The position numbers and the translations under genes are program-made. A DNA stretch of 64,000 bases. Source: Betaproteobacteria bacterium RIFCSPLOWO2_12_FULL_68_20. GTDB lineage: Bacteria; Pseudomonadota; Gammaproteobacteria; Burkholderiales; SG8-39. The stretch covers positions 5,753-69,752 of the forward strand of contig MERQ01000025.1 in NCBI GenBank assembly GCA_001770655.1. The letters run 5' to 3'. Positions 1 through 64,000 of this stretch are shown here, in pieces; within the stretch, counting starts at the first letter, position 1; the number at the start of each line of letters is the position of its first letter. Below the pieces are notes generated by a model. It did not search any database, was not told where the DNA came from, and saw nothing but the letters and a program-made list of their open reading frames with translations.

Positions 1-361
1 CCGGGGTGACGATGCGCGTCACCTCGCGCTCGACCGGGCCCTTGGCCGTGTCCGGGTCGCCGATCTGCTCGCAGATCGCGACCGACTCGCCGAGCTTGAC
101 CAGCTTCGCCAGGTACTGCTCGACCGAGTGGACCGGCACGCCGGCCATCTTCACCGGCGCGCCGGCCGACTGGCCGCGCGAGGTGAGCGCGATGTCGAGC
201 AGGCGCGAGCCGCGCTCGGCGTCGTCGTAGAACAGCTCGTAGAAGTCTCCCATCCGGTAGAACAGCAGGATGTCGGGGTGCTGCGACTTGATGCGCAGGT
301 ACTGCTGCATCACGGGGGTGTGACGAGAAATTTCGGGCGAATCCGACCCCTTGTCCCGCAT
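1..361 (-). CDS. mutS: DNA mismatch repair protein MutS, N-terminal part (gene continues past the left edge)
   Basis: Minus frame is open to the window edge. Translation [103 protein letters not shown]... is the conserved MutS mismatch-binding domain. Missing from the ORF track because there is no stop in the window. Confidence 0.9.
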
Positions 362-420
362 GCCGTTTTGCGCTGTATCGTCGCCCACTCAGACGGTCCG
401 CACGTCATCCTGTCACAAAC

Positions 421-915
421 TTACTTCTCGCCCAATTCGGCGAGAATCGCCTGGAGCAGATCGTCGCCGAGGTGAAATCCCTCTTCCGCGAGCCGCGCGA
501 AAACCGGCCCCGCGGCTGGAATCAATCCGGCTCGCCGGGCCTCCACGATGATTCCCGCAGTACCGGTCATCGCGATTCCGAGCCGCTGTGCCTCGCGGCG
601 GGCCTGAAGATCGTCGAGCAGCACCAGGGTCCCCGGTCCTAGCGCAATGGCGGCGCGCAGGCTGCTCGCTTCGCCGGTGTCGAGCAGCGGCAAAGGCGGC
701 TCGCTCCACTCCTGCCGCAGCACGCGGATCCAGCCTTGCTTGATCGCTGCGGCAATCGCTGCCGCTCCGGGCAGCTCGCGCGCGCGGGTTGCCTCGCCCC
801 GGACTTCCTCGGTGATCGAGATCGACTTGTAGAGCTTGCGCAGCCACGGAAGGCCGCCGACGCGTGCCAGCGCGATAAGCGGGCTCGCGTCCGCCAGGAC
901 TACCTCGCGCGCCAC
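421..915 (-). CDS. PIN-like toxin (COG2405/DUF3368 type)
   Basis: 164-aa ORF with GTG start. ADASPLIALARVG...LDTGEASSL...LLDDLQARREAQRLGIAMTGTAGIIV pattern is typical of the PIN-like partner of UPF0175 antitoxins. Overlaps the upstream antitoxin gene by 16 nt. Confidence 0.7.
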   Translation of the reverse strand: MAREVVLADASPLIALARVGGLPWLRKLYKSISITEEVRGEATRARELPGAAAIAAAIKQGWIRVLRQEWSEPPLPLLDTGEASSLRAAIALGPGTLVLLDDLQARREAQRLGIAMTGTAGIIVEARRAGLIPAAGPVFARLAEEGFHLGDDLLQAILAELGEK

Positions 916-1241
916 GCCTTGATGTTCTTGAGGTCTTCCCGGAGCGTCCTGGCGTTACCCCGGATCACGGGGATGCCCGCCCGGCCCATCTCCACCATGA
1001 ATGCTTCGAGCGGCATGCCGGCGACCTTGGCGGCCCGCCCGATCGAGAGGCTTTCGCTCTTGTAAAGCGCCGTCGCGAGGGCGAGCCGCACCCCCGGCTC
1101 GCCGAGCAGGCCCTCGTCGTCGAGGTGAAAGAGCACTGCCTCGGGCTGGTCGCGGTTCATCACCACCACCGGCTGCTTGCGCGCCATGCGCAGCGCATCC
1201 GAGGGGTTGTTCTTGAGCTGGCGGACGTTGACGGTCTTCAT
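900..1241 (-). CDS. Antitoxin, UPF0175-like C-terminus with Phd/YefM-like N-terminus
   Basis: Internal ATG at 1241 preceded by AGAGGGAACAGC. MKTVNVRQLKNNPSDALRMARKQPVVVMNRDQPEAVLFHL (Phd-like) followed by ALYKSESLSIGRAAKVAGMPLEAFMVEMGRAGIPV (UPF0175-like). The longer 146-aa track ORF has an implausible leader. Confidence 0.65.
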   Translation of the reverse strand: MKTVNVRQLKNNPSDALRMARKQPVVVMNRDQPEAVLFHLDDEGLLGEPGVRLALATALYKSESLSIGRAAKVAGMPLEAFMVEMGRAGIPVIRGNARTLREDLKNIKAWRAR

Positions 1242-1442
1242 GCTGTTCCCTCTTAATGTAGGAACATATTGTAGCCACATTGCCCCGTACCGGCAATCGC
1301 CCACTCCGCCTTCTTCGGAGGCGCCCCAGCGGCCAGGCATCCCAACGGTTTCCGAGGCCGCTGCATCACCGGGGTGTGCTCTTGCAGCATTGCGCTCAGG
1401 GCGGCGATTGCAGTACGGTTCGCATCCGGGAGGAGATCAATT

Positions 1443-2492
1443 ATGAACAAAGCAGCGAATCAGCGCGCACTTCGTGCCGTTCTTGCCGCCTTGGCGTCCA
1501 TTGCGCTCGCCGGTTGCGTCACCAAGGGTGTGATCGTCGAGGGCGCCAAGTGGGAGGAGGTATCGAAGACCGGGCGCGTATTCGGCGAGGGTGTGGTCGC
1601 GGCAAAGGACGGAAAGGTCTACGCGAGCGACATCACACCCACTTTCGCGATCAAGCAGAACAACCCCGGGGGCACGATCTGGCGCTACGACCCGGCGACC
1701 GGCAGGACCGAGAAGTTCATGGAGCCGAGCGGCCAGTCCAACGGCCTGCACTTCGACAAGAACGGCGATCTCCTCATCGCGCAGATGGCGGACGGCGGGG
1801 GGCAGGCGATCGTCCGGCGCAACATGAGAACCGGCACGGTCAGCATGGTGACCGGCGCATTCCAGGGCAAGCGCTACAACGCGCCCAATGGCGTGACGAG
1901 CGACGCGCAGGGCCGCGTCTACTTCACCGACCCGCGCTTTTTCGGCAGCGAGCCCATGGAGCTGCCCAACAGCGTCTATCGGGTGGACCCGAACGGGAGC
2001 GTCACCGAGCTGAAGACCGGGCTCGAACGGCCGAACGGGATCGAAGTGTCGCCCGACGGCAGGCGGCTCTATGTGACCACGTCGAATGCGAAGCGCTATC
2101 CGCGCCATCCCGCGATGAAGCCGGACGCGTTCGGCATCGTCGGCGGTGGCGTGGTGGCGTTCGACCTGGACGAGAAGGGGAACATCTCGAACGGCAAGGT
2201 GCTTTTCCAGACCGGCAGCGAGAATCTCGTGGCGGACGGGATGGCGATCGATACCGACGGCAACATCTACGTCGCGATGCACAACGGCAATCCGAAGCAG
2301 CCGAATTCGGACATCGTGGTGCTGAGTCCTCCAGGGGAAGTGCTGGCGCGGATCCCGTTGCCGAACAACGCGCTTTCGACGAAAGTCGGGTTCGGGCGCG
2401 GCGCGGACGCGAATTCGCTCTACGCGAACTCGGCGCTGCCGTGGCGGCTATGGCGCCTGAAGACGGTGCGGCGCGGCTTCTACCTCGACTAG
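1443..2492 (+). CDS. SMP-30/gluconolactonase/LRE-like lipoprotein
   Basis: ATG at 1443 after GGGAGGAG. Lipobox LALAGC. Beta-propeller lactonase motifs (NGLHFDKNGDLLIA, NAPNGVTSDAQGRVYFTDP, RPNGIEVSPDGRRLYV). Confidence 0.75.
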   Translation: MNKAANQRALRAVLAALASIALAGCVTKGVIVEGAKWEEVSKTGRVFGEGVVAAKDGKVYASDITPTFAIKQNNPGGTIWRYDPATGRTEKFMEPSGQSNGLHFDKNGDLLIAQMADGGGQAIVRRNMRTGTVSMVTGAFQGKRYNAPNGVTSDAQGRVYFTDPRFFGSEPMELPNSVYRVDPNGSVTELKTGLERPNGIEVSPDGRRLYVTTSNAKRYPRHPAMKPDAFGIVGGGVVAFDLDEKGNISNGKVLFQTGSENLVADGMAIDTDGNIYVAMHNGNPKQPNSDIVVLSPPGEVLARIPLPNNALSTKVGFGRGADANSLYANSALPWRLWRLKTVRRGFYLD

Positions 2493-2498
2493 CGCGCG

Positions 2499-3638
2499 CT
2501 ACTCGGCCGAGCCCCAGACCTCGGCCGCGGTCTCGACCACCAGCGCGAGCTTGCGCCGCTCGACCTCCTCGGTGACCGGGTTGCCGCGGAAGGTGCTGGC
2601 GAATCCGCACTGAGGGGATAGGCACAGGTTCTCGAGCGGCACGTACTTCGCCGCCTCCTCGATGCGCCGCTTGAGGACCTCCTTCGACTCGATCTCCGGC
2701 TTCTTCGTGGAAACGAGCCCGAGCACGATCTTCTTGCGCGAGCCCTTCGGATAGAAGCGCAGCGGCTCGAAGCCGCCCGAGCGCGCGTCGTCGTACTCGA
2801 GGAAATAGGCGTCCACCTCGAGCCGATTGAGCAGCACCTCGGCGACCGGCTCGTAGGCGCCCTGCGCGGCCCACTGGCCGCCGGAATTCCCGCGGCACAG
2901 GTGGATTCCGGCCACCATGTCCGCCGGCCTCCCGGCGATTACCGAGTTGATCAGCCTGGCGAAGCGTTCCGGCACTTCCTCCGGGTCGTAGCCCCACTCG
3001 CGGAATACGCCGCGCAGCTTGTCGTCGCACAGGTAGGCGTAGTTGGTGTCGTCGAGCTGGACGTAGCCGCAGCCGGCCGCGCCCAGCTCGTTCAATTCCT
3101 CGCGATAGACCTTGGCGATGTCGGCGTAGAACTCCTGCAGATCCGGATACGCCTTCGCGCTCACCGCCGCGCGCCCTCCGCGCAGGAGCATCGTGGGCGA
3201 GGGGATGGTCTGCTTCGGCGTTCGCGTCGTGTTCGCCTTCACGAACTTGAAGTTTTCGACCTCGATCGGCCGCGCGCGCCGCAGTTTGCCGGTGACCTGG
3301 TAGGCGCGCGGCGCGAACGGCTTGCCGCTGAGCGGTTTTCCCTGGATTCCTTCGCCCGAGGTTCCATTGATCGCGAGGTGCCCGGGAGTTCCGGCGCCCT
3401 CCAGCTTCTCGATGAAGTCGCTCGCGAACGATTGCCTGCGGTACTCGCCGTCGGTGATCGCGTGCAGGCCGAGCGATTCCTGGAAGTGGATCGCTTGGCG
3501 GATGCAACGGTCCTGCAGCTCGCGCAGCCCGTCGAGTGCATGGTGCTCGGCGATCGCCTTCTCGTTGGCGTCGAGGAGCTCCTTGGGTCTCAGCAGACTG
3601 CCGACCTGGTCGGCGCGAAAGGGGGGCGTGGCGCTCAT
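2499..3638 (-). CDS. MetE-like protein (cobalamin-independent methionine synthase catalytic domain only)
   Basis: 379 aa. N-terminus FRADQVGSLLRP, C-terminal LCLSPQCGF Zn-ligand motif. ATGA overlap with the upstream RraA-like gene. Confidence 0.75.
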   Translation of the reverse strand: MSATPPFRADQVGSLLRPKELLDANEKAIAEHHALDGLRELQDRCIRQAIHFQESLGLHAITDGEYRRQSFASDFIEKLEGAGTPGHLAINGTSGEGIQGKPLSGKPFAPRAYQVTGKLRRARPIEVENFKFVKANTTRTPKQTIPSPTMLLRGGRAAVSAKAYPDLQEFYADIAKVYREELNELGAAGCGYVQLDDTNYAYLCDDKLRGVFREWGYDPEEVPERFARLINSVIAGRPADMVAGIHLCRGNSGGQWAAQGAYEPVAEVLLNRLEVDAYFLEYDDARSGGFEPLRFYPKGSRKKIVLGLVSTKKPEIESKEVLKRRIEEAAKYVPLENLCLSPQCGFASTFRGNPVTEEVERRKLALVVETAAEVWGSAE

Positions 3639-4303
3639 TTTTTCAGCATGTGCTCGTAGGCCGCGCCGAGCACCTCGGGCAGCGGTTTTCCACTCCGGAT
3701 CGCCTTCGTCATCGCGCGCTCGCGCGCGGCGATCTGCTCGGCCGCTTCGATCACTCGCGACGCATCGGCCGCCGGGATGAACACCACCGCGCTCGCGTCG
3801 GCGATCACGTAGTCGCCCGGCCGAACGTTGACCTCGCCGATGACGACCGGAACATCGCTCGCCTCCTCGACAATTCTCCCGCGCGCGGTGCGCGCGGTCG
3901 CCGAGCGGCCGAACACCGGAAAGCGCAGCGCGCGCGCCTCGTCCACGTCGCGCACCGGGCCGTCGGCGATCACGCCGGCGACCCCCTTGCGCTTCGCCGC
4001 CGCAGAAAGGATTCCGCCCCAGGAGGCGGCATCGATTCCCGAGCGTTGCTCGACCACGATCACCTCGCCGCGCGCGCAGGCCTCGATCGCCCGCACGCCC
4101 GCGTGCACCGGCGGGCCGGCGCGCCGCGTGGCCTTCTCCTTCGCCACCATCTGCTCGGTGTGCACGCGCCCGGCGATTCTGCGCGTCGAAGTGAGCGCAG
4201 CGAGGCCGGTGACGGTCCCCTTCAGCCCGAGCTTGTCCATCGCGTCCGAGACTGCGCAGCTGTCGAGCTTGGCCAGCCGCGCGAGCAGCCTGCCGGCCTT
4301 CAT
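3635..4303 (-). CDS. RraA-family protein, LigK/GalC-like 4-carboxy-4-hydroxy-2-oxoadipate aldolase candidate
   Basis: Last 222 codons of track ORF 3635..5626 (MKAGRLLARLAKLDSCAVSDAMDKLG...GGILSAAAKRKGVAGVIADGPVRDVDE...). ATG at 4303 overlaps the stop of the upstream gene (ATGA). Confidence 0.7.
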   Translation of the reverse strand: MKAGRLLARLAKLDSCAVSDAMDKLGLKGTVTGLAALTSTRRIAGRVHTEQMVAKEKATRRAGPPVHAGVRAIEACARGEVIVVEQRSGIDAASWGGILSAAAKRKGVAGVIADGPVRDVDEARALRFPVFGRSATARTARGRIVEEASDVPVVIGEVNVRPGDYVIADASAVVFIPAADASRVIEAAEQIAARERAMTKAIRSGKPLPEVLGAAYEHMLKK

Positions 4304-5298
4304 CGCTTGATCGGGAACGCGCGGTGGTACAGCGCGCGCGCGTTGTCCTCGAAGATCCTCTTGCGGTCGGTCGCGCTCAGCCAGCCGATCGCCTCGATCA
4401 CCGGCTTCAGATCGTCGTAGTCGCGGCCCCAGTCCGGGTTGGGCGCCGATCCCGTGCCCGGGCGCTCGGTGCCGAACAGGCAGCGCTCCGGGCCGATCAC
4501 CTTGAACAGGAACTCGAGCCCTTCCTCGGAGTAGTTGCAGGTGTCGTACCAGAGCTTCTTCATCAGGGCGTCGAAGGTCCCCGGGCGCTTGCGCCGCGCG
4601 TGCCAGGCGCGGAAGCGCCCCATGTGATACGGGATCGCGCCGCCGCCGTGCGACACCATGATCTTCAGCTTGGGGAACTCGTCGAACACCTTCGATTCGA
4701 GCAGCGCGATCACCGCGATGCTTTCCTCGTTGATGAATTTCAGCGTGTAGGACTCGCGCGGCTGGCATGAGCTCGCCGAGTGGATGAGCGCAGGCACGTC
4801 GAGCTCGCATAATTTCTCGTACAACGGATACCAGAACGGGTCGCCCAGTCCTGGCGGGGGAGTGCCGTCGCCCTCGGTCGGATCGGGGTTGAGCAGGCAT
4901 CCCACGAAGCCGAGCTCCTTCACGGTGCGCTCGAGTTCGTCGAGGCAGCTCTTCGGGCTCGAATCGCGATGCTGCGGCAGCCCGGCCACGCCGCGCAGCC
5001 GCTCGGGAAAGAGCTGGCACTGGCGGTGGATGAGATCGTTCACGTAGCGCGTCCAGGTCTGCGTGACCTTGGACGGATTGAGCGAGTGCAATTGCGCGTA
5101 GGGCCGCGGCGAGATGAACTGCACGTCGGTCCCCACCTTGTCCATGTTCTGGATGTGGCGCTCGGTGACCGGTCGCAGGATCTCGTCCGATGGCAGCTTC
5201 GGGTCCTCGATCGGGTTGGCGCGGCTCGCCACCAGCCCGGCCATGAAGCGCCAGGCCGCCTCGGGCATCACCACGTGCGAATGCGCGTCGACGATCAT
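4300..5298 (-). CDS. Amidohydrolase-2 family enzyme, 4-oxalomesaconate hydratase (LigJ)-like
   Basis: 332 aa. MIVDAHSHV metal motif, GFVGCLLNPDP, FWYPLYEKLCELDVPALIHSASSC, KIMVSHGGGAIPYHMGRFRA match my recollection of LigJ. An ACMSD-type decarboxylase is the alternative. Confidence 0.65.
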   Translation of the reverse strand: MIVDAHSHVVMPEAAWRFMAGLVASRANPIEDPKLPSDEILRPVTERHIQNMDKVGTDVQFISPRPYAQLHSLNPSKVTQTWTRYVNDLIHRQCQLFPERLRGVAGLPQHRDSSPKSCLDELERTVKELGFVGCLLNPDPTEGDGTPPPGLGDPFWYPLYEKLCELDVPALIHSASSCQPRESYTLKFINEESIAVIALLESKVFDEFPKLKIMVSHGGGAIPYHMGRFRAWHARRKRPGTFDALMKKLWYDTCNYSEEGLEFLFKVIGPERCLFGTERPGTGSAPNPDWGRDYDDLKPVIEAIGWLSATDRKRIFEDNARALYHRAFPIKR

Positions 5299-5685
5299 TC
5301 AGGCGTCCTTCGCGACCGCGAGCGCCTCGAGCTGCATCAGCAGGCCCCCGCGTAGCGGCGAGACGAGGGTGTGGCGCGCCGGCCGCTGGTGCGGATCGGG
5401 ATAGCACGCGTTCCAGTGCTTGTTGATCGCCTCGCGGTGCGCCTCGTCGGTGACGAATACGGTGAGCTTCACCACGTCGCCGAGGTCCATGCCGCCAGCG
5501 GCGAGAATGCGCTTGAGGTTGTCGAAGCAGTGGAACGCCTGGCGCTCGGGCTCGGGCGGCAGCTTTCCCGTCGCCGGGTCCCTCCCTCCCACGCCCGATG
5601 TCGCCAGTATCGGGCCGACCCGGCACGCCGCGGGGATCGGCGCGTTGTGACTGAGCCCTTCCACCTCGATGCTCTTCTGGCGCAT
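5299..5685 (-). CDS. RidA/YjgF/L-PSP family protein
   Basis: ATG at 5685 (GGAG 9 nt upstream), 2 nt after the upstream stop. NAPIPAACRVGPILATSGVGG...VVKLTVFVTD pattern of the RidA family. Confidence 0.75.
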   Translation of the reverse strand: MRQKSIEVEGLSHNAPIPAACRVGPILATSGVGGRDPATGKLPPEPERQAFHCFDNLKRILAAGGMDLGDVVKLTVFVTDEAHREAINKHWNACYPDPHQRPARHTLVSPLRGGLLMQLEALAVAKDA

Positions 5686-5687
5686 GG

Positions 5688-6686
5688 CTAGCTCCATCTC
5701 GCGAAGCACAGTCCCGTCCCGGTCAGCGCCGCGGTGCGGTAGGCCGGGGTGTAGGAAACCCAGCTGAGATCGAGGTCGGTGGCCGCTGCCCCGACCACGA
5801 TCCAGTTGCGGATTTCCGAGCTGCCGGCCCTGAGCCGTTTCGGATCGAGGCTCGCCAGGTGGCCGGTGTCCTTCCTGCGCAGCGCCTCGATGACTCCCCG
5901 ATCCAGCTCCTCGTCGACGATGAAATGGCTGAGGCCGCCGGAAGCGAGGACGCCGACGCGAATCTTCTCGGGATAGCTCGCGATCAGCTTATTCAGCGCC
6001 TCGCCGAGCCGCACGCAGCGCTTCGGCAGCGGCGGATTCGGGTCGTAATAGGTATTGAGGAAGATCGGAACGATCGGCAGCCCCGCGTCCTTGAGGTACC
6101 AGCGGTGCACGAAGGAGTACGCGTGTCCCTCGCACTGCTCCTTGTCGAGCCCCGAGAGCGCGGAAACGTCGAACTCCCGGCTCACCAGCCCTTCGATGAG
6201 GTGCAATCCGAGCTTCGAATGGCAGGGGTAATGCGCGTCGCCGCCGTCCTCGTAGCGGCGCATCTGCGCTTGCCGGTACCACTGTTCAGGAGCGCGGAAA
6301 GGCGGCGCGCTCGCGCGCCCGGCGTTGCGGATGGTCTCGCCGTAGTAGACGCCGATCGCCGGCATGTTCTGGTCGCGGAACACCTCGTGCTGGTCGTCGC
6401 CGACGACCACCAGCGCGTCGAGCTTCGCCGAGGCGATCTCGGCCTTCATGCGCGCCATCGCTTCCTGGACCGCGTTGAACCGCGCCGTGATGCTTTCAGC
6501 GGTGATCAGTTCGCCTGCGTTTGCTGGTGCGCGCGCAAGAAGGCTCTCGAATCTGCACGGCCTGCCCTCGCGGTCGTAGTAGGGCATGCGCGGGTCGCTG
6601 TCGCGAAAGCGCGTCAGCCAGTCCTCGAGCTGCGACGCCAGCATCACGCTGTGCGAAGTGCCGAACGCGGCGGCGAGGAGGGCCAT
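5688..6686 (-). CDS. Class III (LigB-family) extradiol ring-cleavage dioxygenase
   Basis: 332 aa. GTSHSVML N-terminus, VVVGDDQHEVF, GVLASGGLSHFIVDEELD are LigB/DesZ/MhpB-type signatures. Confidence 0.75.
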   Translation of the reverse strand: MALLAAAFGTSHSVMLASQLEDWLTRFRDSDPRMPYYDREGRPCRFESLLARAPANAGELITAESITARFNAVQEAMARMKAEIASAKLDALVVVGDDQHEVFRDQNMPAIGVYYGETIRNAGRASAPPFRAPEQWYRQAQMRRYEDGGDAHYPCHSKLGLHLIEGLVSREFDVSALSGLDKEQCEGHAYSFVHRWYLKDAGLPIVPIFLNTYYDPNPPLPKRCVRLGEALNKLIASYPEKIRVGVLASGGLSHFIVDEELDRGVIEALRRKDTGHLASLDPKRLRAGSSEIRNWIVVGAAATDLDLSWVSYTPAYRTAALTGTGLCFARWS

Positions 6687-6736
6687 GGCGCTGTGGCCGA
6701 GTATCCGGCGGAATCAGCCGGTTGCCAACGCGCGGT

Positions 6737-7513
6737 TCACTTCAGCGCTTCCAGGAGCTGCGCGAATACCTTGGGGCTCGCCGCCGCGATGTCGCCGCTC
6801 TCCAGGTAGTTCTGCTCGCCCGCGAGATCGCCGACCAGCCCTCCGGCTTCCTGGATGAGCAGTGCTCCGGCCGCCATGTCCCAGGCCGAGAGGCCCATCT
6901 CCCAGAACGCGTCCAGCCGGCCGGCGGCGACGTAGGCGAGGTCGAGCGCCGCCGCGCCCGCCCTGCGGACTCCCGCTGTGGAGTGCATCATCGTGCGCAG
7001 CTGGCGCAGGTACAGCTCGACGCGGGAAAGCTCCTTGTACGGGAACCCGGTCCCGACCAGCGCTTGCTTCAGCTTCTCGCACTTCGAGACGCGCATGCGC
7101 CGGTCGTTGACGAACGCGCCGCGCCCCTTGGAGGCGGTAAACAGCTCGTTTCTCACCGGGTCGTAGACCACCCCGTGCGCGGTCGCGCCGCGGTGCTGCA
7201 CCGCCACCGACACGCAGTACTGAGGGAACGCGTGGATGAAGTTCGTCGTGCCGTCGAGCGGGTCGATCACCCAGCAATACTCGGCGCGCGCGCCGGCGGT
7301 GCTGCCGGATTCCTCGGCGAGGATGGCGTGGTCGGGATAGGCCCTGCGCACGGTCTCGATGATCGCCTCCTCGGCGGCGCGATCGATCTGCGTGACGAAG
7401 TCGTTCACGTTCTTCACCCGGATCGCAAGCGCGCTGCCGTCGAGCGCGGCGCGGTTGATGATCGAGCCGGCGCGCCGGGCGGCGCGTACCGCGATGTTGA
7501 GCATCGGGTGCAT
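6737..7513 (-). CDS. suhB: Inositol monophosphatase family protein SuhB
   Basis: [17 protein letters not shown]-terminus, [19 protein letters not shown] motifs. Divergent from trmJ as in other proteobacteria. Confidence 0.9.
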
Positions 7514-7533
7514 GGCTGTATTCTAGTTGGCCT

Positions 7534-8244
7534 ATGGAGCGGATCCGCTTTGTGCTGTGCCGTCCCAGCCATCCAGGGAACATCGGCGCCGCGGCGCGCG
7601 CCATGAAGGCGATGGGCCTCGCCGACCTGCGGCTGGTCGCGCCCGAGAGGTATCCGGCGCACGAGGCCTACTGGATGGCGACCGGCGCGGCGGACGTCCT
7701 CGACCGGGCGCGCGTGCATGCGGCGCTGCGCGAGGCGATCGCCGACTGCGCGGCGGCGTTCGCGCTCTCGGCGCGGCCCCGGGAGTGGTCGCCGCAGGTC
7801 CTGGACGCACGCGCGGCAGCGGTGCGCGCGCTCGCGCTCGATGCGCCGGTCGCGTTCGTCTTCGGCGCCGAGGCCGCGGGCCTCACCAACGAGGAGCTGT
7901 TCGCATGCCAGTACCTGGTCCATATTCCGGCGAGCCCGGAGTTCAGCTCGCTCAATCTCGCTCAGGCGGTGCAGGTCGTGGCGTACGAGCTGCTCGTCGC
8001 CTCGGGCGCGGGGGTGCCGCCGGCGCGCGCCGGAAAGCTCGCGACCATCGCGGACATCGAAGGGCTGTATGCCCATCTCGAGCAGGCGGCGCTGGCGAGC
8101 GGCTTCCTGGCGCCCGAATCGGGATCGCGTCTGCGCGAGCGCTGGCGTCGCCTGTTCTCCCGCGTACCAGCCCTGGAGCGCGAGGAGGTCAACATCCTGC
8201 GCGGGCTGCTCAAGGCATTGCTCGCGAAACAGTCAGGCGAATAG
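7534..8244 (+). CDS. trmJ: tRNA (cytidine/uridine-2'-O)-methyltransferase TrmJ
   Basis: 236 aa. IRFVLCRPSHPGNIGAAARAMKAMG and SSLNLAQAVQVVAYEL SpoU-type motifs. Sits upstream of the isc locus. Confidence 0.85.
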   Translation: MERIRFVLCRPSHPGNIGAAARAMKAMGLADLRLVAPERYPAHEAYWMATGAADVLDRARVHAALREAIADCAAAFALSARPREWSPQVLDARAAAVRALALDAPVAFVFGAEAAGLTNEELFACQYLVHIPASPEFSSLNLAQAVQVVAYELLVASGAGVPPARAGKLATIADIEGLYAHLEQAALASGFLAPESGSRLRERWRRLFSRVPALEREEVNILRGLLKALLAKQSGE

Positions 8245-8280
8245 TTGATCAAATCACTCGGAATCCATAGAATGCCTTTC

Positions 8281-8991
8281 ATGTTCAAGCATCTGCGTGA
8301 AGACATCGCAAGCGTATTCGAGCGCGATCCGGCGGCGCGCAACGCGTGGGAGGTGCTCACCTGCTATCCCGGGCTGCACGCGCTGACCCTGCACAAGCTC
8401 GCCCATTGGTTCTGGATGCGCGGCCTGAGGTGGCTTGGGCGCGCGACCTCGCATTTCGGCCGCTGGATCACCGGGATCGAAATCCATCCCGGCGCGACCA
8501 TCGGCCGGCGGGTGTTCATCGACCACGGCATGGGCGTGGTGATCGGCGAGACCGCGGAGATCGGCGACGACACGACGCTCTATCAGGGGGTCACGCTCGG
8601 TGGGACCTCCTGGAACAAGGGCAAGCGCCATCCGACCCTCGGAAAAGGGGTGGTCGTCGGCGCAGGCGCCAAGATCCTCGGACCGATCACGGTCGGCGAC
8701 GGCGCCAAGGTGGGCTCGAATGCCGTGGTGGTGAAGGACGTGCCCGCTGGCGCGACCGTCGTCGGAATCCCGGGACGAATCGTCGAACAGGCGTCGGCAC
8801 CGCGGGCCGAGCGGTTCGCAGCCTACGCCGCGGTGCAAAACCAGGACGACCCCTACGCCAAGGCGATCCAGAAACTGGTCGAGCATTCGCAGGAGCTGGA
8901 GCATGCCCTCGCCGCGCTACAGCAAAAACTCGCCCGGCTGGAGCAGGCCGCCGAGGCTGCCAAGCGAGACTCGCTTCGGGCGGTTAAGTGA
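8281..8991 (+). CDS. cysE: Serine O-acetyltransferase
   Basis: ATG at 8281 gives [21 protein letters not shown], the typical CysE N-terminus. Hexapeptide repeats [30 protein letters not shown]. Confidence 0.9.
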
Positions 8992-9009
8992 TTGAAATTT
9001 AAATGCACT

Positions 9010-9064
9010 ATAGGTTGACTAATTTGCTCGGGATTAGGTATACTTGAGCACGTTTATCGGGTAT
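9010..9064 (+). promoter_or_regulatory. isc promoter with two tandem IscR type-1-like boxes
   Basis: ATAGGTTGACTAATTTGCTCGGGAT (9010-9034) and ATACTTGAGCACGTTTATCGGGTAT (9040-9064) share the TTGA..N..TTT..TCGGG.AT pattern. They resemble the E. coli iscR operator as I recall it. They overlap TTGACT(9015)-N18-TATACT(9039). Confidence 0.6.
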
Positions 9065-9081
9065 TCGGAAGCGAGGAAGCC

Positions 9082-9561
9082 ATGAGACTGACGACCAAGG
9101 GCAGATTCGCGGTGACGGCGATGATGGATCTCGCCATGCGCCAGTCGCGCGGGCCGGTGACGCTCGCTGCGATCAGCGAGCGCCAGCACATATCGCTCTC
9201 CTACCTGGAGCAGTTGTTCGGCAAGCTGCGGCGCCACCAGCTGGTGTCGAGCGTGCGCGGGCCAGGAGGCGGGTACAACCTCGCGCGGGCGGCGGGAAGC
9301 GTCTCGGTGGCAGATATCATCACCGCGGTCGACGAGCCGCTCGATGCCACGCAATGCGGCGGCAAGGAGAATTGCGGCGACGATGACCGGCGCTGCATGA
9401 CCCACGATCTCTGGGAGCGGCTGAACGAGAAAATGTACGAGTACCTCTCATCGGTGTCGCTCGCCGACCTGGTCGCGCACCACAGCGGCAAGCACGTCGC
9501 CGTGCTGCATGACTGGCGCGCGGCGGAAAAGCCGAAGGGCGAGACCGCGCTGGCAGCCTGA
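9082..9561 (+). CDS. iscR: Fe-S cluster assembly transcriptional regulator IscR
   Basis: [18 protein letters not shown]..., Rrf2 HTH, Cys ligands in the [20 protein letters not shown] region. First gene of the isc operon. Confidence 0.95.
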
Positions 9562-9574
9562 CGCGGGTGGGACG

Positions 9575-10789
9575 ATGACCCTTCAGCTGCCGATCTACCT
9601 GGATTATTCGGCGACGACGCCGGTCGACCCGCGCGTCGCGCAGAAGATGATCCCGTACCTCACCGAGTTCTTCGGCAACCCGGCGAGCCGCTCGCACGTG
9701 TTCGGCTGGAAGGCCGAGGAGGCGGTCGAGGAGGCGCGCGCGCACGTCGCGGCGCTGGTCGGCGCCGACGCGAAGGAGATCGTGTGGACCTCGGGCGCGA
9801 CCGAGGGCAACAACCTCGCGCTGAAGGGCGCGGCGCACTTCTACAAGACCAAGGGCAAGCACATCGTCACGCAGAAGACCGAGCACAAGGCGGTGCTCGA
9901 CACCTGCCGCGAGCTCGAGCGCCAGGGGTTCGAAGTCACGTACCTCGAAGTGGAGACGAACGGCCTGGTGAGCCTGGAGAATTTCAAGACGGCGCTGCGG
10001 CCCGACACCATCCTCGCCTCGATCATGATGGTGAACAACGAGATCGGCGTCATCCAGCCGGTGTGGGAGATTGCCGAGATCTGCCGGGCGAAGGGGATCA
10101 TCTATCACTGCGACGCGGTGCAGGGCGCCGGCCGGGTCGAGATCGACCTGCAGAAATTCAAGGCCGACCTGCTCACCGTCACCGCGCACAAGCTGTACGG
10201 GCCGAAAGGCATCGGCGCTCTGTACGTGCGCAGGAAGCCGCGCGTGCGGATCGAGCCGCAGATCCACGGCGGCGGGCACGAGCGGGGCTTTCGCTCCGGC
10301 ACGCTCGCCACGCACCAGATCGTCGGCTTCGGCGAGGCGGCGCGGCTGGCGAAGCTCGAGATGGCGACCGACAACGAGCGGGTGCGCGCGCTGCGCGACC
10401 GGCTGTGGAACCGCTTGCAGGACGTCGAGGAGATCTACCTCAATGGCGACCGGGAGCGCCGCATCCCGCACAACCTCAACGTCAGCTTCAACTTCGTCGA
10501 GGGCGAGTCGCTGATCATGGCGGTGAAGGACATCGCGGTGTCCTCTGGCTCGGCGTGCACCTCGGCCTCGCTCGAGCCCTCGTACGTGCTGCGCGCGCTC
10601 GGGCGCAACGACGAGCTGGCGCACAGCTCGATCCGCATCACGCTCGGGCGCTTCACCACCGAGGAGGAGATCGACTACGCGGCGGCGCTGATCAAGAAGA
10701 AGGTGGCGAAGCTGCGCGAGCTCTCGCCGCTGTGGGAGATGTACAAGGAAGGGGTAGACTTGGCCACGGTTCAGTGGGCCGCACATTGA
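9575..10789 (+). CDS. iscS: Cysteine desulfurase IscS
   Basis: ATG at 9575 gives [24 protein letters not shown]-Lys context [14 protein letters not shown], active site SSGSACTS. Confidence 0.95.
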
Positions 10790-10799
10790 GGTAAGCGAT

Positions 10800-11213
10800 A
10801 TGGCGTACAGCGACAAGGTCATCGAACATTACGAAAATCCGCGCAACGTCGGCTCGTTCGAGAAGTCCGACGAGTCGGTGGGCACCGGCATGGTCGGCGC
10901 GCCGGCCTGCGGCGACGTGATGAAGCTGCAGATCAAGGTCGGAAGCGACGGCCGCATCGAGGACGCGCGCTTCAAGACCTACGGCTGCGGCTCGGCGATC
11001 GCCTCGAGCTCGCTCGTCACCGAGTGGGTGAAGGGCAAGACGCTCGAGCAGGCCGCGACCATCCGCAACACCCAGATCGCCGAGGAGCTGTCGCTGCCGC
11101 CGGTGAAGATCCACTGCTCGATCCTCGCCGAGGATGCGATCAAGGCGGCGGTTGCCGACTACCGTAGGAAGCACGGTCTCGACGAGAAGGAAGACGAGGC
11201 CAAGGCGGCCTGA
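10800..11213 (+). CDS. iscU: Fe-S cluster scaffold IscU
   Basis: [50 protein letters not shown]. Confidence 0.95.
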
Positions 11214-11214
11214 G

Positions 11215-11538
11215 ATGGCGATCACGCTCACCGAGAAGGCGGCGAGCCACTTGCAGTCGTTCCTCGCCAGGCGCGGCAAGGACGCCGCGCTGCGCGTCGG
11301 GGTGCGCACCTCGGGCTGCTCGGGGCTCGCCTACAAGCTCGAGTTCGCCGATGCGGTCGGCCCGGAAGACCACCAGTTCGAGAGCCACGGGGTCAGGCTG
11401 GTGGTGGACCCGAAGAGCCTGCCGTACGTCGACGGGACGGAACTCGACTATGCGCGCGAAGGTCTCAACGAGGGATTCAAGTTCCGCAACCCGAACGTCA
11501 AGGACGAATGCGGGTGCGGAGAGTCGTTCAACGTATGA
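11215..11538 (+). CDS. iscA: Iron-sulfur cluster insertion protein IscA
   Basis: ATG at 11215, 1 nt after the iscU stop. [13 protein letters not shown]..., [13 protein letters not shown]-terminal ECGCGESF. Confidence 0.9.
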
Positions 11539-11543
11539 CAGGA

Positions 11544-11567
11544 GGGCGGCCGCGCTAGCGGCCGCCC
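11544..11567 (+). promoter_or_regulatory. Intercistronic GC stem-loop between iscA and hscB
   Basis: GGGCGGCCGC-GCTA-GCGGCCGCCC, a perfect 10-bp stem with no T tract. A second hairpin CACACG-GGATA-CGTGTG lies at about 11591-11607. Confidence 0.4.
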
Positions 11568-11646
11568 GGGCGGTTGCACGACGCTCGCGCGACCTGCCGA
11601 CACACGGGATACGTGTGCGGAGGCGCGTGACGCGTCGCTGCAGGGA

Positions 11647-12162
11647 ATGACCAACCACTTCGAACTGTTCGGCCTCGCGCCGGCCTTCGCGCTCGAGGCC
11701 GAGGGGCTGGAGCGCGCCTACCGCGAGATCCAGTCGCGGGTGCATCCCGACCGCTTCGCCCGCGCGGGCGATGCCGAGCGCAGGGCCTCGCTGCAGTGGA
11801 CGACGCGCGTCAACGAGGCCTACCGGACGCTCAGGAACCCGGTGCAGCGCGCGAAGCACATACTCGAGCTCCACGGCGTGGACGTCGCGTTCGAGACCAA
11901 TACCGCGATGCCGGCCGAGTTCCTGATGCAGCAGATGGAGCTGCGCGAGCGGCTGGAGGAGGCGAGCGGGCGCAGGGACCCGAAAGGGCTAGAATCGCTG
12001 CGCGCCGGGCTGCGCGCCGAGAAGCGCGTCCTCGAGGAATCGATCGCGGATCGCATCGATGCGGCAAAGGACTACGCCGGCGCGGCCGGGTTGGTGAGAA
12101 AGCTCATGTTCCTCGACAAGCTCGACGCCGAGATCGATCTCGCGTACGAGACCATCGAATAA
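11647..12162 (+). CDS. hscB: Co-chaperone HscB
   Basis: 171 aa. J-domain HPD (RVHPDRFA). Position between iscA and hscA. Confidence 0.9.
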   Translation: MTNHFELFGLAPAFALEAEGLERAYREIQSRVHPDRFARAGDAERRASLQWTTRVNEAYRTLRNPVQRAKHILELHGVDVAFETNTAMPAEFLMQQMELRERLEEASGRRDPKGLESLRAGLRAEKRVLEESIADRIDAAKDYAGAAGLVRKLMFLDKLDAEIDLAYETIE

Positions 12163-12174
12163 GGCGCTCCGGTC

Positions 12175-14037
12175 GTGGCGCTGCTGCAGATCTCCGAGCC
12201 TGGAATGTCGCAGGAGCCGCGCGAGCGGCGCCTCGCGGTCGGAATCGACCTCGGCACGACCAATTCGCTGATCGCCACCGTGCGCTCGGGCGTCGCCACC
12301 GTGCTGCCCGACGCGCAGGGCCGGCCGCTGCTGCCCTCGATAGTGCGCTACCTTCCCGACGGGCGCGCGGAGGTTGGATACGCCGCGCAGGCGCGGCAGG
12401 CCGACGATCCGAGAAACACCATCGTTTCGGTGAAGCGCTACATGGGCCGCGGCGTGAAGGATGTCGCCCATATCGAGAACACCCCGTACGATTTCGTCGA
12501 TGCGCCGGGAATGCTGCAGCTGCGCACCTGCGCGGGCGTCAGGAGCCCGGTCGAGGTCTCGGTGGAGATCCTCAAGGTGCTGCGCCGGCGCGGCGAGCTT
12601 GCGCTCGGCGGCGAGCTCAGCGGCGCCGTGATCACGGTTCCGGCGTACTTCGACGACGCGCAGCGCCAGGCGACCAAGGACGCGGGGCGGCTCGCCGGCC
12701 TGAACGTGCTGCGCCTGCTCAACGAGCCCACGGCCGCCGCGATCGCCTACGGCCTGGACAATGCGGCCGAGGGCGTGTACGCCGTATACGACCTCGGCGG
12801 CGGCACCTTCGACCTGTCGATCCTCAAGCTCTCGCAGGGCGTGTTCGAGGTGGTGGCCACCAGCGGCGACTCGATGCTGGGCGGCGACGACTTCGACCAG
12901 CGGGTGTTCTGCTGGATCGTCGAGAAGGCGAAGCTCGCGCCGCTCGCGCCGAAGGACATGCGGCTGCTGCTCGTCAAATCGCGCGAGGCGAGGGAGTACC
13001 TCACCTATCACGAGGAGGCGCCGATCACCGCGAAGCTTTCCTCCGGAGAGCTGGTCGACGTGACGCTCGACACCGAGACCTTCTGCGGCATCATCCAGAC
13101 GCTGGTGCAGAAAACCCTCGGGCCGGTGCGCAAGGCGCTGCGCGACGCCGGCCTGGGCGTCGAGGGTGTCAAGGGCGTGGTCATGGTGGGCGGCGCGACC
13201 CGCATGCCGCAGATCCAGCGCTCTGTGGCCGAGTTCTTCAGGTGCGACCCGCTCAACAACCTCGACCCGGACAAGGTCGTGGCGCTCGGCGCGGCGATGC
13301 AGGCGAACGTGCTCGCCGGCAACCGGCCGCAAGGCGACGAGTGGCTGCTGCTCGACGTGATCCCGCTTTCGCTCGGCGTCGAGACCATGGGCGGGCTCGC
13401 GGAGAGGATCCTGCCGCGCAACACCACGATACCCGCCGCGCGCGCGCAGGAGTTCACCACGTTCAAGGACGGCCAGACCGCGATGAGCTTCCACGTCGTG
13501 CAGGGCGAGCGCGAGCTGGTGGCCGACTGCCGCTCGCTCGCGCGCTTCGAGCTGAAAGGCATCCCGCCCATGGCGGCGGGCGCCGCGCGCGTACGAGTGA
13601 CCTTCCAGGTCGACGCCGACGGGCTGCTTTCGGTGAGCGCGAAAGAGAGCACCACGGGCGCCGAGGCCGCGGTGACGGTCAAGCCATCGTACGGTCTGGC
13701 CGACGCGGAAGTAGAGCGCATGTTGCGGGATGCTTTCGAGCACGCGCGCGAGGACATGCACGCCCGCGCGCTCGCCGAGCACCGCCTGGAGGCGGAGCGC
13801 CTCATCGAGGCCACGCGCGCCGCGCTCGCCGCGGACGGCGCGCTGCTCGCGCCGGAAGAGCGCGCATCGATCGAGGGCGGCGTGACCGCTCTCGAAAAGC
13901 TTCGCTCCGGGACGGATCACCGCGCGATCAGGGCGGCGACCGAGGCGCTCAACCGGGCGACCGAGCCGTTCGCCGGGCGGCGCATGGACGCGAGCATCCG
14001 GCGGGCGCTCGCGGGCAGGAAAATCGGCAGCCTCTAG
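12175..14037 (+). CDS. hscA: Fe-S protein assembly chaperone HscA
   Basis: 620 aa, GTG start. Hsp70 signatures [37 protein letters not shown]. Confidence 0.95.
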
Positions 14038-14385
14038 ATGCCGAAGCTGAAGGTCCTGCCGCATGCGGCGCTGTGCCCGCAGGGCGCGGACATCGACGCG
14101 AAAACCGGCGTGTCGATCTGCGACACGCTGCTCGAAAACCACATCGAGATCGAGCACGCCTGCGAGAAGTCCTGCGCCTGCACCACCTGCCACGTGATCC
14201 TGCGCAAGGGATACGATTCGCTCGAGCCCGCGGAGGAGAAGGAGGAGGACCTGCTCGACAAGGCCTGGGGGCTGGAGGCGACCTCGCGGCTGTCCTGCCA
14301 GGCGAAGGTGGGCGAGCAGGACCTCGCGATCGAGATTCCCAGGTACACCATCAACTACGAGCGCGAAGGCGGGGGCAAGAAATGA
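14038..14385 (+). CDS. fdx: ISC-type [2Fe-2S] ferredoxin
   Basis: 115 aa. [12 protein letters not shown] ... LSCQ cysteine pattern. ATG directly follows the hscA stop. Confidence 0.9.
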
Positions 14386-14576
14386 AGTGGACCGACACGC
14401 AGGAGATCGCGATCGCCCTGGCGGAGAAATATCCCGACAAGGACCCCAAGTCGGTGAATTTCGTCGACCTTTACAACTGGATCGTGGCCCTTCCCGGCTT
14501 CGGCGACGATCCCAAGCGCTGCGGGGAGAAGATCCTGGAGGCGGTCCAGGCGGCCTGGATCGAAGAGGCGGAGTAA
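14382..14576 (+). CDS. iscX: Fe-S assembly protein IscX
   Basis: 64 aa [22 protein letters not shown]...; ATGA overlap with the fdx stop. Hidden in the tail of the spurious 926-aa track ORF. Confidence 0.85.
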
Positions 14577-14619
14577 ACCCCGGGCCATCCGCGCGCGTTA
14601 GACTTGCGTAACCCAGTCC

Positions 14620-15195
14620 ATGCTGCGCATCGTTCTCGTCCTGCTTGTATCCGCCGTCGGCGCCGACGCGCAAGCCCAGATCTACCGCTGGGTGGACGCC
14701 AACGGCACCGTCCACTATTCCAATGCGACGCCGCCGCCGGGCGTGAAGGCGACGACGGTCGACATCGATGCCAGGCCCGGACCTGCGTCGGTCGAAAGCA
14801 GCGAGTGCTACACGGTGCGCTGCCAGGGCGAGCGCCTCGAGCGGCGCCAGGCGCAGCGCGATGAGCTGGAGGCGCGTCTCGCCGCCGAGCGCGCCGCGGC
14901 GGCGCCGAAGCGGCCGAAGGGGCTCGATTTCCGCAACTACGTCTCGATCCAGCGCGGCATGACCGAGGGCGAGCTGCTCGTCATCGCCGGCGAGCCGGAT
15001 CTTCTGAGCGACCAGGGTGCCGCGATCGCGGCGCCTTCGGCGGTGCAGGCAGGGCGCAACCTGCGCGTGCCCGCGCGCACCGTCATGTCCCTGAAGACCT
15101 ACACCTACCTGCCCACGGTGGCCGACCCGTTCACCACCACGATCACGCTGGTCGGCGGGCGCGTGAGCGAGATCGAGCGCGTCAGGAAGTTCTGA
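14620..15195 (+). CDS. DUF4124-like secreted protein
   Basis: Signal peptide MLRIVLVLLVSAVGADAQA, then IYRWVDANGTVHYSN, the DUF4124 hallmark. Confidence 0.65.
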   Translation: MLRIVLVLLVSAVGADAQAQIYRWVDANGTVHYSNATPPPGVKATTVDIDARPGPASVESSECYTVRCQGERLERRQAQRDELEARLAAERAAAAPKRPKGLDFRNYVSIQRGMTEGELLVIAGEPDLLSDQGAAIAAPSAVQAGRNLRVPARTVMSLKTYTYLPTVADPFTTTITLVGGRVSEIERVRKF

Positions 15196-15798
15196 TCACT
15201 TCCTGAGCTTTCCCCACAGCTCGTCGAGGCGCGCGTAGCGGCCGCAGCCGGTGACGTAGAACTTGTACTGCAGCGGGTTCTTCTTGTAGTAGTCCTGGTG
15301 GTATTCCTCCGCCGGGTAGAACTCGCGCGCCGGCTCGATCGGCGTGAGGATCGGCTGCTTGAACGGCTTTGCCTTCTCCCACTTCGCTTTGGAGGCCTCG
15401 GCGAGGCGCTTCTGCTCCTCGGTGTGGTGGAAGATCGCCGGCCGGTACTGCGAGCCGGCATCGCAGAACTGGCGGTTGGTCACCGTCGGATCGTGGTTCA
15501 CCCAGAACTGCTCGAGCAGCCGCTCGTAGCTCACCTTCGCCGGATCGTAGACGACTTGCAGCACTTCGGTGTGGCCGGTGCGACCGCTTGAGACCTGCTC
15601 GTAGCTCGGGTTCTTGACACTGCCGCCCATGTAGCCGGAGGTGGTTGAGACCACCCCCGGAACCTTGTCGAACGCTTCCTCGGTGCACCAGAAGCAGCCG
15701 GCGGCGAAAGTGGCCTTGGCGAGGTTCCCGGATTGGGTCTGCGCGAAAGCGGGCAGAGCCGCGAGCGCAGCAACAGCGACAAGCACAAATCTGAGCAT
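15196..15798 (-). CDS. msrA: Peptide methionine (S)-sulfoxide reductase MsrA, with signal peptide
   Basis: ATG at 15798 after GGGAGGAACGACC. AGCFWCTEEAF active site, GHTEVLQVVYDP, YHQDYY. Confidence 0.9.
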   Translation of the reverse strand: MLRFVLVAVAALAALPAFAQTQSGNLAKATFAAGCFWCTEEAFDKVPGVVSTTSGYMGGSVKNPSYEQVSSGRTGHTEVLQVVYDPAKVSYERLLEQFWVNHDPTVTNRQFCDAGSQYRPAIFHHTEEQKRLAEASKAKWEKAKPFKQPILTPIEPAREFYPAEEYHQDYYKKNPLQYKFYVTGCGRYARLDELWGKLRK

Positions 15799-15929
15799 GG
15801 TCGTTCCTCCCGTGGCAATGAGGATTAGTCGTCTCGCTAGCATGATAATCTGGTCTGTGCGGCGGCGGTCGAAGAGGCGTACTTGGTCATCAAGACCGTG
15901 ATGGTCGATTGGACGCTGCGGGAGCAATC

Positions 15930-16130
15930 ATGAGAATCGGATACAACGAGGCCGAGGACGTTCTGTACATCAGGTTCTCGGATGAACCGGTGACCCGGGA
16001 TGAGTCGCTCAACTGGAACGTGCACGTCGGCTTTTCGGCAAGCGGCATCCGCGAGATCACCGTTCTGGATGCCAAGAAGCGCGGCTACCTTCCGCTCACG
16101 ATCGACGAAGGCCTGAAGAGCGCCGCCTGA
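15930..16130 (+). CDS. DUF2283-family small protein (antitoxin-like)
   Basis: MRIGYNEAEDVLYIRFSDEPV...GIREITVLDAKKRG matches the DUF2283 pattern (Y.EEAD.LYIR...GIEIL.AS). Confidence 0.65.
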   Translation: MRIGYNEAEDVLYIRFSDEPVTRDESLNWNVHVGFSASGIREITVLDAKKRGYLPLTIDEGLKSAA

Positions 16131-16131
16131 A

Positions 16132-16677
16132 TCAGGACTTCGTTCGCGACAGCTCGCCGAGCACCGCGTCGATGACCGGCTGGTCGCGCAAGCACAGCCG
16201 GATACTCCCGATCGGCGAAGCCCTGACAGCCCTGAGATACGCGCGGGCGCAGACCTCGGGCGGGACCGCGAAAATCCCCGCCGACACCGCGGGAAACGAG
16301 ACCGAGCTCCAGCCCCGTTCCTTCGCGCAGGCGAACGCGTTCGCCAGTGCGCGGGTCAGCTTCTCCTCCTCGTCCCCTTCGCCCTGGCGCGGCCCGACTG
16401 CATGGATCACGCCTTTGAAAGGAAGCCTTCCCGCGGTGGTGACGATGGCCGACCCCGTGGCATAGGGGCCGTGCTTCCTGACCAGCTGGTCGGATTCGCG
16501 CTGCAGCTCCGGCCCCGCGGCGCGCGAGATGATTGCCGCCACGCCGCCCCCGTGCGCGAGGTGGCCGTTGGCGGCGTTGACGATCGCATCCACCGGCTCC
16601 TCGAGCAGGTTGCCCTGCACCACCTCGAAGCGACGTCCGCCGGGCAGGCCCAGGCCGGCAAGGACCTTCGCGCTCAC
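16132..16677 (-). CDS. Macro domain protein (ADP-ribose/O-acetyl-ADP-ribose binding or hydrolase)
   Basis: GTG at 16677 overlaps the ppiC-type gene stop (GTGA). VVQGNLLEEPVDAIVNAANGHLAHGGGVAAII, VIHAVGP, SVSFPAVSAGIFAVP. Confidence 0.75.
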   Translation of the reverse strand: MSAKVLAGLGLPGGRRFEVVQGNLLEEPVDAIVNAANGHLAHGGGVAAIISRAAGPELQRESDQLVRKHGPYATGSAIVTTAGRLPFKGVIHAVGPRQGEGDEEEKLTRALANAFACAKERGWSSVSFPAVSAGIFAVPPEVCARAYLRAVRASPIGSIRLCLRDQPVIDAVLGELSRTKS

Positions 16678-17489
16678 TCCACCTTGGCTTTCGCGCGCAG
16701 CCCGCGTACCAGGGCGTCGATCTTGGTCTGGATCAGCTGCTGCTGGATGCGGGGCTTCACCTCGGCGAGCGTCGGAAACTTGACCGCACGGACGTCGTCC
16801 AGCTGGATGACGTGAAAGCCGAAGCGCGTGCGCACCGGGGCCTCGGTGTACTTGCCCTTGTCCAGCTTGACCATCGCGTCCGAGAACTGCTTGTCGAACA
16901 CGCCTGGCACGTTCCAGTCGAGGTCGCCGCCGCGCTCCTTGCTGCCCGCGTCCTTCGAGCTCTTGCCCGCCAGCTCGTCGAACTTTCCGCCCTTCTTCAG
17001 CTCGGCGATCAGACCTTTCGCCTCGTCCTCGGTCTCCACGAGGATGTGGCGTGCCTTGTATTCCTTGTCGCCGGTCTGCGCCCTGGCGCGCTCGTACTCC
17101 TTCTGCACCTCGGCGTCGCTCACCGGGTTCTTTCCCACCCAATCGCGAATGTAGGACTGCACGATCACGGTCTGGCGCACCAGCTCGAGCTCGGCCTGCA
17201 GCTGGGCGTTCTTGGTAAAGCCACTGCGCGCCGCCTCCTGCGAGATCACTTCGCGGTTGATCAGGTCGTTGCGGATCGCGGCGCGCAGTTGCTCGGTGTC
17301 CCTGCCGCCCTGCGCCAGCCGCTCGCGCATCAGGATCTCCTCGCGCGCGCGCGGCACCGCGGCGCCGTTCACCGTCGCCACCGGACCGCTCTTTGCCGCC
17401 GGCTTGGGCGCCTCCTTTGTCGGCAGCTGCGCCAAAGCGAGCGCGGATGCCGCGAGGCCTGCCGCCAGGGCGAGAATTCGTATCTTCAT
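16674..17489 (-). CDS. Periplasmic parvulin-type peptidyl-prolyl isomerase (PpiC/Cbf2-like)
   Basis: Signal peptide MKIRILALAAGLAASALALA. Parvulin core YKARHILV...GGDLDW...FGFHVIQL. Confidence 0.8.
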   Translation of the reverse strand: MKIRILALAAGLAASALALAQLPTKEAPKPAAKSGPVATVNGAAVPRAREEILMRERLAQGGRDTEQLRAAIRNDLINREVISQEAARSGFTKNAQLQAELELVRQTVIVQSYIRDWVGKNPVSDAEVQKEYERARAQTGDKEYKARHILVETEDEAKGLIAELKKGGKFDELAGKSSKDAGSKERGGDLDWNVPGVFDKQFSDAMVKLDKGKYTEAPVRTRFGFHVIQLDDVRAVKFPTLAEVKPRIQQQLIQTKIDALVRGLRAKAKVE

Positions 17490-17510
17490 CTCCGTTCCTT
17501 TCGTCGAATA

Positions 17511-17777
17511 TTACGGTTCGTCCGGGCTCCGCGCGGTGATGGCGAGCGCGTGGATCGGATCCTGCATCAGCTCGCCGAGCGCCTCGTACACCATGCGGTG
17601 GCGCGCGACGGTGGGCTTCCCGGCGAAGCGCGGCGACACGATGCGCAGCCGCCAGTGTGTGCCGCCCCCCGGGCGCGAGCCCGAGTGGCCTTCGTGCTGC
17701 GCGCTCTCGTCGATCAGCTCGAGCGCGACCGGCTCGAGCGCCGCGAGCCGCTCGCGGATGCGCGCGGCGACGTTCAC
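17511..17777 (-). CDS. bolA: BolA family protein
   Basis: GTG at 17777 after GAGGAAAAACC, overlapping the yciB stop. [13 protein letters not shown]...[21 protein letters not shown]. Confidence 0.8.
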
Positions 17778-18304
17778 GGTTTTTCCTCGACGTACTTGGC
17801 GAGGAACATGGCCTGCAGGACGACGAACAGCAGCATCAGCCCGACGCCGCCGAACAGCTTGAAGTTGACCCACAGATCGGTCGAGAAGTTGTAGGCGACG
17901 TACAGGTTCGCCGCGCCCATGAGAACGAAGAACGCGACCCAGCTCCAGTTGAGCCGGGACCAGACGGGATCGGGCAGCTGGACCTGCTCGGACAGGACCG
18001 AGCGGATCAGGTTTCTGCCGAAAAGCGCCGCGCCGGCGAGCGCCGCCCCGAACAGCCAGTAGAGAACCGTCGGCTTCCACTTGATGAAGGTCTCGTCCCG
18101 GAGCGCGAGCGTCGCGCCGCCGAAGACCACGATGATCGCGAGGCTGGCCCACAGCATCGGCTCGATCTTCCTTCCGCGCAGCTTCAGCCAGCCGAGCTGC
18201 GCGAACGTCGCCGCGATCGCCACCGCGGTGGCGACGTAGATCCCGGCGAGCTTGAAGGCGACGAAAAACAGCAGGACCGGGAAGATGTCGAACAGGAACT
18301 TCAT
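17774..18304 (-). CDS. yciB: Intracellular septation protein A (YciB/IspZ)
   Basis: 176 aa [18 protein letters not shown]... with five hydrophobic segments. Tail of track ORF 17774..19156. Confidence 0.85.
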
Positions 18305-18418
18305 CGAGGCGCGAAGTTTACCAGCGCCATGCGCATCGCCGACGGGCTGCGCGTCGAGGCCGGCCGGCATTTCAAGCCGCGGGCATGCGGGCGTATGATG
18401 CGCAGGAGGGGAGGGCAG

Positions 18419-19069
18419 ATGAACCGCTTCGGCGCGATCGCCGCCTGCGTGCTGCTCGCCGCAACTGTGGCGTGCGCGGCGCCCGCCTACGCGCAGCCCC
18501 AGGACGAGAAGTCGCCGCTCGAGCAGCTCATGGACGGCGTAAAGGGATTCTTCGACCGCCTGCTCGGCGGCGAATCGCCAACCGAGCCGCAGGCGCCTGC
18601 GGCTCCCGAGCCCGCCGCCGCGCCGGTCGAGGAGCGCCCGGCCGTGCCGCCGCCCCAGCCGGTCGCCGCCACGCCCGCAGCACGGCCCGCCCGGCAGGGC
18701 CTGCACGAGGCGATCGCGCGCGGCGACTACGGCACCGGGCTCAAGCTGATCGAGGACGGCGCCGACATCAACGAAAAAGATCCGGGCACCGGCGCATCGC
18801 CGCTGCACTACGCGGTCATGAAGGGCAAGCTGCCGATGATCGAGTTGCTGATCTCGCGCGGCGCGGACATCGCCAGCCGCACCAAGACGGGCACCACCCC
18901 GCTGCACACCGCGGCGCTCTACGCGAGGCTCGAGGCCGCCGAGCTGCTGATCGCCGCCGGCGCCGACGTCAACGCGCAGAGCGCGAGTGGCGCGACGCCG
19001 CTCAAGCTCGCCGAGGCGGCGAAGAACGTCCCGATGGCGGCGCTGCTGCGCGAGCGCGGGGCGAAGTAA
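18419..19069 (+). CDS. Secreted ankyrin-repeat protein
   Basis: ATG at 18419 after AGGAGGGGAGGG. Signal peptide ...VACAAPAYA, Pro/Ala linker, ANK repeats ([51 protein letters not shown]). Confidence 0.75.
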
Positions 19070-19158
19070 GCCGGCTCGTTCAGCGCGCGCCAGCTGGCGC
19101 GGGCAATCTCCCACCGTGCCCGGTGCGCTAACATGGCCGGCCACGACCGGGAGCACAT

Positions 19159-20832
19159 GTGAGCAGGAAGCTGCGCAGCAACTTCGAACCGGGCACGCCG
19201 CGCTGGGCGGGGCGGCGCGCCCAGTGGCGGGCGCTGGGCCTTTCCGATGCCGACATGGAAAAGCCCAAGATCGCCGTCGTCAACAGCTCCTCGGAGCTCT
19301 CGAGCTGCTTCAGCCATCTCGACGGCGTGTCGGCGATCGTCAAGCAGGCGATCCGCGCCGCGGGCGGGCTGCCCTTCGAGGTGCGCACCGCCGCGCCGAG
19401 CGACTTCATCACCAGCGCCGGGCACCGCGGAGGCTACATCCTGCCCACGCGCGATCTGATCGTGAACGACATCGAGGTGCAGGTCGAGGGCGCGCTGCTC
19501 GACGGCATGGTGTGCCTCGCCTCGTGCGACAAGACCACTCCCGGCCAGCTGATGGCGGCGGGGAGGCTCAACATCCCGACCATCGCCGTGATCTGCGGCT
19601 ACCAGCCGAGCGGGAAATACCGGGGCGAGCACGTCGACATCGAGGAGGTGTTCCTCAAGTCGAGCTACGTGTCCACGGGTCGCGTGACGCTCGAGGAGCT
19701 GGTCGGCATGAGCGACAACGCGGTGCTCGGGCCGGGCGTGTGCGCGGGCATGGGAACGGCGAACTCGATGCACGTGGTGTGCGAGGCGCTCGGCATGTGT
19801 CTTCCCGGCGCCGCGCCGGTGCTCGCGAACGGCGAAAGGATGAAGGAATTCGCGCGCGCCTCGGGCGAGCGCATCGTGAGGATGGTCTGGGACGACCTCA
19901 AGCCGCGCGACATCCTGACGCGCGGGGCGTTCGTCAACGCGACCATGGCGGTGCTCGCGCTCTCGGGCTCGATCAACTGCGTGAAGCACCTGCAGGCGAT
20001 CGCGCTGGAGGCCGGCTGCGACCTGGACGTGTACGGGCTTTTCGAGCGATATGCGGACAAGGTGCCTCTTCTTGCCGCGATCCGGCCCAACGGCGAGCGG
20101 CTGATCGAGGAGCTGGAAGCCGCCGGCGGGGCGCGCGCCGTGATGAAGCAGCTCGAGCCGATGCTCTCGGGGGAAGCGATCACCGTGACGGGCGGCAGCG
20201 TGCGCGAGAACCTGCGCGACGCCAGGGTGAGCGACGAAGCCGTCATCCGCCCGCTCGACCGGCCGCTTTCCACCCGGCCCTCCATCGTCATCGTGCGCGG
20301 CTCGCTTCTCCCGCAGGGCGGGATCGTGCGGCTCGGCGGCGCCGGCGAACGCAAGTTGCGCTTCTCCGGACCCGCCAACATCTACCATGCGCGCGAGGAG
20401 GCGCTGGACGCGCTCGCGAAGGGCGAGATCCGCAAAGGGCAGGTCGTGATCCTGCGCGGCCTCGGCGTGAAGGGCGGGCCGGGCCTCGCGATGTCCTCCG
20501 CGCTCGTGTTCGCGCTCGACGGCGCCGGGCTGCTCGAGGACGTCGCGGTGATCACCGACGGGCAGCTCTCAGGCCTGGTCAACCGAGGCCTGGTGGTGGG
20601 CGAAGCCTCGCCCGAGGCGGCCGAGGGCGGGCCGCTCGCGCTGGTGCAGAACGGCGACCTGGTCACGATCGACGTCGGGAAGCGCGCGGTGGATCTCGAA
20701 GTTGCGCCGGACGAGCTCGAGGCGCGCCGCGCGCGCATGCCGAAGCTCGGGCGCAGCGACGAAATCGGCTATCTTTCGCAATACCAGCGTATCGTCCAAC
20801 CTCTCCCGAAAGGCGCGGTGCTCCTGAAATGA
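19159..20832 (+). CDS. IlvD/Edd-family dehydratase (dihydroxy-acid/sugar-acid dehydratase)
   Basis: 557 aa, GTG start. [31 protein letters not shown] family motifs. Confidence 0.85.
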
Positions 20833-21776
20833 AACGACTCCTGCTTGGCACATTCCTCGCCGCGGCGCTCGCCGCGCACGCGCAGACCTATCCCAGCAAG
20901 CCGGTGCAGCTCGTCGTGCCGAACCCGCCGGGCGGCGCGATCGACATCCAGGCGCGCGTCTACGCGCAGAAGCTGCAGCAGATGTGGGGCCAGAGCGTGG
21001 TCGTCGAGTACAAGCCCGGCGCCGGCACCGCGATCGGAATGGAATACGTGGCGAAGTCGGCGCCCGACGGGTATACCGTGGGCATGGTGGTGACGCCGCT
21101 GGTGATCCTGCCCGCGCTGAGGAAGCTCCCGTACGACACGACGACCGACCTCGCCGGCGTGACGCTCACCGGCACCTCGTCGATCATGATTGCGGCTTCG
21201 CCGACGCTCGAAGCGAACAACATCGCCGAGGTGATCGCGCTGGCGAAGAAGCGCCCCGGCAAGCTCACCTACGCCTCGCCCGGCTCGGGCAGCTCGATGC
21301 ACCTCGCCGGCGAGCTGCTCAAGCTCGAGGCCGGGATCGACATCCTGCACGTGCCGTTCAAGGGCGGCGCCCAAGCCTATCCGGAGGTGATGGCGGGACG
21401 CGTGGACCTGCAGCTCGACCCGAGCTTCGGCATCTACCGCCACGTCAAGGCCGGCAAGATGAAGGCGATCGCCGTCACCACGGCGAAGCGCGACCCGGCC
21501 TCGCCCGAGGTGGCCGCCGTCGCCGAGACCGTGCCGGGCTTCGACGTGGTGTCGATCAACGGCATCGTGGTGGCTGGCAAGACGCCGCGCGAGCTGGTGA
21601 ACCGGCTGAACGCCGACTTCAGGAAGCTGCTCAAGGATCCCGAGGTGGCGAAGCGCCTGGAAGGATTCGGCATCCAGGCGGTGGGGAATTCGCCCGAGGA
21701 GTTCGACGCCTTCATCAAGAGCGAGATCGCGCGCTGGACCAGGGTGGCGAAGGCGGCGAAGGTGAGGCTGGACTGA
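20829..21776 (+). CDS. Bug/TctC-family tripartite tricarboxylate transporter substrate-binding protein
   Basis: ATGA overlap with the dehydratase stop. Signal peptide, YPSKPVQLVVPNPPGGAIDIQAR, KPGAGTAIG, HVPFKGGAQA. Confidence 0.85.
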   Translation: MKRLLLGTFLAAALAAHAQTYPSKPVQLVVPNPPGGAIDIQARVYAQKLQQMWGQSVVVEYKPGAGTAIGMEYVAKSAPDGYTVGMVVTPLVILPALRKLPYDTTTDLAGVTLTGTSSIMIAASPTLEANNIAEVIALAKKRPGKLTYASPGSGSSMHLAGELLKLEAGIDILHVPFKGGAQAYPEVMAGRVDLQLDPSFGIYRHVKAGKMKAIAVTTAKRDPASPEVAAVAETVPGFDVVSINGIVVAGKTPRELVNRLNADFRKLLKDPEVAKRLEGFGIQAVGNSPEEFDAFIKSEIARWTRVAKAAKVRLD

Positions 21777-21915
21777 GCGTGGCGAAAAGCGCCGTCTTCC
21801 TCGGGGTGGACGCAGAGATAAATTACTGAGAAATTTGCATAAATTTGCATTGACGGGTAATCCTTCCCATTAGCCGGATACCGCCGCGGGTTGGCAGTCC
21901 GGCGAGCGAAGCGAA

Positions 21916-24024
21916 ATGGAGAGGTCCTCCGTCAGCGTGCTGTTCGTCGAGGATTCCGAGCTCGATGTCGAGCTGGAGCTCGATGCGCTGCGGCAGGACG
22001 GATTCGAAGTCTCCTGGGAGCGCGTCGAAAGCGAGCCGGAGCTGGCCAGGGCGCTGCGCGCCGCCTGGCCCCAGGCGGTCCTGTCGGATTTCTCGATGCC
22101 CGGATTCGACGGCCTGCATGCGCTCAGGACCGCGCGCGATATCGCGCCGCGCACCCCGTTCATCTTCGTCTCGGGCACCATCGGCGAGGAGCGCGCCATC
22201 GAGGCGATCCGGCTCGGCGCCACCGATTACGTGCTCAAGGACAATCTGCGGCGGCTCGGCACCGCGCTGCGCCGCGCGCTCGCGGAGGCCGCCGAGCACG
22301 AGCGCGCGCGCACCGCCGAAGAGGAACGCGCCCGCCTGGTGGAGATCCTGGAAGCGACCAGCGACTATGTCGGCATGTCGGACCCTGAAGGCAGGCAGTT
22401 CTATCTGAACGCCGCCGGACGCAAGCTGACTGGAATCGCCGGGCGCGAGATTCCGGGAAAGCTCATTTTCGAGATCTATCCGCCGCGAATCCGCGAGCTG
22501 ATCGAACGGGAGGCGCGTCCCGTGGCCGAGCGCGACGGCATCTGGCAGGGCGAAACCGCGATCCTCGGATCCGAGGGGACCGAGATCCCGGTGTCGCAGG
22601 TGATCATCGCGCACCGCGGCCCGGACGGCGCGGTGCGGTTCTTTTCCAGCATCGCGCGCGACATCCGCGACCGCAAGGCCTACGAGGCGCGCATCGAGTA
22701 CCACGCGAACTACGACGCGCTCACCGACCTGCCCAACCGCAGGCTGCTCGGCGATCGCGTAGTGCAGGCGATTACCCACGCCCGGCGCACCGGGCGGACG
22801 TGCGCGCTGCTGGCGATCGACTGCGACGGCCTGAGACGGTTCAACGACATCTACGGTCATGCGGCGGGCGACGCGCTGCTGCGGGCGATCGCCGACCGCC
22901 TGCGCGCCGCGGTGCGCGAGGGCGACACCGTGGCGCGGCTCGGCGCCGACGCGTACCGCGTGCTTGCCGCCGACCTCGCGCGGCCCGAGGACGCCGCCGA
23001 CGTCGCCGAAAAGATTCGCGATTCGCTGCACGCTCCAGTGCTCGCGGCGGGACGCGAGGCGCAGGTCACGGCGAGCATCGGCGCGAGCGTGTATCCGAGG
23101 GACGGCGAGGAGTTCGACCTGCTGCTTCGCAACGCCGACGCCGCGGCGCACCGCGTCAAGGAGGCGGGCGGAAACGGTTTCCAGTTCTACGCCGCCGCCA
23201 TGACCCGCGATGCGGCCGAGCGCGCGGAGCTGGAAACGGAGCTGCGCGCGGCCCTGCAGCGCAAAGAGCTCGAGATGTACATGCAGCCGCAGGTCACGCT
23301 GGAGGATGGAAGGATCACCGGCGTCGAGGCGTTGATGCGCTGGCGCCACGGCAAGCACGGCTCGATTCCGCCGGCGAAGTTCATCCCGATCGCCGAGGGA
23401 TCGGAGCTGATCCACCCGCTGGGCGAATGGGCGCTCGCCGAGAGCGGCCGCGTGGTCAAGGCCTGGGAGCGCGCCGGGCACGCGCCGCTGCGCGTGGCGG
23501 TGAACGTCTCGGCGCGGCAGTTCCGCCGCGCCGGCTTCGTCGAGGCGGTCGCGCGCGCGCTGCGTCTCGCTGGGCTCGAGTCCTCGCGGCTGGAGATCGA
23601 GCTGACCGAAAGCGTGCTGATCGAGAGGCAGGAGGAGGCGATCGTCATCCTGAAAGAACTGAAGGCGCGCGGCGTGCAGATCGCGATCGACGATTTCGGC
23701 ACCGGCTACTCGAGCCTGAGCTACCTGTCGCGGCTGCCGATCGACTGCCTGAAGATCGACCGCTCCTTCGTGCACCGCGCGACCCATGATCGGCACAACG
23801 CCGCGATCGCGCAGGCGGTCGTCTCGCTCGGGCACGCGCTCGGCCTGCGCGTGCTGGCCGAGGGAGTGGAAACCGCCGAGCAGCTCGAGTTCCTGCGCGC
23901 GCACGGCTGCCTCGAAGGGCAGGGATACCTGTTCTCGCCGCCGCGCCCGGCCGGGGCGCTGACCGCGGCGATCGCGGCGGGCGCGCTCGCTCCGGGAGGC
24001 CAGTTCGCCGCCGGGCGGAACTGA
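21916..24024 (+). CDS. Response-regulator receiver-PAS-GGDEF(degenerate)-EAL protein, probable c-di-GMP phosphodiesterase
   Basis: REC (LSDFSMPGFDG), PAS, GGDEF domain with GADAY instead of GGDEF (22942-22956). Intact EAL set (EALMRW, VNVS, ELTES, DDFGTGYSS, KIDRSF, EGVET, QGY). Confidence 0.85.
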   Translation: MERSSVSVLFVEDSELDVELELDALRQDGFEVSWERVESEPELARALRAAWPQAVLSDFSMPGFDGLHALRTARDIAPRTPFIFVSGTIGEERAIEAIRLGATDYVLKDNLRRLGTALRRALAEAAEHERARTAEEERARLVEILEATSDYVGMSDPEGRQFYLNAAGRKLTGIAGREIPGKLIFEIYPPRIRELIEREARPVAERDGIWQGETAILGSEGTEIPVSQVIIAHRGPDGAVRFFSSIARDIRDRKAYEARIEYHANYDALTDLPNRRLLGDRVVQAITHARRTGRTCALLAIDCDGLRRFNDIYGHAAGDALLRAIADRLRAAVREGDTVARLGADAYRVLAADLARPEDAADVAEKIRDSLHAPVLAAGREAQVTASIGASVYPRDGEEFDLLLRNADAAAHRVKEAGGNGFQFYAAAMTRDAAERAELETELRAALQRKELEMYMQPQVTLEDGRITGVEALMRWRHGKHGSIPPAKFIPIAEGSELIHPLGEWALAESGRVVKAWERAGHAPLRVAVNVSARQFRRAGFVEAVARALRLAGLESSRLEIELTESVLIERQEEAIVILKELKARGVQIAIDDFGTGYSSLSYLSRLPIDCLKIDRSFVHRATHDRHNAAIAQAVVSLGHALGLRVLAEGVETAEQLEFLRAHGCLEGQGYLFSPPRPAGALTAAIAAGALAPGGQFAAGRN

Positions 24025-24939
24025 TTACTTGACCGGCACCACCCCGTCCAGGCGCGCGAAGCAGGCATTTCGCGCCGTCACCAGGAAGTCGCGGAAATGG
24101 GGCTCGCGCGCCGTCTCGGCCGTGGTGGCGGCGTACAGATCGCTCCACAGGCCATTCCTGCCGATGCGCCGCGCGATCACGTACTCGTAGTCCACGTAGT
24201 TCTTGATTCCCCAGTTCGGCAGCGCGGCGATGCCCCGGCGGCTCGCGACCAGCTGCAGGATGGCGATGGTGAGCTCGGCGGTGCGGCGCTTCGGATGCAC
24301 CCGCGCGGGCTTGAGCACGCGGCGGATGAGGTCGATCCTGCCCTCGGGCACCGGGTAGGTGATGAGCGTCTCCTGCGCGAAATCCTGCGCTGTGAGGTAG
24401 CGCCGCACCGCCAGGCGGTGGTCGGTCGGCAGCACTGCGAGGATCTCGAAGCGGAACAGCGGGTGGTGCACGATGCCGCGGCGCGGCTTGTGCTCCGATC
24501 CGATCACCAGCTCGGCCTTGTCGCGCGCGAGCAGGCCGAGGGGATTGGGCTGGAACCCGGACACCAGGTCGAGCTCGACGTCCGGCCAGTGCTTGCGGAA
24601 CTCGTCCATGATCGGCATCAGCCAGTCGAAGCAGGTGTGGCACTCGAGTGCGATGCGCAGCCGCCCGGCGCGCCTGCCCGACAGCTTCGCCAGGTCGCGC
24701 TCGGCGACCTCGATCTCGTTCGCCACCGCGCGCGCGAGGGCAACCAGGCGCTGGCCCGGCCCGGTGAGCTTCACCGACTGCCCCTCGCGCTTGACCATCG
24801 CCGTACCGTAGTTCCGCTCAAGCGCCTTCAGCTGGTGCGAGAGCGCCGACTGCGTGAGGTGCACCCGCTCGGCCGCGCGCGACACGCTGCCGGCCTCGGC
24901 GAGCGCGATCAGCGTGCGCAGGTGGCGCAGCTCGAGCAC
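24025..24939 (-). CDS. metR: LysR-family regulator MetR
   Basis: 304 aa, GTG start. LTQSALSHQLKALE HTH, RIALECHTCFDWLMP, GIAALPNW. Colinear with E. coli MetR and divergent from metE. Confidence 0.85.
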   Translation of the reverse strand: MLELRHLRTLIALAEAGSVSRAAERVHLTQSALSHQLKALERNYGTAMVKREGQSVKLTGPGQRLVALARAVANEIEVAERDLAKLSGRRAGRLRIALECHTCFDWLMPIMDEFRKHWPDVELDLVSGFQPNPLGLLARDKAELVIGSEHKPRRGIVHHPLFRFEILAVLPTDHRLAVRRYLTAQDFAQETLITYPVPEGRIDLIRRVLKPARVHPKRRTAELTIAILQLVASRRGIAALPNWGIKNYVDYEYVIARRIGRNGLWSDLYAATTAETAREPHFRDFLVTARNACFARLDGVVPVK

Positions 24940-24960
24940 GGCCCCGGGATCCGTAAGATA

Positions 24961-24973
24961 TGAATACCGTTCA
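24961..24973. promoter_or_regulatory. MetR box in the metR-metE intergenic region
   Basis: TGAATACCGTTCA fits the TGAA-N5-TTCA MetR consensus. A looser TGAAGTTTCACTGGATTCA follows at 24986-25004. Confidence 0.5.
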
Positions 24974-25051
24974 TATCACCGTCTATGAAGTTTCACTGGA
25001 TTCATGGACGAGCATAGGCGAGGATGGCGCGGTCGTCAAAGGAGGCAAGCG

Positions 25052-27355
25052 ATGGCCGTTGCCCACGTGCTGGGATTCCCGCGCATCGGCGCGAAGCGCG
25101 AGCTGAAATTCGCCCTGGATTCGTTCTGGCGCGGCGAGACGGCCGAGGCGGCGCTCGCCGCTCTCGGCCGCGAGCTGCGCGCGCGCCACTGGCGCCTGCA
25201 GCGCGAGGCCGGGCTGGATTTCGCCACCGTCGGCGATTTCGCCTGGTATGACCACGTGCTGCAGACGCTCGCGCATCTCGGCGGGTTGCCCGCGCGCTTC
25301 GGCTTCGAAGCGGCGCGGCTGACGCTGCCGCAGTATTTCGCGGCGGCGCGCGGCGCGGCTGGCCAGCCGGCGATGGAGCTCACCAAGTGGTTCGACACCA
25401 ACTATCACTACCTGGTCCCGGAATGGAGCGCGGACACGCGCTTCGAGGGCGGCGTCGACTGGCTGTTCGAGGAGATCGCCGAGGCGCGGGCCCTCGGCCA
25501 TCCGGTGAAGGCGGCGCTGCTCGGGCCGCTCACCCTGCTTCAACTGGGCAAGAGCAGGACGACCGGAGAGGCGAGGCTCGAGCACAAGCTCGACCTGCTT
25601 GCGCCGCTGGTCCGCGCCTACCAGCGGCTGCTTGCGCGGCTCCGGGCGCAGGGCGTCGAGTGGGTCCAGGTCGACGAGCCGATCCTCGCGCTCGACCTTG
25701 ACGAATCCTGGCTCGAGGCGCTCGCTACCGCCTACGCATCGCTCGTGGACGGTTCGCCGAAGATCCTCCTGGCGACCTATTTCGATTCCGCCGAGCCGCA
25801 GCAAGCCCTGCTCAAGTCGCTGCCGGTCGCCGGACTGCATCTGGATCTGGTGCGCGGGCGGGAACAGCTCCCGCGCTTCCTGAAGGGATTCTCCGAAGGC
25901 AAGGTTCTCTCGCTTGGCGTGGTGAACGGCCGCAACATCTGGCGCTGCGATCTCGACGCCGCGCTGGCGGCGCTGCAGCCCGCGCACGAGCGCCTCGGCG
26001 AGCGGCTGTGGGTCTCGGCGAGCTGCTCGCTGCTCCACGTGCCGATCGATCTCGGCGAGGAGCGCAGGCTCGATCCGGAGCTTCGGCTGCGGCTCGCGTT
26101 CGCGGCGCAGAAGCTGGAGGAGATCGCGGCGCTCAAGCGCGCTCTGGAACAGGGGCCGCACGCGATCGGTCCTGCGCTCGCGCTTTCGCGCAAGGCCATC
26201 GCGGTCGCAGCGCTGGCGAAGAGCGCCGGCGCGTCGGCAGGCGCCGCGTTCGAGGAGCACGCGACGCGACGGCGCTCGCCGTACGCCGTGCGCGCGCGCA
26301 AGCAGCGCCAGCGGCTGCAGCTGCCGCCGTTGCCGACGACGACGATCGGCTCGTTTCCCCAGACCTCCGAGATCCGCAAGGCGCGCGCGGCGTACAAGCG
26401 GGGCGAGATCGGGCCGGACGCCTACCGCGAGGCGATGCGCTCCGAGATCCGGCTGGCGGTGGCGCGGCAGGAGGCGCTGGGCCTCGACGTTCTGGTGCAC
26501 GGAGAAGCCGAGCGCAACGACATGGTCGAGTACTTCGGCGAGCAGCTGCGCGGCTACGCCTTCACCGCAAACGGCTGGGTGCAGAGCTACGGCTCGCGCT
26601 GCGTGAAACCGCCGGTGATCCACGCAGACGTCTCGCGCCCCGGGCCGATGACCGTGGAATGGACGCGCTACGCGCAGAGCCTCACGCGCAAGCCCATGAA
26701 GGGGATGCTGACCGGTCCGATCACCATGCTGCAATGGTCGTTCGTGCGCGAGGACCTGCCGCGCGAGGAGGTCGCCATCCAGATCGCCGCCGCGCTGCGC
26801 GAGGAGGTGGCCGATCTCGAGCGGGCCGGGATCGCGATCGTCCAGATCGACGAACCGGCGCTGCGCGAGGGCCTGCCGCTCAGGCGCCGCGACTGGGAGC
26901 ATTACCTCGAGTGGGCGGTGCGCGCGTTCAGGCTCGCATCCAGTGGCGTGGCCGACGAGACGCAGGTCCACACCCACATGTGCTACGCCGAGTTCGGGGA
27001 CATCCTGCCCGCGATCGCCGGCATGGACGCGGACGTGATCACCATCGAGGCGTCGCGCTCCGGGATGGAGTTGCTGGAGGCCTTCGGCACCTTCCGCTAT
27101 CCGAACGAGATCGGGCCCGGGCTCTACGACATCCATTCGCCGCGCGTCCCGGACGCCGGCGAGATGGCGAGACTGCTGGAAAAGGCGGCGCGCGTCGTTC
27201 CCGCCGAGCGGCTGTGGGTGAACCCGGATTGCGGGCTGAAAACGCGCGGCTGGGCTGAGACTGAGGCGGCGCTGGCGGCGATGATCGAGGCCGCCCGGCG
27301 CCTGCGCGAAGGGACCGGCCGGGGTGCGCGCGCCGAGGCGCTCAACTCAGCCTGA
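25052..27355 (+). CDS. metE: Cobalamin-independent methionine synthase MetE
   Basis: ATG at 25052 after [31 protein letters not shown]..., two-domain length (767 aa), HTHMCYAEF Zn site. Confidence 0.95.
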
Positions 27356-27419
27356 CGTACTCGTACAACGGGCGGTAGATTTCGCGGTGGAAGTGTGGGC
27401 GCCATCCAGCGCCATGCTC
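27342..27419 (-). pseudogene. Relic of the 3' end of a boxB paralogue
   Basis: Minus-frame ...[25 protein letters not shown] versus true BoxB C-terminus ...PGKMASWIAPPERGINNLPLEYEYVRLS*. 21 nt CTCAGCCTGACGTACTCGTAC are identical to 31508-31528. Overlaps the metE stop codon. Confidence 0.4.
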
Positions 27420-27434
27420 GGTATTTCGAATCGT

Positions 27435-27608
27435 ATGACGGATCGAAATACTACCGTCGTCCTTAACGTTCTCCGGATGCAACCCGTTTACATCCGTTCG
27501 CCAATCGGCTACGCGCGGCTGCAGGCCTTTCCCACTGCCAAGCGCTGCATCGCCTGCCAGGAGCTGCGCGAGAAGACGCGCGCCTCGCCGCCGCGCGGCA
27601 CGCGCTAG
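27435..27608 (+). pseudogene. Degenerate TraR/DksA-family zinc-finger remnant
   Basis: ...PVYIRSPIGYARLQAFPTAKRCIACQELREK resembles TraR PVYLCEACGNPIPEARRKIFPGVTLCVECQ but lacks the first CxxC. The local GC drop suggests foreign DNA. Confidence 0.3.
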
Positions 27609-27617
27609 GGCCAATCG

Positions 27618-28019
27618 TCAGGCCAGCTTGACCCCGGCGCGCGGCAGCGCGGCCTTAAGCGCCCCGTCGCCGCAGGCGAGGGGCATCTTCAGCTCGAGCG
27701 CAAGTGCAAGATAGGCCGCGTCGTACGCAGAGAGGTCGTGCCGTCGCGCAAGCTGAAGCAGCTCGGCGAGTGGCAAGCTCGTTTCGTGAATGACGGGTTG
27801 CATGCGCTCGAGGATGCCGACCGCGGTGGCCGACGCCTCAGCAGCAATCGCTCGCCGCCGCTCCAAGCTGCGCAGTGCGTTCACCACCTCGAGCCGCCAG
27901 AGCGCTGGTGCGTGATAGGGCTCACGGCGAGCGCGCAGTCGGATGCGCCGGCCGTACGCGCTCGCCTGCCGTCCGACGACCCAGCCCAACGCGATGGACG
28001 CGTCGAGCACGAAAGCCAT
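27618..28019 (-). CDS. vapC: VapC-type PIN-domain toxin
   Basis: 133 aa. MAFVLDASIALGWV..., LSAYDAAYLALALELKMPLACGD PIN acidic residues. 1-nt overlap with the antitoxin gene. Confidence 0.8.
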   Translation of the reverse strand: MAFVLDASIALGWVVGRQASAYGRRIRLRARREPYHAPALWRLEVVNALRSLERRRAIAAEASATAVGILERMQPVIHETSLPLAELLQLARRHDLSAYDAAYLALALELKMPLACGDGALKAALPRAGVKLA

Positions 28020-28258
28020 CAGCGCCTGCCTCGCTCGATCAGCGCGCGGATATCGACCTTGCCCTTGATCGCGACGCGCCTGCGGAAGGCCTCGGCCTCG
28101 TCGAGCACCGCTGCGCGGTTCCAGCGCGGCGCCCGCGCCGGGACGATTCTCGCCACGACGCGCCCGCGCTTGGTGATGGTGGTCGGCTGACCGGACTCCG
28201 CCCGGTCCACGAGCTCGGACAGGCGCGCCTTTGCGTCGTAGACGCTCACGGTATCCAT
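28019..28258 (-). CDS. vapB: Phd/YefM-type antitoxin (VapB)
   Basis: 79 aa. VSVYDAKARLSELVDRAESGQPTTITKRGRVVARIVP is a typical Phd-like N-terminus. Confidence 0.75.
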   Translation of the reverse strand: MDTVSVYDAKARLSELVDRAESGQPTTITKRGRVVARIVPARAPRWNRAAVLDEAEAFRRRVAIKGKVDIRALIERGRR

Positions 28259-28289
28259 TGGGCCTCCTGACTAGTCAGATCGAACTAGC

Positions 28290-28553
28290 TTACAGGTCAG
28301 CCCGGCGAGGCACAAGAGTGCCCAGCGCGTCGAGCGCGTTCTTCAGCTCGAGCCCGAGCGCGGTATCGCCCTCGATCACCAGCCGCCGGGTGAAGAACAG
28401 CGTGTCCGGATCTTCGCGCCGCAGCGCGAGCGCGGCGTAGTCGGCGAGGCTCGCGCGGATGGTGACGTCCGGCCTGCCGAGGGCCGGACGCAGGCCGATC
28501 GCATCGAGCGTCACCTGGGGCCCGAAGCCCAGTCCCGAAATTTCCAGCCGCAA
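28290..28553 (-). pseudogene. SCP2 sterol-carrier domain fragment (UbiT/YhbT-like C-terminus), apparently 5'-truncated
   Basis: ...DPDTLFFTRRLVIEGDTALGLELKNALDAL is the SCP2/UbiT C-terminal motif. No credible N-terminal half. The reading frame runs into the IS91 fragment on the other strand. Confidence 0.45.
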
Positions 28554-28582
28554 TACCTTGCCGCGAAGCGGCGCGAACTTCC

Positions 28583-29239
28583 GTCCAGACCTTTGGCGAC
28601 CTGGTGAACTTCCATCCCCACGTGCATGTGCTCGCCGCCGAGGGCGTTTTTCGCGCCGATGGCACGTTCGTCCCCCTGCCGCCGATCCCCGAGGCGCTGC
28701 TCATGCTGCGCGCGCCGCTCTCCCTTGCCAAGATGAGCTACGACGCGGCCAGCGGCACGGTGATCTACCGCTCCAAGATGCACCTGGGACTGAAGAGGAA
28801 CTTCCAGGTCATGGCGGGCGCCGAGTGGCTGGAGCTGCTGTGCAAACACATTCCCGATCGCTACGAGCAGTTGGTCCGTTACTGCGGCTGGTACTCGAGC
28901 CGCAGCCGCGGGGCGCGGGCGGCGAAGACTGCCGTTTCGACCAACGCCGCCAGCACCGTCACCGAACCCTTGAGCGAGTTCGCGCAGCGCGCCAAGGCGG
29001 CCTGGGCGCGGCTGATCCGCAAGGTCTATGAAGCCGACCCGCTCGAATGTCCCAAGTGCAAAGGTCCGATGCGCGTCATCGCGCTGATCGAGGATCCCGG
29101 CGTGGTGCGAGCGATTCTCGTGCATCTGGGCCGCTGGGAGCCGAAGGCGCTAGAGCGCGCCCCGCCCGTGCCTCCGGGCGCCTGGCCCGCGCACGCGGGT
29201 CTGCCGCTCACGTATCACCCCCTCCCCGATATCGCTTGA
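28583..29239 (+). mobile_element. 5'-truncated IS91-family (HUH/Y2) transposase
   Basis: VQTFGDLVNFHPHVHVLAAEG (HUH motif), LVRYCGWYSSRSRG (Y2 motif), CPKCKGPMRVIALIED. The N-terminal ~180 aa and recognisable element ends are missing. Confidence 0.7.
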
Positions 29240-29524
29240 GCCCTGCGCTCAGGCACCGAGCGCGCTCGGCCCTGAACGCAGTTGTGCATGGCTGAACGGG
29301 GCCAGCGCGGGCAGCATTCACCATCATGCCGATTGTGCGCGCCCCGAATGCCCGGCCAACAACCCATGACAAGCCAGCTCCGCCGCGAACCGGCCCGGGG
29401 CACGCGCAACTCGCGCCGCACGATGGCCAAGAGCGCGCGGCAGGCGGATGAGTTCGGATGAGTTTTCCTATCCGTTTCCTGAGGCCGCGGCTTCGGTAAA
29501 ATCGCGGGCCCTCAACCGGCTCGC

Positions 29525-31407
<1,883 letters not shown>

Positions 31408-31408
<1 letters not shown>

Positions 31409-31437
31409 AAAAAGGGCGCCGCAAGGCGCCCTTTTCG
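31408..31437. terminator. Bidirectional intrinsic terminator (ABC-F gene / boxB)
   Basis: AAAAAAAGGGCGCC-GCAA-GGCGCCCTTTT, a 10-bp GC stem flanked by an A tract and a T tract. Confidence 0.7.
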
Positions 31438-31503
31438 CCCAGCGAATGCTGCTGCGCCTCCTGCCGAAGCTCGACTTCCCGTTGGCGCTCCGCCGGCGGG
31501 AAT

Positions 31504-32916
31504 TCAGCTCAGCCTGACGTACTCGTACTCGAGCGGCAGGTTGTTGATGCCGCGCTCGGGCGGAGCGATCCAGCTGGCCATCTTGCCGGGCTCGGCCACC
31601 CGCCGCATCAGCGACTTGACGTAGTCGCGGTCCTGCTGCGAGGGGATCCACTCGTGCAGGCGCCGCGAGTATTCCTCTTCCGGCAGGAGCTTGCCCAGCG
31701 GGTCCACCGGCTGCCCGGCCCAGGCGCCGATGGCGCGCCGGAAGCGGGCGGAGGGAAGGCTCAGGCGGAACTCGTGCCCGGCGCGCTCGATCGTGCGGTT
31801 CCAGCGCTTCAGGCCGATCTCGCAGTCCTTCAGGTAGGACTCGCGCATCACCTCGTTCAGCGCGTTCAGCACCGGCACCTCCTGCTCGCCCTCAGGCGTT
31901 GCCACCTTCATCGAAGCCCCGCGCAGCACGTGATCTTCATACTGGTCTTCGTCCGGGCGTCCTTTCAGGCCGTTGGCGAAATTTGCCGCCGAGTTCGACG
32001 AGATCTCCGAGCCGAACAGGTCGAGCGAGCTGGAGCACCAGAAATTCAGGTACTTCTGCAGCGTCGCCAGGTCCACGGCGCCGTGCTCGCGCAGACGCGC
32101 CGGATCCCCGGTGCCGAGCTCCTTCATCGCCTCGAGCGTGCGCTTCACCACGCGGCCGATGCCGGTCTCGCCGACGAACATGTGGTGCGCCTCTTCGGTA
32201 AGCATGAACCGGCAGGTTCGCGACAGCGGATCGAACGCCGATTCCGCGAGGCTCTTCAGCTGGTACTTGCCGTCGCGGTCGGTGAAGTAGGTGAAGCAGT
32301 AGAACGACAGCCAGTCCAGAATCGGCTCGTTGAAGGTGGTGAGGATCCGCGGCTTGTCGGCGTCGCCCGAATGGCGCGCGAGCAGCTCCTCGGCCTCCTC
32401 GCGCCCGTCGCGCCCGAAATAGGCGTGCAGCAGGTACACCATCGCCCAAAGATGCCTGCCTTCCTCGACATTGACCTGAAACAGGTTCCTGAGATCGTAA
32501 AGGGAAGGGCAGCTGTGCCCGAGCAGCCGCTGCTGCTCGACCGAGGCGGGCTCGGTGTCGCCCTGGGTGACGAGCAGGCGCCTGAGCGTCGAGCGGTACT
32601 CGCCCGGCACCTGCTGCCAGGCCGGCTCGCCCATGCGGTCGCCGAAGCCGATCTTCCTGTCCGGCACCGCGTCCGCGAGGAAGATCCCCCAGCGGTAGTC
32701 GGGCATGTGCACCGCGCCGTAGGTCGCCCAGCCCTGCGCGTCCACCGACACGGCGGTGCGCAGGTAAACGTCGGCGCGCTCGAAGTCGGTCGGCCCCATC
32801 TCGTGCCACCACTGCAGGAAATGCGGCTGCCAGTGCTCTAGCGCGCGCTGCAGCGTCCTGTCGTTCGCCAGGTTGACGTTATTGGGGATTTTCTCGGAAT
32901 AATTGACCGCGCTCAT
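31504..32916 (-). CDS. boxB: Benzoyl-CoA 2,3-epoxidase (oxygenase) component B
   Basis: 470 aa MSAVNYSEKIPNNVNLANDRTLQRALEHWQP...; diiron motifs VEEGRHLW and TEEAHHMF. ATGA overlap with boxC. Confidence 0.9.
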   Translation of the reverse strand: MSAVNYSEKIPNNVNLANDRTLQRALEHWQPHFLQWWHEMGPTDFERADVYLRTAVSVDAQGWATYGAVHMPDYRWGIFLADAVPDRKIGFGDRMGEPAWQQVPGEYRSTLRRLLVTQGDTEPASVEQQRLLGHSCPSLYDLRNLFQVNVEEGRHLWAMVYLLHAYFGRDGREEAEELLARHSGDADKPRILTTFNEPILDWLSFYCFTYFTDRDGKYQLKSLAESAFDPLSRTCRFMLTEEAHHMFVGETGIGRVVKRTLEAMKELGTGDPARLREHGAVDLATLQKYLNFWCSSSLDLFGSEISSNSAANFANGLKGRPDEDQYEDHVLRGASMKVATPEGEQEVPVLNALNEVMRESYLKDCEIGLKRWNRTIERAGHEFRLSLPSARFRRAIGAWAGQPVDPLGKLLPEEEYSRRLHEWIPSQQDRDYVKSLMRRVAEPGKMASWIAPPERGINNLPLEYEYVRLS

Positions 32917-34568
32917 ACGCGCTCCCAGTTGAATTTCGCCTTCGCGCCGGTGCCGTACACCTTGAGCGCGCCGTGCTCGCCGGTGGCGTTCGGCCGGTTG
33001 AAGATCCAGTTCTGCCACGCCGAGAGCCGTCCAAAGACGCGCGTGTGCATGCTCTCGCGTCCGGCGAAGCGCAGCGACGCCTCCATACCGGTGAGGGCGT
33101 CGGGCGACAGGCTCGCGCGCTCCTCGATGGCGATGCGCACCTCGTCTTCCCAGTCGATGTCGTCGGGGGTCGAGGTCACCAGGCCGAGCTCGCGTGCTTC
33201 GCGCGTCTCGAGCGGCCGGCCGATCGCCTGGTGCGCCGCCTCGACCGGCGCGGTCTCGGCGCAGAAATGCGTCTCGATGCGCGAGAGCCCGCTCACCATC
33301 GGGTAGGCGCCGAAGTTCATCGGAGTCAGGGCGATGCGCGGCCCGTTCTCGGCATCGAGCATGAAGCTGCGGTCGGCCGCGAAGAGCAGCTCGGCGAGCG
33401 TGCCGGCGAAGCACGATCCGGCGTCGGCGATCGCGAACATCGAGCGCGAGGCGACGTCGAAGCGCGCGAGCGTGCGGCGCAGGTAGCCGACGGTCTCGCG
33501 TACGAACCAGTGGCCGCGGTGCTTGTCGAGCGCGGCGTCCATCGCGAGCATGGCGTCCATGTGGCCGCGCGTCTTCAGCACCCACAGCCCGATGTCGAGA
33601 TGGTTGTGGCGCAGCGTGAGGATCGCATCGTCGAGCTGGCGCGCCAGCGCGAGCGGCCACCATGCCGAGCCGCGCTCGAGCATCGCTTCCGGCGTATCGG
33701 GCTGGGCGCCGGTCGGCGCGAACACCGTGATCTCGGCTTTGCGGCCCGCCGCGTCGATCTTCACGTCCACCGTCGGGTAGTGGTAGCCGTCCTCGCGGGC
33801 AGTGCGCACGAAGGGCTTCAGCTCCACGCCCTGGCCTCCCGGACGGTCGGAGAGCGCGGCGAGCTCGAGCGCGCGGTTCTTGACGAATTGCGCGAACTGC
33901 TGCGGCTTCGCGACGTGGTCCACCAGCTTCCACTGCTTCGCGCGGTCGGCGCGCACGCCCTCGGCAGTGGTGCTGAACACGTCGGCGAGATCGCGCCGGA
34001 TCTTCCTCTTGTCCACCAGCCGGGTCAGCCCCCCGGTGCCGGGCAGCACGCCGAGCAGCGGCACTTCCGGCAGGCTCACGGTGGAGGAGCGGTCGTCGAT
34101 CATCGCGATCTCGTCGCAGGCGAGCGCCAGCTCGTAGCCGCCGCCCGCCGTGGCGCCGTTCAGCGCCGCCAGGAATTTGAGGCCCGAATGCGCGCTCGAG
34201 TCCTCGATGCCGTTGCGCGTCTCGTTGGTGAACTTGCAGAAGTTCACCTTGCCGGGGTGCGAGGTATGGCCGAGCATGTAGATGTTCGCGCCGGAGCAGA
34301 ACATGCGGCTCTTGCCACTGGTGATCACTGCCGCCTTCACCTCGGGGTGCTCGAAGCGGATGCGGTTGAGCGCGTCGGCGAGCTCGATGTCCACGCCCAG
34401 GTCGTAGCTGTTGAGCTTCAGCTTGTAGCCCGGCTCCAGCGCCTTGTCCTCCGCCACGTCCAGCGTGAGCATGGCGATCGGGCCGTCGAAGCCGAGCCTC
34501 CAGTGGTGATAGCGGTCCGGCTGCGTGTCGAAGGACACCTGTGCCGGCCGCTTGGACAGATCGTTCAT
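32913..34568 (-). CDS. boxC: 2,3-epoxybenzoyl-CoA dihydrolase (benzoyl-CoA-dihydrodiol lyase)
   Basis: 551 aa MNDLSKRPAQVSFDTQPDRYHHWRL...; crotonase fold FCSGANIYMLG, GGGYELALACD. ATGA overlaps on both sides. Confidence 0.9.
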   Translation of the reverse strand: MNDLSKRPAQVSFDTQPDRYHHWRLGFDGPIAMLTLDVAEDKALEPGYKLKLNSYDLGVDIELADALNRIRFEHPEVKAAVITSGKSRMFCSGANIYMLGHTSHPGKVNFCKFTNETRNGIEDSSAHSGLKFLAALNGATAGGGYELALACDEIAMIDDRSSTVSLPEVPLLGVLPGTGGLTRLVDKRKIRRDLADVFSTTAEGVRADRAKQWKLVDHVAKPQQFAQFVKNRALELAALSDRPGGQGVELKPFVRTAREDGYHYPTVDVKIDAAGRKAEITVFAPTGAQPDTPEAMLERGSAWWPLALARQLDDAILTLRHNHLDIGLWVLKTRGHMDAMLAMDAALDKHRGHWFVRETVGYLRRTLARFDVASRSMFAIADAGSCFAGTLAELLFAADRSFMLDAENGPRIALTPMNFGAYPMVSGLSRIETHFCAETAPVEAAHQAIGRPLETREARELGLVTSTPDDIDWEDEVRIAIEERASLSPDALTGMEASLRFAGRESMHTRVFGRLSAWQNWIFNRPNATGEHGALKVYGTGAKAKFNWERV

Positions 34569-35338
34569 GCCTCCTCCTTGGCGAGCAGCGCGCGCAGCGC
34601 GGCGAGGCCCTGCTTCGCCGAGCGACCCGAGGTGTCCAGCGTGACGTCGGCGCGCGCGTACAGCCGCTCGCGGTCGGCGAGCAGCTGGCGGATCTCGTCG
34701 AGGGCCGCCGAGCGGCCCTTGAACGGCCGCATGTCGCCCTGCGCGATGACGCGCGCCATGTGCTCCTCGGGCGAGGCCTTCAGCCACACGCAATACGAGC
34801 GATCGAGCAGCAGCTGGTAGGTTCCCGGGTCGGTGACGAGCGACCCGCCGGCCGCGATCACCGCGCGCTCGTGCTGCTTCAGCACGCGCTCGAGCGCGCG
34901 GCGCTCGAAGCGGCGGAACGCCTCCTGGCCGTACATGGAGAACACCTCGCCCAGGCTGGCGCCGGCATCGTTTTCCACCTCGCGGTCGAGCTCGATGAAC
35001 GGAACGTCCAGCGCGCGCGCCAGCTTCGCGCCGAGCGTGGACTTGCCGGCGCCGCGCAGGCCGAGGAGCGCAATGCGGCTGCGGCGCGGCGCCGCGTCGT
35101 GCTCGCGCACCAGCGCCTCGACCGGGACCTCCATCGCGCGCGCCACCTTGCGCAGCAGCAGCACCGAGATGTTGCCTTCGCCGGCCTCGAGCTGGGCGAG
35201 GTAGCGCTCCGACACTCCCGAGGCGGCGGCGAGCACCTTGCGCGTGGTGCCGCGCTCGGCGCGCCAAGCGCGCACGCGCGCGCCGAGCCGCGCGAGATAC
35301 GCTGCCTCCTGCTGCACGTGGGAGAGGGGGGCGTTCAC
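34565..35338 (-). CDS. boxR: BoxR/BzdR-type regulator (XRE HTH + shikimate-kinase-like domain)
   Basis: 257 aa, GTG start. HTH SGVSERYLAQLEAGEGNISVLLLRKVARAM, then P-loop LLGLRGAGKSTLG. Confidence 0.8.
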   Translation of the reverse strand: MNAPLSHVQQEAAYLARLGARVRAWRAERGTTRKVLAAASGVSERYLAQLEAGEGNISVLLLRKVARAMEVPVEALVREHDAAPRRSRIALLGLRGAGKSTLGAKLARALDVPFIELDREVENDAGASLGEVFSMYGQEAFRRFERRALERVLKQHERAVIAAGGSLVTDPGTYQLLLDRSYCVWLKASPEEHMARVIAQGDMRPFKGRSAALDEIRQLLADRERLYARADVTLDTSGRSAKQGLAALRALLAKEEA

Positions 35339-35342
35339 AGGA

Positions 35343-35381
35343 ACTATATTGCTTGACGCGGATTCTAGGTTGCAATATAGT
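35343..35381. promoter_or_regulatory. Palindromic operator candidate in the boxR/flavodoxin divergent promoter
   Basis: ACTATATTGC-N19-GCAATATAGT, perfect 10-bp inverted arms in a 54-bp intergenic region. The right arm contains TTGCAATA (TGCA core). Confidence 0.45.
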
Positions 35382-35392
35382 AACTGTCAACC

Positions 35393-35866
35393 ATGAAGCT
35401 CGCGATCCTCGTCGGCACCATGACCGGCACGGCGCAGTTGTGCGCGCAGGAGATCGAGCTCGCGCTCGACGGCGACGGCGTCCAGGTGGAGACGCTGATG
35501 ATGGACAAGCTTCACCCCTCGGTGTTCGCCCGCCGCGAGCGTGTCTACCTGATCTGCACCTCGACCTACGGCCAGGGCGACGTGCCCGACAACGCCAAGG
35601 CGTTCTACCAGGCGCTGTGCAGCGAGCGCCCGGGCCTCGGCGGCGTGCGCTACGGCGTGTTCGGCCTGGGGGACCGCACCTACGTCGAGACCTTCAATTT
35701 CGGCGGCAAGCGCTTCGACGACATCCTGTCGGAGCTCGGCGCCGAGCGCATCGGCGAGCGCTACACCCACGATGCCTCGAGCGGCACGCTGCCCGAGGAG
35801 CTGGCGGTGGAGTGGGCGCGCAAGTGGCTCGAGAAGGTCCGCGAGCGTCTGTCTCAGCCGGCCTGA
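35393..35866 (+). CDS. Flavodoxin (MioC-like)
   Basis: 157 aa. MKLAILVGTMTGTAQ FMN-phosphate loop, TSTYGQGDVPDN, GVFGLGDRTY. Confidence 0.8.
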   Translation: MKLAILVGTMTGTAQLCAQEIELALDGDGVQVETLMMDKLHPSVFARRERVYLICTSTYGQGDVPDNAKAFYQALCSERPGLGGVRYGVFGLGDRTYVETFNFGGKRFDDILSELGAERIGERYTHDASSGTLPEELAVEWARKWLEKVRERLSQPA

Positions 35867-35869
35867 CCG

Positions 35870-36817
35870 CTACTTCTTCAGCCCGATCGTCTGCATCAGG
35901 CGCGCGAGGTAGGCGTCCTCCTTTGCGATCAGCTCGCCGAACTCGGCGGCCGGCAGGAACGCGGGGCGCACGCGCAGGTTCTCGCTCGCCCTGGCGAATT
36001 CCCCGGACTCCACCGTGTTGCGGATCGCCAGCTCGAGCGCCTCGATGACCTTGCTCGGCGTCCCTTTCGGCGCGGCGATGCCGCGCCAGGCGTCGAGGGC
36101 GACGTCGACGCCCTGCTCGCGCGCGGTCGGCACGTCGGGGAACGCCGGATCGCGGCTGGTCGTCAGGGACGCGAGCAGCCGCACCTGCCCCTGCTTGACC
36201 GGTCCGGAAAGGGCACCCGGGAACTGCACCAGTGCAGCCACGTGGCCGCCCATCAGGCTCGGCACCACCTGGGCGGCGGCGAACGGAATCTCGTTCACCT
36301 CGACGCCCGCGGTGCGAAACAGCGCGGCGGAGGAGATGTGCGTGTGGCTCCCGATCCCGGAGTTTCCGACGGCGATCGCCTTCGGCCGCACCTTGGCGTC
36401 GGCGAGCAGCTCGCCGAGCGTCCGCCACTTCGCGTCGCTGCGCACCGCGAGCACCACCGCCTCGGCGAGCACGCGCGCCACCGGGTCGAACGCCCGGTAG
36501 TCGAAGGCGAGCTGCCCCGAGTGGTACGTGGTCGAGATCGAGTTGGAGTTCCACACCAGCGAATAGCCGTCCGGCTTCTGCGAGACGACGTGCTTGTAGC
36601 CGATCGCGCCGCCCGCGCCGGGCCGGTTGACCGCCAGCACGCGCTGGCCGAGCTGCTTCGACATGCCGTCGGCGAGCATGCGCGCGGTGACATCGGCCGA
36701 GGTGCCGGCGGGGAAAAGGACCGTGATCTCGATCGGACTTCGCTGCGGGAAGGGCGGCTCCTGCGCCTGCGCCGCAAGCGAAAAAATTGCCACAAAGACC
36801 CAGACGATCCGGTTCAT
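35870..36817 (-). CDS. Bug/TctC-family substrate-binding protein
   Basis: 315 aa. Signal peptide, ITVLFPAGTSADVTAR, RPGAGGAIG. ATGA overlap with the upstream oxidoreductase gene. Confidence 0.85.
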   Translation of the reverse strand: MNRIVWVFVAIFSLAAQAQEPPFPQRSPIEITVLFPAGTSADVTARMLADGMSKQLGQRVLAVNRPGAGGAIGYKHVVSQKPDGYSLVWNSNSISTTYHSGQLAFDYRAFDPVARVLAEAVVLAVRSDAKWRTLGELLADAKVRPKAIAVGNSGIGSHTHISSAALFRTAGVEVNEIPFAAAQVVPSLMGGHVAALVQFPGALSGPVKQGQVRLLASLTTSRDPAFPDVPTAREQGVDVALDAWRGIAAPKGTPSKVIEALELAIRNTVESGEFARASENLRVRPAFLPAAEFGELIAKEDAYLARLMQTIGLKK

Positions 36818-37800
36818 TGGAGCACCTCCCTTACCTCGATTGTGCGTCCCTCCCGCGCCGAGCGGATCCCGGCGAGGATCACGGCGAGCGAAGCGGTTGC
36901 GCGCTCGCCGTCCGCCTCCGGCTGCGCTTGACCGCGCACCGCCCTGGCGAATTCCTCCAGCTCTTCGACGATGGGGTCGTTTTTCGGGCAGGGCACGGCC
37001 TCGGCACGCGTGCCGCCGCGCTTCAGCACCCTCAGCCCCTGGTGCAGATCGTAATACGCGCTCGCTTCCTTTCCGTAGATGTTCATCAGGTAGAACTCGG
37101 AAGCCGAGGCGTAGCTCGCGTTCAGCGTGGACAGCGCGCCGTTCTCATGCTCGATCACGAGGCTCGCCACGTCCGGGTTCTCTCCCGGGAGCACGAGCTG
37201 CGCGAAGCGCCCGCTCACCGCCCTGATCGGCCCCATCAGGTACTCGAGGACGTCGGTGTAGTGGATGCCGATCTGCAGCATCACGCCGCCTGGCATGCCT
37301 TCCGAGCTGTAGCGCCATGACGAGAGGTCGATCTTTCCCAGCCGGTCCCGGCTGATGTTCGCTTCGGCGTTGACGAGCTTTCCGAACGTTCCATCCTCGA
37401 CGCGGCCGCGGATCCAGCGGAAATGGCTCTCGCGCCTTCTCTGGTAGCCGAGCGCGAGCACCACGCCGGCGTCGCGACAGGCTTGCGTGATCGCGCGCGC
37501 GTCGGCGATGGTGTTGGCAATCGGCTTGTCGAGAAAGACATGCTTGCCCGCGGCGGCGGCGGCGCGCGTGGTCTCGAGGTGGACGGCGTTCGGCGTGGTG
37601 TTGATGATGCCCTCGATCGAGCGGTCCTCCAGGATCGCTTCGTAGGCGGGCGCCGCGCGGCAGCCGTATTTCGATGCGAATTTCTCCCGCTTTTCGGCGG
37701 AACGGCTGTAGCAGGCGGCGATCTTCAGCTTTTGCGAGCGCTGCACCGCGTCGGCGAGCACGTCGGACCACCAGCCCATGCCGATGCAGGCGACGTTCAC
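36814..37800 (-). CDS. Gfo/Idh/MocA-family oxidoreductase
   Basis: GTG at 37800 (GTGA overlap with the upstream gene). VNVACIGMGWWS Rossmann N-terminus, HVFLDKPIA motif. Confidence 0.8.
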   Translation of the reverse strand: MNVACIGMGWWSDVLADAVQRSQKLKIAACYSRSAEKREKFASKYGCRAAPAYEAILEDRSIEGIINTTPNAVHLETTRAAAAAGKHVFLDKPIANTIADARAITQACRDAGVVLALGYQRRRESHFRWIRGRVEDGTFGKLVNAEANISRDRLGKIDLSSWRYSSEGMPGGVMLQIGIHYTDVLEYLMGPIRAVSGRFAQLVLPGENPDVASLVIEHENGALSTLNASYASASEFYLMNIYGKEASAYYDLHQGLRVLKRGGTRAEAVPCPKNDPIVEELEEFARAVRGQAQPEADGERATASLAVILAGIRSAREGRTIEVREVLQ

Positions 37801-38237
37801 CCGGCGCTCGCCCCGATCGATTCGACCGCCTCGCGTGCCGCGCGCTCGTCGAACTCCCAGTCGCCGCCGGCGACGCCGACGCCGCCGACGCATTCGGCGT
37901 CCACGATCACCGGGCAGCCGCCCTCCATCGCGGTCCAGCGCTCGGGCCCGGCGGCAAGCGCGAGGCCGAGTGCGTGCGCGACGTCGAGCGCCTGGCCCTG
38001 CGCGCCTTTCGACCCGGTGGAGCGCCGGTTCGAGGCGGCGCACACCGCCTTGGTGGTCGCCGAGTGCACCGTGTGGAAGCGCCCGCCGTCCATGCGCTCG
38101 AGCAGGATCAGGTGCCCGCCGGCATCGGCGACCGCGACCGTGATCGCCACGCCCGCTTCCCGGGCGCGCTCGATCGCCGTGGCCGCCATTTTCTTCGCGC
38201 CGCCCGAAGTCAGGCGCTTGCTCTCGGCGACGTACAT
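37797..38237 (-). CDS. GlcG/HbpS-like (DUF336) protein
   Basis: ATG at 38237 after AAGGAGGAGG. ITVAVADAGGHLILLERMDG ... GGCPVIVDAECVGGVGVAGG. Confidence 0.7.
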   Translation of the reverse strand: MYVAESKRLTSGGAKKMAATAIERAREAGVAITVAVADAGGHLILLERMDGGRFHTVHSATTKAVCAASNRRSTGSKGAQGQALDVAHALGLALAAGPERWTAMEGGCPVIVDAECVGGVGVAGGDWEFDERAAREAVESIGASAG

Positions 38238-38283
38238 GGGTACCTCCTCCTTGGGATATATTAGTGCAAGAGGAGCGCGGACC

Positions 38284-38748
38284 ATGCCGCTATCGCATAT
38301 CGAGCATTATCTCGTCGCCGCCGACGATATCGACGCCACGCGCGACTGGTACGCGCGGGTGCTGGGCATGAAATCAGGCCCCCACCCGGATTTCGGCTTT
38401 CCGGTGCACTGGATGTATATCGGCGAGACCGACGTCGTGCACATCGGTCCGAGCGCGAAGAGCGCGGGGGAGATCCAGAGGGCCTACCTCGGCCGCACCT
38501 CGCGGGACGCGGGCGCCGGCACGGGGGCGCTGGACCACATCGCGTTCCGCGCCACGGGGCTGCGAACCATGCTCGAGCACCTGCGCGCCGAGGGCGTACC
38601 CTTCACCACGCGGCGCGCGAACGGGCAGGCGCTCTACCAGATGTTTCTCTACGATCCGAACGGGATCAAGGTCGAGCTCAATTTCGCCGCCGCGGAGGCC
38701 GAGGGCATCGAGCCCGGGCTGATGGCTTCGGAATTGATGAAGGCCTAG
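38284..38748 (+). CDS. VOC/glyoxalase-family protein
   Basis: 154 aa MPLSHIEHYLVAADDIDATRDWY...LDHIAFRATG...LYDPNGIKVEL. First gene of a tightly packed + strand operon. Confidence 0.7.
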   Translation: MPLSHIEHYLVAADDIDATRDWYARVLGMKSGPHPDFGFPVHWMYIGETDVVHIGPSAKSAGEIQRAYLGRTSRDAGAGTGALDHIAFRATGLRTMLEHLRAEGVPFTTRRANGQALYQMFLYDPNGIKVELNFAAAEAEGIEPGLMASELMKA

Positions 38749-38767
38749 TTCCGGGAGGAGGAGAGCG

Positions 38768-40288
38768 ATGGACATCCCGCGCGACTACAACGCCGCCGAG
38801 GACCTGATCGGCCGCAACCTCGAGGCGGGCCGCGGCGGCAAGACCGCGTTCGTCGACGACGCCGGCAGTTACACGTACGCGCAGCTCGCCGAGCGCGTCG
38901 ACCGCGCGGCGAACGCGATCCGCGCGCTCGGCATCGAGCGCGAGCAAAGGATCGCGATCGCGATGCTCGACGGTTGCGACTGGCCGGCGGTGTTTCTCGG
39001 CGCGATCAAGGCGGGAATCGTTCCCGTGGCGATGAACACGCTGCTCACCCCCTCGGATTACCAGTATCAGCTGCGCGACAGCCGCGCGAGGGCGCTGTTC
39101 GTCTCCGAGCCGCTGCTCAAGTCCTTCGAGCCGATCCGCAACAAGTGCCCTGACTTGAAGCATGTCGTGGTGGCCGGCAAGCAGCTCTCCGACATGCTCG
39201 CCGCGGCGCCCGCCAAGGCCGCGGCGGCGCAGACGACGAGCGACGACGTGTGCTTCTGGCTCTACTCGTCGGGATCCACCGGCGCGCCGAAGGGCACCGT
39301 GCACCTGCACTCGCACCTGATCCTCACCGCCGACACGTACGCGAAGCAGGTCCTCGGCATCCGCGAGTCGGACGTGGTGTTCTCGGCGGCGAAGCTGTTT
39401 TTCGCCTACGGCCTGGGCAACGCGCTCACCTTCCCGATGTCGGTGGGCGCGACCGCGGTGCTGATGGCCGAGCGCCCGACCCCGGATTCGGTGTTCAAGC
39501 GCCTGGTCGAGAAGAAGCCGACCATCTTCTACGGCGTGCCGACGCTCTACGCGGCGCTGCTTGCGAGTCCCGCGTTTCCGAAGCGCGAGCAGCTCGCGCT
39601 GCGCACCTGCGTGTCGGCGGGCGAGGCGCTCCCGCCCGACATCGCGCGGCGCTTCAAGGAAAGGACCGGGCTGGAGATCCTCGACGGCATCGGCTCGACC
39701 GAGATGCTGCACATCTTCCTCTCCAACCGGCCGGGCGAGGTGCGCTTCGGCACGACGGGCAAGTCGGTGCCCGGCTATCAGTTGCGCCTGGTGGACGATC
39801 AGGGCAACGTCGTCACCAAGCCGGGAGAGCTCGGCGAGCTGCAGATCGGCGGGCCGACCGCCGCGATCATGTACTGGAACCAGAGAGAGAAAACCAAGAA
39901 CACGTTCCAGGGGCCGTGGACGCGCAGCGGCGACAAGTACAGCGTGGACGAGCAGGGCTACTACGTCTACGGCGGCCGCGCCGACGACATGCTGAAGGTG
40001 TCCGGAATCTGGGTCTCGCCGGTTGAGGTCGAAGCCGCGCTCATCTCGCACGAGGCGGTACTTGAAGCCGCAGTGGTCGGCGCCGAAGACCGGGACAAGC
40101 TCGTCAAGCCGAAGGCCTACGTGGTTCTCAAGCCCGGCCAGACGGCGAGCGAGTCCTTGACGACGGCGCTGCAGCAGCACGTCAAGGACAAGCTCGCGCC
40201 CTACAAGTACCCGCGCTGGATCGAGTTTCGCGACGAATTACCGAAGACGGCGACTGGAAAAATCCAGCGCTTCAAGCTGCGCAGTTGA
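38768..40288 (+). CDS. Aryl-CoA ligase (benzoate/4-hydroxybenzoate-CoA ligase family)
   Basis: 506 aa. AMP-binding LYSSGSTGAPKGTVH, benzoate-CoA-ligase-like N-terminus, C-terminal PKTATGKIQRFKLR (A10 lysine codon at 40259-40261). Confidence 0.85.
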   Translation: MDIPRDYNAAEDLIGRNLEAGRGGKTAFVDDAGSYTYAQLAERVDRAANAIRALGIEREQRIAIAMLDGCDWPAVFLGAIKAGIVPVAMNTLLTPSDYQYQLRDSRARALFVSEPLLKSFEPIRNKCPDLKHVVVAGKQLSDMLAAAPAKAAAAQTTSDDVCFWLYSSGSTGAPKGTVHLHSHLILTADTYAKQVLGIRESDVVFSAAKLFFAYGLGNALTFPMSVGATAVLMAERPTPDSVFKRLVEKKPTIFYGVPTLYAALLASPAFPKREQLALRTCVSAGEALPPDIARRFKERTGLEILDGIGSTEMLHIFLSNRPGEVRFGTTGKSVPGYQLRLVDDQGNVVTKPGELGELQIGGPTAAIMYWNQREKTKNTFQGPWTRSGDKYSVDEQGYYVYGGRADDMLKVSGIWVSPVEVEAALISHEAVLEAAVVGAEDRDKLVKPKAYVVLKPGQTASESLTTALQQHVKDKLAPYKYPRWIEFRDELPKTATGKIQRFKLRS

Positions 40289-40308
40289 AATAACCGGAGG
40301 AGGATGAC

Positions 40309-41277
40309 ATGAGGAGGATTTTCGCAGCAGTTGCAGTGCTGCTTGCGGCGATTGCGAGCGCCGCGGCGCTGGCGCAGGCCTATCCGGCCAAGCCGGTCAA
40401 GCTGGTCGTTCCTTTCCCGCCGGGCGGCAATGTCGACACCATCGGGCGGCTGATGGCGCAAAAGCTCACCGACGCGTTCGGCCAACAGGTGTTCGTGGAA
40501 AACCGGCCCGGTGGTGCGGGCATTATCGGTGCCGAAGCGGTCGCGAAATCCCCGCCGGACGGCTACACGATTTTCGTCGGCACCAGCGGAGCGCTGTCGA
40601 GCGCGCCGGCGCTGCAGCCGAAGCTTCCGTACGACCCGGTCAAGTCGTTCGCGCCGATCAGCGTCCTCACGGCCGCGCCGGTCGTGGTGATCGTCCAGGG
40701 CTCGATACCGGTGAGCTCGCTGAAGGAATTCATCGAGTACGCCAAAGCAAGGCCCGGCAAGCTCACCTACGGCTCGGCGGGGGTCGGGCACTTTTTGCAC
40801 GTCGCGGGAGAGGCGTTCAACGTCGCCGCCGGCGTGCAGCTGTTTCACGTCCCGTACAAAGGGGTGAACCAGGCGCTGGTCGACATGCTGGCCGGGCGGC
40901 TGGACGTGATGATCGACACAATCGTGATCTACGCGCCGCACGTGCAGAGCGGAAAGCTCAAGGCGCTCGCGGTGGCGCAGAAAAAACGGCTGGCGCGCAT
41001 GCCCGAGCTGCCGACCACCGCCGAGGCCGGGCTTCCCGGCTACGAGTTCGCTTCCTATTTCGGGATGCTCGCGCCGGCGGGAACGCCGGGCGACATCGTG
41101 CGGCGGCTGAACGCGGAAGTCGTGAAAGCCCTCGGATCGCCCGACGTGCTCGATGCGCTCAGCAAGATGGGCGTCGAGCCGTTCCCGACCACGCCCGAGG
41201 AGTACGCGAAGCTCATCGTCGAGGACGGCGCGAAGTGGAGGCAGATCGTCCAGACGGCCGGAATCAAGATCAACTGA
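40309..41277 (+). CDS. Bug/TctC-family substrate-binding protein
   Basis: 322 aa. Signal peptide, YPAKPVKLVVPFPPGGNVDTIGR, RPGGAGIIG, HVPYKGVNQA. Confidence 0.85.
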   Translation: MRRIFAAVAVLLAAIASAAALAQAYPAKPVKLVVPFPPGGNVDTIGRLMAQKLTDAFGQQVFVENRPGGAGIIGAEAVAKSPPDGYTIFVGTSGALSSAPALQPKLPYDPVKSFAPISVLTAAPVVVIVQGSIPVSSLKEFIEYAKARPGKLTYGSAGVGHFLHVAGEAFNVAAGVQLFHVPYKGVNQALVDMLAGRLDVMIDTIVIYAPHVQSGKLKALAVAQKKRLARMPELPTTAEAGLPGYEFASYFGMLAPAGTPGDIVRRLNAEVVKALGSPDVLDALSKMGVEPFPTTPEEYAKLIVEDGAKWRQIVQTAGIKIN

Positions 41278-41278
41278 A

Positions 41279-42367
41279 ATGAGCGTCCAGACGGCGGCGC
41301 GCAGGGACGCTCGCGTCGCCTCCGCCATCGACCACTGGGCGCCGCGCTTCGTCTCGAACGGCGTGCAGCTCGCCGATTTCGAGGAGGTCACGGCGGGCAT
41401 CTCGCGCTGGGAGGACTGGTGCGCCGCGTGGTGCGCGCGCGCAGGCGTGCACGAGGCGCTCGGCCGCGAGGCGCTGGCGCAGGGCTGGCGCCTCACCGCG
41501 GGCGAGCACCTGGTGCGCGCGGCGATGTACTACCACTTCGCCAAGTTCGTGTTCGTGCAGGATCCCGCGCAGATGCGCGCGGCGCACAAGAAGGCGGTCG
41601 AGTGCTACACCGATGCGCTGCCGCTCATCCGGCCGCCGGGAGAGCGCGTGGCGATTCCTTTCGACGGAAAGACGCTCTATGCCGTGCTGCGAAGGCCGGC
41701 TCCGGGGAGATGCCCGGTGCTCGTCATGGCGCCGGGCCTCGATTCCACGAAAGAGGAGATCCACGCCTACGAGGAGCCGTTTCTCGCGCGCTCTATCGCG
41801 GTGCTCGCGCTCGACGGCCCCGGGCAGGGCGAGGCCGAGTACGAGATCCCGATCGCAGGCGACTACGAGAAGGCGGCGCACGCCGTGCTCGACTGGATCG
41901 GCACGCGCCTCGACCTCGACGCATCGCGCGTCGGGATATGGGGCGTGAGCCTGGGCGGCTACTATGCGCCGCGCGCCGCGGCATACGAGAAGCGCATCCG
42001 GGCCTGCATCGCGCTCTCCGGCCCGTTCGAGTGGGCCGAGATCTGGGACGCGCTTCCCGAGCTCACGCGCGACACGTTCCGCGCGCGCAGCCATTGCCGG
42101 ACCGAGGCCGAGGCGCGGCAATACGCCTCTCGGCTTTCGATGAAGGACGCGGCGGGCCGCATCACCTGCCCCCTCCTTATCGTGGCGGGGCGGCAGGACC
42201 GGCTGGTGCCGGCCGAGCACGCCGAGCGGCTCGCGAAGAGGGTCTCGGGCCCGGTGGAGTTGCTGATGGTCGAGGATGGAGGCCACAATGCGAACAACCG
42301 GCCGTACCGGTACCGCAGCCGCTCGGCCGACTGGCTGGCGGCGCAGTTCGGCCTGCCCAAGGTTTGA
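41279..42367 (+). CDS. Alpha/beta hydrolase (FrsA / dihydroxypseudooxynicotine-hydrolase-like)
   Basis: ATG at 41279, 1 nt after the upstream stop. Helical N-domain, nucleophile elbow GVSLGG, C-terminal DRLVP...GGH. Confidence 0.7.
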   Translation: MSVQTAARRDARVASAIDHWAPRFVSNGVQLADFEEVTAGISRWEDWCAAWCARAGVHEALGREALAQGWRLTAGEHLVRAAMYYHFAKFVFVQDPAQMRAAHKKAVECYTDALPLIRPPGERVAIPFDGKTLYAVLRRPAPGRCPVLVMAPGLDSTKEEIHAYEEPFLARSIAVLALDGPGQGEAEYEIPIAGDYEKAAHAVLDWIGTRLDLDASRVGIWGVSLGGYYAPRAAAYEKRIRACIALSGPFEWAEIWDALPELTRDTFRARSHCRTEAEARQYASRLSMKDAAGRITCPLLIVAGRQDRLVPAEHAERLAKRVSGPVELLMVEDGGHNANNRPYRYRSRSADWLAAQFGLPKV

Positions 42368-42380
42368 CAGAGGAGGAGTC

Positions 42381-43331
42381 ATGAAACGCAACTGGATCGC
42401 GGCGGCTCTGGCATTGCTCGTACCGGCGCTCGCCGCGGCGCAAGGCTTTCCCAGCAAGACCATTCGCATCGTCTCGGGCGTGACGCCCGGCAGCGCCTCC
42501 GACACCATGGCGCGCATCCTCGCCGAGAAGCTCTCGCCTGTTTTCGGCCAGCCGGTGATCGTCGAGAACCGGCTTGGTGCCGGCGGGCTGGTCGGTGCCA
42601 AGTACGTAGCGTCCGCGGAGCCCGACGGCCACACGATGATGATGTACGCCTCGGCATTCACTGTCTCCACGCTGCTCAACCCCGGGCTCGATCCGAAGGA
42701 TCTCGCGCCGGTCGCGACCATGGCGACGATACCGACGGTGCTCGTCACCTCGCCCGAGAAGGGGTACAAGAAGGCGGCCGATCTGGTCGCCGCCGCCAAG
42801 GCGAACCCCGGCAAAGTGGTGTGCTCGACCGCGGGGATCGGCAGCGCCACCCACATGCAGCTGGAGCGCTTCCGCTTCTCCGCCGGCATCGAGGTTCTGA
42901 AGGTGCATATGAAAGGCGCGCCCGATGCGCTCACCGAGGTCCTCGCCGGCCGCGCGGACTGCTACTTCGCGCTCGTGTTCCAGGCGAAGAAGATGGCGGA
43001 CGCGGGCAAGGTCGTCGCGCTCGCCGTGGGAGGGCCGAAGCGCAGCTCGCTGATGCCGGACGTGCCCACCACCGTGGAACTGGGGTACGCGAACTCGGAT
43101 TACAATTTCTGGCTCGGCGTCCTGATCTCCTCGAAGACGCCACGGCCGATCGTCGAGCGCCTGCACCGCGAGATCAACGCACTGGTGCAGACGGCCGACC
43201 TGAGCGCCCAGATCAGGAAGCTCGGCGCGGATCCCCTCACCATGTCGCTCGCCGCGTTCCAGGGCATGATCGATGAGGAGCTGGAAGCGAACGCGAAACT
43301 GATCAAGGCCGCTGGCATCAAGGCGAATTAG
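42381..43331 (+). CDS. Bug/TctC-family substrate-binding protein
   Basis: ATG at 42381 after AGGAGGAG. Signal peptide, FPSKTIRIVSGVTPGSASDTMAR, RLGAGGLVG. Confidence 0.85.
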   Translation: MKRNWIAAALALLVPALAAAQGFPSKTIRIVSGVTPGSASDTMARILAEKLSPVFGQPVIVENRLGAGGLVGAKYVASAEPDGHTMMMYASAFTVSTLLNPGLDPKDLAPVATMATIPTVLVTSPEKGYKKAADLVAAAKANPGKVVCSTAGIGSATHMQLERFRFSAGIEVLKVHMKGAPDALTEVLAGRADCYFALVFQAKKMADAGKVVALAVGGPKRSSLMPDVPTTVELGYANSDYNFWLGVLISSKTPRPIVERLHREINALVQTADLSAQIRKLGADPLTMSLAAFQGMIDEELEANAKLIKAAGIKAN

Positions 43332-43340
43332 ACTGCGCGC

Positions 43341-43739
43341 ATGGCGACACCGACCGAGCCCCGCGGCTCCGAGCTGAAGCTCGACCCGTCGGCGCTGTAC
43401 CTCGAGGAGGTCTTCACCGACCGGAGGATCGGCACCATCCGGCGCCTCACCCCGATGAAAAAGGACGGCGCGCGCGACGCCGCGCGCGCCGTGCTCTACG
43501 TGGGCGAGACGCAGGTGCTCACGCCCGCGGGCGCGCTGCCGATCGCGTTCGAAATCGGCGCCGGCTCGCTCGAGGAGGCGGCCGAGAAGTTCGGCCAGCT
43601 CGCGAAGGAGGCGATCGAGCGCACGGTGAAGGAGTTGCAGGACCTGCGCCGCCAGGCCGCCTCCTCGATCGTCATCCCGCAGGGCGGCATTCCGCCCGTA
43701 GGCGGGATGCCGGGCGGCGGCAAGATCCAGATTCCTTGA
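43341..43739 (+). CDS. Hypothetical protein, no family recognised
   Basis: 132 aa, GC3-rich and codon-consistent. No signal peptide. Gly/Pro-rich tail IVIPQGGIPPVGGMPGGGKIQIP. Stop overlaps the sirtuin start (TTGA). Confidence 0.6.
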   Translation: MATPTEPRGSELKLDPSALYLEEVFTDRRIGTIRRLTPMKKDGARDAARAVLYVGETQVLTPAGALPIAFEIGAGSLEEAAEKFGQLAKEAIERTVKELQDLRRQAASSIVIPQGGIPPVGGMPGGGKIQIP

Positions 43740-44476
43740 TTGCCGAAGTCCGTTCCTGGATCGACGCGGCGTCGCGCATCGTCGCGCTCACCGGCGCGGG
43801 CATCTCCACGGACTCCGGGATTCCCGATTTCCGCGGCCCGCGAGGGGTGTGGACTAAGGACCCGCTGGCCGAGAAGCTCTCGAACATCCATCACTATCTC
43901 GCCGATGCGGAGGTGAGGAAAGCGTCGTGGCAGAACCGGCTGCACTCATCGGCATGGCAGGCGAAGCCGAATCCCGGCCACTTCGCTTTGGTCGATCTGG
44001 AGCGGCGCGGCAAGCTCCATGCGCTCATCACGCAGAACATCGACGAGCTGCACCAGCTCGCCGGCAACTCGCCTGAGCGCGTGGTCGAGGTGCACGGCAC
44101 CATGCGCAAGTTCATGTGCTGGGGCTGCGGCACGAGAGGGCCGATGCAGTCCGTGCTCGAGCGCGTGCGCGCGGGGGAGGAAGACCCGCGCTGCGAGGAC
44201 TGCGGCGGCATCCTGAAGAGCGACACCATCTCGTTCGGCCAGAACCTGGTGCCCGAGGTGATCGACCGCGCGATGCGGGTCGCGGGCGAGGCGGACCTGT
44301 TCCTTTCCGTGGGAACGAGCCTTCAGGTCTATCCCATCGCGGGAGCCGTCGACATCGCGCGGCAGGCGGGAGCGAAGATCGTGATCCTGAACGCGCAGCC
44401 GACGCCCTTCGACGGGGTCGCCGACGCGGTGCTGCCCGGCTCGATCAGCGAAGTATTGCCGGCGATCTGCGGCTAG
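43736..44476 (+). CDS. cobB: NAD-dependent protein deacylase (Sir2/CobB family)
   Basis: 246 aa, TTG start. GAGISTDSGIPDFRG, ITQNIDELH, VEVHG, Zn ribbon CWGCG...CEDCGG. Confidence 0.85.
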   Translation: MIAEVRSWIDAASRIVALTGAGISTDSGIPDFRGPRGVWTKDPLAEKLSNIHHYLADAEVRKASWQNRLHSSAWQAKPNPGHFALVDLERRGKLHALITQNIDELHQLAGNSPERVVEVHGTMRKFMCWGCGTRGPMQSVLERVRAGEEDPRCEDCGGILKSDTISFGQNLVPEVIDRAMRVAGEADLFLSVGTSLQVYPIAGAVDIARQAGAKIVILNAQPTPFDGVADAVLPGSISEVLPAICG

Positions 44477-45237
44477 ACCATCGCCGAACCGCCGTCCACC
44501 ACCAGCGTCTGGCCGGTGATGAACGCGGCGTCCTCGCTCGCGAGGAAGCTCACCGCGCCGACCAGGTCCTCGGGATGCTCGTCGCGCGCGATGGCGCGTG
44601 AGGCCTTGCTCCCCTCGCCGTGCTTGAGCTGCTGGGCGTGCTTGAGCATGCTCTCGGAGAGCGTGAAGCCGGGCGCGAGCGCGTTCGCAGTGATGCCGTC
44701 CTTGCCGACCTCGCGCGCGAGTGCGCGCGTCATCGCGATCACCGCCCCCTTGCTCGCGACGTAGTGCAGGAACAGCGGCACGCCCTTGATCGCCGCGCCC
44801 GAGGCGAGGTTGATGATGCGGCCGTAGCCGCCCGAGCGCATGTGCGGCACGCAGGCGCGGCAGCACAGGAACACGCCGAGCGTGTTCACCTCCATCACCT
44901 TGCGCCACTCGGCGGCGTCGATCCTTTCGAAGGGGCGAAGCTCGATCGGGGCGAAATACGCCGCGTTGTTGACGAGGATGTCCACGCGACCGAACGTCTT
45001 CATGGTCTCGGCCGCCATGCGCGCGACGTCGTCTTCCGAAGCGACATCGACTTGCAATCCGAGCGTCCGCGCATTGGCGCTCTTCGCGATTTCGGCGGCG
45101 GCAACGTCGTAGTTCTTCAAGTCCGCGACGACCACCGACGCTCCGTCGCGCGCGAGGCGCGTGGCAAGCACCTTGCCGATGCCGCTGCCTGCGCCGGTGA
45201 CGACCGCGACCCTGCCGCGTAGCTTCACGGGGCACAT
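44473..45237 (-). CDS. Short-chain dehydrogenase/reductase
   Basis: VAVVTGAGSGIGK cofactor loop, NNAAYF, SGAAIKG...YVASKGAV catalytic region. ATG at 45237 is preferred to the TTG at 45252. Confidence 0.8.
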   Translation of the reverse strand: MCPVKLRGRVAVVTGAGSGIGKVLATRLARDGASVVVADLKNYDVAAAEIAKSANARTLGLQVDVASEDDVARMAAETMKTFGRVDILVNNAAYFAPIELRPFERIDAAEWRKVMEVNTLGVFLCCRACVPHMRSGGYGRIINLASGAAIKGVPLFLHYVASKGAVIAMTRALAREVGKDGITANALAPGFTLSESMLKHAQQLKHGEGSKASRAIARDEHPEDLVGAVSFLASEDAAFITGQTLVVDGGSAMV

Positions 45238-45254
45238 GGTAGCATCGCTCAAAA

Positions 45255-46346
45255 ATGAAATTCGGCCTCAACTTCTTTCCCTCGTTCCGCCCCGAAGACT
45301 CGACCACGGCGGACTACTACGCGCAGTGCCTGTGGCTCGCCGAGCGGGCCGATCAGCTCGGCTACAGCTCGATCAAGACCGTCGAGCATTCCTTCTTCGA
45401 CTACGGCGGGCACTCGCCCAACCCGTGCGTGTTCCTCTCCGCGATCGCGGCGCGTACGAAACGCATCCGCCTCATCACCGGGGCGGTGATCCCGGCGTTC
45501 CACCACCCGGCGCACCTGGGCGGCGACCTCGCGATGCTCGACAACATGAGCAGCGGCCGCCTCGACGCGGGCTTCGGGCGCGCGTTCCTGCCCAAGGAAT
45601 TCGAGGTGTTCGGCGTGCCGATGGAGGAAAGCCGCGCGCGCTTCGAGGAAGGCATCGCGATCATCCGTCGCCTGTGGACCGAGGACCGGGTGACGCACAA
45701 GGGCCGCTTCTGGACGATCGAGGACGTGCATCTCATGCCGCGCGTGGTGCAGAAGCCGCACCCACCAATCTGGATCGCCGCGATCTCGGGCGAGGAATCG
45801 TTCACCTACGCAGCGCGCAACCGCTTCAACCTGATGATCGTTCCCTACGCCGGCAAGCCGGGCCTCCTGCAGGAGCTGGTCGGGCTTTACCGCAGGGTCT
45901 GCTCCGAGTCCGGCCACCCGCCGGGCGCCGAGCAGGTGCAGGTGGCGCAGTTCTGCTACGTCGCCGAGAAGCGCGACGAGGCGCGCGCCGGGTTCGAGCG
46001 CATCTGCAAACGGTACCTGCAGACTTTCGCCGATGCCTGCACCGCGTGGCAGGGCAGGTCATCCGACCAGTATCCCGGCTACGAAAGGATGGTCGCGAGC
46101 ATCATCGCGACCACGCCGGAGAAGATCGTCGCCAACGGCGGCGCGTTCGTCGGCACGCCGGACGAGGTCGCCGATCAGGTCAAGGCGTGCGCCGAGTCCT
46201 TCGGCGGCTCGATCGAGCCTTCGATGCAGATCAATTTCGGCGGCTCGAGCGACGCCGAGGCGTTCAGGACGCTGGAACTGTTCGCTTCGCGAGTGATGCC
46301 GCGGTTCCGGGAAAATTGGCGCCAGACCTCGGTTCTCGCCGGTTAG
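45255..46346 (+). CDS. Luciferase-like (LLM class) flavin-dependent oxidoreductase
   Basis: 363 aa MKFGLNFFPSFRPEDSTTADYY...SGRLDAGFGRAFLPKEF... Confidence 0.8.
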   Translation: MKFGLNFFPSFRPEDSTTADYYAQCLWLAERADQLGYSSIKTVEHSFFDYGGHSPNPCVFLSAIAARTKRIRLITGAVIPAFHHPAHLGGDLAMLDNMSSGRLDAGFGRAFLPKEFEVFGVPMEESRARFEEGIAIIRRLWTEDRVTHKGRFWTIEDVHLMPRVVQKPHPPIWIAAISGEESFTYAARNRFNLMIVPYAGKPGLLQELVGLYRRVCSESGHPPGAEQVQVAQFCYVAEKRDEARAGFERICKRYLQTFADACTAWQGRSSDQYPGYERMVASIIATTPEKIVANGGAFVGTPDEVADQVKACAESFGGSIEPSMQINFGGSSDAEAFRTLELFASRVMPRFRENWRQTSVLAG

Positions 46347-46353
46347 CCGATCC

Positions 46354-47154
46354 TCACTCTCCCTCGCATGGGCGCGCGGATTTCGCCATGCCGCGCAATT
46401 CCTCCATGACCAGCCCCTTGGCTTCCAGTCGTGCAAGATCCATGAACGCCCGGGCTGTTGCCGACGGCTGCTTGCCCAACGGATAAGCGAAGTACCAGTG
46501 GTTTTCCAGGGGAAAGCCGTCGACGTCCAGACAAATCAGTCGCGAGGCTTCGGGCTCCAGTCCGAGCGTGAAGCGCGACATGATCGACACGCCCAGGCCG
46601 GCCAGGATGGCCTCCTTGATCGTCTCGTCGGTGCTCAGCTCCAGCCTGATCTTCGGGGCAAGCCCGTGCTGCTCGAACAGTTTCGTCGCGAGCAGCCGTG
46701 TCCCGGACCCGGGTTCGCGCATGAGGAAGGGCTCCGCGGCGATGCGCTCGAAGCTGATCTGCCGCGCGTTGGCGAGAGGATGGTCGTCGCGCGCGAAAAC
46801 CACCAGCGGATTTGGCAGGAGCGCCTGGGTTACGACGTCTTCCCTGTCGATCGGCGAGGCGAAGAGGTAAAGATCGTCCTCGTTGTTTGCGAGCCGGTCG
46901 ATGAGCGTTTTGCGGTTGTGAATCTCCAGCGACGCGTCCACTCCCGGATAGCGCTGGATGAAGGCGCCGAGCATGCGCGGGGCGAAGTACTTACCCGTCG
47001 AGCAAACAGCCAGCCGCAGATGCCCGCTCTCCATGGCACGCATGCCGTTGAGCGCTTTTTCAAGCCCCGATAGCGCGCGGAATACGTCGTTGCAGCCGGC
47101 ATAAAGGCGTTGTCCGGCGTCCGTCGGGTAGACACGCTTGCCGACCTGTTCGAA
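46354..47154 (-). pseudogene. 5'-truncated LysR-family (CbbR-like) regulator lacking the HTH domain
   Basis: Homology starts at ...FEQVGKRVYPTDAGQRLYAGCNDVF directly after an in-frame TAG (47155-47157). About 50 N-terminal HTH codons are missing. The effector domain is intact. Confidence 0.7.
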
Positions 47155-47176
47155 CTACACGCAGTAGCCAGCGGCT

Positions 47177-47944
47177 CCGTTCCCCAGGCCGTTCTTCGAC
47201 ACCGTGCCGCTTACTTCCTTAGTGCGAGTGACTGGCTGTTTATGCTATCGTTCTTCTTCGCCTCGCCGGTCGCCATGGAGCTGCTCAAGGTTTGCTTCCG
47301 GCACCGGGCGGCAAGGACGATGGAAACGCCGCAGGGCCTGGTGTTAGGCGCACCTGTCGCCGGCTTCGCGCAGCAGGGCGCAAATCTCGCATCGATCTCG
47401 CAACAATTTGCAGGAGGGAGCAGCATGCTAAGGATACTCATCCCGGTCGACGGCTCCCGTAATTGCCAGTTCGCGGCGAAGCATGTCATCAAGGAATTCA
47501 TGAACAACACGGCGATGGAGATCCACCTGCTGAACGTGCAGCCGCCGTTCAGCAGCTACATCGCGCGCTTTGTCAGCAGGAAGAGCCTCCGCGACTACCA
47601 CCGCGACGCGGCCGAAAAGGCGCTGGGCCCGGTCAAGCAGATGCTCGACGGCTTCAGCATTCCTTACTCGGCGCACGCCGAGGTGGGTGAGAGGGCGAAA
47701 GCCATCACCGATACCGCCCGCCGCTTGCGCTGCGACCACATCGTGATGAGCACCGCGCGCAAGAACTCGCTCACCCGGCTGGTCGAAAACTCGGTCACCA
47801 ACAAGGTGATCGAACTGACTTCGATGCCGGTCGCGATAATCGCGGGCGAGGAAGCGTCGAAGTGGGAGCGCTACGGCATTCCGGCCGGAGTCGGGGTCGG
47901 GGTCGCGCTGGCCCTGTTGCTGGCGGCTGCGAACTGACTGATCG
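47177..47944. repeat. Direct repeat copy 1: P-type ATPase 3' tail (frame-broken) + usp gene
   Basis: Colinear with 53614-54360. Shared strings include CCGTTCC.CAGGCCGTTCTTCG.CACCGTGCCGCT, TTCTTCTTCGCCTCGCCGGTCGCCATGGAGCTGCTCAAG and the whole usp gene. Ends at ACTGATCG. Confidence 0.8.
47425..47937 (+). CDS. Universal stress protein family (copy 1), with hydrophobic C-terminal tail
   Basis: 170 aa MLRILIPVDGSRNCQFAAKHVIKEF...CDHIVMSTARKNSLTRLVENSVTNKVIE. ATG after GGAGGGAGCAGC. Confidence 0.8.
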   Translation: MLRILIPVDGSRNCQFAAKHVIKEFMNNTAMEIHLLNVQPPFSSYIARFVSRKSLRDYHRDAAEKALGPVKQMLDGFSIPYSAHAEVGERAKAITDTARRLRCDHIVMSTARKNSLTRLVENSVTNKVIELTSMPVAIIAGEEASKWERYGIPAGVGVGVALALLLAAAN

Positions 47945-48018
47945 CCAGGTACTTCTGCAAGGCGGGTGTGCCGAGTTGGCTGCGCGCTTAGGCGACGCGG
48001 AAGGCGAGAAGATTACCC

Positions 48019-48762
48019 ATGGAATGGCTGTCGGATCCGCAGGCATGGATTGCACTCGTCACACTCACGGCGCTGGAAATCGTCCTCGGCGTCGACAACA
48101 TCATCTTCATCTCGATCCTCGTCGGCCGGTTGCGGGAAGCGCAGCGGCCGCGCGCGCGCACGCTCGGGCTCGCGTTCGCCATGTTCACGCGCATCGCGCT
48201 GCTGCTCTCGCTCGCGTGGGTGATGACGCTCACCGAGCCGCTGTTCTCCTTGATCGGCAAGGAGATCTCGGGGCGCGATCTGATACTCATCGGGGGCGGC
48301 CTATTCCTGCTGTGGAAGAGCGTTCATGAGATCCACAACGCCCTCGAAGGAGAAGCGGACGAACACGCGGCGGCCGCGGTACGCGCGGGCTTCGCCGCGG
48401 TGATCGCGCAGATCGCGATCATCGACATCGTGTTCTCGCTCGATTCGGTGATCACCGCCGTCGGCATGGTCGAGCAGGTGCCGATCATGGTGCTCGCCAT
48501 CGTCGCGGCCGTCGGCGTCATGATGTTCGCGGCCGGACCGATCGGCGGGTTCGTCGACCGCCACCCCACCGTGAAAATGCTCGCGCTGAGCTTTCTGATC
48601 CTCGTCGGCATGGCGCTGATCGCCGAGGGCTGGGACTACCCGATACCGAAGGGCTACATCTATTTCGCGATGGCGTTCTCGGTCGGCGTCGAGATGCTCA
48701 ACATCCGCGTGCGCGCGCGCCGCCGGGACGCGGTCAGGCTGCGCAAGCACACGCCCGGTTGA
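48019..48762 (+). CDS. TerC-family integral membrane protein
   Basis: 247 aa. LEIVLGVDNIIFISIL and DIVFSLDSVITAVGM, the paired TerC motifs. Confidence 0.85.
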   Translation: MEWLSDPQAWIALVTLTALEIVLGVDNIIFISILVGRLREAQRPRARTLGLAFAMFTRIALLLSLAWVMTLTEPLFSLIGKEISGRDLILIGGGLFLLWKSVHEIHNALEGEADEHAAAAVRAGFAAVIAQIAIIDIVFSLDSVITAVGMVEQVPIMVLAIVAAVGVMMFAAGPIGGFVDRHPTVKMLALSFLILVGMALIAEGWDYPIPKGYIYFAMAFSVGVEMLNIRVRARRRDAVRLRKHTPG

Positions 48763-48783
48763 ACCGGCTCTCGCGCTGCCGTT

Positions 48784-48813
48784 TTGACGCGTGGAGAATC
48801 GCCGTGGTAAAAG
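48784..48813 (+). promoter_or_regulatory. Candidate sigma-70 promoter upstream of the riboswitch
   Basis: TTGACG (48784-48789) - 18 nt - TAAAAG (48808-48813), about 50 nt upstream of the riboswitch P1 stem. Confidence 0.3.
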
Positions 48814-48859
48814 GGCAATGCGCGCGGGGCTGATTTTTGAGGGAATCCCCAAAGCGCAC

Positions 48860-48992
48860 CTCCAAAGGGGAGTAGCCACGGCGGCGCGAGAGCAGCGCCG
48901 CTGCGGCAGGGCCGTCATCACGGGATGCGGGAGAATTTCCGCGTCCCCGGCCTTGCCGGCAACCGCAACGTTGCAAGCGAGACCTTTGCCTG
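48860..48992 (+). promoter_or_regulatory. yybP-ykoY (Mn2+) riboswitch
   Basis: CAAAGGGGAGTAGCC at the 5' side, GCAAGCGAGACCTTTG at the 3' side. P1 CAAAGG/CCTTTG. Internal helices CGGCGGCGC/GCGCCGCTG, CGGCAGGGCCG/CGGCCTTGCCG, GGGATGCGG/CCGCGTCCC give the expected four-way junction. Confidence 0.8.
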
Positions 48993-49103
48993 GACGGCGG
49001 TAGCCCAAATTGGGGCTCGTCCGAGGTAAAGGCCGCTTGCTGGCGGGGGTCACCCGGCGCCCCCAGCATGCGGTCCCCGAAGTCTCATGCGGAGGAGGAA
49101 CGC

Positions 49104-49295
49104 ATGCATCGCCGTACCGGACACCGCGAACGCCGCCGGCTCGGGTCCCCCATCCGGCAGCGCGCTGCCGTCCCACTGCCGGCCGCGTTTCCCGCTGCGG
49201 CTGCGGAACAGTTCCACTCTGGCCGGTTCCTCGGTCGCAAGCGCGCAAGCGTGCAATCGCCCGCGCCTCACAACCAACGACAAATTACCGAATAA
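49104..49295 (+). other. Upstream ORF / leader candidate between riboswitch and CaCA gene
   Basis: 63 codons, Arg-rich. ATG sits in the 3' arm of hairpin CATGCG-GAGGAGGAA-CGCATG (49086-49106) whose loop is a strong SD. Stop lies 6 nt before the SD-less ATG at 49302. Confidence 0.25.
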
Positions 49296-49301
49296 CACGA
49301 T

Positions 49302-50297
49302 ATGGGAGCCCTGGGCACCGCGATCCTCGTCTTTCTCGTCAGCTCCACGTTCGTGATCATGGCCGGCGTCGGGCTCGCCCGCTTCGGCGACGCGCTGGCG
49401 GAAGCGACCGGCTGGGGCAAGCTCTGGGTGGGTACCTTGCTGGTAGGCATCGCGACGTCGTTGCCCGAGCTCACGGTCAACGTGTCGGCGGTTTGGCTGG
49501 AGAACAACCCCAGCCTCGCGCTTGGCAACGTGTTCGGCGCCGACATGATCAACATTTTCGTGCTCGCCAGCGCGGCGCTGGTGTTTGGCGTGCCGAATCT
49601 CTTCGGTAAACATGGCCGCGACACGGAACTGCTGATCCTCAGCAGCCTCGGCTTGGTGATCCTCGCGCTTATCTTCGGCGCGCTCGGTGATTTCAAGGTC
49701 CTCGGCCCGGTCAGCGTCGGCGGCCTACTGATCGGCGCCGCCTACCTGTACGGCATGCGGCTCGTGTACCACGCCGGACGCACGCACATGCACCTGGAAG
49801 ACATCCCCGGCCCTACAGGCAGCGCGCGCAACGCCTGGATCGGCTTCGGCATCTCGGTGCTGGTGGTCATCATTGCCGGGCGCTACCTCGCTTCGAGCGC
49901 CGACGCCATCGCGGAAGCCTCCGGCATCAGCGCGAGCTTCATCGGCGTGCTGCTGGTGTCCATCGTGACGACGCTGCCCGAAGCCTCGGTGACGGTGGCC
50001 GCGTCCCTGCGCCGCTCCTACGGCATCGCCATGGGAAACGTCTACGGCAGCAACGCGTTCAACATCGCCATCATCTCCATCGCCGACCTGTTTCACGCCG
50101 AGGGACCGCTGCTGCGCGAAATGCAAAGCGCGCATTTCGCCGCCGCCGGAGCGGCCTTGATGCTGATGACCATGGGCTACCTCGTGTTCAAGAGCTGCCA
50201 GTCGCGGGCCTTCGCCTCGGTGCGGGTCCTCGCGCCCGCCATCCCCGTCGTGTACGTGGGGGCGCTGTACCTTGTTTACACCCTCGGGCAGGCTTGA
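49302..50297 (+). CDS. CaCA-family cation/Ca2+ exchanger (YrbG-like)
   Basis: 331 aa, about 10 TM segments. Alpha-repeats GNVFGADMINIFVL and GNVYGSNAFNIAIISI. Confidence 0.8.
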   Translation: MGALGTAILVFLVSSTFVIMAGVGLARFGDALAEATGWGKLWVGTLLVGIATSLPELTVNVSAVWLENNPSLALGNVFGADMINIFVLASAALVFGVPNLFGKHGRDTELLILSSLGLVILALIFGALGDFKVLGPVSVGGLLIGAAYLYGMRLVYHAGRTHMHLEDIPGPTGSARNAWIGFGISVLVVIIAGRYLASSADAIAEASGISASFIGVLLVSIVTTLPEASVTVAASLRRSYGIAMGNVYGSNAFNIAIISIADLFHAEGPLLREMQSAHFAAAGAALMLMTMGYLVFKSCQSRAFASVRVLAPAIPVVYVGALYLVYTLGQA

Positions 50298-50361
50298 AGC
50301 GGGTCCGGCGCCGTACGTCGCGCCGATGCTCGTCGAGGGCGCGCGGCGCGGCGTTACCGGC

Positions 50362-53019
50362 TCAATCGAGATAGATCCAGCGCCGCCTCACCATCCACTT
50401 CTCGAATTCGACCGCGAAGAACACGATTGAAGGCGCGAAAGTGCAGAACAGCAGCTCGTCGAGATCGAGCGGTTCGGTCTTGAACACCAGGTTGAGCGCG
50501 GGCACGTAGATCACCGCCAGCTGCAGCAGGTAGGTGGCGAGCACCGCGCCGAGCAGCGGCACGTTGGAGGCGAAACCGATCGCGAACACGGATTCGCGCT
50601 CCGTCCGGATCGCGAGCACGTGATAGAGCTGACACAGCGTCAGGACGGTGAACACCATCGTCTGTCAGCGCGGCGAGCCCGTCCCGTAGGCCCATGCCTG
50701 GACGGCGATGCACAGCGCGCCGATCAGCAGGCCGACCCAGACGATGTGCTGCCACATGCCGTGGGCGAAGACGCTTTCGGAGGGGGAGCGCGGCGGGCGG
50801 CGCATGACGCCGGGCTCCGCGCGCTCGCCGGCAAGCGCGAGCCCCGGCAGCCCGTCGGTCACCAGATTGATCCACAGGATCTGGATCGGCGCCAGCGGAA
50901 GCGGCAGCATGAACAGGGGTGCGCACAGGATCGTCGCGATTTCGCCGGCGTTGCCTCCCATCACGAAGCGGATGAACTTGCGGATGTTGTCGTAGATGCG
51001 CCGGCCCTCGCGCACTGCGGCCACGATGGTGGCGAAGTTGTCGTCAAGCAGCACCATGCTCGAGGCTTCGCGCGCCACGTCGGTGCCGGTTTTCCCCATG
51101 GCGATCCCGATCTCGGCGCGCTTGATGGCGGGCGCGTCGTTCACGCCGTCGCCGGTCATGGCGACGAACTCGCCGCGCGACTGCAGCGCCTCGACGATGG
51201 CGATCTTCTGCGCGGGATCGACGCGCGCGTACACCCGGATGTCGCGTACCTGCGCCGCGAATTCGTCGCGCGCGAGCCGCGCCATCTCCGGGCCGGTGAT
51301 CGAGCGCGCGCCCTCGGCCAAGATGCCCAGCCGCGCCGCGATGGCGCGCGCGGTGGCCGGATGGTCCCCGGTCACCATCACCGGGGTGATCCCCGCGGAC
51401 TTGCACAGCGCAACCGCCTCCGCCGCCTCGGGCCGCGGCGGATCCATCATCCCGGCGAGGCCAAGGAACACGAGCCGCGTCTCGACCTCCTCTGCCGAGA
51501 GCACCGAGGGCGCCGCCGGCCAGCGCCGGAAGGCGAAGGCGATCACGCGCAGCCCGTCCGCCGCCATGCGCTCGGCCTCGGCGAGGATCGGCGCGGCCGC
51601 GACAGGAACCTGCGCGCCGCGCGCCAGCATCTCCCGGCACTGCTCCACCACCCGCTCCGGCGCGCCCTTGGTGAAGGCGATCACGCCTTCGGCGTCCGCG
51701 TGGAAGGTCGTCATGCACTTGCGGTCCGAGTCGAATGGAAGCTCCGCGAGGCGCGGGTGCTCGGCCTCCACCGCCGCCTTGAGCACTCCATGTTCGCCCG
51801 CAGCGAGGAGCAGGGCGACCTCGGTCGGATCGCCGATTTCCCCGCCGTCGTGCGCGATCCGGGCGTCGTTGTTGAGCGCCATGGCGCGCAGCAGCAGCGG
51901 CCGCGCTTCCGCGTCGGCGTGGAGCGCCTCGACGCGCATGCGGTTCTGCGTGAGGGTGCCGGTCTTGTCCGAGCAGATGTACGTGACCGAGCCGAGGGTC
52001 TCGACCGCGGGCAGGCGCCGGATGAGCGCGTTCTTGCGCACCAGCTTGTAGGCCCCGAGCGCGAGCGAGATGGTCACCACGGCGGGCAGCGCTTCGGGGA
52101 TCGCCGCCACCGCGAGGCTCACCGCGGTGAGGAACATGAGCATCAGCGGCTCGCCGCGCAGTACGCCGAACGCGAACACCAGCGCGCAGATCGCGAGCGC
52201 GGCGAGCGCGAGGCTGCGGCCGAAGCGCTTCAGCCGGCGCTGCAGCGGCGTGTGCGCCTCGCCTTCGGCCGAGAGCAGCGCCGCGATCCCGCCGAGCTCG
52301 GTCTGCATGCCGGTGGCGACGACGATGCCGCGCCCGCGGCCGTAGGTCGCGACCGTGCCCTTGTACGCCATGTTCCTGCGGTCGCCGACGGGCAGTCCGG
52401 GATCGGCGAGCGCCGCGACGCCCTTCTCCACCGGCACGGACTCGCCCGTGAGCGCCGCCTCCTCGGCCTTGAGCGCCGCCGCCTCGACGATGCGCAGATC
52501 CGCCGGCACGGCGTCGCCGGCCTCGAGCACCACCAGGTCACCCGGCACCAGCCCGGCCGCCGGAATGACGCAGACCGCGCCGCCGCGCACGACCTTGGCG
52601 CTGGTCGCGGACAGCTGCTTCAGCGCCGCCATCGCGCGCTCGGCGCGGTACTCCTGGACGAAGCCGACGATGCCGTTCAGCACCACGATCGCCAGGATCG
52701 CAATCGCGTCCTGCGGCTCGCCGATCGCGCCCGCGATCACCGCCGCCACGATCAGCACGATGATCATGAAGTCGGTGAACTGGTCGAGGAGCATGCGCCA
52801 GGCGCCGCGGCGCTTCGCTTCGCGGATCTCGTTCGGCCCGTGGCTGGCGAGGCGGGCTGCAGCCTCGGCCGCGGTGAGGCCCTTTTCCAGCGAAGTGCCG
52901 GCGGCGCCGATCACCTCCGCCACCGTCATGCAGTGCCATGCCGGAACGATTTGGCTCGGCTCGGGAGCGGGAACGGGTCTTGCGTTTTTCATAAGGAGGC
53001 TCCGATTGCCTCCGGGCAT
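50362..53019 (-). pseudogene. P2-type cation-transporting P-type ATPase interrupted by one in-frame TGA
   Basis: [32 protein letters not shown]. Track ORFs 50665..53019 and 50362..50658 are in the same frame, separated only by TGA at 50665-50667 (...GTGSPR*QTMVFTVL...). Likely start is 52992 (MKNARPV) or 53019. Confidence 0.7.
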
Positions 53020-53613
53020 TCGTGTGGTTGCAGGCCGCCGGTAAGGAAATCGAAGGCGGAATAGGCCCTCGCCGCCGCCCCGGAACGAGACCTAGGTGAA
53101 CCTCGCGCCCGGTGTGCTTCTCGAGCGCAACCACGATGATCTGGTGTTCCTGCTTGGATCCTGTGCCGCCCAGCTTGAATTTTCCGCCCGCCTTATTTGC
53201 CGCCTCGACGCGTAGTCCCGCGCGGTCTTGTAGGTGAACCTGGCCACCGGATTTGATGCTGTTATTTTCACGTTTCGTGATGGCGGATCGCGTCTGTCAA
53301 CGGCCGATTTTGCCCAAACGCAGGGCTTCTTGACACCATTGACACCGCCAAGCCATTTGCGGTGCCATCCGGCTTGATTTTGAGCGCCATAACTTTATGC
53401 TTTATAGAGGCAAAGCTTGGTTACGTTTGGCGATGGCGTTGACCCCGCCCACCCCATCGAACATGACCGAAAAACGTCAGGCTCCGATCAAGATCGGTGA
53501 TCGTGCTCAGTAGGGGGTATCCGCGTTCACCCAGAGGACGAGTTTGTCCAGCGCCATCGTCGTGACCGGCGATGGGTCCTTGCAGTTGGCTGGTCCTGCT
53601 GGTGGTATACGCG

Positions 53614-54360
53614 CCGTTCCTCAGGCCGTTCTTCGGCACCGTGCCGCTAACGCTGAATGACTGGCTGTTCATGCTGCCGTTCTTCTTCGCCTCGCCGGTC
53701 GCCATGGAGCTGCTCAAGTTCTACTTCCGGAGCCGGGCGGCAAGCACGGAAGCAGCGCAGGCCCCGGTGTCTGGCGCACCCGTCGCCCGCTTTGCGCAGC
53801 AGGGCGCAAGTCTCGCATCGATCTCGCAGCAATTCGCAGGAGGGAACGTCATGCTAAAGGTGCTTGTCCCGATCGACGGCTCCCGTAATTGCCAGTTCGC
53901 GGTGAAGCATGTCATCAAGGAATTCATGAACAACACGGCGATGGAGATCCACTTGCTGAACGTTCAGCCGCCGTTCAGCAGTTACATCGCTCGCTTTGTC
54001 AGCAGGAAGAACCTCCACGACTACCATCGCGATGAGTCCGAAAAGGCGCTGGGACCGATCAAGCAGATGCTCGACGGCTTCAGCATTCCCTATTCGGCGC
54101 ACGCCGCGGTGGGTGACAGGGCGAAAACCATCACCGAGACGGCCCGCCGCTTGCGCTGCGACCATATCGTGATGAGCACCGCACGCAAGAACTCGCTGAC
54201 CCGGCTGGTCGAAAATTCGGTCACCAACAAGGTGCTCGAAATGACATCGGTGCCGGTCGAGGTGATCGCGGGCGACACAGTGTCGAAGCTCGAGCGCTAC
54301 GGCATTCCAGCCGCTCTCGCGGCGGTGCTGGCCGCTTTGCTGGCCGTCGCAGACTGATCG
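53614..54360. repeat. Direct repeat copy 2: P-type ATPase 3' tail (frame intact) + usp gene
   Basis: Encodes ...VVYAPFLRPFFGTVPLTLNDWLFMLPFFFASPVAMELLKFYFRSR, then usp. Colinear with 47177-47944. No ATPase body lies upstream. Confidence 0.8.
53851..54357 (+). CDS. Universal stress protein family (copy 2)
   Basis: 168 aa MLKVLVPIDGSRNCQFAVKHVIKEF..., about 85% identical by eye to copy 1. Confidence 0.8.
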   Translation: MLKVLVPIDGSRNCQFAVKHVIKEFMNNTAMEIHLLNVQPPFSSYIARFVSRKNLHDYHRDESEKALGPIKQMLDGFSIPYSAHAAVGDRAKTITETARRLRCDHIVMSTARKNSLTRLVENSVTNKVLEMTSVPVEVIAGDTVSKLERYGIPAALAAVLAALLAVAD

Positions 54361-54404
54361 ATTTCGGCGGCGGCTCGAGCGACGCCGAAGCGTTCAGGAC
54401 GCTG
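54356..54404 (+). other. 49-nt fragment homologous to the 3' region of the LLM gene (46229-46274)
   Basis: GATCGATTTCGGCGGCGGCTCGAGCGACGCCGAAGCGTTCAGGACGCTG versus GATCAATTTCGGCGGCTCGAGCGACGCCGAGGCGTTCAGGACGCTG (2 substitutions and a CGG insertion). Confidence 0.6.
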
Positions 54405-54412
54405 CTGCGCCT

Positions 54413-54922
54413 TCAGCCGGGAGGCGGCTGGATTCCGGGCGGCGGCGGAGGAGGCGGCGCTGCCCGGCGCGCTGGGCGCGACTGGCTCATGCTGCCGGCG
54501 ACCGGGACCTTGTGCCCCTTCGCGTACATGCACTGCTGGTAGCTGAAGTCGTAGCGCTGCTGCAGTGTGCGCGCGGAGGCGTTGCCTGCGCCCGCGCCCG
54601 CGATCGCGCCGCCCGCCAGTCCGATTCCCGCGCCCGCGGCCGCCGAGCGGCTGTTGCCGCCGATCGCCGCGCCGGCGAGCCCGCCGACGAGCGCGCCGAC
54701 CGCCGCGCTGCCGAAGCCGGACTCCCCGGCAACCTCGCCCGGTGTCTTGCCGTCGACCTGCGCCCTCGCGTACTGCCTGCAGTCCTGCTCATCAAAGCGG
54801 AACTGGTCGAAGCTCTTGCCTTCGCCGGGGAGCACGAGCACCCCCGGCCCGCTCGGCGTCGTGGCGCAGGCCGCCAGCAACATCGCCGTTGCCGGGACGA
54901 GAATCTTCTTCGCGATATTCAT
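54413..54922 (-). CDS. Glycine-zipper lipoprotein
   Basis: Lipobox LLAAC. GSAAVGALVGGLAGAAIGG...GAGIGLAGGAIAGAGAG glycine zipper. Pro-rich C-terminus. Confidence 0.65.
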   Translation of the reverse strand: MNIAKKILVPATAMLLAACATTPSGPGVLVLPGEGKSFDQFRFDEQDCRQYARAQVDGKTPGEVAGESGFGSAAVGALVGGLAGAAIGGNSRSAAAGAGIGLAGGAIAGAGAGNASARTLQQRYDFSYQQCMYAKGHKVPVAGSMSQSRPARRAAPPPPPPPGIQPPPG

Positions 54923-54929
54923 CGGTTGC

Positions 54930-55280
54930 TCACTGGGACGGCTGCGGATTGACCCGCTGCCAGCCGCCCGGGCACTGCTTCACGTAGGGGTAGTACATCT
55001 TCGCGTCGGGGCAGTAGTACCAGGAGTCCTGCGCCTGCGCGGGCTGCGAATCGCCGCGCTCCACGTAGACGGGCGGAGAAGACTGTACAACGACCGGCGG
55101 ATAGTACGGCTGATAGTAGTAGGGCGGCGGGTAGTAGTACGGGTAGCCGAGCGGCACCCCGAATTGGAAGCCGAAGGTGACGCGCGGGTGACCGCCAAAG
55201 TGGTGCGCCTGCGCGGGAAACGCTGCGGCGGCTCCGAGCGCAAGCCCGCTCAGAACGAAGAAAAGCTTGATCCTGTTCAT
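54930..55280 (-). CDS. Small secreted Pro/Tyr-rich protein with C-terminal CxxxxxxYYPYVxxCPxGW motif
   Basis: ATG at 55280. Signal peptide ...AFPAQA, PYYYPPPYYYQPYYPPVVV, WYYCPDAKMYYPYVKQCPGGWQRV. Confidence 0.55.
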   Translation of the reverse strand: MNRIKLFFVLSGLALGAAAAFPAQAHHFGGHPRVTFGFQFGVPLGYPYYYPPPYYYQPYYPPVVVQSSPPVYVERGDSQPAQAQDSWYYCPDAKMYYPYVKQCPGGWQRVNPQPSQ

Positions 55281-55282
55281 GA

Positions 55283-55552
55283 TCACCGGCTCCGGTAGCG
55301 AGGATACCCGCGCCAGCCGTGCGGACGCACGACGCGCACCGCCGGTGCGTAATAGACCGAATACACCGGCGCCGGCGGGTAGTAGACGACGCGCGGGGAC
55401 GGGTAGTAGTAGTAGACGGGAGGCGGCGGGGCGACGAACACCGGCGTGCCGAAGGTGACGCTGAAGCGCACATGCCCATGGGCGACCGCCGTGCCGCTCA
55501 TCGCCGCGAGCAGGGCACCCGCGAAAACAACGACTTTCAGCCTTTTGCTCAT
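55283..55552 (-). CDS. Small secreted Pro/Tyr/Val-rich (PXPV-repeat-like) protein
   Basis: 89 aa. Signal peptide ...GTAVA, APPPPVYYYYPSPRVVYYPPAPVYSVYYAPAV. Paralogous N-terminal half to the next gene. Confidence 0.55.
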   Translation of the reverse strand: MSKRLKVVVFAGALLAAMSGTAVAHGHVRFSVTFGTPVFVAPPPPVYYYYPSPRVVYYPPAPVYSVYYAPAVRVVRPHGWRGYPRYRSR

Positions 55553-55677
55553 GTCTTGCGTCCTTGCCCGGGCATAACGCCCGAGGCGCCGTTTCGTTTA
55601 GCTTGGATCGCAGGCTACACCCCAAGATTCTCATCTTGGGTAACAGATTGTTACCGGGACCGTCGCGAGCCGGCGAC

Positions 55678-55705
55678 AAAAAAAGGCGCCGCGAGGCGCC
55701 TTTTT
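55678..55705. terminator. Bidirectional intrinsic terminator downstream of the peroxiredoxin gene
   Basis: AAAAAAAGGCGCC-GCGA-GGCGCCTTTTT. Confidence 0.7.
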
Positions 55706-55724
55706 CGAGGCCGGACAGCCGGAG

Positions 55725-56384
55725 CTATCTGGGCTGCTGCACGAGCCGCAGATAGGGTTTCTTGGCGTTCCAGCCCGCCGGAAACTGCTTCTTGGCGTCC
55801 TCGTCGGATACCGACGCCAGGATGATCACGTCCTCGCCCTGCTTCCAGTTCACCGGCGTCGCCACCTTGTGCCTCGCGGTGAGCTGCATCGAATCGAGCA
55901 CCCGCAGCACCTCGTCGAAGTTGCGCCCGGTGCTCATCGGGTAGGTGAGCATCAGCTTGATCTTCCTGTCCGGGCCGATGACGAACACCGAGCGCACGGT
56001 GGCGTTGTCGGCCGCGGTGCGGCCCTTCGCCTCGCCGCTCGCGTTCGGGTGGATCATGTCGTAGAGCTTCGCCACCTTCAGGTCGGAATCCCCGATGATC
56101 GGGTAGTTGGGCGCGGCGCCCTGGGTCTCCTCGATGTCCCTCGCCCAGCGCTCGTGGTCGTCGGTCGAATCGATGCTCAGTCCGATGACCTTGCAGCTGC
56201 GCCTGTCGAACTCGGGCTTCAGGCGCGCCATGTAGCCGAGCTCCGTGGTGCACACCGGCGTGAAGTCCTTCGGGTGCGAGAACAGGATCGTCCACTTGTC
56301 GCCGATCCATTTGTGAAATTCGATCGGTCCTTCGGTCGTCTGCGCCGTGAAGTCCGGCGCTTCGTCTCCTATGCGCAGTGCCAT
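55725..56384 (-). CDS. 1-Cys peroxiredoxin (Prx6 type)
   Basis: 219 aa MALRIGDEAPDFTAQTTEG...FSHPKDFTPVCTTE. ATG after GGAAAGGAGCAGGTC. Tail of the spurious 456-aa track ORF. Confidence 0.9.
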   Translation of the reverse strand: MALRIGDEAPDFTAQTTEGPIEFHKWIGDKWTILFSHPKDFTPVCTTELGYMARLKPEFDRRSCKVIGLSIDSTDDHERWARDIEETQGAAPNYPIIGDSDLKVAKLYDMIHPNASGEAKGRTAADNATVRSVFVIGPDRKIKLMLTYPMSTGRNFDEVLRVLDSMQLTARHKVATPVNWKQGEDVIILASVSDEDAKKQFPAGWNAKKPYLRLVQQPR

Positions 56385-56461
56385 GACCTGCTCCTTTCCT
56401 GGGATGGGGTGCGGATCATAACGCCGGGCAGACCATTCCCGCGACCGGGAATTGGAGCCGC

Positions 56462-57976
56462 TCAGGCGGGCTTTCCGAGTAATTTGCTTATGACCGGCCG
56501 CGAGCCCTCGAGCGCGACCCGTTGCATGTAGAACGCGAGCCCGCGCGGGCCCCCCAGCTCCTCGCCCCCGCCGGCGCGCCCGGGCCCGCCGTGCACCAGT
56601 TGCGGCAGCACCGTGCCCGGCCCCGGCGAAAGCTCGATCTTCGGATGGCCGAGGAAGATCCGCCCGTGGTGCGGCGCGATGCACAGGAACATCTCTTCGA
56701 TCCAGGCCGCGTCGTCGGAATAGAGCGAGCACACCAGGCCGCCGTTTCCTCGCGCCACTATCCCTCCCGGCTCCTGCGCGTAGGGCAGCAGCGAGGCCAC
56801 CGGGCCGAACACCTCGTGCTTGTGCACCGCATCGCCCGGCTCCTCGACGAGCACGGGCGACATGAAAAATCCCTTGGGCGACACAGGCGCCGTGCTGCCG
56901 AAGGCGAGCTTGCCGCCCAGCCGCTGCACGCCTTCGCGCGCATCGGCGAGCTGCGAGGCGGTGGCGAGCGGCCCCATGCGGGTTTCCTCGATCGCGGGAT
57001 TGCCGACCTTGACGCCGGCGAGCAGGCCCGAGATGTCGTCGCGCACTGTCGCGGCGTGCTGCCGCGGCACGAGCACGCGGCGGATCGCGGTGCATTTCTG
57101 TCCCGCCTTCTGAGTCATGTCGCGCACCACGTCTTTCAGAAACGTCTCGTACATGTCGCTCGCCGGCTCGACGTCCGGGCCGAGCACCGCCGCGTTCAGG
57201 CTGTCGGCCTCGACGTTTACGCGAACGGAATGCTCGCTGATGTTTGGAAGCTTCCGAATGGACTTTCCCACATCGCCCGAGCCGGTGAACGCGAGCACGT
57301 CCTGCGCGCCGAGCATCGAGACCAGGTCGCGCGGAGAGCCGACGAGAAGCGACAGCGCGCCCTCGGGCAGCAGCTTGTTCTGGACGATCAGCTCGGTCAC
57401 CCGGTGCGCGACCAGCGCCGAGCTGGTCGCCGGCTTGGCGAGCACGGGCATGCCGGCGAGCAGCGCCACCGCGGCCTTCTCGGCGAAACCCCAGGCGGGG
57501 AAGTTGAAGGCGTTGACGTGCACGGCCACGCCCTGGCGCGGCACCATCACGTGCTGGCCATGGAAGCGCACCGAGCGCCCGAGCTGGATGCCTTCGCCGT
57601 CCATGAGGAAACGCGCGGCGCCGAGCGCAGCGCCGGTCTCGGCGTATGCGAGGAGCGTCTGGATCGCGCCGTCGACGTCGAACTTCGCGTCAGAGCGGGT
57701 GTTGCCGCCGTTGGCGATCCCGAGCTCGAGCAGCTCGTCGCGGTGCGCCTGCATCGCGTCGGCCATGCTCTTCAGGAGCGCCGCGCGCCCTGCAAAGCCG
57801 AGCGCGCGCAGGGCCGGGCCGCCCGCCCGCCGCGCGTGGGCGAGCGCCGCGGCGAGGTCGATGCCCTCGCTGCTCGCGCGGGCGAGGGGCTCCTCGGTGG
57901 CGGGGTTGAACAGGGTCTGCGGCGACCCTGTGCCGGCGACCCAGCGGCCTTCGACGTAGCTGCGCAGTTCCTGCAT
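56462..57976 (-). CDS. PaaZ-N/BoxD-like aldehyde dehydrogenase (3,4-dehydroadipyl-CoA semialdehyde dehydrogenase candidate)
   Basis: 504 aa. [31 protein letters not shown] and [17 protein letters not shown] motifs of the PaaZ/BoxD ALDH clade. No MaoC domain. Confidence 0.75.
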
Positions 57977-58050
57977 GGCGAGGCTCCCTTTTGCGTTTCG
58001 GCAGGAAGGATACTAAAGTAGCGACCGAGATTGTTTGGGGTCCAAACAAA

Positions 58051-58551
58051 ATGAGCCAGGGCGTCATGGTGCGGCGCAACGTCCACATCGACCTGCGCGT
58101 GAACGGCGAGACGCAGGAGGCTTCGTTCGCGCCCTACAAGACGCTGCTCGAGGTGCTGCGCGAGGACCTCGGCCTCACCGGCACCAAGCACGGCTGCGAG
58201 CTGGGCGAATGCGGCGCCTGCGCGGTGCTGGTGGACGGCGAGCCGCAGCTCTCGTGCCTGGTGCTCGCGGTGGAATGCGAAGGGCGCTCGATCGAGACGG
58301 TTGAAGGGATGGCGAAAGGCGCCGAGCTTCACCCCTTGCAGGCCGCGTTTGCCGACCTCGGCGCGGCCCAGTGCGGCTACTGCACTCCGGGGATCCTGAT
58401 GACCGCGAAGGCGCTACTTGAGCGCGAGCCCAGCCCCACGCGCGACCGGATCCGGGAGGCGATCTCGGGCAACCTGTGCCGCTGCACCGGGTACCAGCAG
58501 ATTTACGAGGCCGTCGAAGAGGCTGCGCGGCGTATGAAGGAGTCCGCATGA
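58051..58551 (+). CDS. hcrC: [2Fe-2S] small subunit of a xanthine-dehydrogenase-family enzyme, HcrC-like
   Basis: GCELGECGACAV and CGYCTPG...CRCTGY cluster motifs. Gene order small-large-FAD as in hcrCAB. Start is 58051 or 58066. Confidence 0.75.
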   Translation: MSQGVMVRRNVHIDLRVNGETQEASFAPYKTLLEVLREDLGLTGTKHGCELGECGACAVLVDGEPQLSCLVLAVECEGRSIETVEGMAKGAELHPLQAAFADLGAAQCGYCTPGILMTAKALLEREPSPTRDRIREAISGNLCRCTGYQQIYEAVEEAARRMKESA

Positions 58552-60977
58552 AGGTCATCGGGAAACCGCGCCGACGGGTGGACGGCTGGGCGAAGGTCAC
58601 CGGCCGAACCCGCTTCGCCGACGACATCGTGCTGCCGCGCATGCTGCACATGAAGCTCCTGCGCTCGCCGCTGCCGCACGCGGAGATCGAGGCGATCGAC
58701 GTGTCGCGCGCGGAGAAGCTCGCCGGAGTCCAGCTCGTCCTCACGGGGAAGGACTTTCCCGTCACGTTCGGCATCATGCCGGTATCGCAGGACGAGTATC
58801 CGCTCGCGAGCGACCGCGTGCGCTTCGTCGGCGACCCTGTCGCCGCGGTGATCGCGCGCGACGAGCAGACCTGCACCGAGGCGCTGGACCTGATCGAGGT
58901 GAAGTACCGGCCGCTCAAGACGATCGCGACGCCCGAGGAGGCGCTCGCCACGACCGAGCCGCGCATCCACGAGTACGGCCCGCACGGGAACATCCACCGC
59001 CTCCAGGCCCACGAGTTCGGCGACGTCGAGGAGGCGCTCGGCAGCTCGGACTACGTGTTCGAGGACGTCTTCTTCTACGAGGGCAACACCCACCTCGCGA
59101 TCGAGCAGCAAGCCGCGGTCGCCGCGCTCGAGGACGCGGGCGGCCTCGTCCTGTACTCGAGCACCCAGAACCCGCATTACCTGCACCGGGAGCTCGCGCG
59201 CGTGCTGCAGATGCCCGCCTCGCGGATCCGGGTCGTTGCGACGCCGAACGGCGGCGGCTTCGGCGGCAGGTGCGACCCCGCCAACCACGAGATGGTGGTG
59301 GCGAAGGCGGCGCTCGCGCTCGGCCGGCCGGTGAAGATCTGCCTCTCGCGCGAGGAGGTCTTCTACGTGCACCGCGGGCGGCATCCGGTGCTGATGAAGT
59401 TCCGCACCGGCGTCACGAAGGACGGGCGCCTCACCGGGATCCACCTGCAGACCCTGCTCGACGGCGGCGCGTACGGCTCGCACGGTGCGGCGAGCACTTT
59501 CTACACGGGTGTGCTTACGCCCACCACCTACGAGCTGCCGCGCTTCAAGTTCGAGGCCTGCCGCACGTTCACCAACAAGCCGCCCTGCGGTCCCAAGCGC
59601 GGACACGGCACTCCGCAGCCGCGCTTCGGCCAGGAGGTGCAGCTCGACAAGATCGCCGAGAAACTCGGGCTCGATCCGGCCGAGATGCGCCTGCGCATCG
59701 CGGTCAAGCCGAACTCGCTCACGGCCAACTGGCTCAGGATAGGCTCCGCCGGCCTTGCCGAGTGCATCCGTCAGGTGGTCGAGCGTTCGGGCTGGAAGGA
59801 GAAGTTCCGCAAGCTGCCCGAGGGCCGCGGCGTCGGGCTCGCCTGCAGCGCGTACATGTGCGGCGCGGGATTGCCGATCTACTGGAACAAGATGCCGCAC
59901 TCGGGCGTGCAGCTGCTCGCCGACCGCAGCGGCCAGGTCACGGCGCTTTGCGGCGCGACCGAGATCGGGCAGGGATCGGACGACGTGCTCGCAGCGATGG
60001 TGGCCGAGGTCCTCGGCATCGGCGCCGAGGACGTGCGCGTGCTCACCGGCGACACCGGCCTGACTCCCGTGGACCTCGGCTCCTACTCCAGCCGCGTCAC
60101 GGTGATGATGGGCAACGCCGCGATCCAGGCCGCCGAGGCGCTGAAGGCAAGGATCGCAGAAGCAGCCTCCGAGCAGTTCCAGGTCGCGCCGAACCGGCTC
60201 GAGTTCGCAAACGGCCGCGTGTTCCTCGCTGCCGATGCGTCGAAAGGGATGGCTTTTCGCGAGGCGATCGAGCTCGCCGAGGCGAAGTTCGGCACGCTGG
60301 GCTCGGTCGGCTCGTACCGGCCGCCGGACCCGCCCGGCCGGTACAAGGGGGCGGGCGCCGGCCCGTCGCCCGCGTACTCCTACACGGCCTGCGTGGTCGA
60401 GGTCGAGGTGGACAGGGCGACCGGCTGGATCGCAGTGCCGAAGATCTGGATCGCGCACGACATCGGCCGCGTCATCAACCCGGTGCTCGCGCGCGGCCAG
60501 GTGGTCGGCAGCGTCTACATGGGGCTTGCCGAGGCGCTGATGGAGGAGCAGGTGTTCCGGCGCCTCCCGCCGAAGCTTTCCAACGCCCTCGTTCACAAGT
60601 TCCCGTCGCTGCTCGAGTACAAGAGCCCGACCTCGCTCGACATGCCCGAGGTGGAGACAGTCTTCGTCGAGGATCCCGATCCGAATTGCCCGTTCGGCGC
60701 GAAGGAAGTGGGGCAGGGGCCGCTGCTGCCCGTGCCGCCGGCGCTCGCGAACGCGATCTACGACGCGGTGGGAGTAAGGATCGACGAGCTGCCGATCACG
60801 CCCGACAAGGTGCTGCGCGCGCTGGAAAAGAAGGCGAAGGGCGAAGAACCGCGTGTCGGGCCCGAGCATTTCCCCGCTGTGCCCTATCCCGAGCCCGTCG
60901 TCGTGCCCCCGCCCTGGGAAGGCGGCGACGGCAATGCGGTGAAGGGCGCCGGGCCGAAGGTGAAGGTGCCGGCATGA
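58548..60977 (+). CDS. hcrA: Molybdopterin large subunit, 4-hydroxybenzoyl-CoA reductase alpha (HcrA)-like
   Basis: 809 aa MKVIGKPRRRVDGWAKVTGRTRFADDI..., GGGFGG, GQGSDDVLA. ATGA overlaps with both neighbours. Confidence 0.8.
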   Translation: MKVIGKPRRRVDGWAKVTGRTRFADDIVLPRMLHMKLLRSPLPHAEIEAIDVSRAEKLAGVQLVLTGKDFPVTFGIMPVSQDEYPLASDRVRFVGDPVAAVIARDEQTCTEALDLIEVKYRPLKTIATPEEALATTEPRIHEYGPHGNIHRLQAHEFGDVEEALGSSDYVFEDVFFYEGNTHLAIEQQAAVAALEDAGGLVLYSSTQNPHYLHRELARVLQMPASRIRVVATPNGGGFGGRCDPANHEMVVAKAALALGRPVKICLSREEVFYVHRGRHPVLMKFRTGVTKDGRLTGIHLQTLLDGGAYGSHGAASTFYTGVLTPTTYELPRFKFEACRTFTNKPPCGPKRGHGTPQPRFGQEVQLDKIAEKLGLDPAEMRLRIAVKPNSLTANWLRIGSAGLAECIRQVVERSGWKEKFRKLPEGRGVGLACSAYMCGAGLPIYWNKMPHSGVQLLADRSGQVTALCGATEIGQGSDDVLAAMVAEVLGIGAEDVRVLTGDTGLTPVDLGSYSSRVTVMMGNAAIQAAEALKARIAEAASEQFQVAPNRLEFANGRVFLAADASKGMAFREAIELAEAKFGTLGSVGSYRPPDPPGRYKGAGAGPSPAYSYTACVVEVEVDRATGWIAVPKIWIAHDIGRVINPVLARGQVVGSVYMGLAEALMEEQVFRRLPPKLSNALVHKFPSLLEYKSPTSLDMPEVETVFVEDPDPNCPFGAKEVGQGPLLPVPPALANAIYDAVGVRIDELPITPDKVLRALEKKAKGEEPRVGPEHFPAVPYPEPVVVPPPWEGGDGNAVKGAGPKVKVPA

Positions 60978-61993
60978 TGCGGCTGCCGTGGTTCGAGTTC
61001 CGGGCGCCTTCGAGCGTCGCGGAAGCGGCGCGCATTCTCGCCGCGGAAGGACCGGACGCGATGCCGATCGCCGGCGGCACGGACCTGCTGCCGAACATGA
61101 AGCGCCGGCACCAGACGCCGCGCACGCTGGTATCGCTCCGACGCATCGAGAGCCTGAAGAAGGTATCGAATGGTGCTGGATTGACGCTCGGTGCCGGGCT
61201 GACGCTCACCGAGGTCATCCACGAGCCGAAAGCGCAGCCGTACGGCGCCTTGCGCCAGGCGGCTGCCCAGGTGGCCACCGTGCACCTGAGGAACATGGGC
61301 ACGCTGGGAGGCAATCTCTGCCTGGACACGCGCTGCACCTACTACAACCAGAACTACGAATGGCGCAAGGCGATCGATTTCTGCCTGAAGAAGGACGGCG
61401 GGATCTGCTGGGTGGCGACCGCCAGCAAGCGCTGCGTGGCGATGTCCTCCACCGACTGCGCGCCGGCGCTGATCGCGATCGGGGCGAAGGCGAAGTTGGT
61501 CTCGGCGACCGATGAGAGGGAACTCGCGCTCGAGAGTCTCTACAACAATGACGGGATCGAGTACCTGAAGCGCAGGCCCGACGAGATTCTCACCGAGATC
61601 CGGCTACCGCCGGCTGCGGGGTGGAGGAGCACCTACTGGAAGCTGCGCCGGCGCGGCGCGTTCGATTTCCCCGTGCTCGGCGTCGCCGCCGCGGCGAGAT
61701 TCGCAAAGGACGGCACGGTCGAGGAGGCGCGCATCGCGCTCGGCGCAGTCGCCTCGCGGCCGTTCCTGGTGCCTAAGGCGGCGGAAGCTCTTGTCGGGAA
61801 GAAGCTGACTGACGACGTGATCGCCGAAGCCGCGACGCTTGCCGCCTCGCGTGCCAAGCCGATGGACAACGCCGACCTCGACTTGTACTGGAGGAAGCAG
61901 GTCGCTGCGGATTTCGTCGGCTATGCGCTGCGCGAGCTGCGCGGCGACGACATGCGCGGAACGCGCCTGCGGATCGCGAGACAGATCCTCTAG
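60974..61993 (+). CDS. hcrB: FAD-binding subunit with extra Cys-rich loop, 4-hydroxybenzoyl-CoA reductase beta (HcrB)-like
   Basis: 339 aa. AGGTDLLP FAD motif. Insertion CTYYNQNYEWRKAIDFCLKKDGGICWVATASKRC (C121-x15-C137-x7-C145-x8-C154) as expected for the HcrB [4Fe-4S] loop. Confidence 0.8.
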   Translation: MMRLPWFEFRAPSSVAEAARILAAEGPDAMPIAGGTDLLPNMKRRHQTPRTLVSLRRIESLKKVSNGAGLTLGAGLTLTEVIHEPKAQPYGALRQAAAQVATVHLRNMGTLGGNLCLDTRCTYYNQNYEWRKAIDFCLKKDGGICWVATASKRCVAMSSTDCAPALIAIGAKAKLVSATDERELALESLYNNDGIEYLKRRPDEILTEIRLPPAAGWRSTYWKLRRRGAFDFPVLGVAAAARFAKDGTVEEARIALGAVASRPFLVPKAAEALVGKKLTDDVIAEAATLAASRAKPMDNADLDLYWRKQVAADFVGYALRELRGDDMRGTRLRIARQIL

Positions 61994-62031
61994 TCCGGTA
62001 CCGGCGCAACTCGCGGGAGTAAACTTCCGCC

Positions 62032-63003
62032 ATGCGCGAGGCAGGCCGTGCTGCGCGGGTGTTGATGCGCCAGACGCTCGACGGAAACCGTCGTGCGCTG
62101 GCGCAACTGATCAGCCTGGTCGAGTCGAACCCGTCGAGCGCGGCCGAACTGACGGCCGAGCTGCACGCGCGCGGCGGACGCGCCGCGATCGTCGGCGTGA
62201 CCGGTGCGCCGGGGACCGGGAAAAGCACCTTGGTCAACGAGCTGTGCAAATCGTTCCGGCGCGACGGTTGTCGGGTGGGCGTGATCGCCGTGGACCCCAG
62301 CTCGCCGTTCAGCGGAGGTGCGCTCCTGGGCGACCGCATACGCATGCGCGACCTGGCCGGCGACGACGGCGTGTTCATCCGCTCGATGGCGACGCGCGGC
62401 AACCTCGGCGGCCTCGCACGCGCCACCGCCGACGCGGTGCGCGTCCTGGATGCCGCCGGGTTCGAAATGGTGGTGATCGAGACGGTCGGAGTGGGCCAGG
62501 GAGAGTTGGAGATCGCCCGCCGCGCCGATACGGTTCTGGTGGTGGAGGCGCCCGGCCTGGGTGACGAGGTGCAGGCCATGAAGGCGGGCATCCTCGAAAT
62601 CGCGGACATCCTGGTGGTCAACAAGGCCGACCGGGAAGGGGCGGACGACACGGTCCGTGCCCTGCGGGCGATGGTGAATTTGGGCTCGCCTCTGGCCGGC
62701 GATCGGACCGACGCCTGGCGAGCGCCGGTCCTGAAGACGGTGGCGGTGAAAGGCACGGGCGTGGCCGACGTGGCAGAGTCGATCGCGCGACACCGCGGCT
62801 ACCTGGAGCGCAGCGGGACAGGCACCACGCGCCGGCGCCTGCGCGCAGCCGACGAGCTGGAAACGATCTTGCGCGACCTGCTGCTCGAGCGCGGGATGCA
62901 GCGGATCAGCCGTGTCGAGTTGGACACCCTGGTGGAGCGGGTCGCCGCCCGCGAGATCGATCCCTACGCCGCGGCGTGCCGGCTGCTCGGGGCGCCTATC
63001 TGA
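62032..63003 (+). CDS. meaB: Methylmalonyl-CoA-mutase-associated G-protein chaperone MeaB/ArgK
   Basis: 323 aa. GVTGAPGTGKST P-loop, IAVDPSSPFSGGALLGDRIRM, ETVGVGQ, VVNKAD. Confidence 0.85.
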   Translation: MREAGRAARVLMRQTLDGNRRALAQLISLVESNPSSAAELTAELHARGGRAAIVGVTGAPGTGKSTLVNELCKSFRRDGCRVGVIAVDPSSPFSGGALLGDRIRMRDLAGDDGVFIRSMATRGNLGGLARATADAVRVLDAAGFEMVVIETVGVGQGELEIARRADTVLVVEAPGLGDEVQAMKAGILEIADILVVNKADREGADDTVRALRAMVNLGSPLAGDRTDAWRAPVLKTVAVKGTGVADVAESIARHRGYLERSGTGTTRRRLRAADELETILRDLLLERGMQRISRVELDTLVERVAAREIDPYAAACRLLGAPI

Positions 63004-63451
63004 CGCGCCCCGGCTGATCCCGCGCGGGCTGCTCGCCGTCGGCAGCCTTCGCGCGCCGCGCGTTCGCCGCCAGGTACTCGATGATGGCGTCGCCAGAGGT
63101 TCCGGGCGGAAAGACCTTGGCCACGCCGTTGGCCGCGAGATCGGCGATCTGCTTCGGAGGGATGTTTCCGCCGCAGACGACCGGAACGTCCGTCAGCCCG
63201 CGCTTCTTGACGAGGTCCAGGAGTTCTTCGATCAGGGAGAAATTGGACGCGTGGCAGCTGATGCCGATCACGTCCACATCCTCGTCGATCGCGGCGTTGA
63301 CGATCATGGCCGGAGTCTGGTTGATCCCCAGATAGACCACCTCGAAGCCGGCATCGCGCAACAGGGACGACACCACCTTCGCGCCCGTGGTGTGGCTGTC
63401 GAGGCCGATCATCGAGACGAGCACCTTGATTCCCATGCCCTTGCCTGCCAT
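62996..63451 (-). CDS. Cobalamin-binding small subunit of an acyl-CoA mutase
   Basis: 151 aa. GLDSHTTGAKVV (DxHxxG B12 motif), GISCHAS, VVCGGNIP. Confidence 0.8.
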   Translation of the reverse strand: MAGKGMGIKVLVSMIGLDSHTTGAKVVSSLLRDAGFEVVYLGINQTPAMIVNAAIDEDVDVIGISCHASNFSLIEELLDLVKKRGLTDVPVVCGGNIPPKQIADLAANGVAKVFPPGTSGDAIIEYLAANARRAKAADGEQPARDQPGRVR

Positions 63452-63482
63452 TGCGTTCTCCCGCGCGCTGGCGTTTCCGCCG

Positions 63483-64000
63483 TCAGCCCAGGCCGTAAGG
63501 GCATTCGATCGTGCCGAAGGGGTCGTAGTGCAGGCCGCGCGCCATGCGGATGACTCCGACGATCTCGCCGGCCGTGGCGTAGACCTTGACCGCGTCGATG
63601 ATCGCCGGCATCAGGTTGAAGCGGTCGCCCTTCCTCGCGTCGGCATGCAGCCGTTGCAGGCTCGCCTTGATCGGCGCCAGGTCGCGGTTTCTCTTCCATT
63701 GCGCCATGCGCCTGGCGATGGCCTCGGAATCGCCCGCGCCGCTCTCCTGGACCGGAATTTCAAACATCTCCTCCTCCGGGGGCACGGCCAGGTGATTGAC
63801 TCCGACGATCAGCCGTTCCCCGTTGCGCACTTCCCGGAATTTGATGCTGGACTCTTCCTCCATCATGGCCTCGATGCGGTCCTTTTCGATCGCGGCGACG
63901 AGCCCGCCCAGCGCGTCGATCTCCTCCAGGATGCGGTAGGCTGCCTCTTCCACCTCGTTGGTGAGGCGCTCGACGAAGAACGAGCCGGCGAGAGGATCGA
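63483..64000 (-). CDS. Acyl-CoA mutase large (substrate-binding) subunit, C-terminal part (gene continues past the right edge)
   Basis: Frame open to the window end. DPLAGSFFVERLTNEVEEAAYRILEEIDALGG... is typical of the methylmalonyl-CoA mutase family. Confidence 0.8.
   Translation of the reverse strand, partial: DPLAGSFFVERLTNEVEEAAYRILEEIDALGGLVAAIEKDRIEAMMEEESSIKFREVRNGERLIVGVNHLAVPPEEEMFEIPVQESGAGDSEAIARRMAQWKRNRDLAPIKASLQRLHADARKGDRFNLMPAIIDAVKVYATAGEIVGVIRMARGLHYDPFGTIECPYGLG

Follow-up and report, generated by a model that had tools for sequence, protein, structure and literature searches.

Composite transposons have flanking IS elements with a transposase, terminal inverted repeats and target duplications of 2-14 bp, and integrase islands are recognised by att repeats, most often at a tRNA or at the 3' end of a gene, and by the gene of a site-specific recombinase. 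Universal stress proteins (Usp) may be encoded next to cation-pump systems, as in the ctpF/Rv1996 usp gene neighbourhood of Mycobacterium tuberculosis. The sensor of the Kdp P-type ATPase, KdpD, contains a Usp domain itself (PMC4686210, PMC8214093). Riboswitches of the yybP-ykoY (Mn2+) class control metal exporters: mntP and alx in Escherichia coli, ykoY (TerC family) in Bacillus subtilis and mgtA (a PII-type ATPase) in Streptococcus pneumoniae (for the class, see PMC11672702).

The locus described here lies within a window of 64,000 nucleotides (the whole stretch of DNA that was analysed) and contains two direct repeats, each joining the tail of a P-type ATPase to a usp gene, which a preliminary description had taken as the bounds of a cation-homeostasis module at 47177-54360. 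We consider it likely that the region is instead an ~8.0-kb mosaic insertion (~46314-54355) between convergent genes for a luciferase-like monooxygenase (LLM) and a lipoprotein, stitched from several loci, and that the repeats are the 3' ends of two decayed units of a kind found complete in relatives. Since two such units would each have decayed to an ATPase tail and a Usp domain, the 0.76-kb repeats are read as two surviving gene ends and not as the ends of a mobile element. The anatomy of the block, its junctions, the empty site and the complete unit of the relatives are established by the data below.

Insertion site and extent of the block

In relatives, the LLM gene ends in ...VMPRF(R/S)*, and this end falls a few nucleotides from the stop codon of the lipoprotein gene. 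The search for an empty site that had been proposed at the outset found 41 of 79 related metagenome loci uninterrupted at this point, with a lipoprotein gene (32), an ALDH gene (8) or a peroxiredoxin gene (1) as the neighbour of LLM, and island genes beside LLM in none of the 79. In the window the last 10 LLM codons (ENWRQTSVLAG) are non-ancestral and the 3' end of LLM (~85 nt) is found at both edges of the insert (Table 1), a duplication that marks an insertion. The right-hand copy keeps the ancestral position against the lipoprotein stop codon; its match to the left copy (54356-54404 against 46229-46274) bears out the LLM fragment first reported on that side. The insertion interrupts conserved synteny; a benzoate-CoA-ligase-family gene stands in the left flank and 3,4-dehydroadipyl-CoA semialdehyde dehydrogenase and 4-hydroxybenzoyl-CoA-reductase-like genes in the right, in keeping with the suggested split of an aromatic-CoA supercluster.

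Table 1. Features of the inserted block and its immediate flanks (window coordinates)
Feature	Coordinates	Strand	Remarks
LLM, luciferase-like monooxygenase, left flank	45255..46346	+	Pfam PF00296, E=1.5e-65
Left copy of duplicated target	46229..46313	+	LLM codons ~326-352
LysR' remnant	46354..47154	-	keeps residues ~60-312; Pfam LysR_substrate only
Repeat copy 1, 5' part	47174..47424	+	last TM helix and linker of ATPase-Usp gene, from ATPase codon ~915
usp1, 170 aa	47425..47937	+	Usp domain of former fusion gene; Pfam PF00582, E=1e-17
TerC-family membrane protein	48019..48762	+	Pfam PF03741, E=1.5e-45
yybP-ykoY-like (Mn2+) riboswitch aptamer, four-way junction	48859..48994	+	own covariance model R1
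CaCA (Na+/Ca2+-exchanger family) antiporter	49302..50297	+	Pfam PF01699
Putative type IIA (PMR1/SERCA-like) P-type ATPase without Usp	50362..53019	-	in-frame TGA 50665-50667
TctC (Bug-family) pseudogene fragment A	53067..53234	-	73-76% nt identity to CaCA-adjacent TctC of L151/L154
275-nt insert, 53% GC	53235..53509	.	divides TctC fragment; GTAGG duplication on both sides
TctC pseudogene fragment B	53510..53589	-	abuts copy 2 ATPase tail; 77-84% nt identity to TctC of L151, L153, L154, L068
Repeat copy 2, 5' part	53587..53850	+	ATPase codons ~900 to end and linker, in frame with usp2
usp2, 168 aa	53851..54357	+	Pfam Usp
Right copy of duplicated target	54356..54415	+	ancestral LLM 3' end: codons 326-340, ~23 nt net lost, TTCAG
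Lipoprotein-like gene, 169 aa, right flank	54413..54922	-	adjoins LLM directly in relatives

The truncated LysR gene (LysR'), previously placed in the outer left flank, is the cognate regulator of the first repeat and lies inside the insert, and for this reason the block runs from ~46314 to 54355. All of its ORFs can be assigned (LysR', Usp, TerC, CaCA, ATPase and a TctC fragment), and no integrase, transposase, tRNA target or IS element was found in it. Its features differ from those of both classes of mobile element: Firstly, the repeats are the ends of ATPase-Usp genes, not IS elements, and the target duplication is ~85 nt. Secondly, the 3' end of the target gene is duplicated, as at an integrase island, but 46314-54355 contains no recombinase ORF. 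When compared with PLSDB by blastn for a plasmid origin, the 8-kb block showed generic ATPase similarity only, at no more than 29% coverage. The proposed comparison of GC and codon usage with the flanks showed a heterogeneous block, with GC lowest in the repeats and spacer (0.57-0.62), intermediate in the flanks (0.64-0.70) and highest in the internal ATPase (0.72-0.74), and with GC3 of 0.80-0.81 in the LysR' and Usp ORFs against 0.89-0.91 in flanking genes. The joins (LysR codon 60 to ATPase codon ~915, TctC to ATPase codon ~900, usp2 stop to LLM codon 326) agree with the original idea of successive illegitimate recombination, by which the insert would have been patched together from pieces of several loci at the LLM/lipoprotein junction.

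Anatomy of the repeats and of the genes between them

Formal alignment of the two repeats by self-BLAST of the window pairs 47174-47937 with 53611-54357, with 86.1% of 764 columns identical and 5 gap openings, which upholds the colinearity and the roughly 85-90% nucleotide identity judged earlier by eye and moves the edges by 3-7 nt. The two Usp proteins share 131 of their first 154 residues, the 85% already estimated, and score 65.4 and 61.4 bits with PF00582 against a cut-off of 24. The ATPase tail is, as first described, in frame in copy 2, where a 261-aa ORF beginning at 53572 carries Pfam Cation_ATPase_C and Usp domains, and broken in copy 1, by an 8-nt indel at ~47217-47224. What did not hold is the view of each repeat as an ATPase tail followed by a separate, complete usp gene: neither copy in the window has a stop codon between tail and Usp, and in relatives tail, linker and Usp form one ORF (in more than 20 related genomes). 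Ten contigs, drawn from assemblies at ENA, JGI and NCBI, cover the whole arrangement at 99.3-99.99% identity, and the exact usp1 protein is present on 23 contigs that were read; because the arrangement recurs in 10 independent metagenome contigs at >99.3% identity, it is not an assembly artefact.

Pfam confirms the TerC, CaCA exchanger, Usp and LysR substrate-binding domains named in the preliminary description. The CaCA protein has orthologues of 82-87% identity, which in relatives lie in the context TerC(-)/CaCA(+)/TctCBA; the TerC of the window is just 64-66% identical to the CaCA-neighbouring TerC of those relatives and stands in the opposite orientation. The internal ATPase shares ~45% identity with the corresponding part of the fusion genes and scores 644.8 against a cut-off of 798.3 (best matches TIGR01522/TIGR01116). 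Its C-terminus, ...FAVEFEKWMVRRRWIYLD, confirms that neither repeat tail derives from it. The premature stop noticed earlier divides it into 775 aa and 98 aa in all independent contigs, and the gene is a predicted pseudogene, killed by that TGA.

The complete unit in relatives

The gene from which the repeats derive encodes in relatives a PMR1/SERCA-like P-type ATPase of ~1100-1160 aa with a C-terminal Usp domain, present as single ORFs of 1124-1165 aa in L013, L015, L016, L017, L026 and L028. In all, 1616 database proteins match, with the Cation_ATPase_C+Usp architecture among the top matches. For the L017 fusion the best-matching NCBIfam models give 717.8 (cut-off 798.3) and 701.2 (cut-off 703.4), these being the equivalog cut-offs of TIGR01522/TIGR01116, and both it and the internal ATPase of the window pass TIGR01494, the generic P-type model. 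In 20 related loci the fusion gene (+) is paired divergently with a LysR gene (-) whose leader carries a Mn-riboswitch-like element; the complete unit of full-length fusion ORF and riboswitch-led LysR is found in those 20 loci and the window holds remnants only. An AGGAGG motif 5' of the Usp methionine is kept at the nucleotide level in ~30 genes despite variation in the encoded residues, and sits 7 nt 5' of the usp1 ATG in the window.

The unit seems to be undescribed. Tentatively, and with slightly less than even confidence, we propose that a yybP-ykoY-type Mn2+ riboswitch controls the LysR factor, that this factor is paired divergently with a PMR1-like ATPase-Usp fusion having an internal ribosome-binding site, and that the repeats of the window are fossils of this unit. 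If so, it would form a cascade from riboswitch to regulator to pump, with Usp made both fused and free, and it would be widespread in uncultured Burkholderiales, the window recording its decay with the usp ends kept.

Decay of the two units

LysR' is the orthologue of the LysR of the canonical unit. With the full-length LysR of L011 as a tblastn query, residues 60-310 align to 47154-46402 at 90% identity, and LysR' is 92, 88 and 87% identical to the LysR of L011, L026 and L028 respectively. The homology reaches 47154 (residue 60), beyond the ATG at 47043; the HTH domain, the leader and the riboswitch have been lost and the extreme C-terminus has been replaced. The ATPase tail starts at 47174, 20 nt away from this end of LysR', and the two stand as they do in the canonical unit, both in order and in orientation. 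Judged by its sequence, LysR' with copy 1 is one canonical unit shortened by a single internal deletion of ~3.4 kb, which would have removed codons 1-59 of LysR and 1-~914 of the ATPase, together with the riboswitch and the promoters, to leave copy 1. A short LysR next to a 170-aa Usp in L013 was considered as an instance of the same deletion and rejected: with no more than 25% and 36% identity between these proteins and those of the window, the two pairs are unrelated.

Copy 2 would descend from a second canonical unit, cut at ATPase codon ~900 against the TctC fragment to leave the tail and Usp2; its ATPase sequence is ~24 nt longer than that of copy 1 (codon ~900 as against ~915). The 0.6 kb of DNA preceding it, thought at first to be ORF-less, contains the TctC pseudogene fragment, split by the 275-nt insert. 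One sequence, P0002, is 98% identical to copy 2 over its full length, with few differences, mostly at the 5' junction, and extends upstream into an intact ATPase C-terminus; coming from a read-catalogue assembly without a contig it could be chimeric, and subject to that caveat it speaks for copy 2 having been truncated recently. A 29-nt stretch at 53048-53076 also resembles codons ~95-104 of canonical ATPase genes and is too short to call a relic.

Because the Usp domain has its own conserved AGGAGG-ATG, each remnant would still be a translatable usp gene, and this may be why the remnants persist. Probably usp1, usp2 (possibly in the 261-aa membrane-anchored form), terC and the riboswitch-controlled Mn2+/Ca2+ efflux by CaCA still work, and we infer that the LysR regulator and the two ATP-driven pumps have lost their function.

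Age and origin of the repeats

The two copies differ by a dS of ~0.20 in both parts, with an omega of 0.39 in the Usp core and 0.65 in the tail and linker. These values, the 86% nucleotide identity, the differing flanks on both sides and the closer relationship of L011 and L070 to each copy are not those of a recent tandem duplication; nor can the repeats serve as module boundaries, being old and divergent, with unlike breakpoints, and thus remnants and not the ends of a mobile unit. Their truncation points lie ~15 codons apart in a gene of ~1150 codons, a coincidence of ~3% if the breaks were independent and uniform, and this weighs against the favoured account. A usp promoter might have constrained the breakpoints; a consensus scan found no sigma-70 promoter in the ATPase tail of either copy.

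How the two units came to lie in one insert admits a variant of the best explanation, with the same anatomy and the same two separate breakpoints, in which a complete unit was duplicated once within the lineage and both copies then decayed separately. It is credible, if rather unlikely: the copies are weak sisters on long branches in a neighbour-joining tree, both have alanine for the canonical valine at the first aligned codon, and several units per genome are common in the clade (L013; L017 and L037 from one MAG), but the sisterhood has bootstrap support below 50% (92 of 200, 46%), and each copy is nearer to L011 and L070 than to the other copy.

The preliminary description further held that the repeats make the block deletable or amplifiable by homologous recombination. 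Sequence divergence strongly lowers recombination through mismatch-repair barriers, and RecA in E. coli needs a minimum identical length. As direct repeats of 764 nt with a spacing of 6.4 kb, the two copies contain identical runs of 49, 41, 31, 30 and 23 nt that reach or exceed that length, so that they could in principle bound a functional cassette, lost or tandemly amplified under, for example, Mn/Ca stress. This we regard as improbable, since the 14% divergence should depress recombination strongly, all 10 contigs examined, which stem from different samples, agree in having a single copy of the arrangement and both repeats, two of the main cargo functions (ATPase and LysR) are already inactivated, and a dS of 0.20 argues against recent homogenisation. 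No excised or amplified variant was found among the contigs shown or BLASTed, and the earlier proposal is reduced to a possibility: the repeats appear passive, and RecA-dependent deletion between them, with a longest identical run of 49 nt, should be rare.

Direct repeats around foreign cargo are also the topology of a single crossover, and the cargo differs in composition from the repeats, as it would had a circle bearing tail-Usp, TerC, CaCA and ATPase integrated, Campbell-fashion, into a resident tail-Usp remnant. Such an event predicts reciprocally chimeric repeats; the near-identity of copy 2 to P0002 throughout, a divergence between the copies that is spread along the repeat with no single switch, and the illegitimate join of the left edge of copy 2 to the TctC fragment make it very improbable. 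That the island was ancestral here and lost in relatives, or is a chimera of metagenome assembly, is hardly tenable: nothing favours it beyond the metagenomic nature of all the data, and against it stand the 41 diverse uninterrupted loci with island genes in 0 of 79, the LLM 3' end doubled at both edges, the agreement of ten independent assemblies at >99.3% identity and the fact that repeats 86% identical do not collapse in assembly.

The candidate manganese riboswitch

The candidate aptamer lies 308 nt 5' of the CaCA start codon. RF00080, the Rfam manganese model, gave no match to it at E<=10, whether 14 kb, 1.5 kb or as little as 0.2 kb (201 nt) was scanned, and this silence was at first read as the absence of a riboswitch. 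That reading was overturned by a positive control, a motif search and a covariance model of our own: E. coli mntP itself reaches 41.6 bits with RF00080, whose gathering threshold is 45 bits, a sister element in L061 gives 35.4 bits (E=2.3e-6), and the model R1, built from 23 related elements with the window left out, finds the aptamer at 83.9 bits (E ~1e-18) as its sole match in the window. An RNAalifold consensus of 24 sequences has 35 base pairs, compensatory changes occur in 11 of these, and the window aptamer retains all of its helices and all of its invariant columns, including P1.1, P1.2, P2, P3.1, P3.2 and P4, the L1 loop GGGGAGUAG, the L3 loop GUCAA.AC and the 3' sequence AGCGAGACC. 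The predicted Mn2+ riboswitch of the preliminary description is supported by its fold and by R1, and not by the Rfam model. Its derivation as a displaced LysR-leader riboswitch was rejected, the conserved cores matching and the flanks not; a relic of the LysR N-terminus was sought 3' of the aptamer and not found.

Implications and comparison with known systems

The region is an ordinary scar of genome rearrangement, a passive mosaic insertion, in which a conspicuous repeat pair is explained as gene remnants, with no support for a mobile or amplifiable cassette. Its annotation changes accordingly: LysR' and both ATPase tails become fragments of pseudogenes, the Usp ORFs of 261 aa and 170 aa survivors and the internal ATPase a pseudogene. 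More broadly, the comparison set exposes a conserved riboswitch-LysR/ATPase-Usp unit, and the Rfam manganese model is insensitive to a betaproteobacterial riboswitch variant, which matters for the annotation of riboswitches in metagenomes.

Like islets formed by illegitimate recombination, the block interrupts synteny and shows mixed composition, truncated genes and a direct target duplication at both edges, and it is unlike them in that the insert has its conspicuous 0.76-kb repeats in its interior and not at its ends; the ~85-nt target duplication far exceeds those of transposons. The aptamer shares with yybP-ykoY systems the four-way junction, the GGGGAGUAG and GUCAA..AC loops and the AGCGAGACC sequence, and its surroundings (TerC, PMR1/SERCA-like ATPases and cation antiporters) are of the same kind. 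It differs in following TerC and preceding CaCA at 308 nt, whilst in relatives the aptamer precedes a LysR regulator gene and no transporter; most of these elements are missed by the Rfam model. As in KdpD and ctpF/Rv1996, Usp is tied functionally to a system built on a P-type ATPase; in contrast to both, the Usp of the relatives extends the pump itself in frame at its C-terminus and has its own internal ribosome-binding site and ATG, and in the window the Usp ends alone remain.

The repeat pair and its parent gene

Self-BLAST of the window returned a single strong internal match, between 47174-47937 and 53611-54357 (86.1% identity over 764 columns, 5 gap openings), in line with the colinear repeats of about 85-90% nucleotide identity claimed in the preliminary description, and a second, short one between 46229-46274, inside the luciferase-like monooxygenase gene (LLM), and 54356-54404, directly after the usp2 stop codon, which is the LLM fragment it had placed at the right. 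Two further claims held: the Usp proteins, said to be about 85% identical, are 85% identical over their first 154 residues, and the ATPase tail is open in copy 2 and broken in copy 1, by an 8-nt indel. Pfam matched luciferase-like monooxygenase, Usp, TerC, Na_Ca_ex and P-type ATPase domains, and recognised in the truncated LysR remnant (LysR') the LysR substrate-binding domain only, with no HTH. An identical usp1 protein is present on 23 contigs, 10 of which (from ENA, JGI and NCBI, the last being GCA_001770315.1) agree with the window at 99.3-99.99% identity over both repeats and have the ATPase split in the same way; these ten exclude an assembly artefact as the source of the arrangement.

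The reading of each repeat as an ATPase tail plus a separate, complete usp gene did not survive: in both copies the tail runs through a 45-residue linker into Usp with no intervening stop codon, and in relatives (seen from gene neighbourhoods and by scanning GTDB species representatives) the complete gene is one ORF of 1124-1165 aa, ordered ATPase N-terminus, actuator, P/N domains, C-terminal membrane domain, linker and Usp. As a database query the 261-aa ORF of copy 2 matched 1616 proteins, the top-scoring of which have the architecture Cation_ATPase_C + Usp, and many of which are fragments starting within the ATPase P-domain or transmembrane region. The top NCBIfam matches of the fusion ATPase are PMR1-type and SERCA-type Ca2+ ATPases, slightly under the equivalog cut-offs. 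In 20 loci a full-length LysR gene (~317 aa) lies divergent to the fusion gene, the two forming what is here called the canonical unit.

An AGGAGG stands 6-8 nt before the Usp-opening Met in ~30 fusion genes (e.g. L017:10229) and in the window at 47411-47427 and 53837-53853. It is kept at the nucleotide level whilst the encoded residues differ (FAGGN, FKGGN, LTGGN, FRGEN, VKGGN and others), and its glycine codons are GGA/GGG, which are unusual in GC-rich genomes, where GGC is usually preferred. This conservation indicates a putative internal ribosome-binding site and suggests that free Usp is made by internal initiation besides the fusion; both remnants would still be translatable usp genes, because both retain the motif, and copy 2 may additionally yield a 261-aa form that starts at 53572 and is anchored in the membrane. 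The Usp C-termini (47890-47937 and 54310-54357) form a hydrophobic stretch of ~20 residues (GIPAGVGVGVALALLLAAAN and GIPAALAAVLAALLAVAD), found also in full-length fusions, which may be a C-terminal membrane anchor.

Origin and age of the two copies

LysR', formerly assigned to the outer flank, belongs instead with copy 1. It is an orthologue of the regulator paired with the fusion gene (92, 88 and 87% identical to those of L011, L026 and L028), and a full-length LysR query aligns with it over residues 60 (window 47154) to 310 (window 46402). The copy 1 tail starts at 47174-47177, ATPase codon ~915, so that LysR' (minus strand) and tail-Usp1 (plus strand) lie 20 nt apart in canonical order and orientation. 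A single internal deletion of ~3.4 kb from a canonical unit accounts for this half of the structure: it took the first 59 LysR codons, the leader and promoters, and the ATPase up to codon ~914. In copy 2 the ATPase sequence begins at codon ~900 (window ~53587), and its left neighbour is not LysR; as copy 2 retains 24 nt more of the ATPase, it is not derivable from copy 1.

A recent segmental duplication was rejected for the repeat pair. The copies are old, being 14% divergent in nucleotides, with longest identical runs of 49 and 41 nt and no long homogenised tract between them; dS is 0.20, and omega is 0.39 in the Usp core and 0.65 in tail plus linker. Each copy is nearer to L011 and L070, loci of canonical units, than to the other, and a neighbour-joining tree unites the two as weak sisters (92/200 bootstraps). 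They may stem from two units or from one anciently duplicated unit, and under either origin the two breakpoints are separate events. The database protein P0002 matches copy 2 at 98% identity, and upstream of this it has an intact ATPase C-terminus; although it comes from a read-catalogue assembly without a contig, it suggests that the truncation of copy 2 was recent. The closeness of the breakpoints (~15 codons) would be roughly a 3% coincidence, or might alternatively reflect a need to retain sequence upstream of usp, where scanning for the sigma-70 consensus revealed no promoter in the tail of either copy. Separately, 29 nt at 53048-53076, between the internal ATPase start and a TctC fragment, are 93-96% identical to codons ~95-104 of six canonical ATPase-Usp genes, and may be either a very short remnant of a second unit's 5' part or a chance match.

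Insertion site and edges

The claim that the module splits an otherwise coherent cluster was borne out by scanning metagenomes with LLM as the protein query (79 non-self loci, 78-85% identity). LLM is directly followed by a gene for a 169-aa lipoprotein in 32/79 loci, an ALDH gene in 8/79 and a peroxiredoxin gene in 1/79, the contig ends shortly after it in 13/79, and a homologue of any island gene lies next to it in 0/79. On the longer contigs L087, L107, L128, L144 and L147 the wider synteny of the window runs without the island: benzoate-CoA ligase family, p132, SIR2, SDR, LLM, (ALDH), lipoprotein, p116, Prx and an HcrC-like gene.

In relatives LLM ends ...VMPRF(R/S)*, a few nt from the lipoprotein stop codon. 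The right junction of the window retains this ancestral end, and the left LLM is ancestral as far as ...MPRFR, followed by 10 novel codons, which together place the insert at ~46314-54355. Some 85 nt from the 3' end of LLM thus stand on both sides as a direct duplication; the right end of the insert is the usp2 stop codon, with microhomology of <=4 nt. The duplication may have come from the filling-in of a staggered break, from template switching, or from a circle with an LLM 3' segment that integrated by a single crossover. Two contigs otherwise >99% identical to the window depart from it at the left, L010 left of 46390 and L009 left of 45256, carrying in its place an ABC-type binding-protein fragment (L010:1-761) and a TctC gene (L009:1-233); over the first 66-138 nt past the switch identity is only 82-83%. 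This divergence points to strain-level recombination, or mosaicism, at the left edge.

Features of the island and of the comparison loci
Feature	Coordinates	Strand	Details
usp1	47425-47937		170 aa
usp2	53851-54357		168 aa
TctC fragment, two parts	53067-53234, 53510-53589	-	73-84% nt identity to TctC after CaCA in relatives
Insert splitting TctC fragment	53235-53509		275 nt, 53% GC; 5-nt GTAGG duplication on both sides
Right junction	54356-54415		LLM codons 326-340; ~23 nt net loss; TTCAG overlapping lipoprotein stop codon
Canonical-unit elements (23)	L011-L013, L015-L017, L019, L020, L023, L025-L028, L031, L035, L039, L041, L045, L048, L055, L066, L067, L070		
Example LysR-leader element	L017:6947-7056	minus	

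The island interior

The interior is a patchwork. Orthologues of the CaCA exchanger, 82-87% identical, lie in another context in relatives, namely FTHFS, TerC (minus), CaCA (plus), then TctC, TctB and TctA; the TerC of the window has the opposite orientation and is only 64-66% identical to the CaCA-linked TerC. The stretch 53020-53611, described earlier as 0.6 kb of AT-rich, ORF-less DNA, in fact holds a minus-strand TctC fragment adjoining the copy 2 tail. The insert splitting it, with weakly inverted-repeat-like ends, occurs once in the window and is absent from all loci fetched; a MITE-like element is one possibility.

The internal ATPase, a type IIA paralogue that lacks Usp, shares ~45% identity with the fusion ATPases, and its premature stop, already remarked upon, is an in-frame TGA (50665-50667) fixed in all sampled contigs. 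It is most likely a pseudogene; that it works as a split protein is possible. An ATG follows two codons past the TGA (TGA CAG ACG ATG; window 50659-50667), and gene callers place after the stop a 98-aa ORF spanning the last membrane helices. Composition varies along the block: repeats and spacer have a GC content of 0.57-0.62 and the internal ATPase one of 0.72-0.74, and GC3, at 0.89-0.91 in flanking genes, is 0.80-0.81 in LysR' and in the Usp ORFs.

A candidate riboswitch

Three Rfam scans of decreasing size gave no match to RF00080 in the window. The model was in the library, scores the E. coli mntP leader control (L156:10462-10558) at 41.6 bits, under its own gathering threshold of 45, and at E<=0.01 missed betaproteobacterial elements in L016, L019, L067 and L048; it is insensitive for this clade. 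By eye, 48859-48994 shows the hallmark segments GGGGAGUAGC, GUCAUCAC and AGCGAGACCUUUGCC, and searching by motif recovered this element from 23 canonical units, on the LysR strand. When aligned, the elements fold as a four-way junction with 35 pairs, 11 of them showing compensatory changes, and the window element retains all helices and all invariant columns. A covariance model trained only on these 23 relatives of the element, window excluded, gave one match in the window (83.9 bits, E ~1e-18) and also matches an element in L061 that RF00080 recognises at E=2.3e-6. The earlier call of a Mn2+ riboswitch is thus backed by structure and a family-specific model and not by the Rfam threshold, supporting a candidate yybP-ykoY-like riboswitch, 308 nt upstream of CaCA. 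It would be a separate member of the class, since its conserved cores match the LysR-leader elements and its flanks do not. In canonical units the predicted Mn riboswitch appears to control a transcription factor, because it precedes the start codon of LysR by ~110 nt on the same strand.

Classification and relation to known systems

A transposon and an integrase island are ruled out, as the block holds no genes of either kind; a comparison with PLSDB found no related plasmid. The block is a mosaic islet formed by illegitimate recombination, as the preliminary description proposed in invoking successive events of this type; overall its observations were confirmed and its interpretation only in part. 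Full-text literature searches turned up no publication that connects yybP-ykoY with a LysR gene and none on ATPase-Usp fusions, and the canonical riboswitch-LysR/ATPase-Usp unit of relatives, a by-product of this analysis, is more novel than the islet itself. The cargo of the island resembles known Mn2+/Ca2+ efflux sets under yybP-ykoY riboswitches (PMC11672702).

Follow-up and report, generated by a model that had tools for sequence, protein, structure and literature searches.

The 4-hydroxybenzoyl-CoA reductase (Hcr) is regarded as marking the anaerobic degradation of aromatic compounds, and in Thauera the genomic context of the hcr genes is bcr and ferredoxin. The closest described systems are HcrCAB of Thauera aromatica (PDB 1RM6/1SB3) and HbaBCD of Rhodopseudomonas palustris, whose gene order we take to be small-large-medium subunit. 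In the whole xanthine oxidase (XO) family just two reductive dehydroxylases have been characterised (PMC12771579). The sole one besides Hcr is the urolithin C dehydroxylase (Ucdh/UcdCFO) of Enterocloster bolteae, which removes a phenolic OH para to an electron-withdrawing carbonyl (PMC12771579, PMC11760930). The DNA analysed here, a 64-kb stretch that we call the window, comes from a Rifle aquifer MAG and contains an Hcr-like operon. We read the 'LOWO2' in the MAG name as low-oxygen groundwater.

The XO-family operon occupies 58051-61993 of the window (Table 1) and has the hcrC-hcrA-hcrB order, with an ATGA overlap at each of the hcrC/hcrA and hcrA/hcrB junctions; coordinates and junctions agree with an earlier note on this DNA. 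Its Mo-cofactor, 2x[2Fe-2S] and FAD domains are full-length matches to XO-family models and structures. The hcrC-like translation shows the Cys motifs C-x4-C-x2-C-xn-C and C-x2-C...C-x-C; the hcrA-like large subunit keeps the cofactor motifs TQ, GGGFG, RGHG, GQG and YSSRVT and carries a Pro-rich C-terminal tail of ~45 aa. The Pfams PF01315, PF02738 and PF20256 were recorded for homologues. An ATG at 58066 is a possible alternative start for the hcrC-like gene. The operon is divergent from a BoxD-type aldehyde dehydrogenase (ALDH), as had also been claimed; this protein passes the BoxD equivalog NF008868 over its full length (649.6 bits, cut-off 444) and scores 504 with the PaaZ-N model, below that model's cut-off. 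The 1-Cys peroxiredoxin is a recurrent divergent neighbour, adjoining hcrC in ~12 related loci.

Two other groups of genes were considered and set aside. A MeaB GTPase and a split acyl-CoA mutase (62059-64000) lie downstream; neither is conserved beside hcrCAB in 80 related loci, and we treat them as unrelated neighbours rather than partners. The genes at 2.5-6.7 kb had family matches too weak for a protocatechuate 4,5-cleavage route. A scan of 56300-62200 for sigma-70 promoters and terminators gave no signal over background.

Table 1. Features of the window, with positions counted from its first nucleotide
Feature	Position	Strand	Basis or remark
boxB, benzoyl-CoA 2,3-epoxidase	31504-32916	-	TIGR03225, 763.7 bits (cut-off 499.1); 3PER_A, 665 bits
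boxC, 2,3-epoxybenzoyl-CoA dihydrolase	32913-34568	-	TIGR03222, 882.1 bits (cut-off 712.3)
boxR/bzdR-type regulator	34565-35338	-	NF006015, 349 bits (cut-off 204)
MioC-type flavodoxin, divergent from boxR	35393-35866	+	NF005989 best, 116.8 bits, below cut-off of 160
Benzoate-CoA ligase family enzyme	38768-40288	+	TIGR02262, 820.8 bits (cut-off 375)
Conserved hypothetical (132 aa) and CobB-type sirtuin	43341-44476	+	Sirtuin: NF001753, 181 bits, below cut-off of 243
1-Cys peroxiredoxin	55725-56384	-	Peroxiredoxin models are the top NCBIfam matches (193.5 bits; cut-off 211 not reached)
BoxD-type ALDH	56462-57976	-	Divergent from the hcrCAB-like operon
Perfect 8+3+8 palindrome, TTGTTTGGGGTCCAAACAA	58031-58049	.	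Abuts hcrC start; candidate operator
hcrC-like small subunit, 2x[2Fe-2S]	58051-58551	+	TIGR03193, 191.5 bits; full-length matches to XO-family Fe-S subunits
hcrA-like molybdopterin (MCD) large subunit, 809 aa	58548-60977	+	TIGR03194, 802.9 bits
Codon CAG, Gln723	60714-60716	+	Position of the universal XO-family catalytic Glu
hcrB-like FAD subunit, 339 aa	60974-61993	+	TIGR03195, 268.9 bits
Cys-rich insertion, presumed [4Fe-4S] loop (C116, C121, C137, C145, C154)	61319-61435	+	1RM6_B alignment

The best NCBIfam matches of the three subunits are the three Hcr subunit models, and their best structure matches are also Hcr. All three scores nevertheless fall below the equivalog cut-offs (257.8, 994.55 and 404.55 bits for the hcrC-, hcrA- and hcrB-like proteins), and identity to the Thauera enzyme is 39% for the large subunit (1RM6_A, 578 bits) and 40% for the FAD subunit (1RM6_B, 183 bits). 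In a neighbour-joining (NJ) tree, built from 50%-identity representatives only, the window clade and Thauera HcrA share a superclade (97% bootstrap against XdhA-like representatives), of which HcrA is the sole characterised member. The window clade is not sister to the Thauera clade in this tree; many uncharacterised subfamilies lie between them, and the Thauera cluster is more distant from the window protein than ~20 uncharacterised 50%-identity clusters are. Because of the sub-cut-off scores, the low identity and the non-sister placement, we judge that the window enzyme is not an orthologue of characterised Hcr. The earlier identification is supported as far as an Hcr-like three-subunit enzyme with the extra Cys loop, and is not supported as to an Hcr orthologue. 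By its sequence, the encoded enzyme belongs to a separate subfamily of HcrCAB-like molybdenum (MCD)/FAD/Fe-S enzymes, which we call Gln-type. The subfamily is abundant in MAGs of uncultured Burkholderiales and counts >8000 homologues in the database and at least 502 related stretches on contigs of species-representative genomes.

The FAD subunit has Cys residues at 116, 121, 137, 145, 154 and 162. The spacing C121-x15-C137-x7-C145-x8-C154 (C121 codon TGC at 61334-61336; C154 ending at 61435) had been recognised as that of HcrB, and a gapless alignment bears this out: C121/137/145/154 fall on C122/138/146/155 of 1RM6_B, presumably ligands of the HcrB [4Fe-4S] cluster. All 76 of 76 related HcrB-like proteins have the pattern C-x4-C-x15-C-x7-C-x8-C, and the insertion is missing from the FAD subunits of CODH, QOR and XDH, whose alignments split around it. 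In Thauera HcrB the insertion has been assigned to a 4Fe-4S cluster (PMC11760930). The loop is not strictly unique to HcrB, contrary to the earlier note: homologous Cys loops, aligned with gaps, occur in PaoB (5G5G_B) and in a Methylobacillus aldehyde oxidase subunit (5Y6Q_B). Since PaoB belongs to an oxidative enzyme, the loop is no proof of reductive electron flow.

A possible objection is that the operon encodes a molybdenum hydroxylase or aldehyde oxidoreductase that works oxidatively, on an aromatic or heteroaromatic substrate or an aldehyde. This would accord with the PaoB-type loop, with the oxidative chemistry of the majority of XO-family enzymes, and with the annotation deposited in GenBank, 'aldehyde oxidase'. 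The large subunit argues otherwise. At the position of the conserved general-base Glu (E1261 in the bovine, E730 in the R. capsulatus enzyme), it has Gln723. This residue aligns to the active-site E726 near Mo in Thauera, to PaoC E692 and to the VGE/IGE motifs of nicotinate dehydrogenase and CoxL. It is Gln in all 120 of 120 close homologues (motif GAKE[AV]GQG), whereas Glu is kept in the other Hcr-like subfamilies and in 99 of 112 other representatives. In R. capsulatus XDH this Glu is the general base for hydroxylation, and Glu730 mutants are at least 10^7-fold slower (PMC9966888). With Gln in its place in every member, an ordinary oxidative hydroxylase is disfavoured; moreover, the closest characterised relative is a reductase, and a dedicated BoxD aldehyde dehydrogenase is already present. 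We consider the oxidative reading very unlikely.

The loss of the residue corresponding to Thauera E726 also means that the chemistry of the Gln-type enzyme may differ from that of Thauera Hcr. After GGGFG the window enzyme has Cys-Asp where Thauera has Thr-Glu, and these active-site changes, like the status of a distinct subfamily, would suit a reductive enzyme with another substrate: 3,4-dihydroxy-, 4-amino- or methoxy-hydroxybenzoyl-CoA, or a by-product of the box pathway (hydroxybenzoyl-CoA, 2,3-epoxybenzoyl-CoA) that it would deoxygenate. Deoxygenation of a by-product would amount to a salvage or detoxifying role. Some neighbours are in line with another substrate, namely a homologue of the monooxygenase half of salicylyl-CoA 5-hydroxylase just 5' of hcr in 13 loci, and second acyl-CoA ligases, TRAP transporters and amidohydrolase_2 genes near hcr in relatives. 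These neighbourhoods vary, however, and single out no particular alternative, and 4-hydroxybenzoyl-CoA is the sole substrate known for the branch; we think a different substrate unlikely.

The window has boxB, boxC, boxR, the ligase and boxD, and no gene for a BoxA-like Fe-S flavoprotein. Family scans of its ORFs yielded no BoxA-, Bcr- or Bam-like ORFs, in keeping with the earlier statement that no bcr/bam genes are visible here. The ligase has the B. xenovorans benzoate-CoA ligase 2V7B as its closest structure (610 bits) and is nearest to benzoate-specific ligases. The 132-aa conserved hypothetical has no Pfam match. The hcr operon had been placed in the same supercluster as boxRCB and the ligase. 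In the window this is loose, the box and ligase genes being separated from the operon by 16-25 kb in which unrelated genes (P-type ATPase, TerC, Usp, LysR) intervene; the linkage is tighter in many related MAGs, where hcrCAB is directly beside flavodoxin, benzoate-CoA ligase and boxRCB.

We compared two sets of relatives, 80 hcr-anchored loci (22-kb loci) and 80 BoxB-anchored loci. The order boxB-boxC-boxR / flavodoxin-ligase-(tetR)-hcrCAB-(boxD ALDH) was found in ten loci. Of the 43 loci that span at least 15 kb, 15 contain ligase, box or BoxD genes. Among the catabolic neighbours of hcr the ligase is the most frequent (13 of the 42 loci with enough flank have its orthologue in the 10 kb upstream of hcrA), and box genes are the commonest pathway neighbours. 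In 8-9 related loci an orthologue of the BoxD-type ALDH is found no more than 10 kb from hcrCAB. In relatives, the 132-aa hypothetical and the sirtuin go together with the ligase and hcr genes; the sirtuin was found in 17 related loci, in three of which it immediately precedes hcrC. The neighbourhoods also contain genes for O2-dependent enzymes or for the response to oxidative stress, among them a homologue of a flavin aryl-CoA monooxygenase, a peroxiredoxin, a Cu/Zn SOD and a TauD-family dioxygenase. No Bcr- or Bam-like members were present among the annotated recurrent neighbour families of the 80 hcr-anchored loci. In the literature searched we found no paper linking Hcr with box genes; Dechloromonas and SAR324 papers list the genes without making that link.

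Regulation of the two gene sets appears to be separate. The palindrome that abuts hcrC (TTGTTTGG-N3-CCAAACAA) is single in the window, where 0.02 matches are expected, and an identical palindrome lies 5' of hcrC in ~34 of the 80 related loci, precisely the ones in which no tetR adjoins; it is probably an operator. TGCA-containing inverted repeats are present in the boxR-flavodoxin spacer. Such BoxR-type operators occur only there, with none upstream of hcrC or of the ALDH gene, and we rejected BoxR control of hcr on this basis. The hcr operon would instead be under its own regulator, through the conserved palindrome here and an adjacent TetR in other genomes.

Separate regulation is one of the points in favour of an ordinary anaerobic route, in which 4-hydroxybenzoyl-CoA would be reduced and the benzoyl-CoA passed to a bcr/bzd/bam reductase encoded elsewhere in a facultative anaerobe, the proximity of box genes being clustering only. 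Cultivated Thauera, Aromatoleum and Magnetospirillum do carry both box and bcr (PMC6449761, PMC10803450), and our Bcr/Bam scans covered the 64-kb window and the 22-kb loci rather than whole genomes. Within that scope neither the window nor the recurrent neighbour families gave a Bcr- or Bam-like member, and the company of hcr is instead O2-dependent or oxidative-stress genes, with box genes as the commonest pathway neighbours. The anaerobic route is in our opinion improbable, to about the same degree as a different substrate.

The missing boxA raises another alternative, that the hcrCAB-like complex replaces BoxA and delivers electrons to BoxB, for example from formate or from the aldehyde product of BoxC. 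No boxA was found beside orthologous boxB in relatives, BoxA-like ORFs occur in just 2 of the 80 BoxB-anchored loci, and hcrCAB runs in the flavodoxin-ligase transcription direction in several loci. The reciprocal, BoxB-anchored scan nevertheless argues against a BoxA substitute: hcr is within 10 kb in just 2 of 80 such loci, and across ~40 of them the constant partner of boxR-boxC-boxB is flavodoxin rather than hcr. Flavodoxin adjoins boxR in those ~40 loci and in nine hcr-anchored loci. As Gln at the catalytic position further disfavours an oxidising half-reaction, we regard the substitution of BoxA by Hcr as extremely improbable and rejected it. The MioC-type flavodoxin is a candidate redox partner in this box cluster without boxA.

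We tentatively propose, short of calling it probable, that the operon encodes a peripheral reductive dehydroxylase that supplies benzoyl-CoA to BoxB, BoxC and the BoxD-type dehydrogenase under its own regulator rather than BoxR. A reductive dehydroxylase is favoured because the closest family and structure are Hcr, and because of the hcrCAB order, the ATGA coupling and the conserved HcrB-type Cys insertion. What the sequences show is the gene content and order, the cofactor motifs, the Cys-loop alignment, the Glu-to-Gln change, the subfamily status and the recurring linkage to box and ligase genes; the substrate, the reductive direction, the electron donor and the use under low oxygen we infer. 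The benzoate-CoA-ligase-family enzyme would activate a para-hydroxylated benzoate, most simply 4-hydroxybenzoate. Electrons would come in at the FAD subunit's extra [4Fe-4S] loop and flow 'backwards', from FAD through the two [2Fe-2S] clusters to Mo, where the phenolic oxygen would be removed; BoxB, BoxC and the BoxD-type dehydrogenase would then use the benzoyl-CoA. Several observations weigh against this role, namely the sub-cut-off Hcr scores and 39-40% identity, the non-sister placement with ~20 nearer clusters, the distance to the box and ligase genes, the lack of a BoxR-type operator 5' of hcr, the rarity of hcr near BoxB-anchored loci, and the resemblance of the ligase to benzoate-specific ligases. 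The characterised 4-hydroxybenzoyl-CoA reductase is also oxygen-sensitive and requires reduced ferredoxin (PMC12771579), which counts against the proposed role.

The abundant Gln-type subfamily keeps the HcrB-type Fe-S loop, is without the catalytic glutamate and accompanies O2-dependent box genes. Its linkage to the oxygen-dependent box pathway suggests a possible low-oxygen route for phenolic acids. It is somewhat doubtful, more so than the role proposed for this operon, that the whole Gln-type branch, in uncultured Burkholderiales of soils and aquifers, acts as an oxygen-compatible dehydroxylase of aroyl-CoAs, feeding 4-hydroxybenzoate-type phenolics into a boxA-less, flavodoxin-dependent box pathway. 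If true, this would be a hybrid route, reductive and then epoxidising, that spends one O2 per ring instead of two; it would give lignin-derived phenolic acids a low-oxygen, CoA-dependent route, and 'hcr' matches in soil and aquifer metagenomes would need a different reading. The natural Glu-to-Gln variant would furthermore be a tool for studying the reductive direction of Mo enzymes.

Compared with known systems, the window enzyme shares with Thauera HcrCAB and R. palustris HbaBCD the order of small Fe-S, large Mo and medium FAD subunits, the cofactor motifs, and the FAD-subunit Cys insertion with identical spacing. It differs in its 39-40% identity, sub-cut-off scores, separate non-sister subfamily, the change of Glu726 to Gln and its Pro-rich C-terminal tail; the company of its subfamily is box, flavodoxin, peroxiredoxin and flavin monooxygenase genes, and its hosts are uncultured Burkholderiales. 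The Ucd enzyme, unlike the window enzyme, is without a 4Fe-4S loop, keeps Glu (E741) and relies on NADH, and its substrate is a free lactone instead of a CoA ester (PMC11760930). E. coli PaoABC (PDB 5G5G) is likewise a heterotrimeric XO-family enzyme with a homologous Cys-rich loop in its FAD subunit; however, it is oxidative and periplasmic, keeps Glu692, and its loop aligns only with gaps, its FAD subunit scoring 91 bits against that of the window where 1RM6_B scores 183. As to the box pathway of Azoarcus evansii and Burkholderia xenovorans (BoxABCD, BclA, BoxR), the window has boxB, boxC, boxR, the boxD-type ALDH and the ligase, each over its NCBIfam cut-off, and has in common with it the TGCA-type operators in the boxR divergent promoter. 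The window differs in having no boxA, a flavodoxin divergent from boxR, and a boxD ~21 kb off that is paired with the hcr-like operon; in the relatives, hcrCAB is inserted in the ligase arm of the divergon.

An earlier note described a three-gene molybdoenzyme operon in the order hcrC-hcrA-hcrB with ATGA overlaps, divergent from a BoxD-type aldehyde dehydrogenase (ALDH). Both descriptions hold for the four genes as defined by a codon-usage gene map and ORF translations: ATGA occurs at both junctions, and the ALDH lies on the opposite strand and passes the NCBIfam BoxD equivalog (649.6 bits against a cut-off of 444). The best NCBIfam models (table) and the nearest solved structures are those of 4-hydroxybenzoyl-CoA reductase (Thauera aromatica HcrA, 1RM6_A, 578 bits; HcrB, 1RM6_B, 183 bits), with other xanthine-oxidase-family enzymes far behind; in GenBank the exact match to the large subunit, OGA69496.1 from the Rifle aquifer, carries the name 'aldehyde oxidase'. 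The large subunit runs about 45 aa past the end of Thauera HcrA as a Pro-rich tail (…PEHFPAVPYPEPVVVPPPWEGGDG…), which appears to be conserved, given homologue lengths of 804-822 aa. Beyond the operon, a MeaB-type GTPase gene (+) converges on split acyl-CoA mutase genes (-); we did not find these conserved beside hcrCAB in relatives.

Features of the window (G+C 68%)
Feature	Position	Strand	Remark
Possible aromatic module	2499-6686	-	gene run, see text
Y2-transposase fragment	28604-29239		about 2 kb past ABC-F gene
boxB	31504-32916		
boxC	32913-34568		
boxR	34565-35338		
MioC-type flavodoxin	35393-35866		divergent from boxR
Benzoate-CoA ligase	38768-40288		
CobB-type NAD-dependent protein deacylase	43847-44476		
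1-Cys peroxiredoxin	55725-56384		
Aldehyde dehydrogenase, BoxD-type	56462-57976	-	504 aa
Palindrome	58031-58049		abuts hcrC start
hcrC-like gene	58051-58551	+	best model: gamma subunit, 4-hydroxybenzoyl-CoA reductase
hcrA-like gene	58548-60977	+	best model: alpha subunit, same enzyme
Gln723 codon (CAG)	60714-60716		
Pro-rich tail of large subunit	60834-60977		
hcrB-like gene	60974-61993	+	best model: beta subunit, same enzyme
Cys loop of FAD subunit	61319-61435		
MeaB-type GTPase and mutase genes	62059-64000	+/-	convergent
Acyl-CoA mutase B12-binding small subunit	62996-63451	-	
Acyl-CoA mutase large subunit, C-terminal part	63483-63998	-	

A word-indexed search gave at least 8000 homologues, the best 120 of which are 77-100% identical and named only as proteins of Burkholderiales or Betaproteobacteria metagenome-assembled genomes (MAGs). 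Scanning one genome per species gave at least 502 related stretches; for the best 80 (74-87% identity), all from MAGs of soil, groundwater and lakes, genes were called and their products clustered. The core of these loci is hcrC-hcrA-hcrB; among the catabolic genes beside it, the orthologue of the benzoate-CoA ligase in the window is the most frequent. The order boxB-boxC-boxR / flavodoxin-ligase-(132-aa protein)-(flavin monooxygenase)-tetR-hcrCAB recurs (L001, L019, L024, L026, L028, L048, L077, L080), sometimes continuing past hcrCAB into a BoxD-type ALDH, a second ligase and a CobB sirtuin. Where the upstream flank is at least 8 kb, the ligase is found in 13 of 42 loci and boxR with the flavodoxin in 9 of 42. 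Of the 43 loci that span 15 kb or more, 15 contain ligase, flavodoxin, boxR/C/B or BoxD-type ALDH, and 19 do once the sirtuin and 132-aa protein are added to the list. TauD-family dioxygenases, TRAP transporters and aldo-keto reductases also recur. No Bcr- or Bam-like family was found among the annotated part of the recurrent neighbour families in the 80 loci; that the same Hcr-like reaction feeds an unlinked benzoyl-CoA reductase we consider unlikely.

Several other neighbours deserve mention. A 371-aa flavin monooxygenase (encoded at L001:19728-20843 and in 12 more loci, but absent from the window), often just upstream of tetR-hcrCAB or beside the sirtuin, matches only the N-terminal monooxygenase half of the bifunctional salicylyl-CoA 5-hydroxylase (NF006101, 347 bits) and may be an aryl-CoA hydroxylase. 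The CobB-type deacylase, present in 17 related loci, accompanies the ligase and lies immediately 5' of hcrC in L011, L018 and L052; in R. palustris, lysine acetylation regulates aryl-CoA ligases. Oxidative-stress enzymes are repeated neighbours of the operon: the 1-Cys peroxiredoxin in the window and in about 11 related loci, and a Cu/Zn superoxide dismutase in L004 (12048-12425) and 2-3 others.

The box and ligase genes do lie in the window, as implied by their earlier assignment to one supercluster with hcr, but they are 16-25 kb from hcr, and about 14 kb of unrelated genes separate the ligase arm from the hcr/boxD pair. This looks like a rearranged form of the ligase-hcrCAB arrangement of the relatives. 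Relatives carry the isc operon, msrA and ispA much nearer to boxB, suggesting that some 13 kb was inserted or rearranged in the window. In most related box clusters the gene directly after boxB encodes a DUF6306 protein of 123-148 aa (L082:7880-8263 and some 50 further BoxB-anchored loci; L001:1996-2376); the window instead has an ABC-F ATPase gene there, followed by the Y2-transposase fragment. Farther away, a gene run encoding MetE-like (PRK06520), RraA/LigK-like aldolase, amidohydrolase_2, RidA-like and weak class III extradiol dioxygenase proteins may be an aromatic meta-cleavage module, with every match far under its equivalog cut-off.

For the reciprocal test we took 80 BoxB-anchored metagenome loci (82-87% identity). 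Their invariant unit is flavodoxin / boxR-boxC-boxB, with the flavodoxin divergent from boxR in every locus that reaches beyond boxR (about 40). Only 2 of the 80 (L082, L114) have hcrCAB within 10 kb, a count to be read knowing that many of the 80 are short or include a window-like extended ligase arm that would put hcr outside the flank. The hcr operon is clearly accessory to the box cluster, outside its core. We found no boxA in the window's box cluster (31408-31504 and 35393-35866 included); among the BoxB-anchored loci, L097 and L106 alone contain BoxA-like ORFs (406 aa, two CxxCxxCxxxC motifs), adjoining a second, 62% identical boxB paralogue. In L083, L085, L089, L097, L102, L104 and L142 the boxB genes are in tandem: a paralogue 62% identical to BoxB of the window separates boxC from the orthologous boxB.

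Two alternative elements precede hcrC. A TetR-family gene lies immediately 5' in the same orientation in 31 loci; the AT-rich palindrome TTGTTTGG-N3-CCAAACAA lies 0-160 nt 5' in the window and in about 34 of the 80 hcr-anchored loci, and only in loci lacking the upstream TetR gene. It occurs once in the window, where 0.02 matches are expected by chance, and in L023 and L047 both half-sites are altered, symmetrically. It is a putative operator, or may fold in the RNA as a hairpin that covers the ribosome-binding site. L044 has an extra copy in its boxR-flavodoxin spacer (position 1123). TGCA-type BoxR sites were not found upstream of hcr. Together with the reciprocal result and the dedicated putative operator or TetR, this fits a substrate-specific peripheral module feeding the central box pathway; the same three observations make it scarcely credible that hcr substitutes for the missing BoxA.

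We tentatively propose, at just short of an even chance, that the Hcr-like enzyme dehydroxylates a para-hydroxybenzoyl-CoA and that the product enters the box pathway. The proposal is based on the heterotrimer with all cofactor sites, an extra Fe-S loop and its own regulator, and on the linkage of hcr to the ligase, BoxB, BoxC and BoxD. A para-hydroxybenzoate would be converted to its CoA ester; electrons would enter at the [4Fe-4S] loop and reach Mo by way of FAD and the [2Fe-2S] clusters; removal of the phenolic oxygen would yield benzoyl-CoA, for epoxidation by BoxB, hydrolysis by BoxC and oxidation by BoxD. By our reasoning this hybrid route would use one O2 per ring rather than the two of PobA/protocatechuate, which would suit low-oxygen groundwater. 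[quoted passage not shown] Reduction of a different substrate by the Hcr-like enzyme is an improbable alternative.

A possible objection is that the enzyme has an oxidative role. Gln723 replaces the glutamate under Mo in every pairwise and multiple alignment; its counterparts are Thauera E726, E692 of the E. coli aldehyde oxidoreductase PaoC (counted from the alignment) and the VGE/IGE of nicotinate dehydrogenase and CoxL. The large subunit's cofactor-binding motifs are intact. The motif GAKE[AV]GQG is present in 120 of 120 close homologues, and Glu is kept in all other Hcr-like subfamilies except cluster P0125 and in 99 of 112 more distant representatives. Replacing this Glu slows xanthine dehydrogenase at least 10^7-fold, fitting its role as general base of hydroxylation (PMC9966888). 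The strictly conserved Gln thus argues against the GenBank name and any ordinary hydroxylase, leaving an oxidative role very unlikely, and is compatible with a dedicated reductase, whose chemistry need not equal that of Thauera Hcr. Loss of the carboxylate could, we infer, raise the Mo potentials and make a donor of very low potential less necessary.

The identification as Hcr survives as a best match and not as orthology. The subunits score below the Hcr equivalog cut-offs (C, 191.5 against 257.8; A, 802.9 against 994.55; B, 268.9 against 404.55), with BLAST identities to Thauera of 39% (alpha) and 40% (beta). When 1.84 billion cluster representatives were searched exhaustively, P0145, the Thauera-type cluster with 61% identity to Thauera HcrA, came only about 25th in closeness to the window protein; about 20 uncharacterised 50%-identity clusters are closer. 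A neighbour-joining tree built from 137 full-length representatives did not place the window clade as sister to the Thauera clade. Bootstrapping (200 replicates, 37-taxon subset) joined the window clade with cluster P0121 (100%) and Thauera with P0145 (100%), and separated an Hcr-related superclade (25 representatives) from XdhA-like sequences (97%); HcrA is its sole characterised member, and the window protein belongs to a branch apart from that of HcrA, which puts it neither plainly outside the Hcr clade nor plainly within it. Judged by sequence, the window enzyme is no Hcr orthologue, and is best filed as an Hcr-related subfamily whose catalytic residue is altered and whose context is that of an aerobic pathway. 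[quoted passage not shown]

The Cys loop of the FAD subunit is real, and its spacing matches that of Thauera HcrB as the earlier note proposed, C116/121/137/145/154 aligning without gaps to HcrB C117/122/138/146/155. This type of insertion is assigned an extra 4Fe-4S cluster (PMC11760930). It is missing from the flavin subunits of CODH, quinoline oxidoreductase and XDH, where the alignments break, but is not unique to HcrB as had been supposed: a related loop occurs in E. coli PaoB and a Methylobacillus aldehyde oxidase subunit. These align with the window's loop only with gaps, whereas Thauera HcrB needs none.
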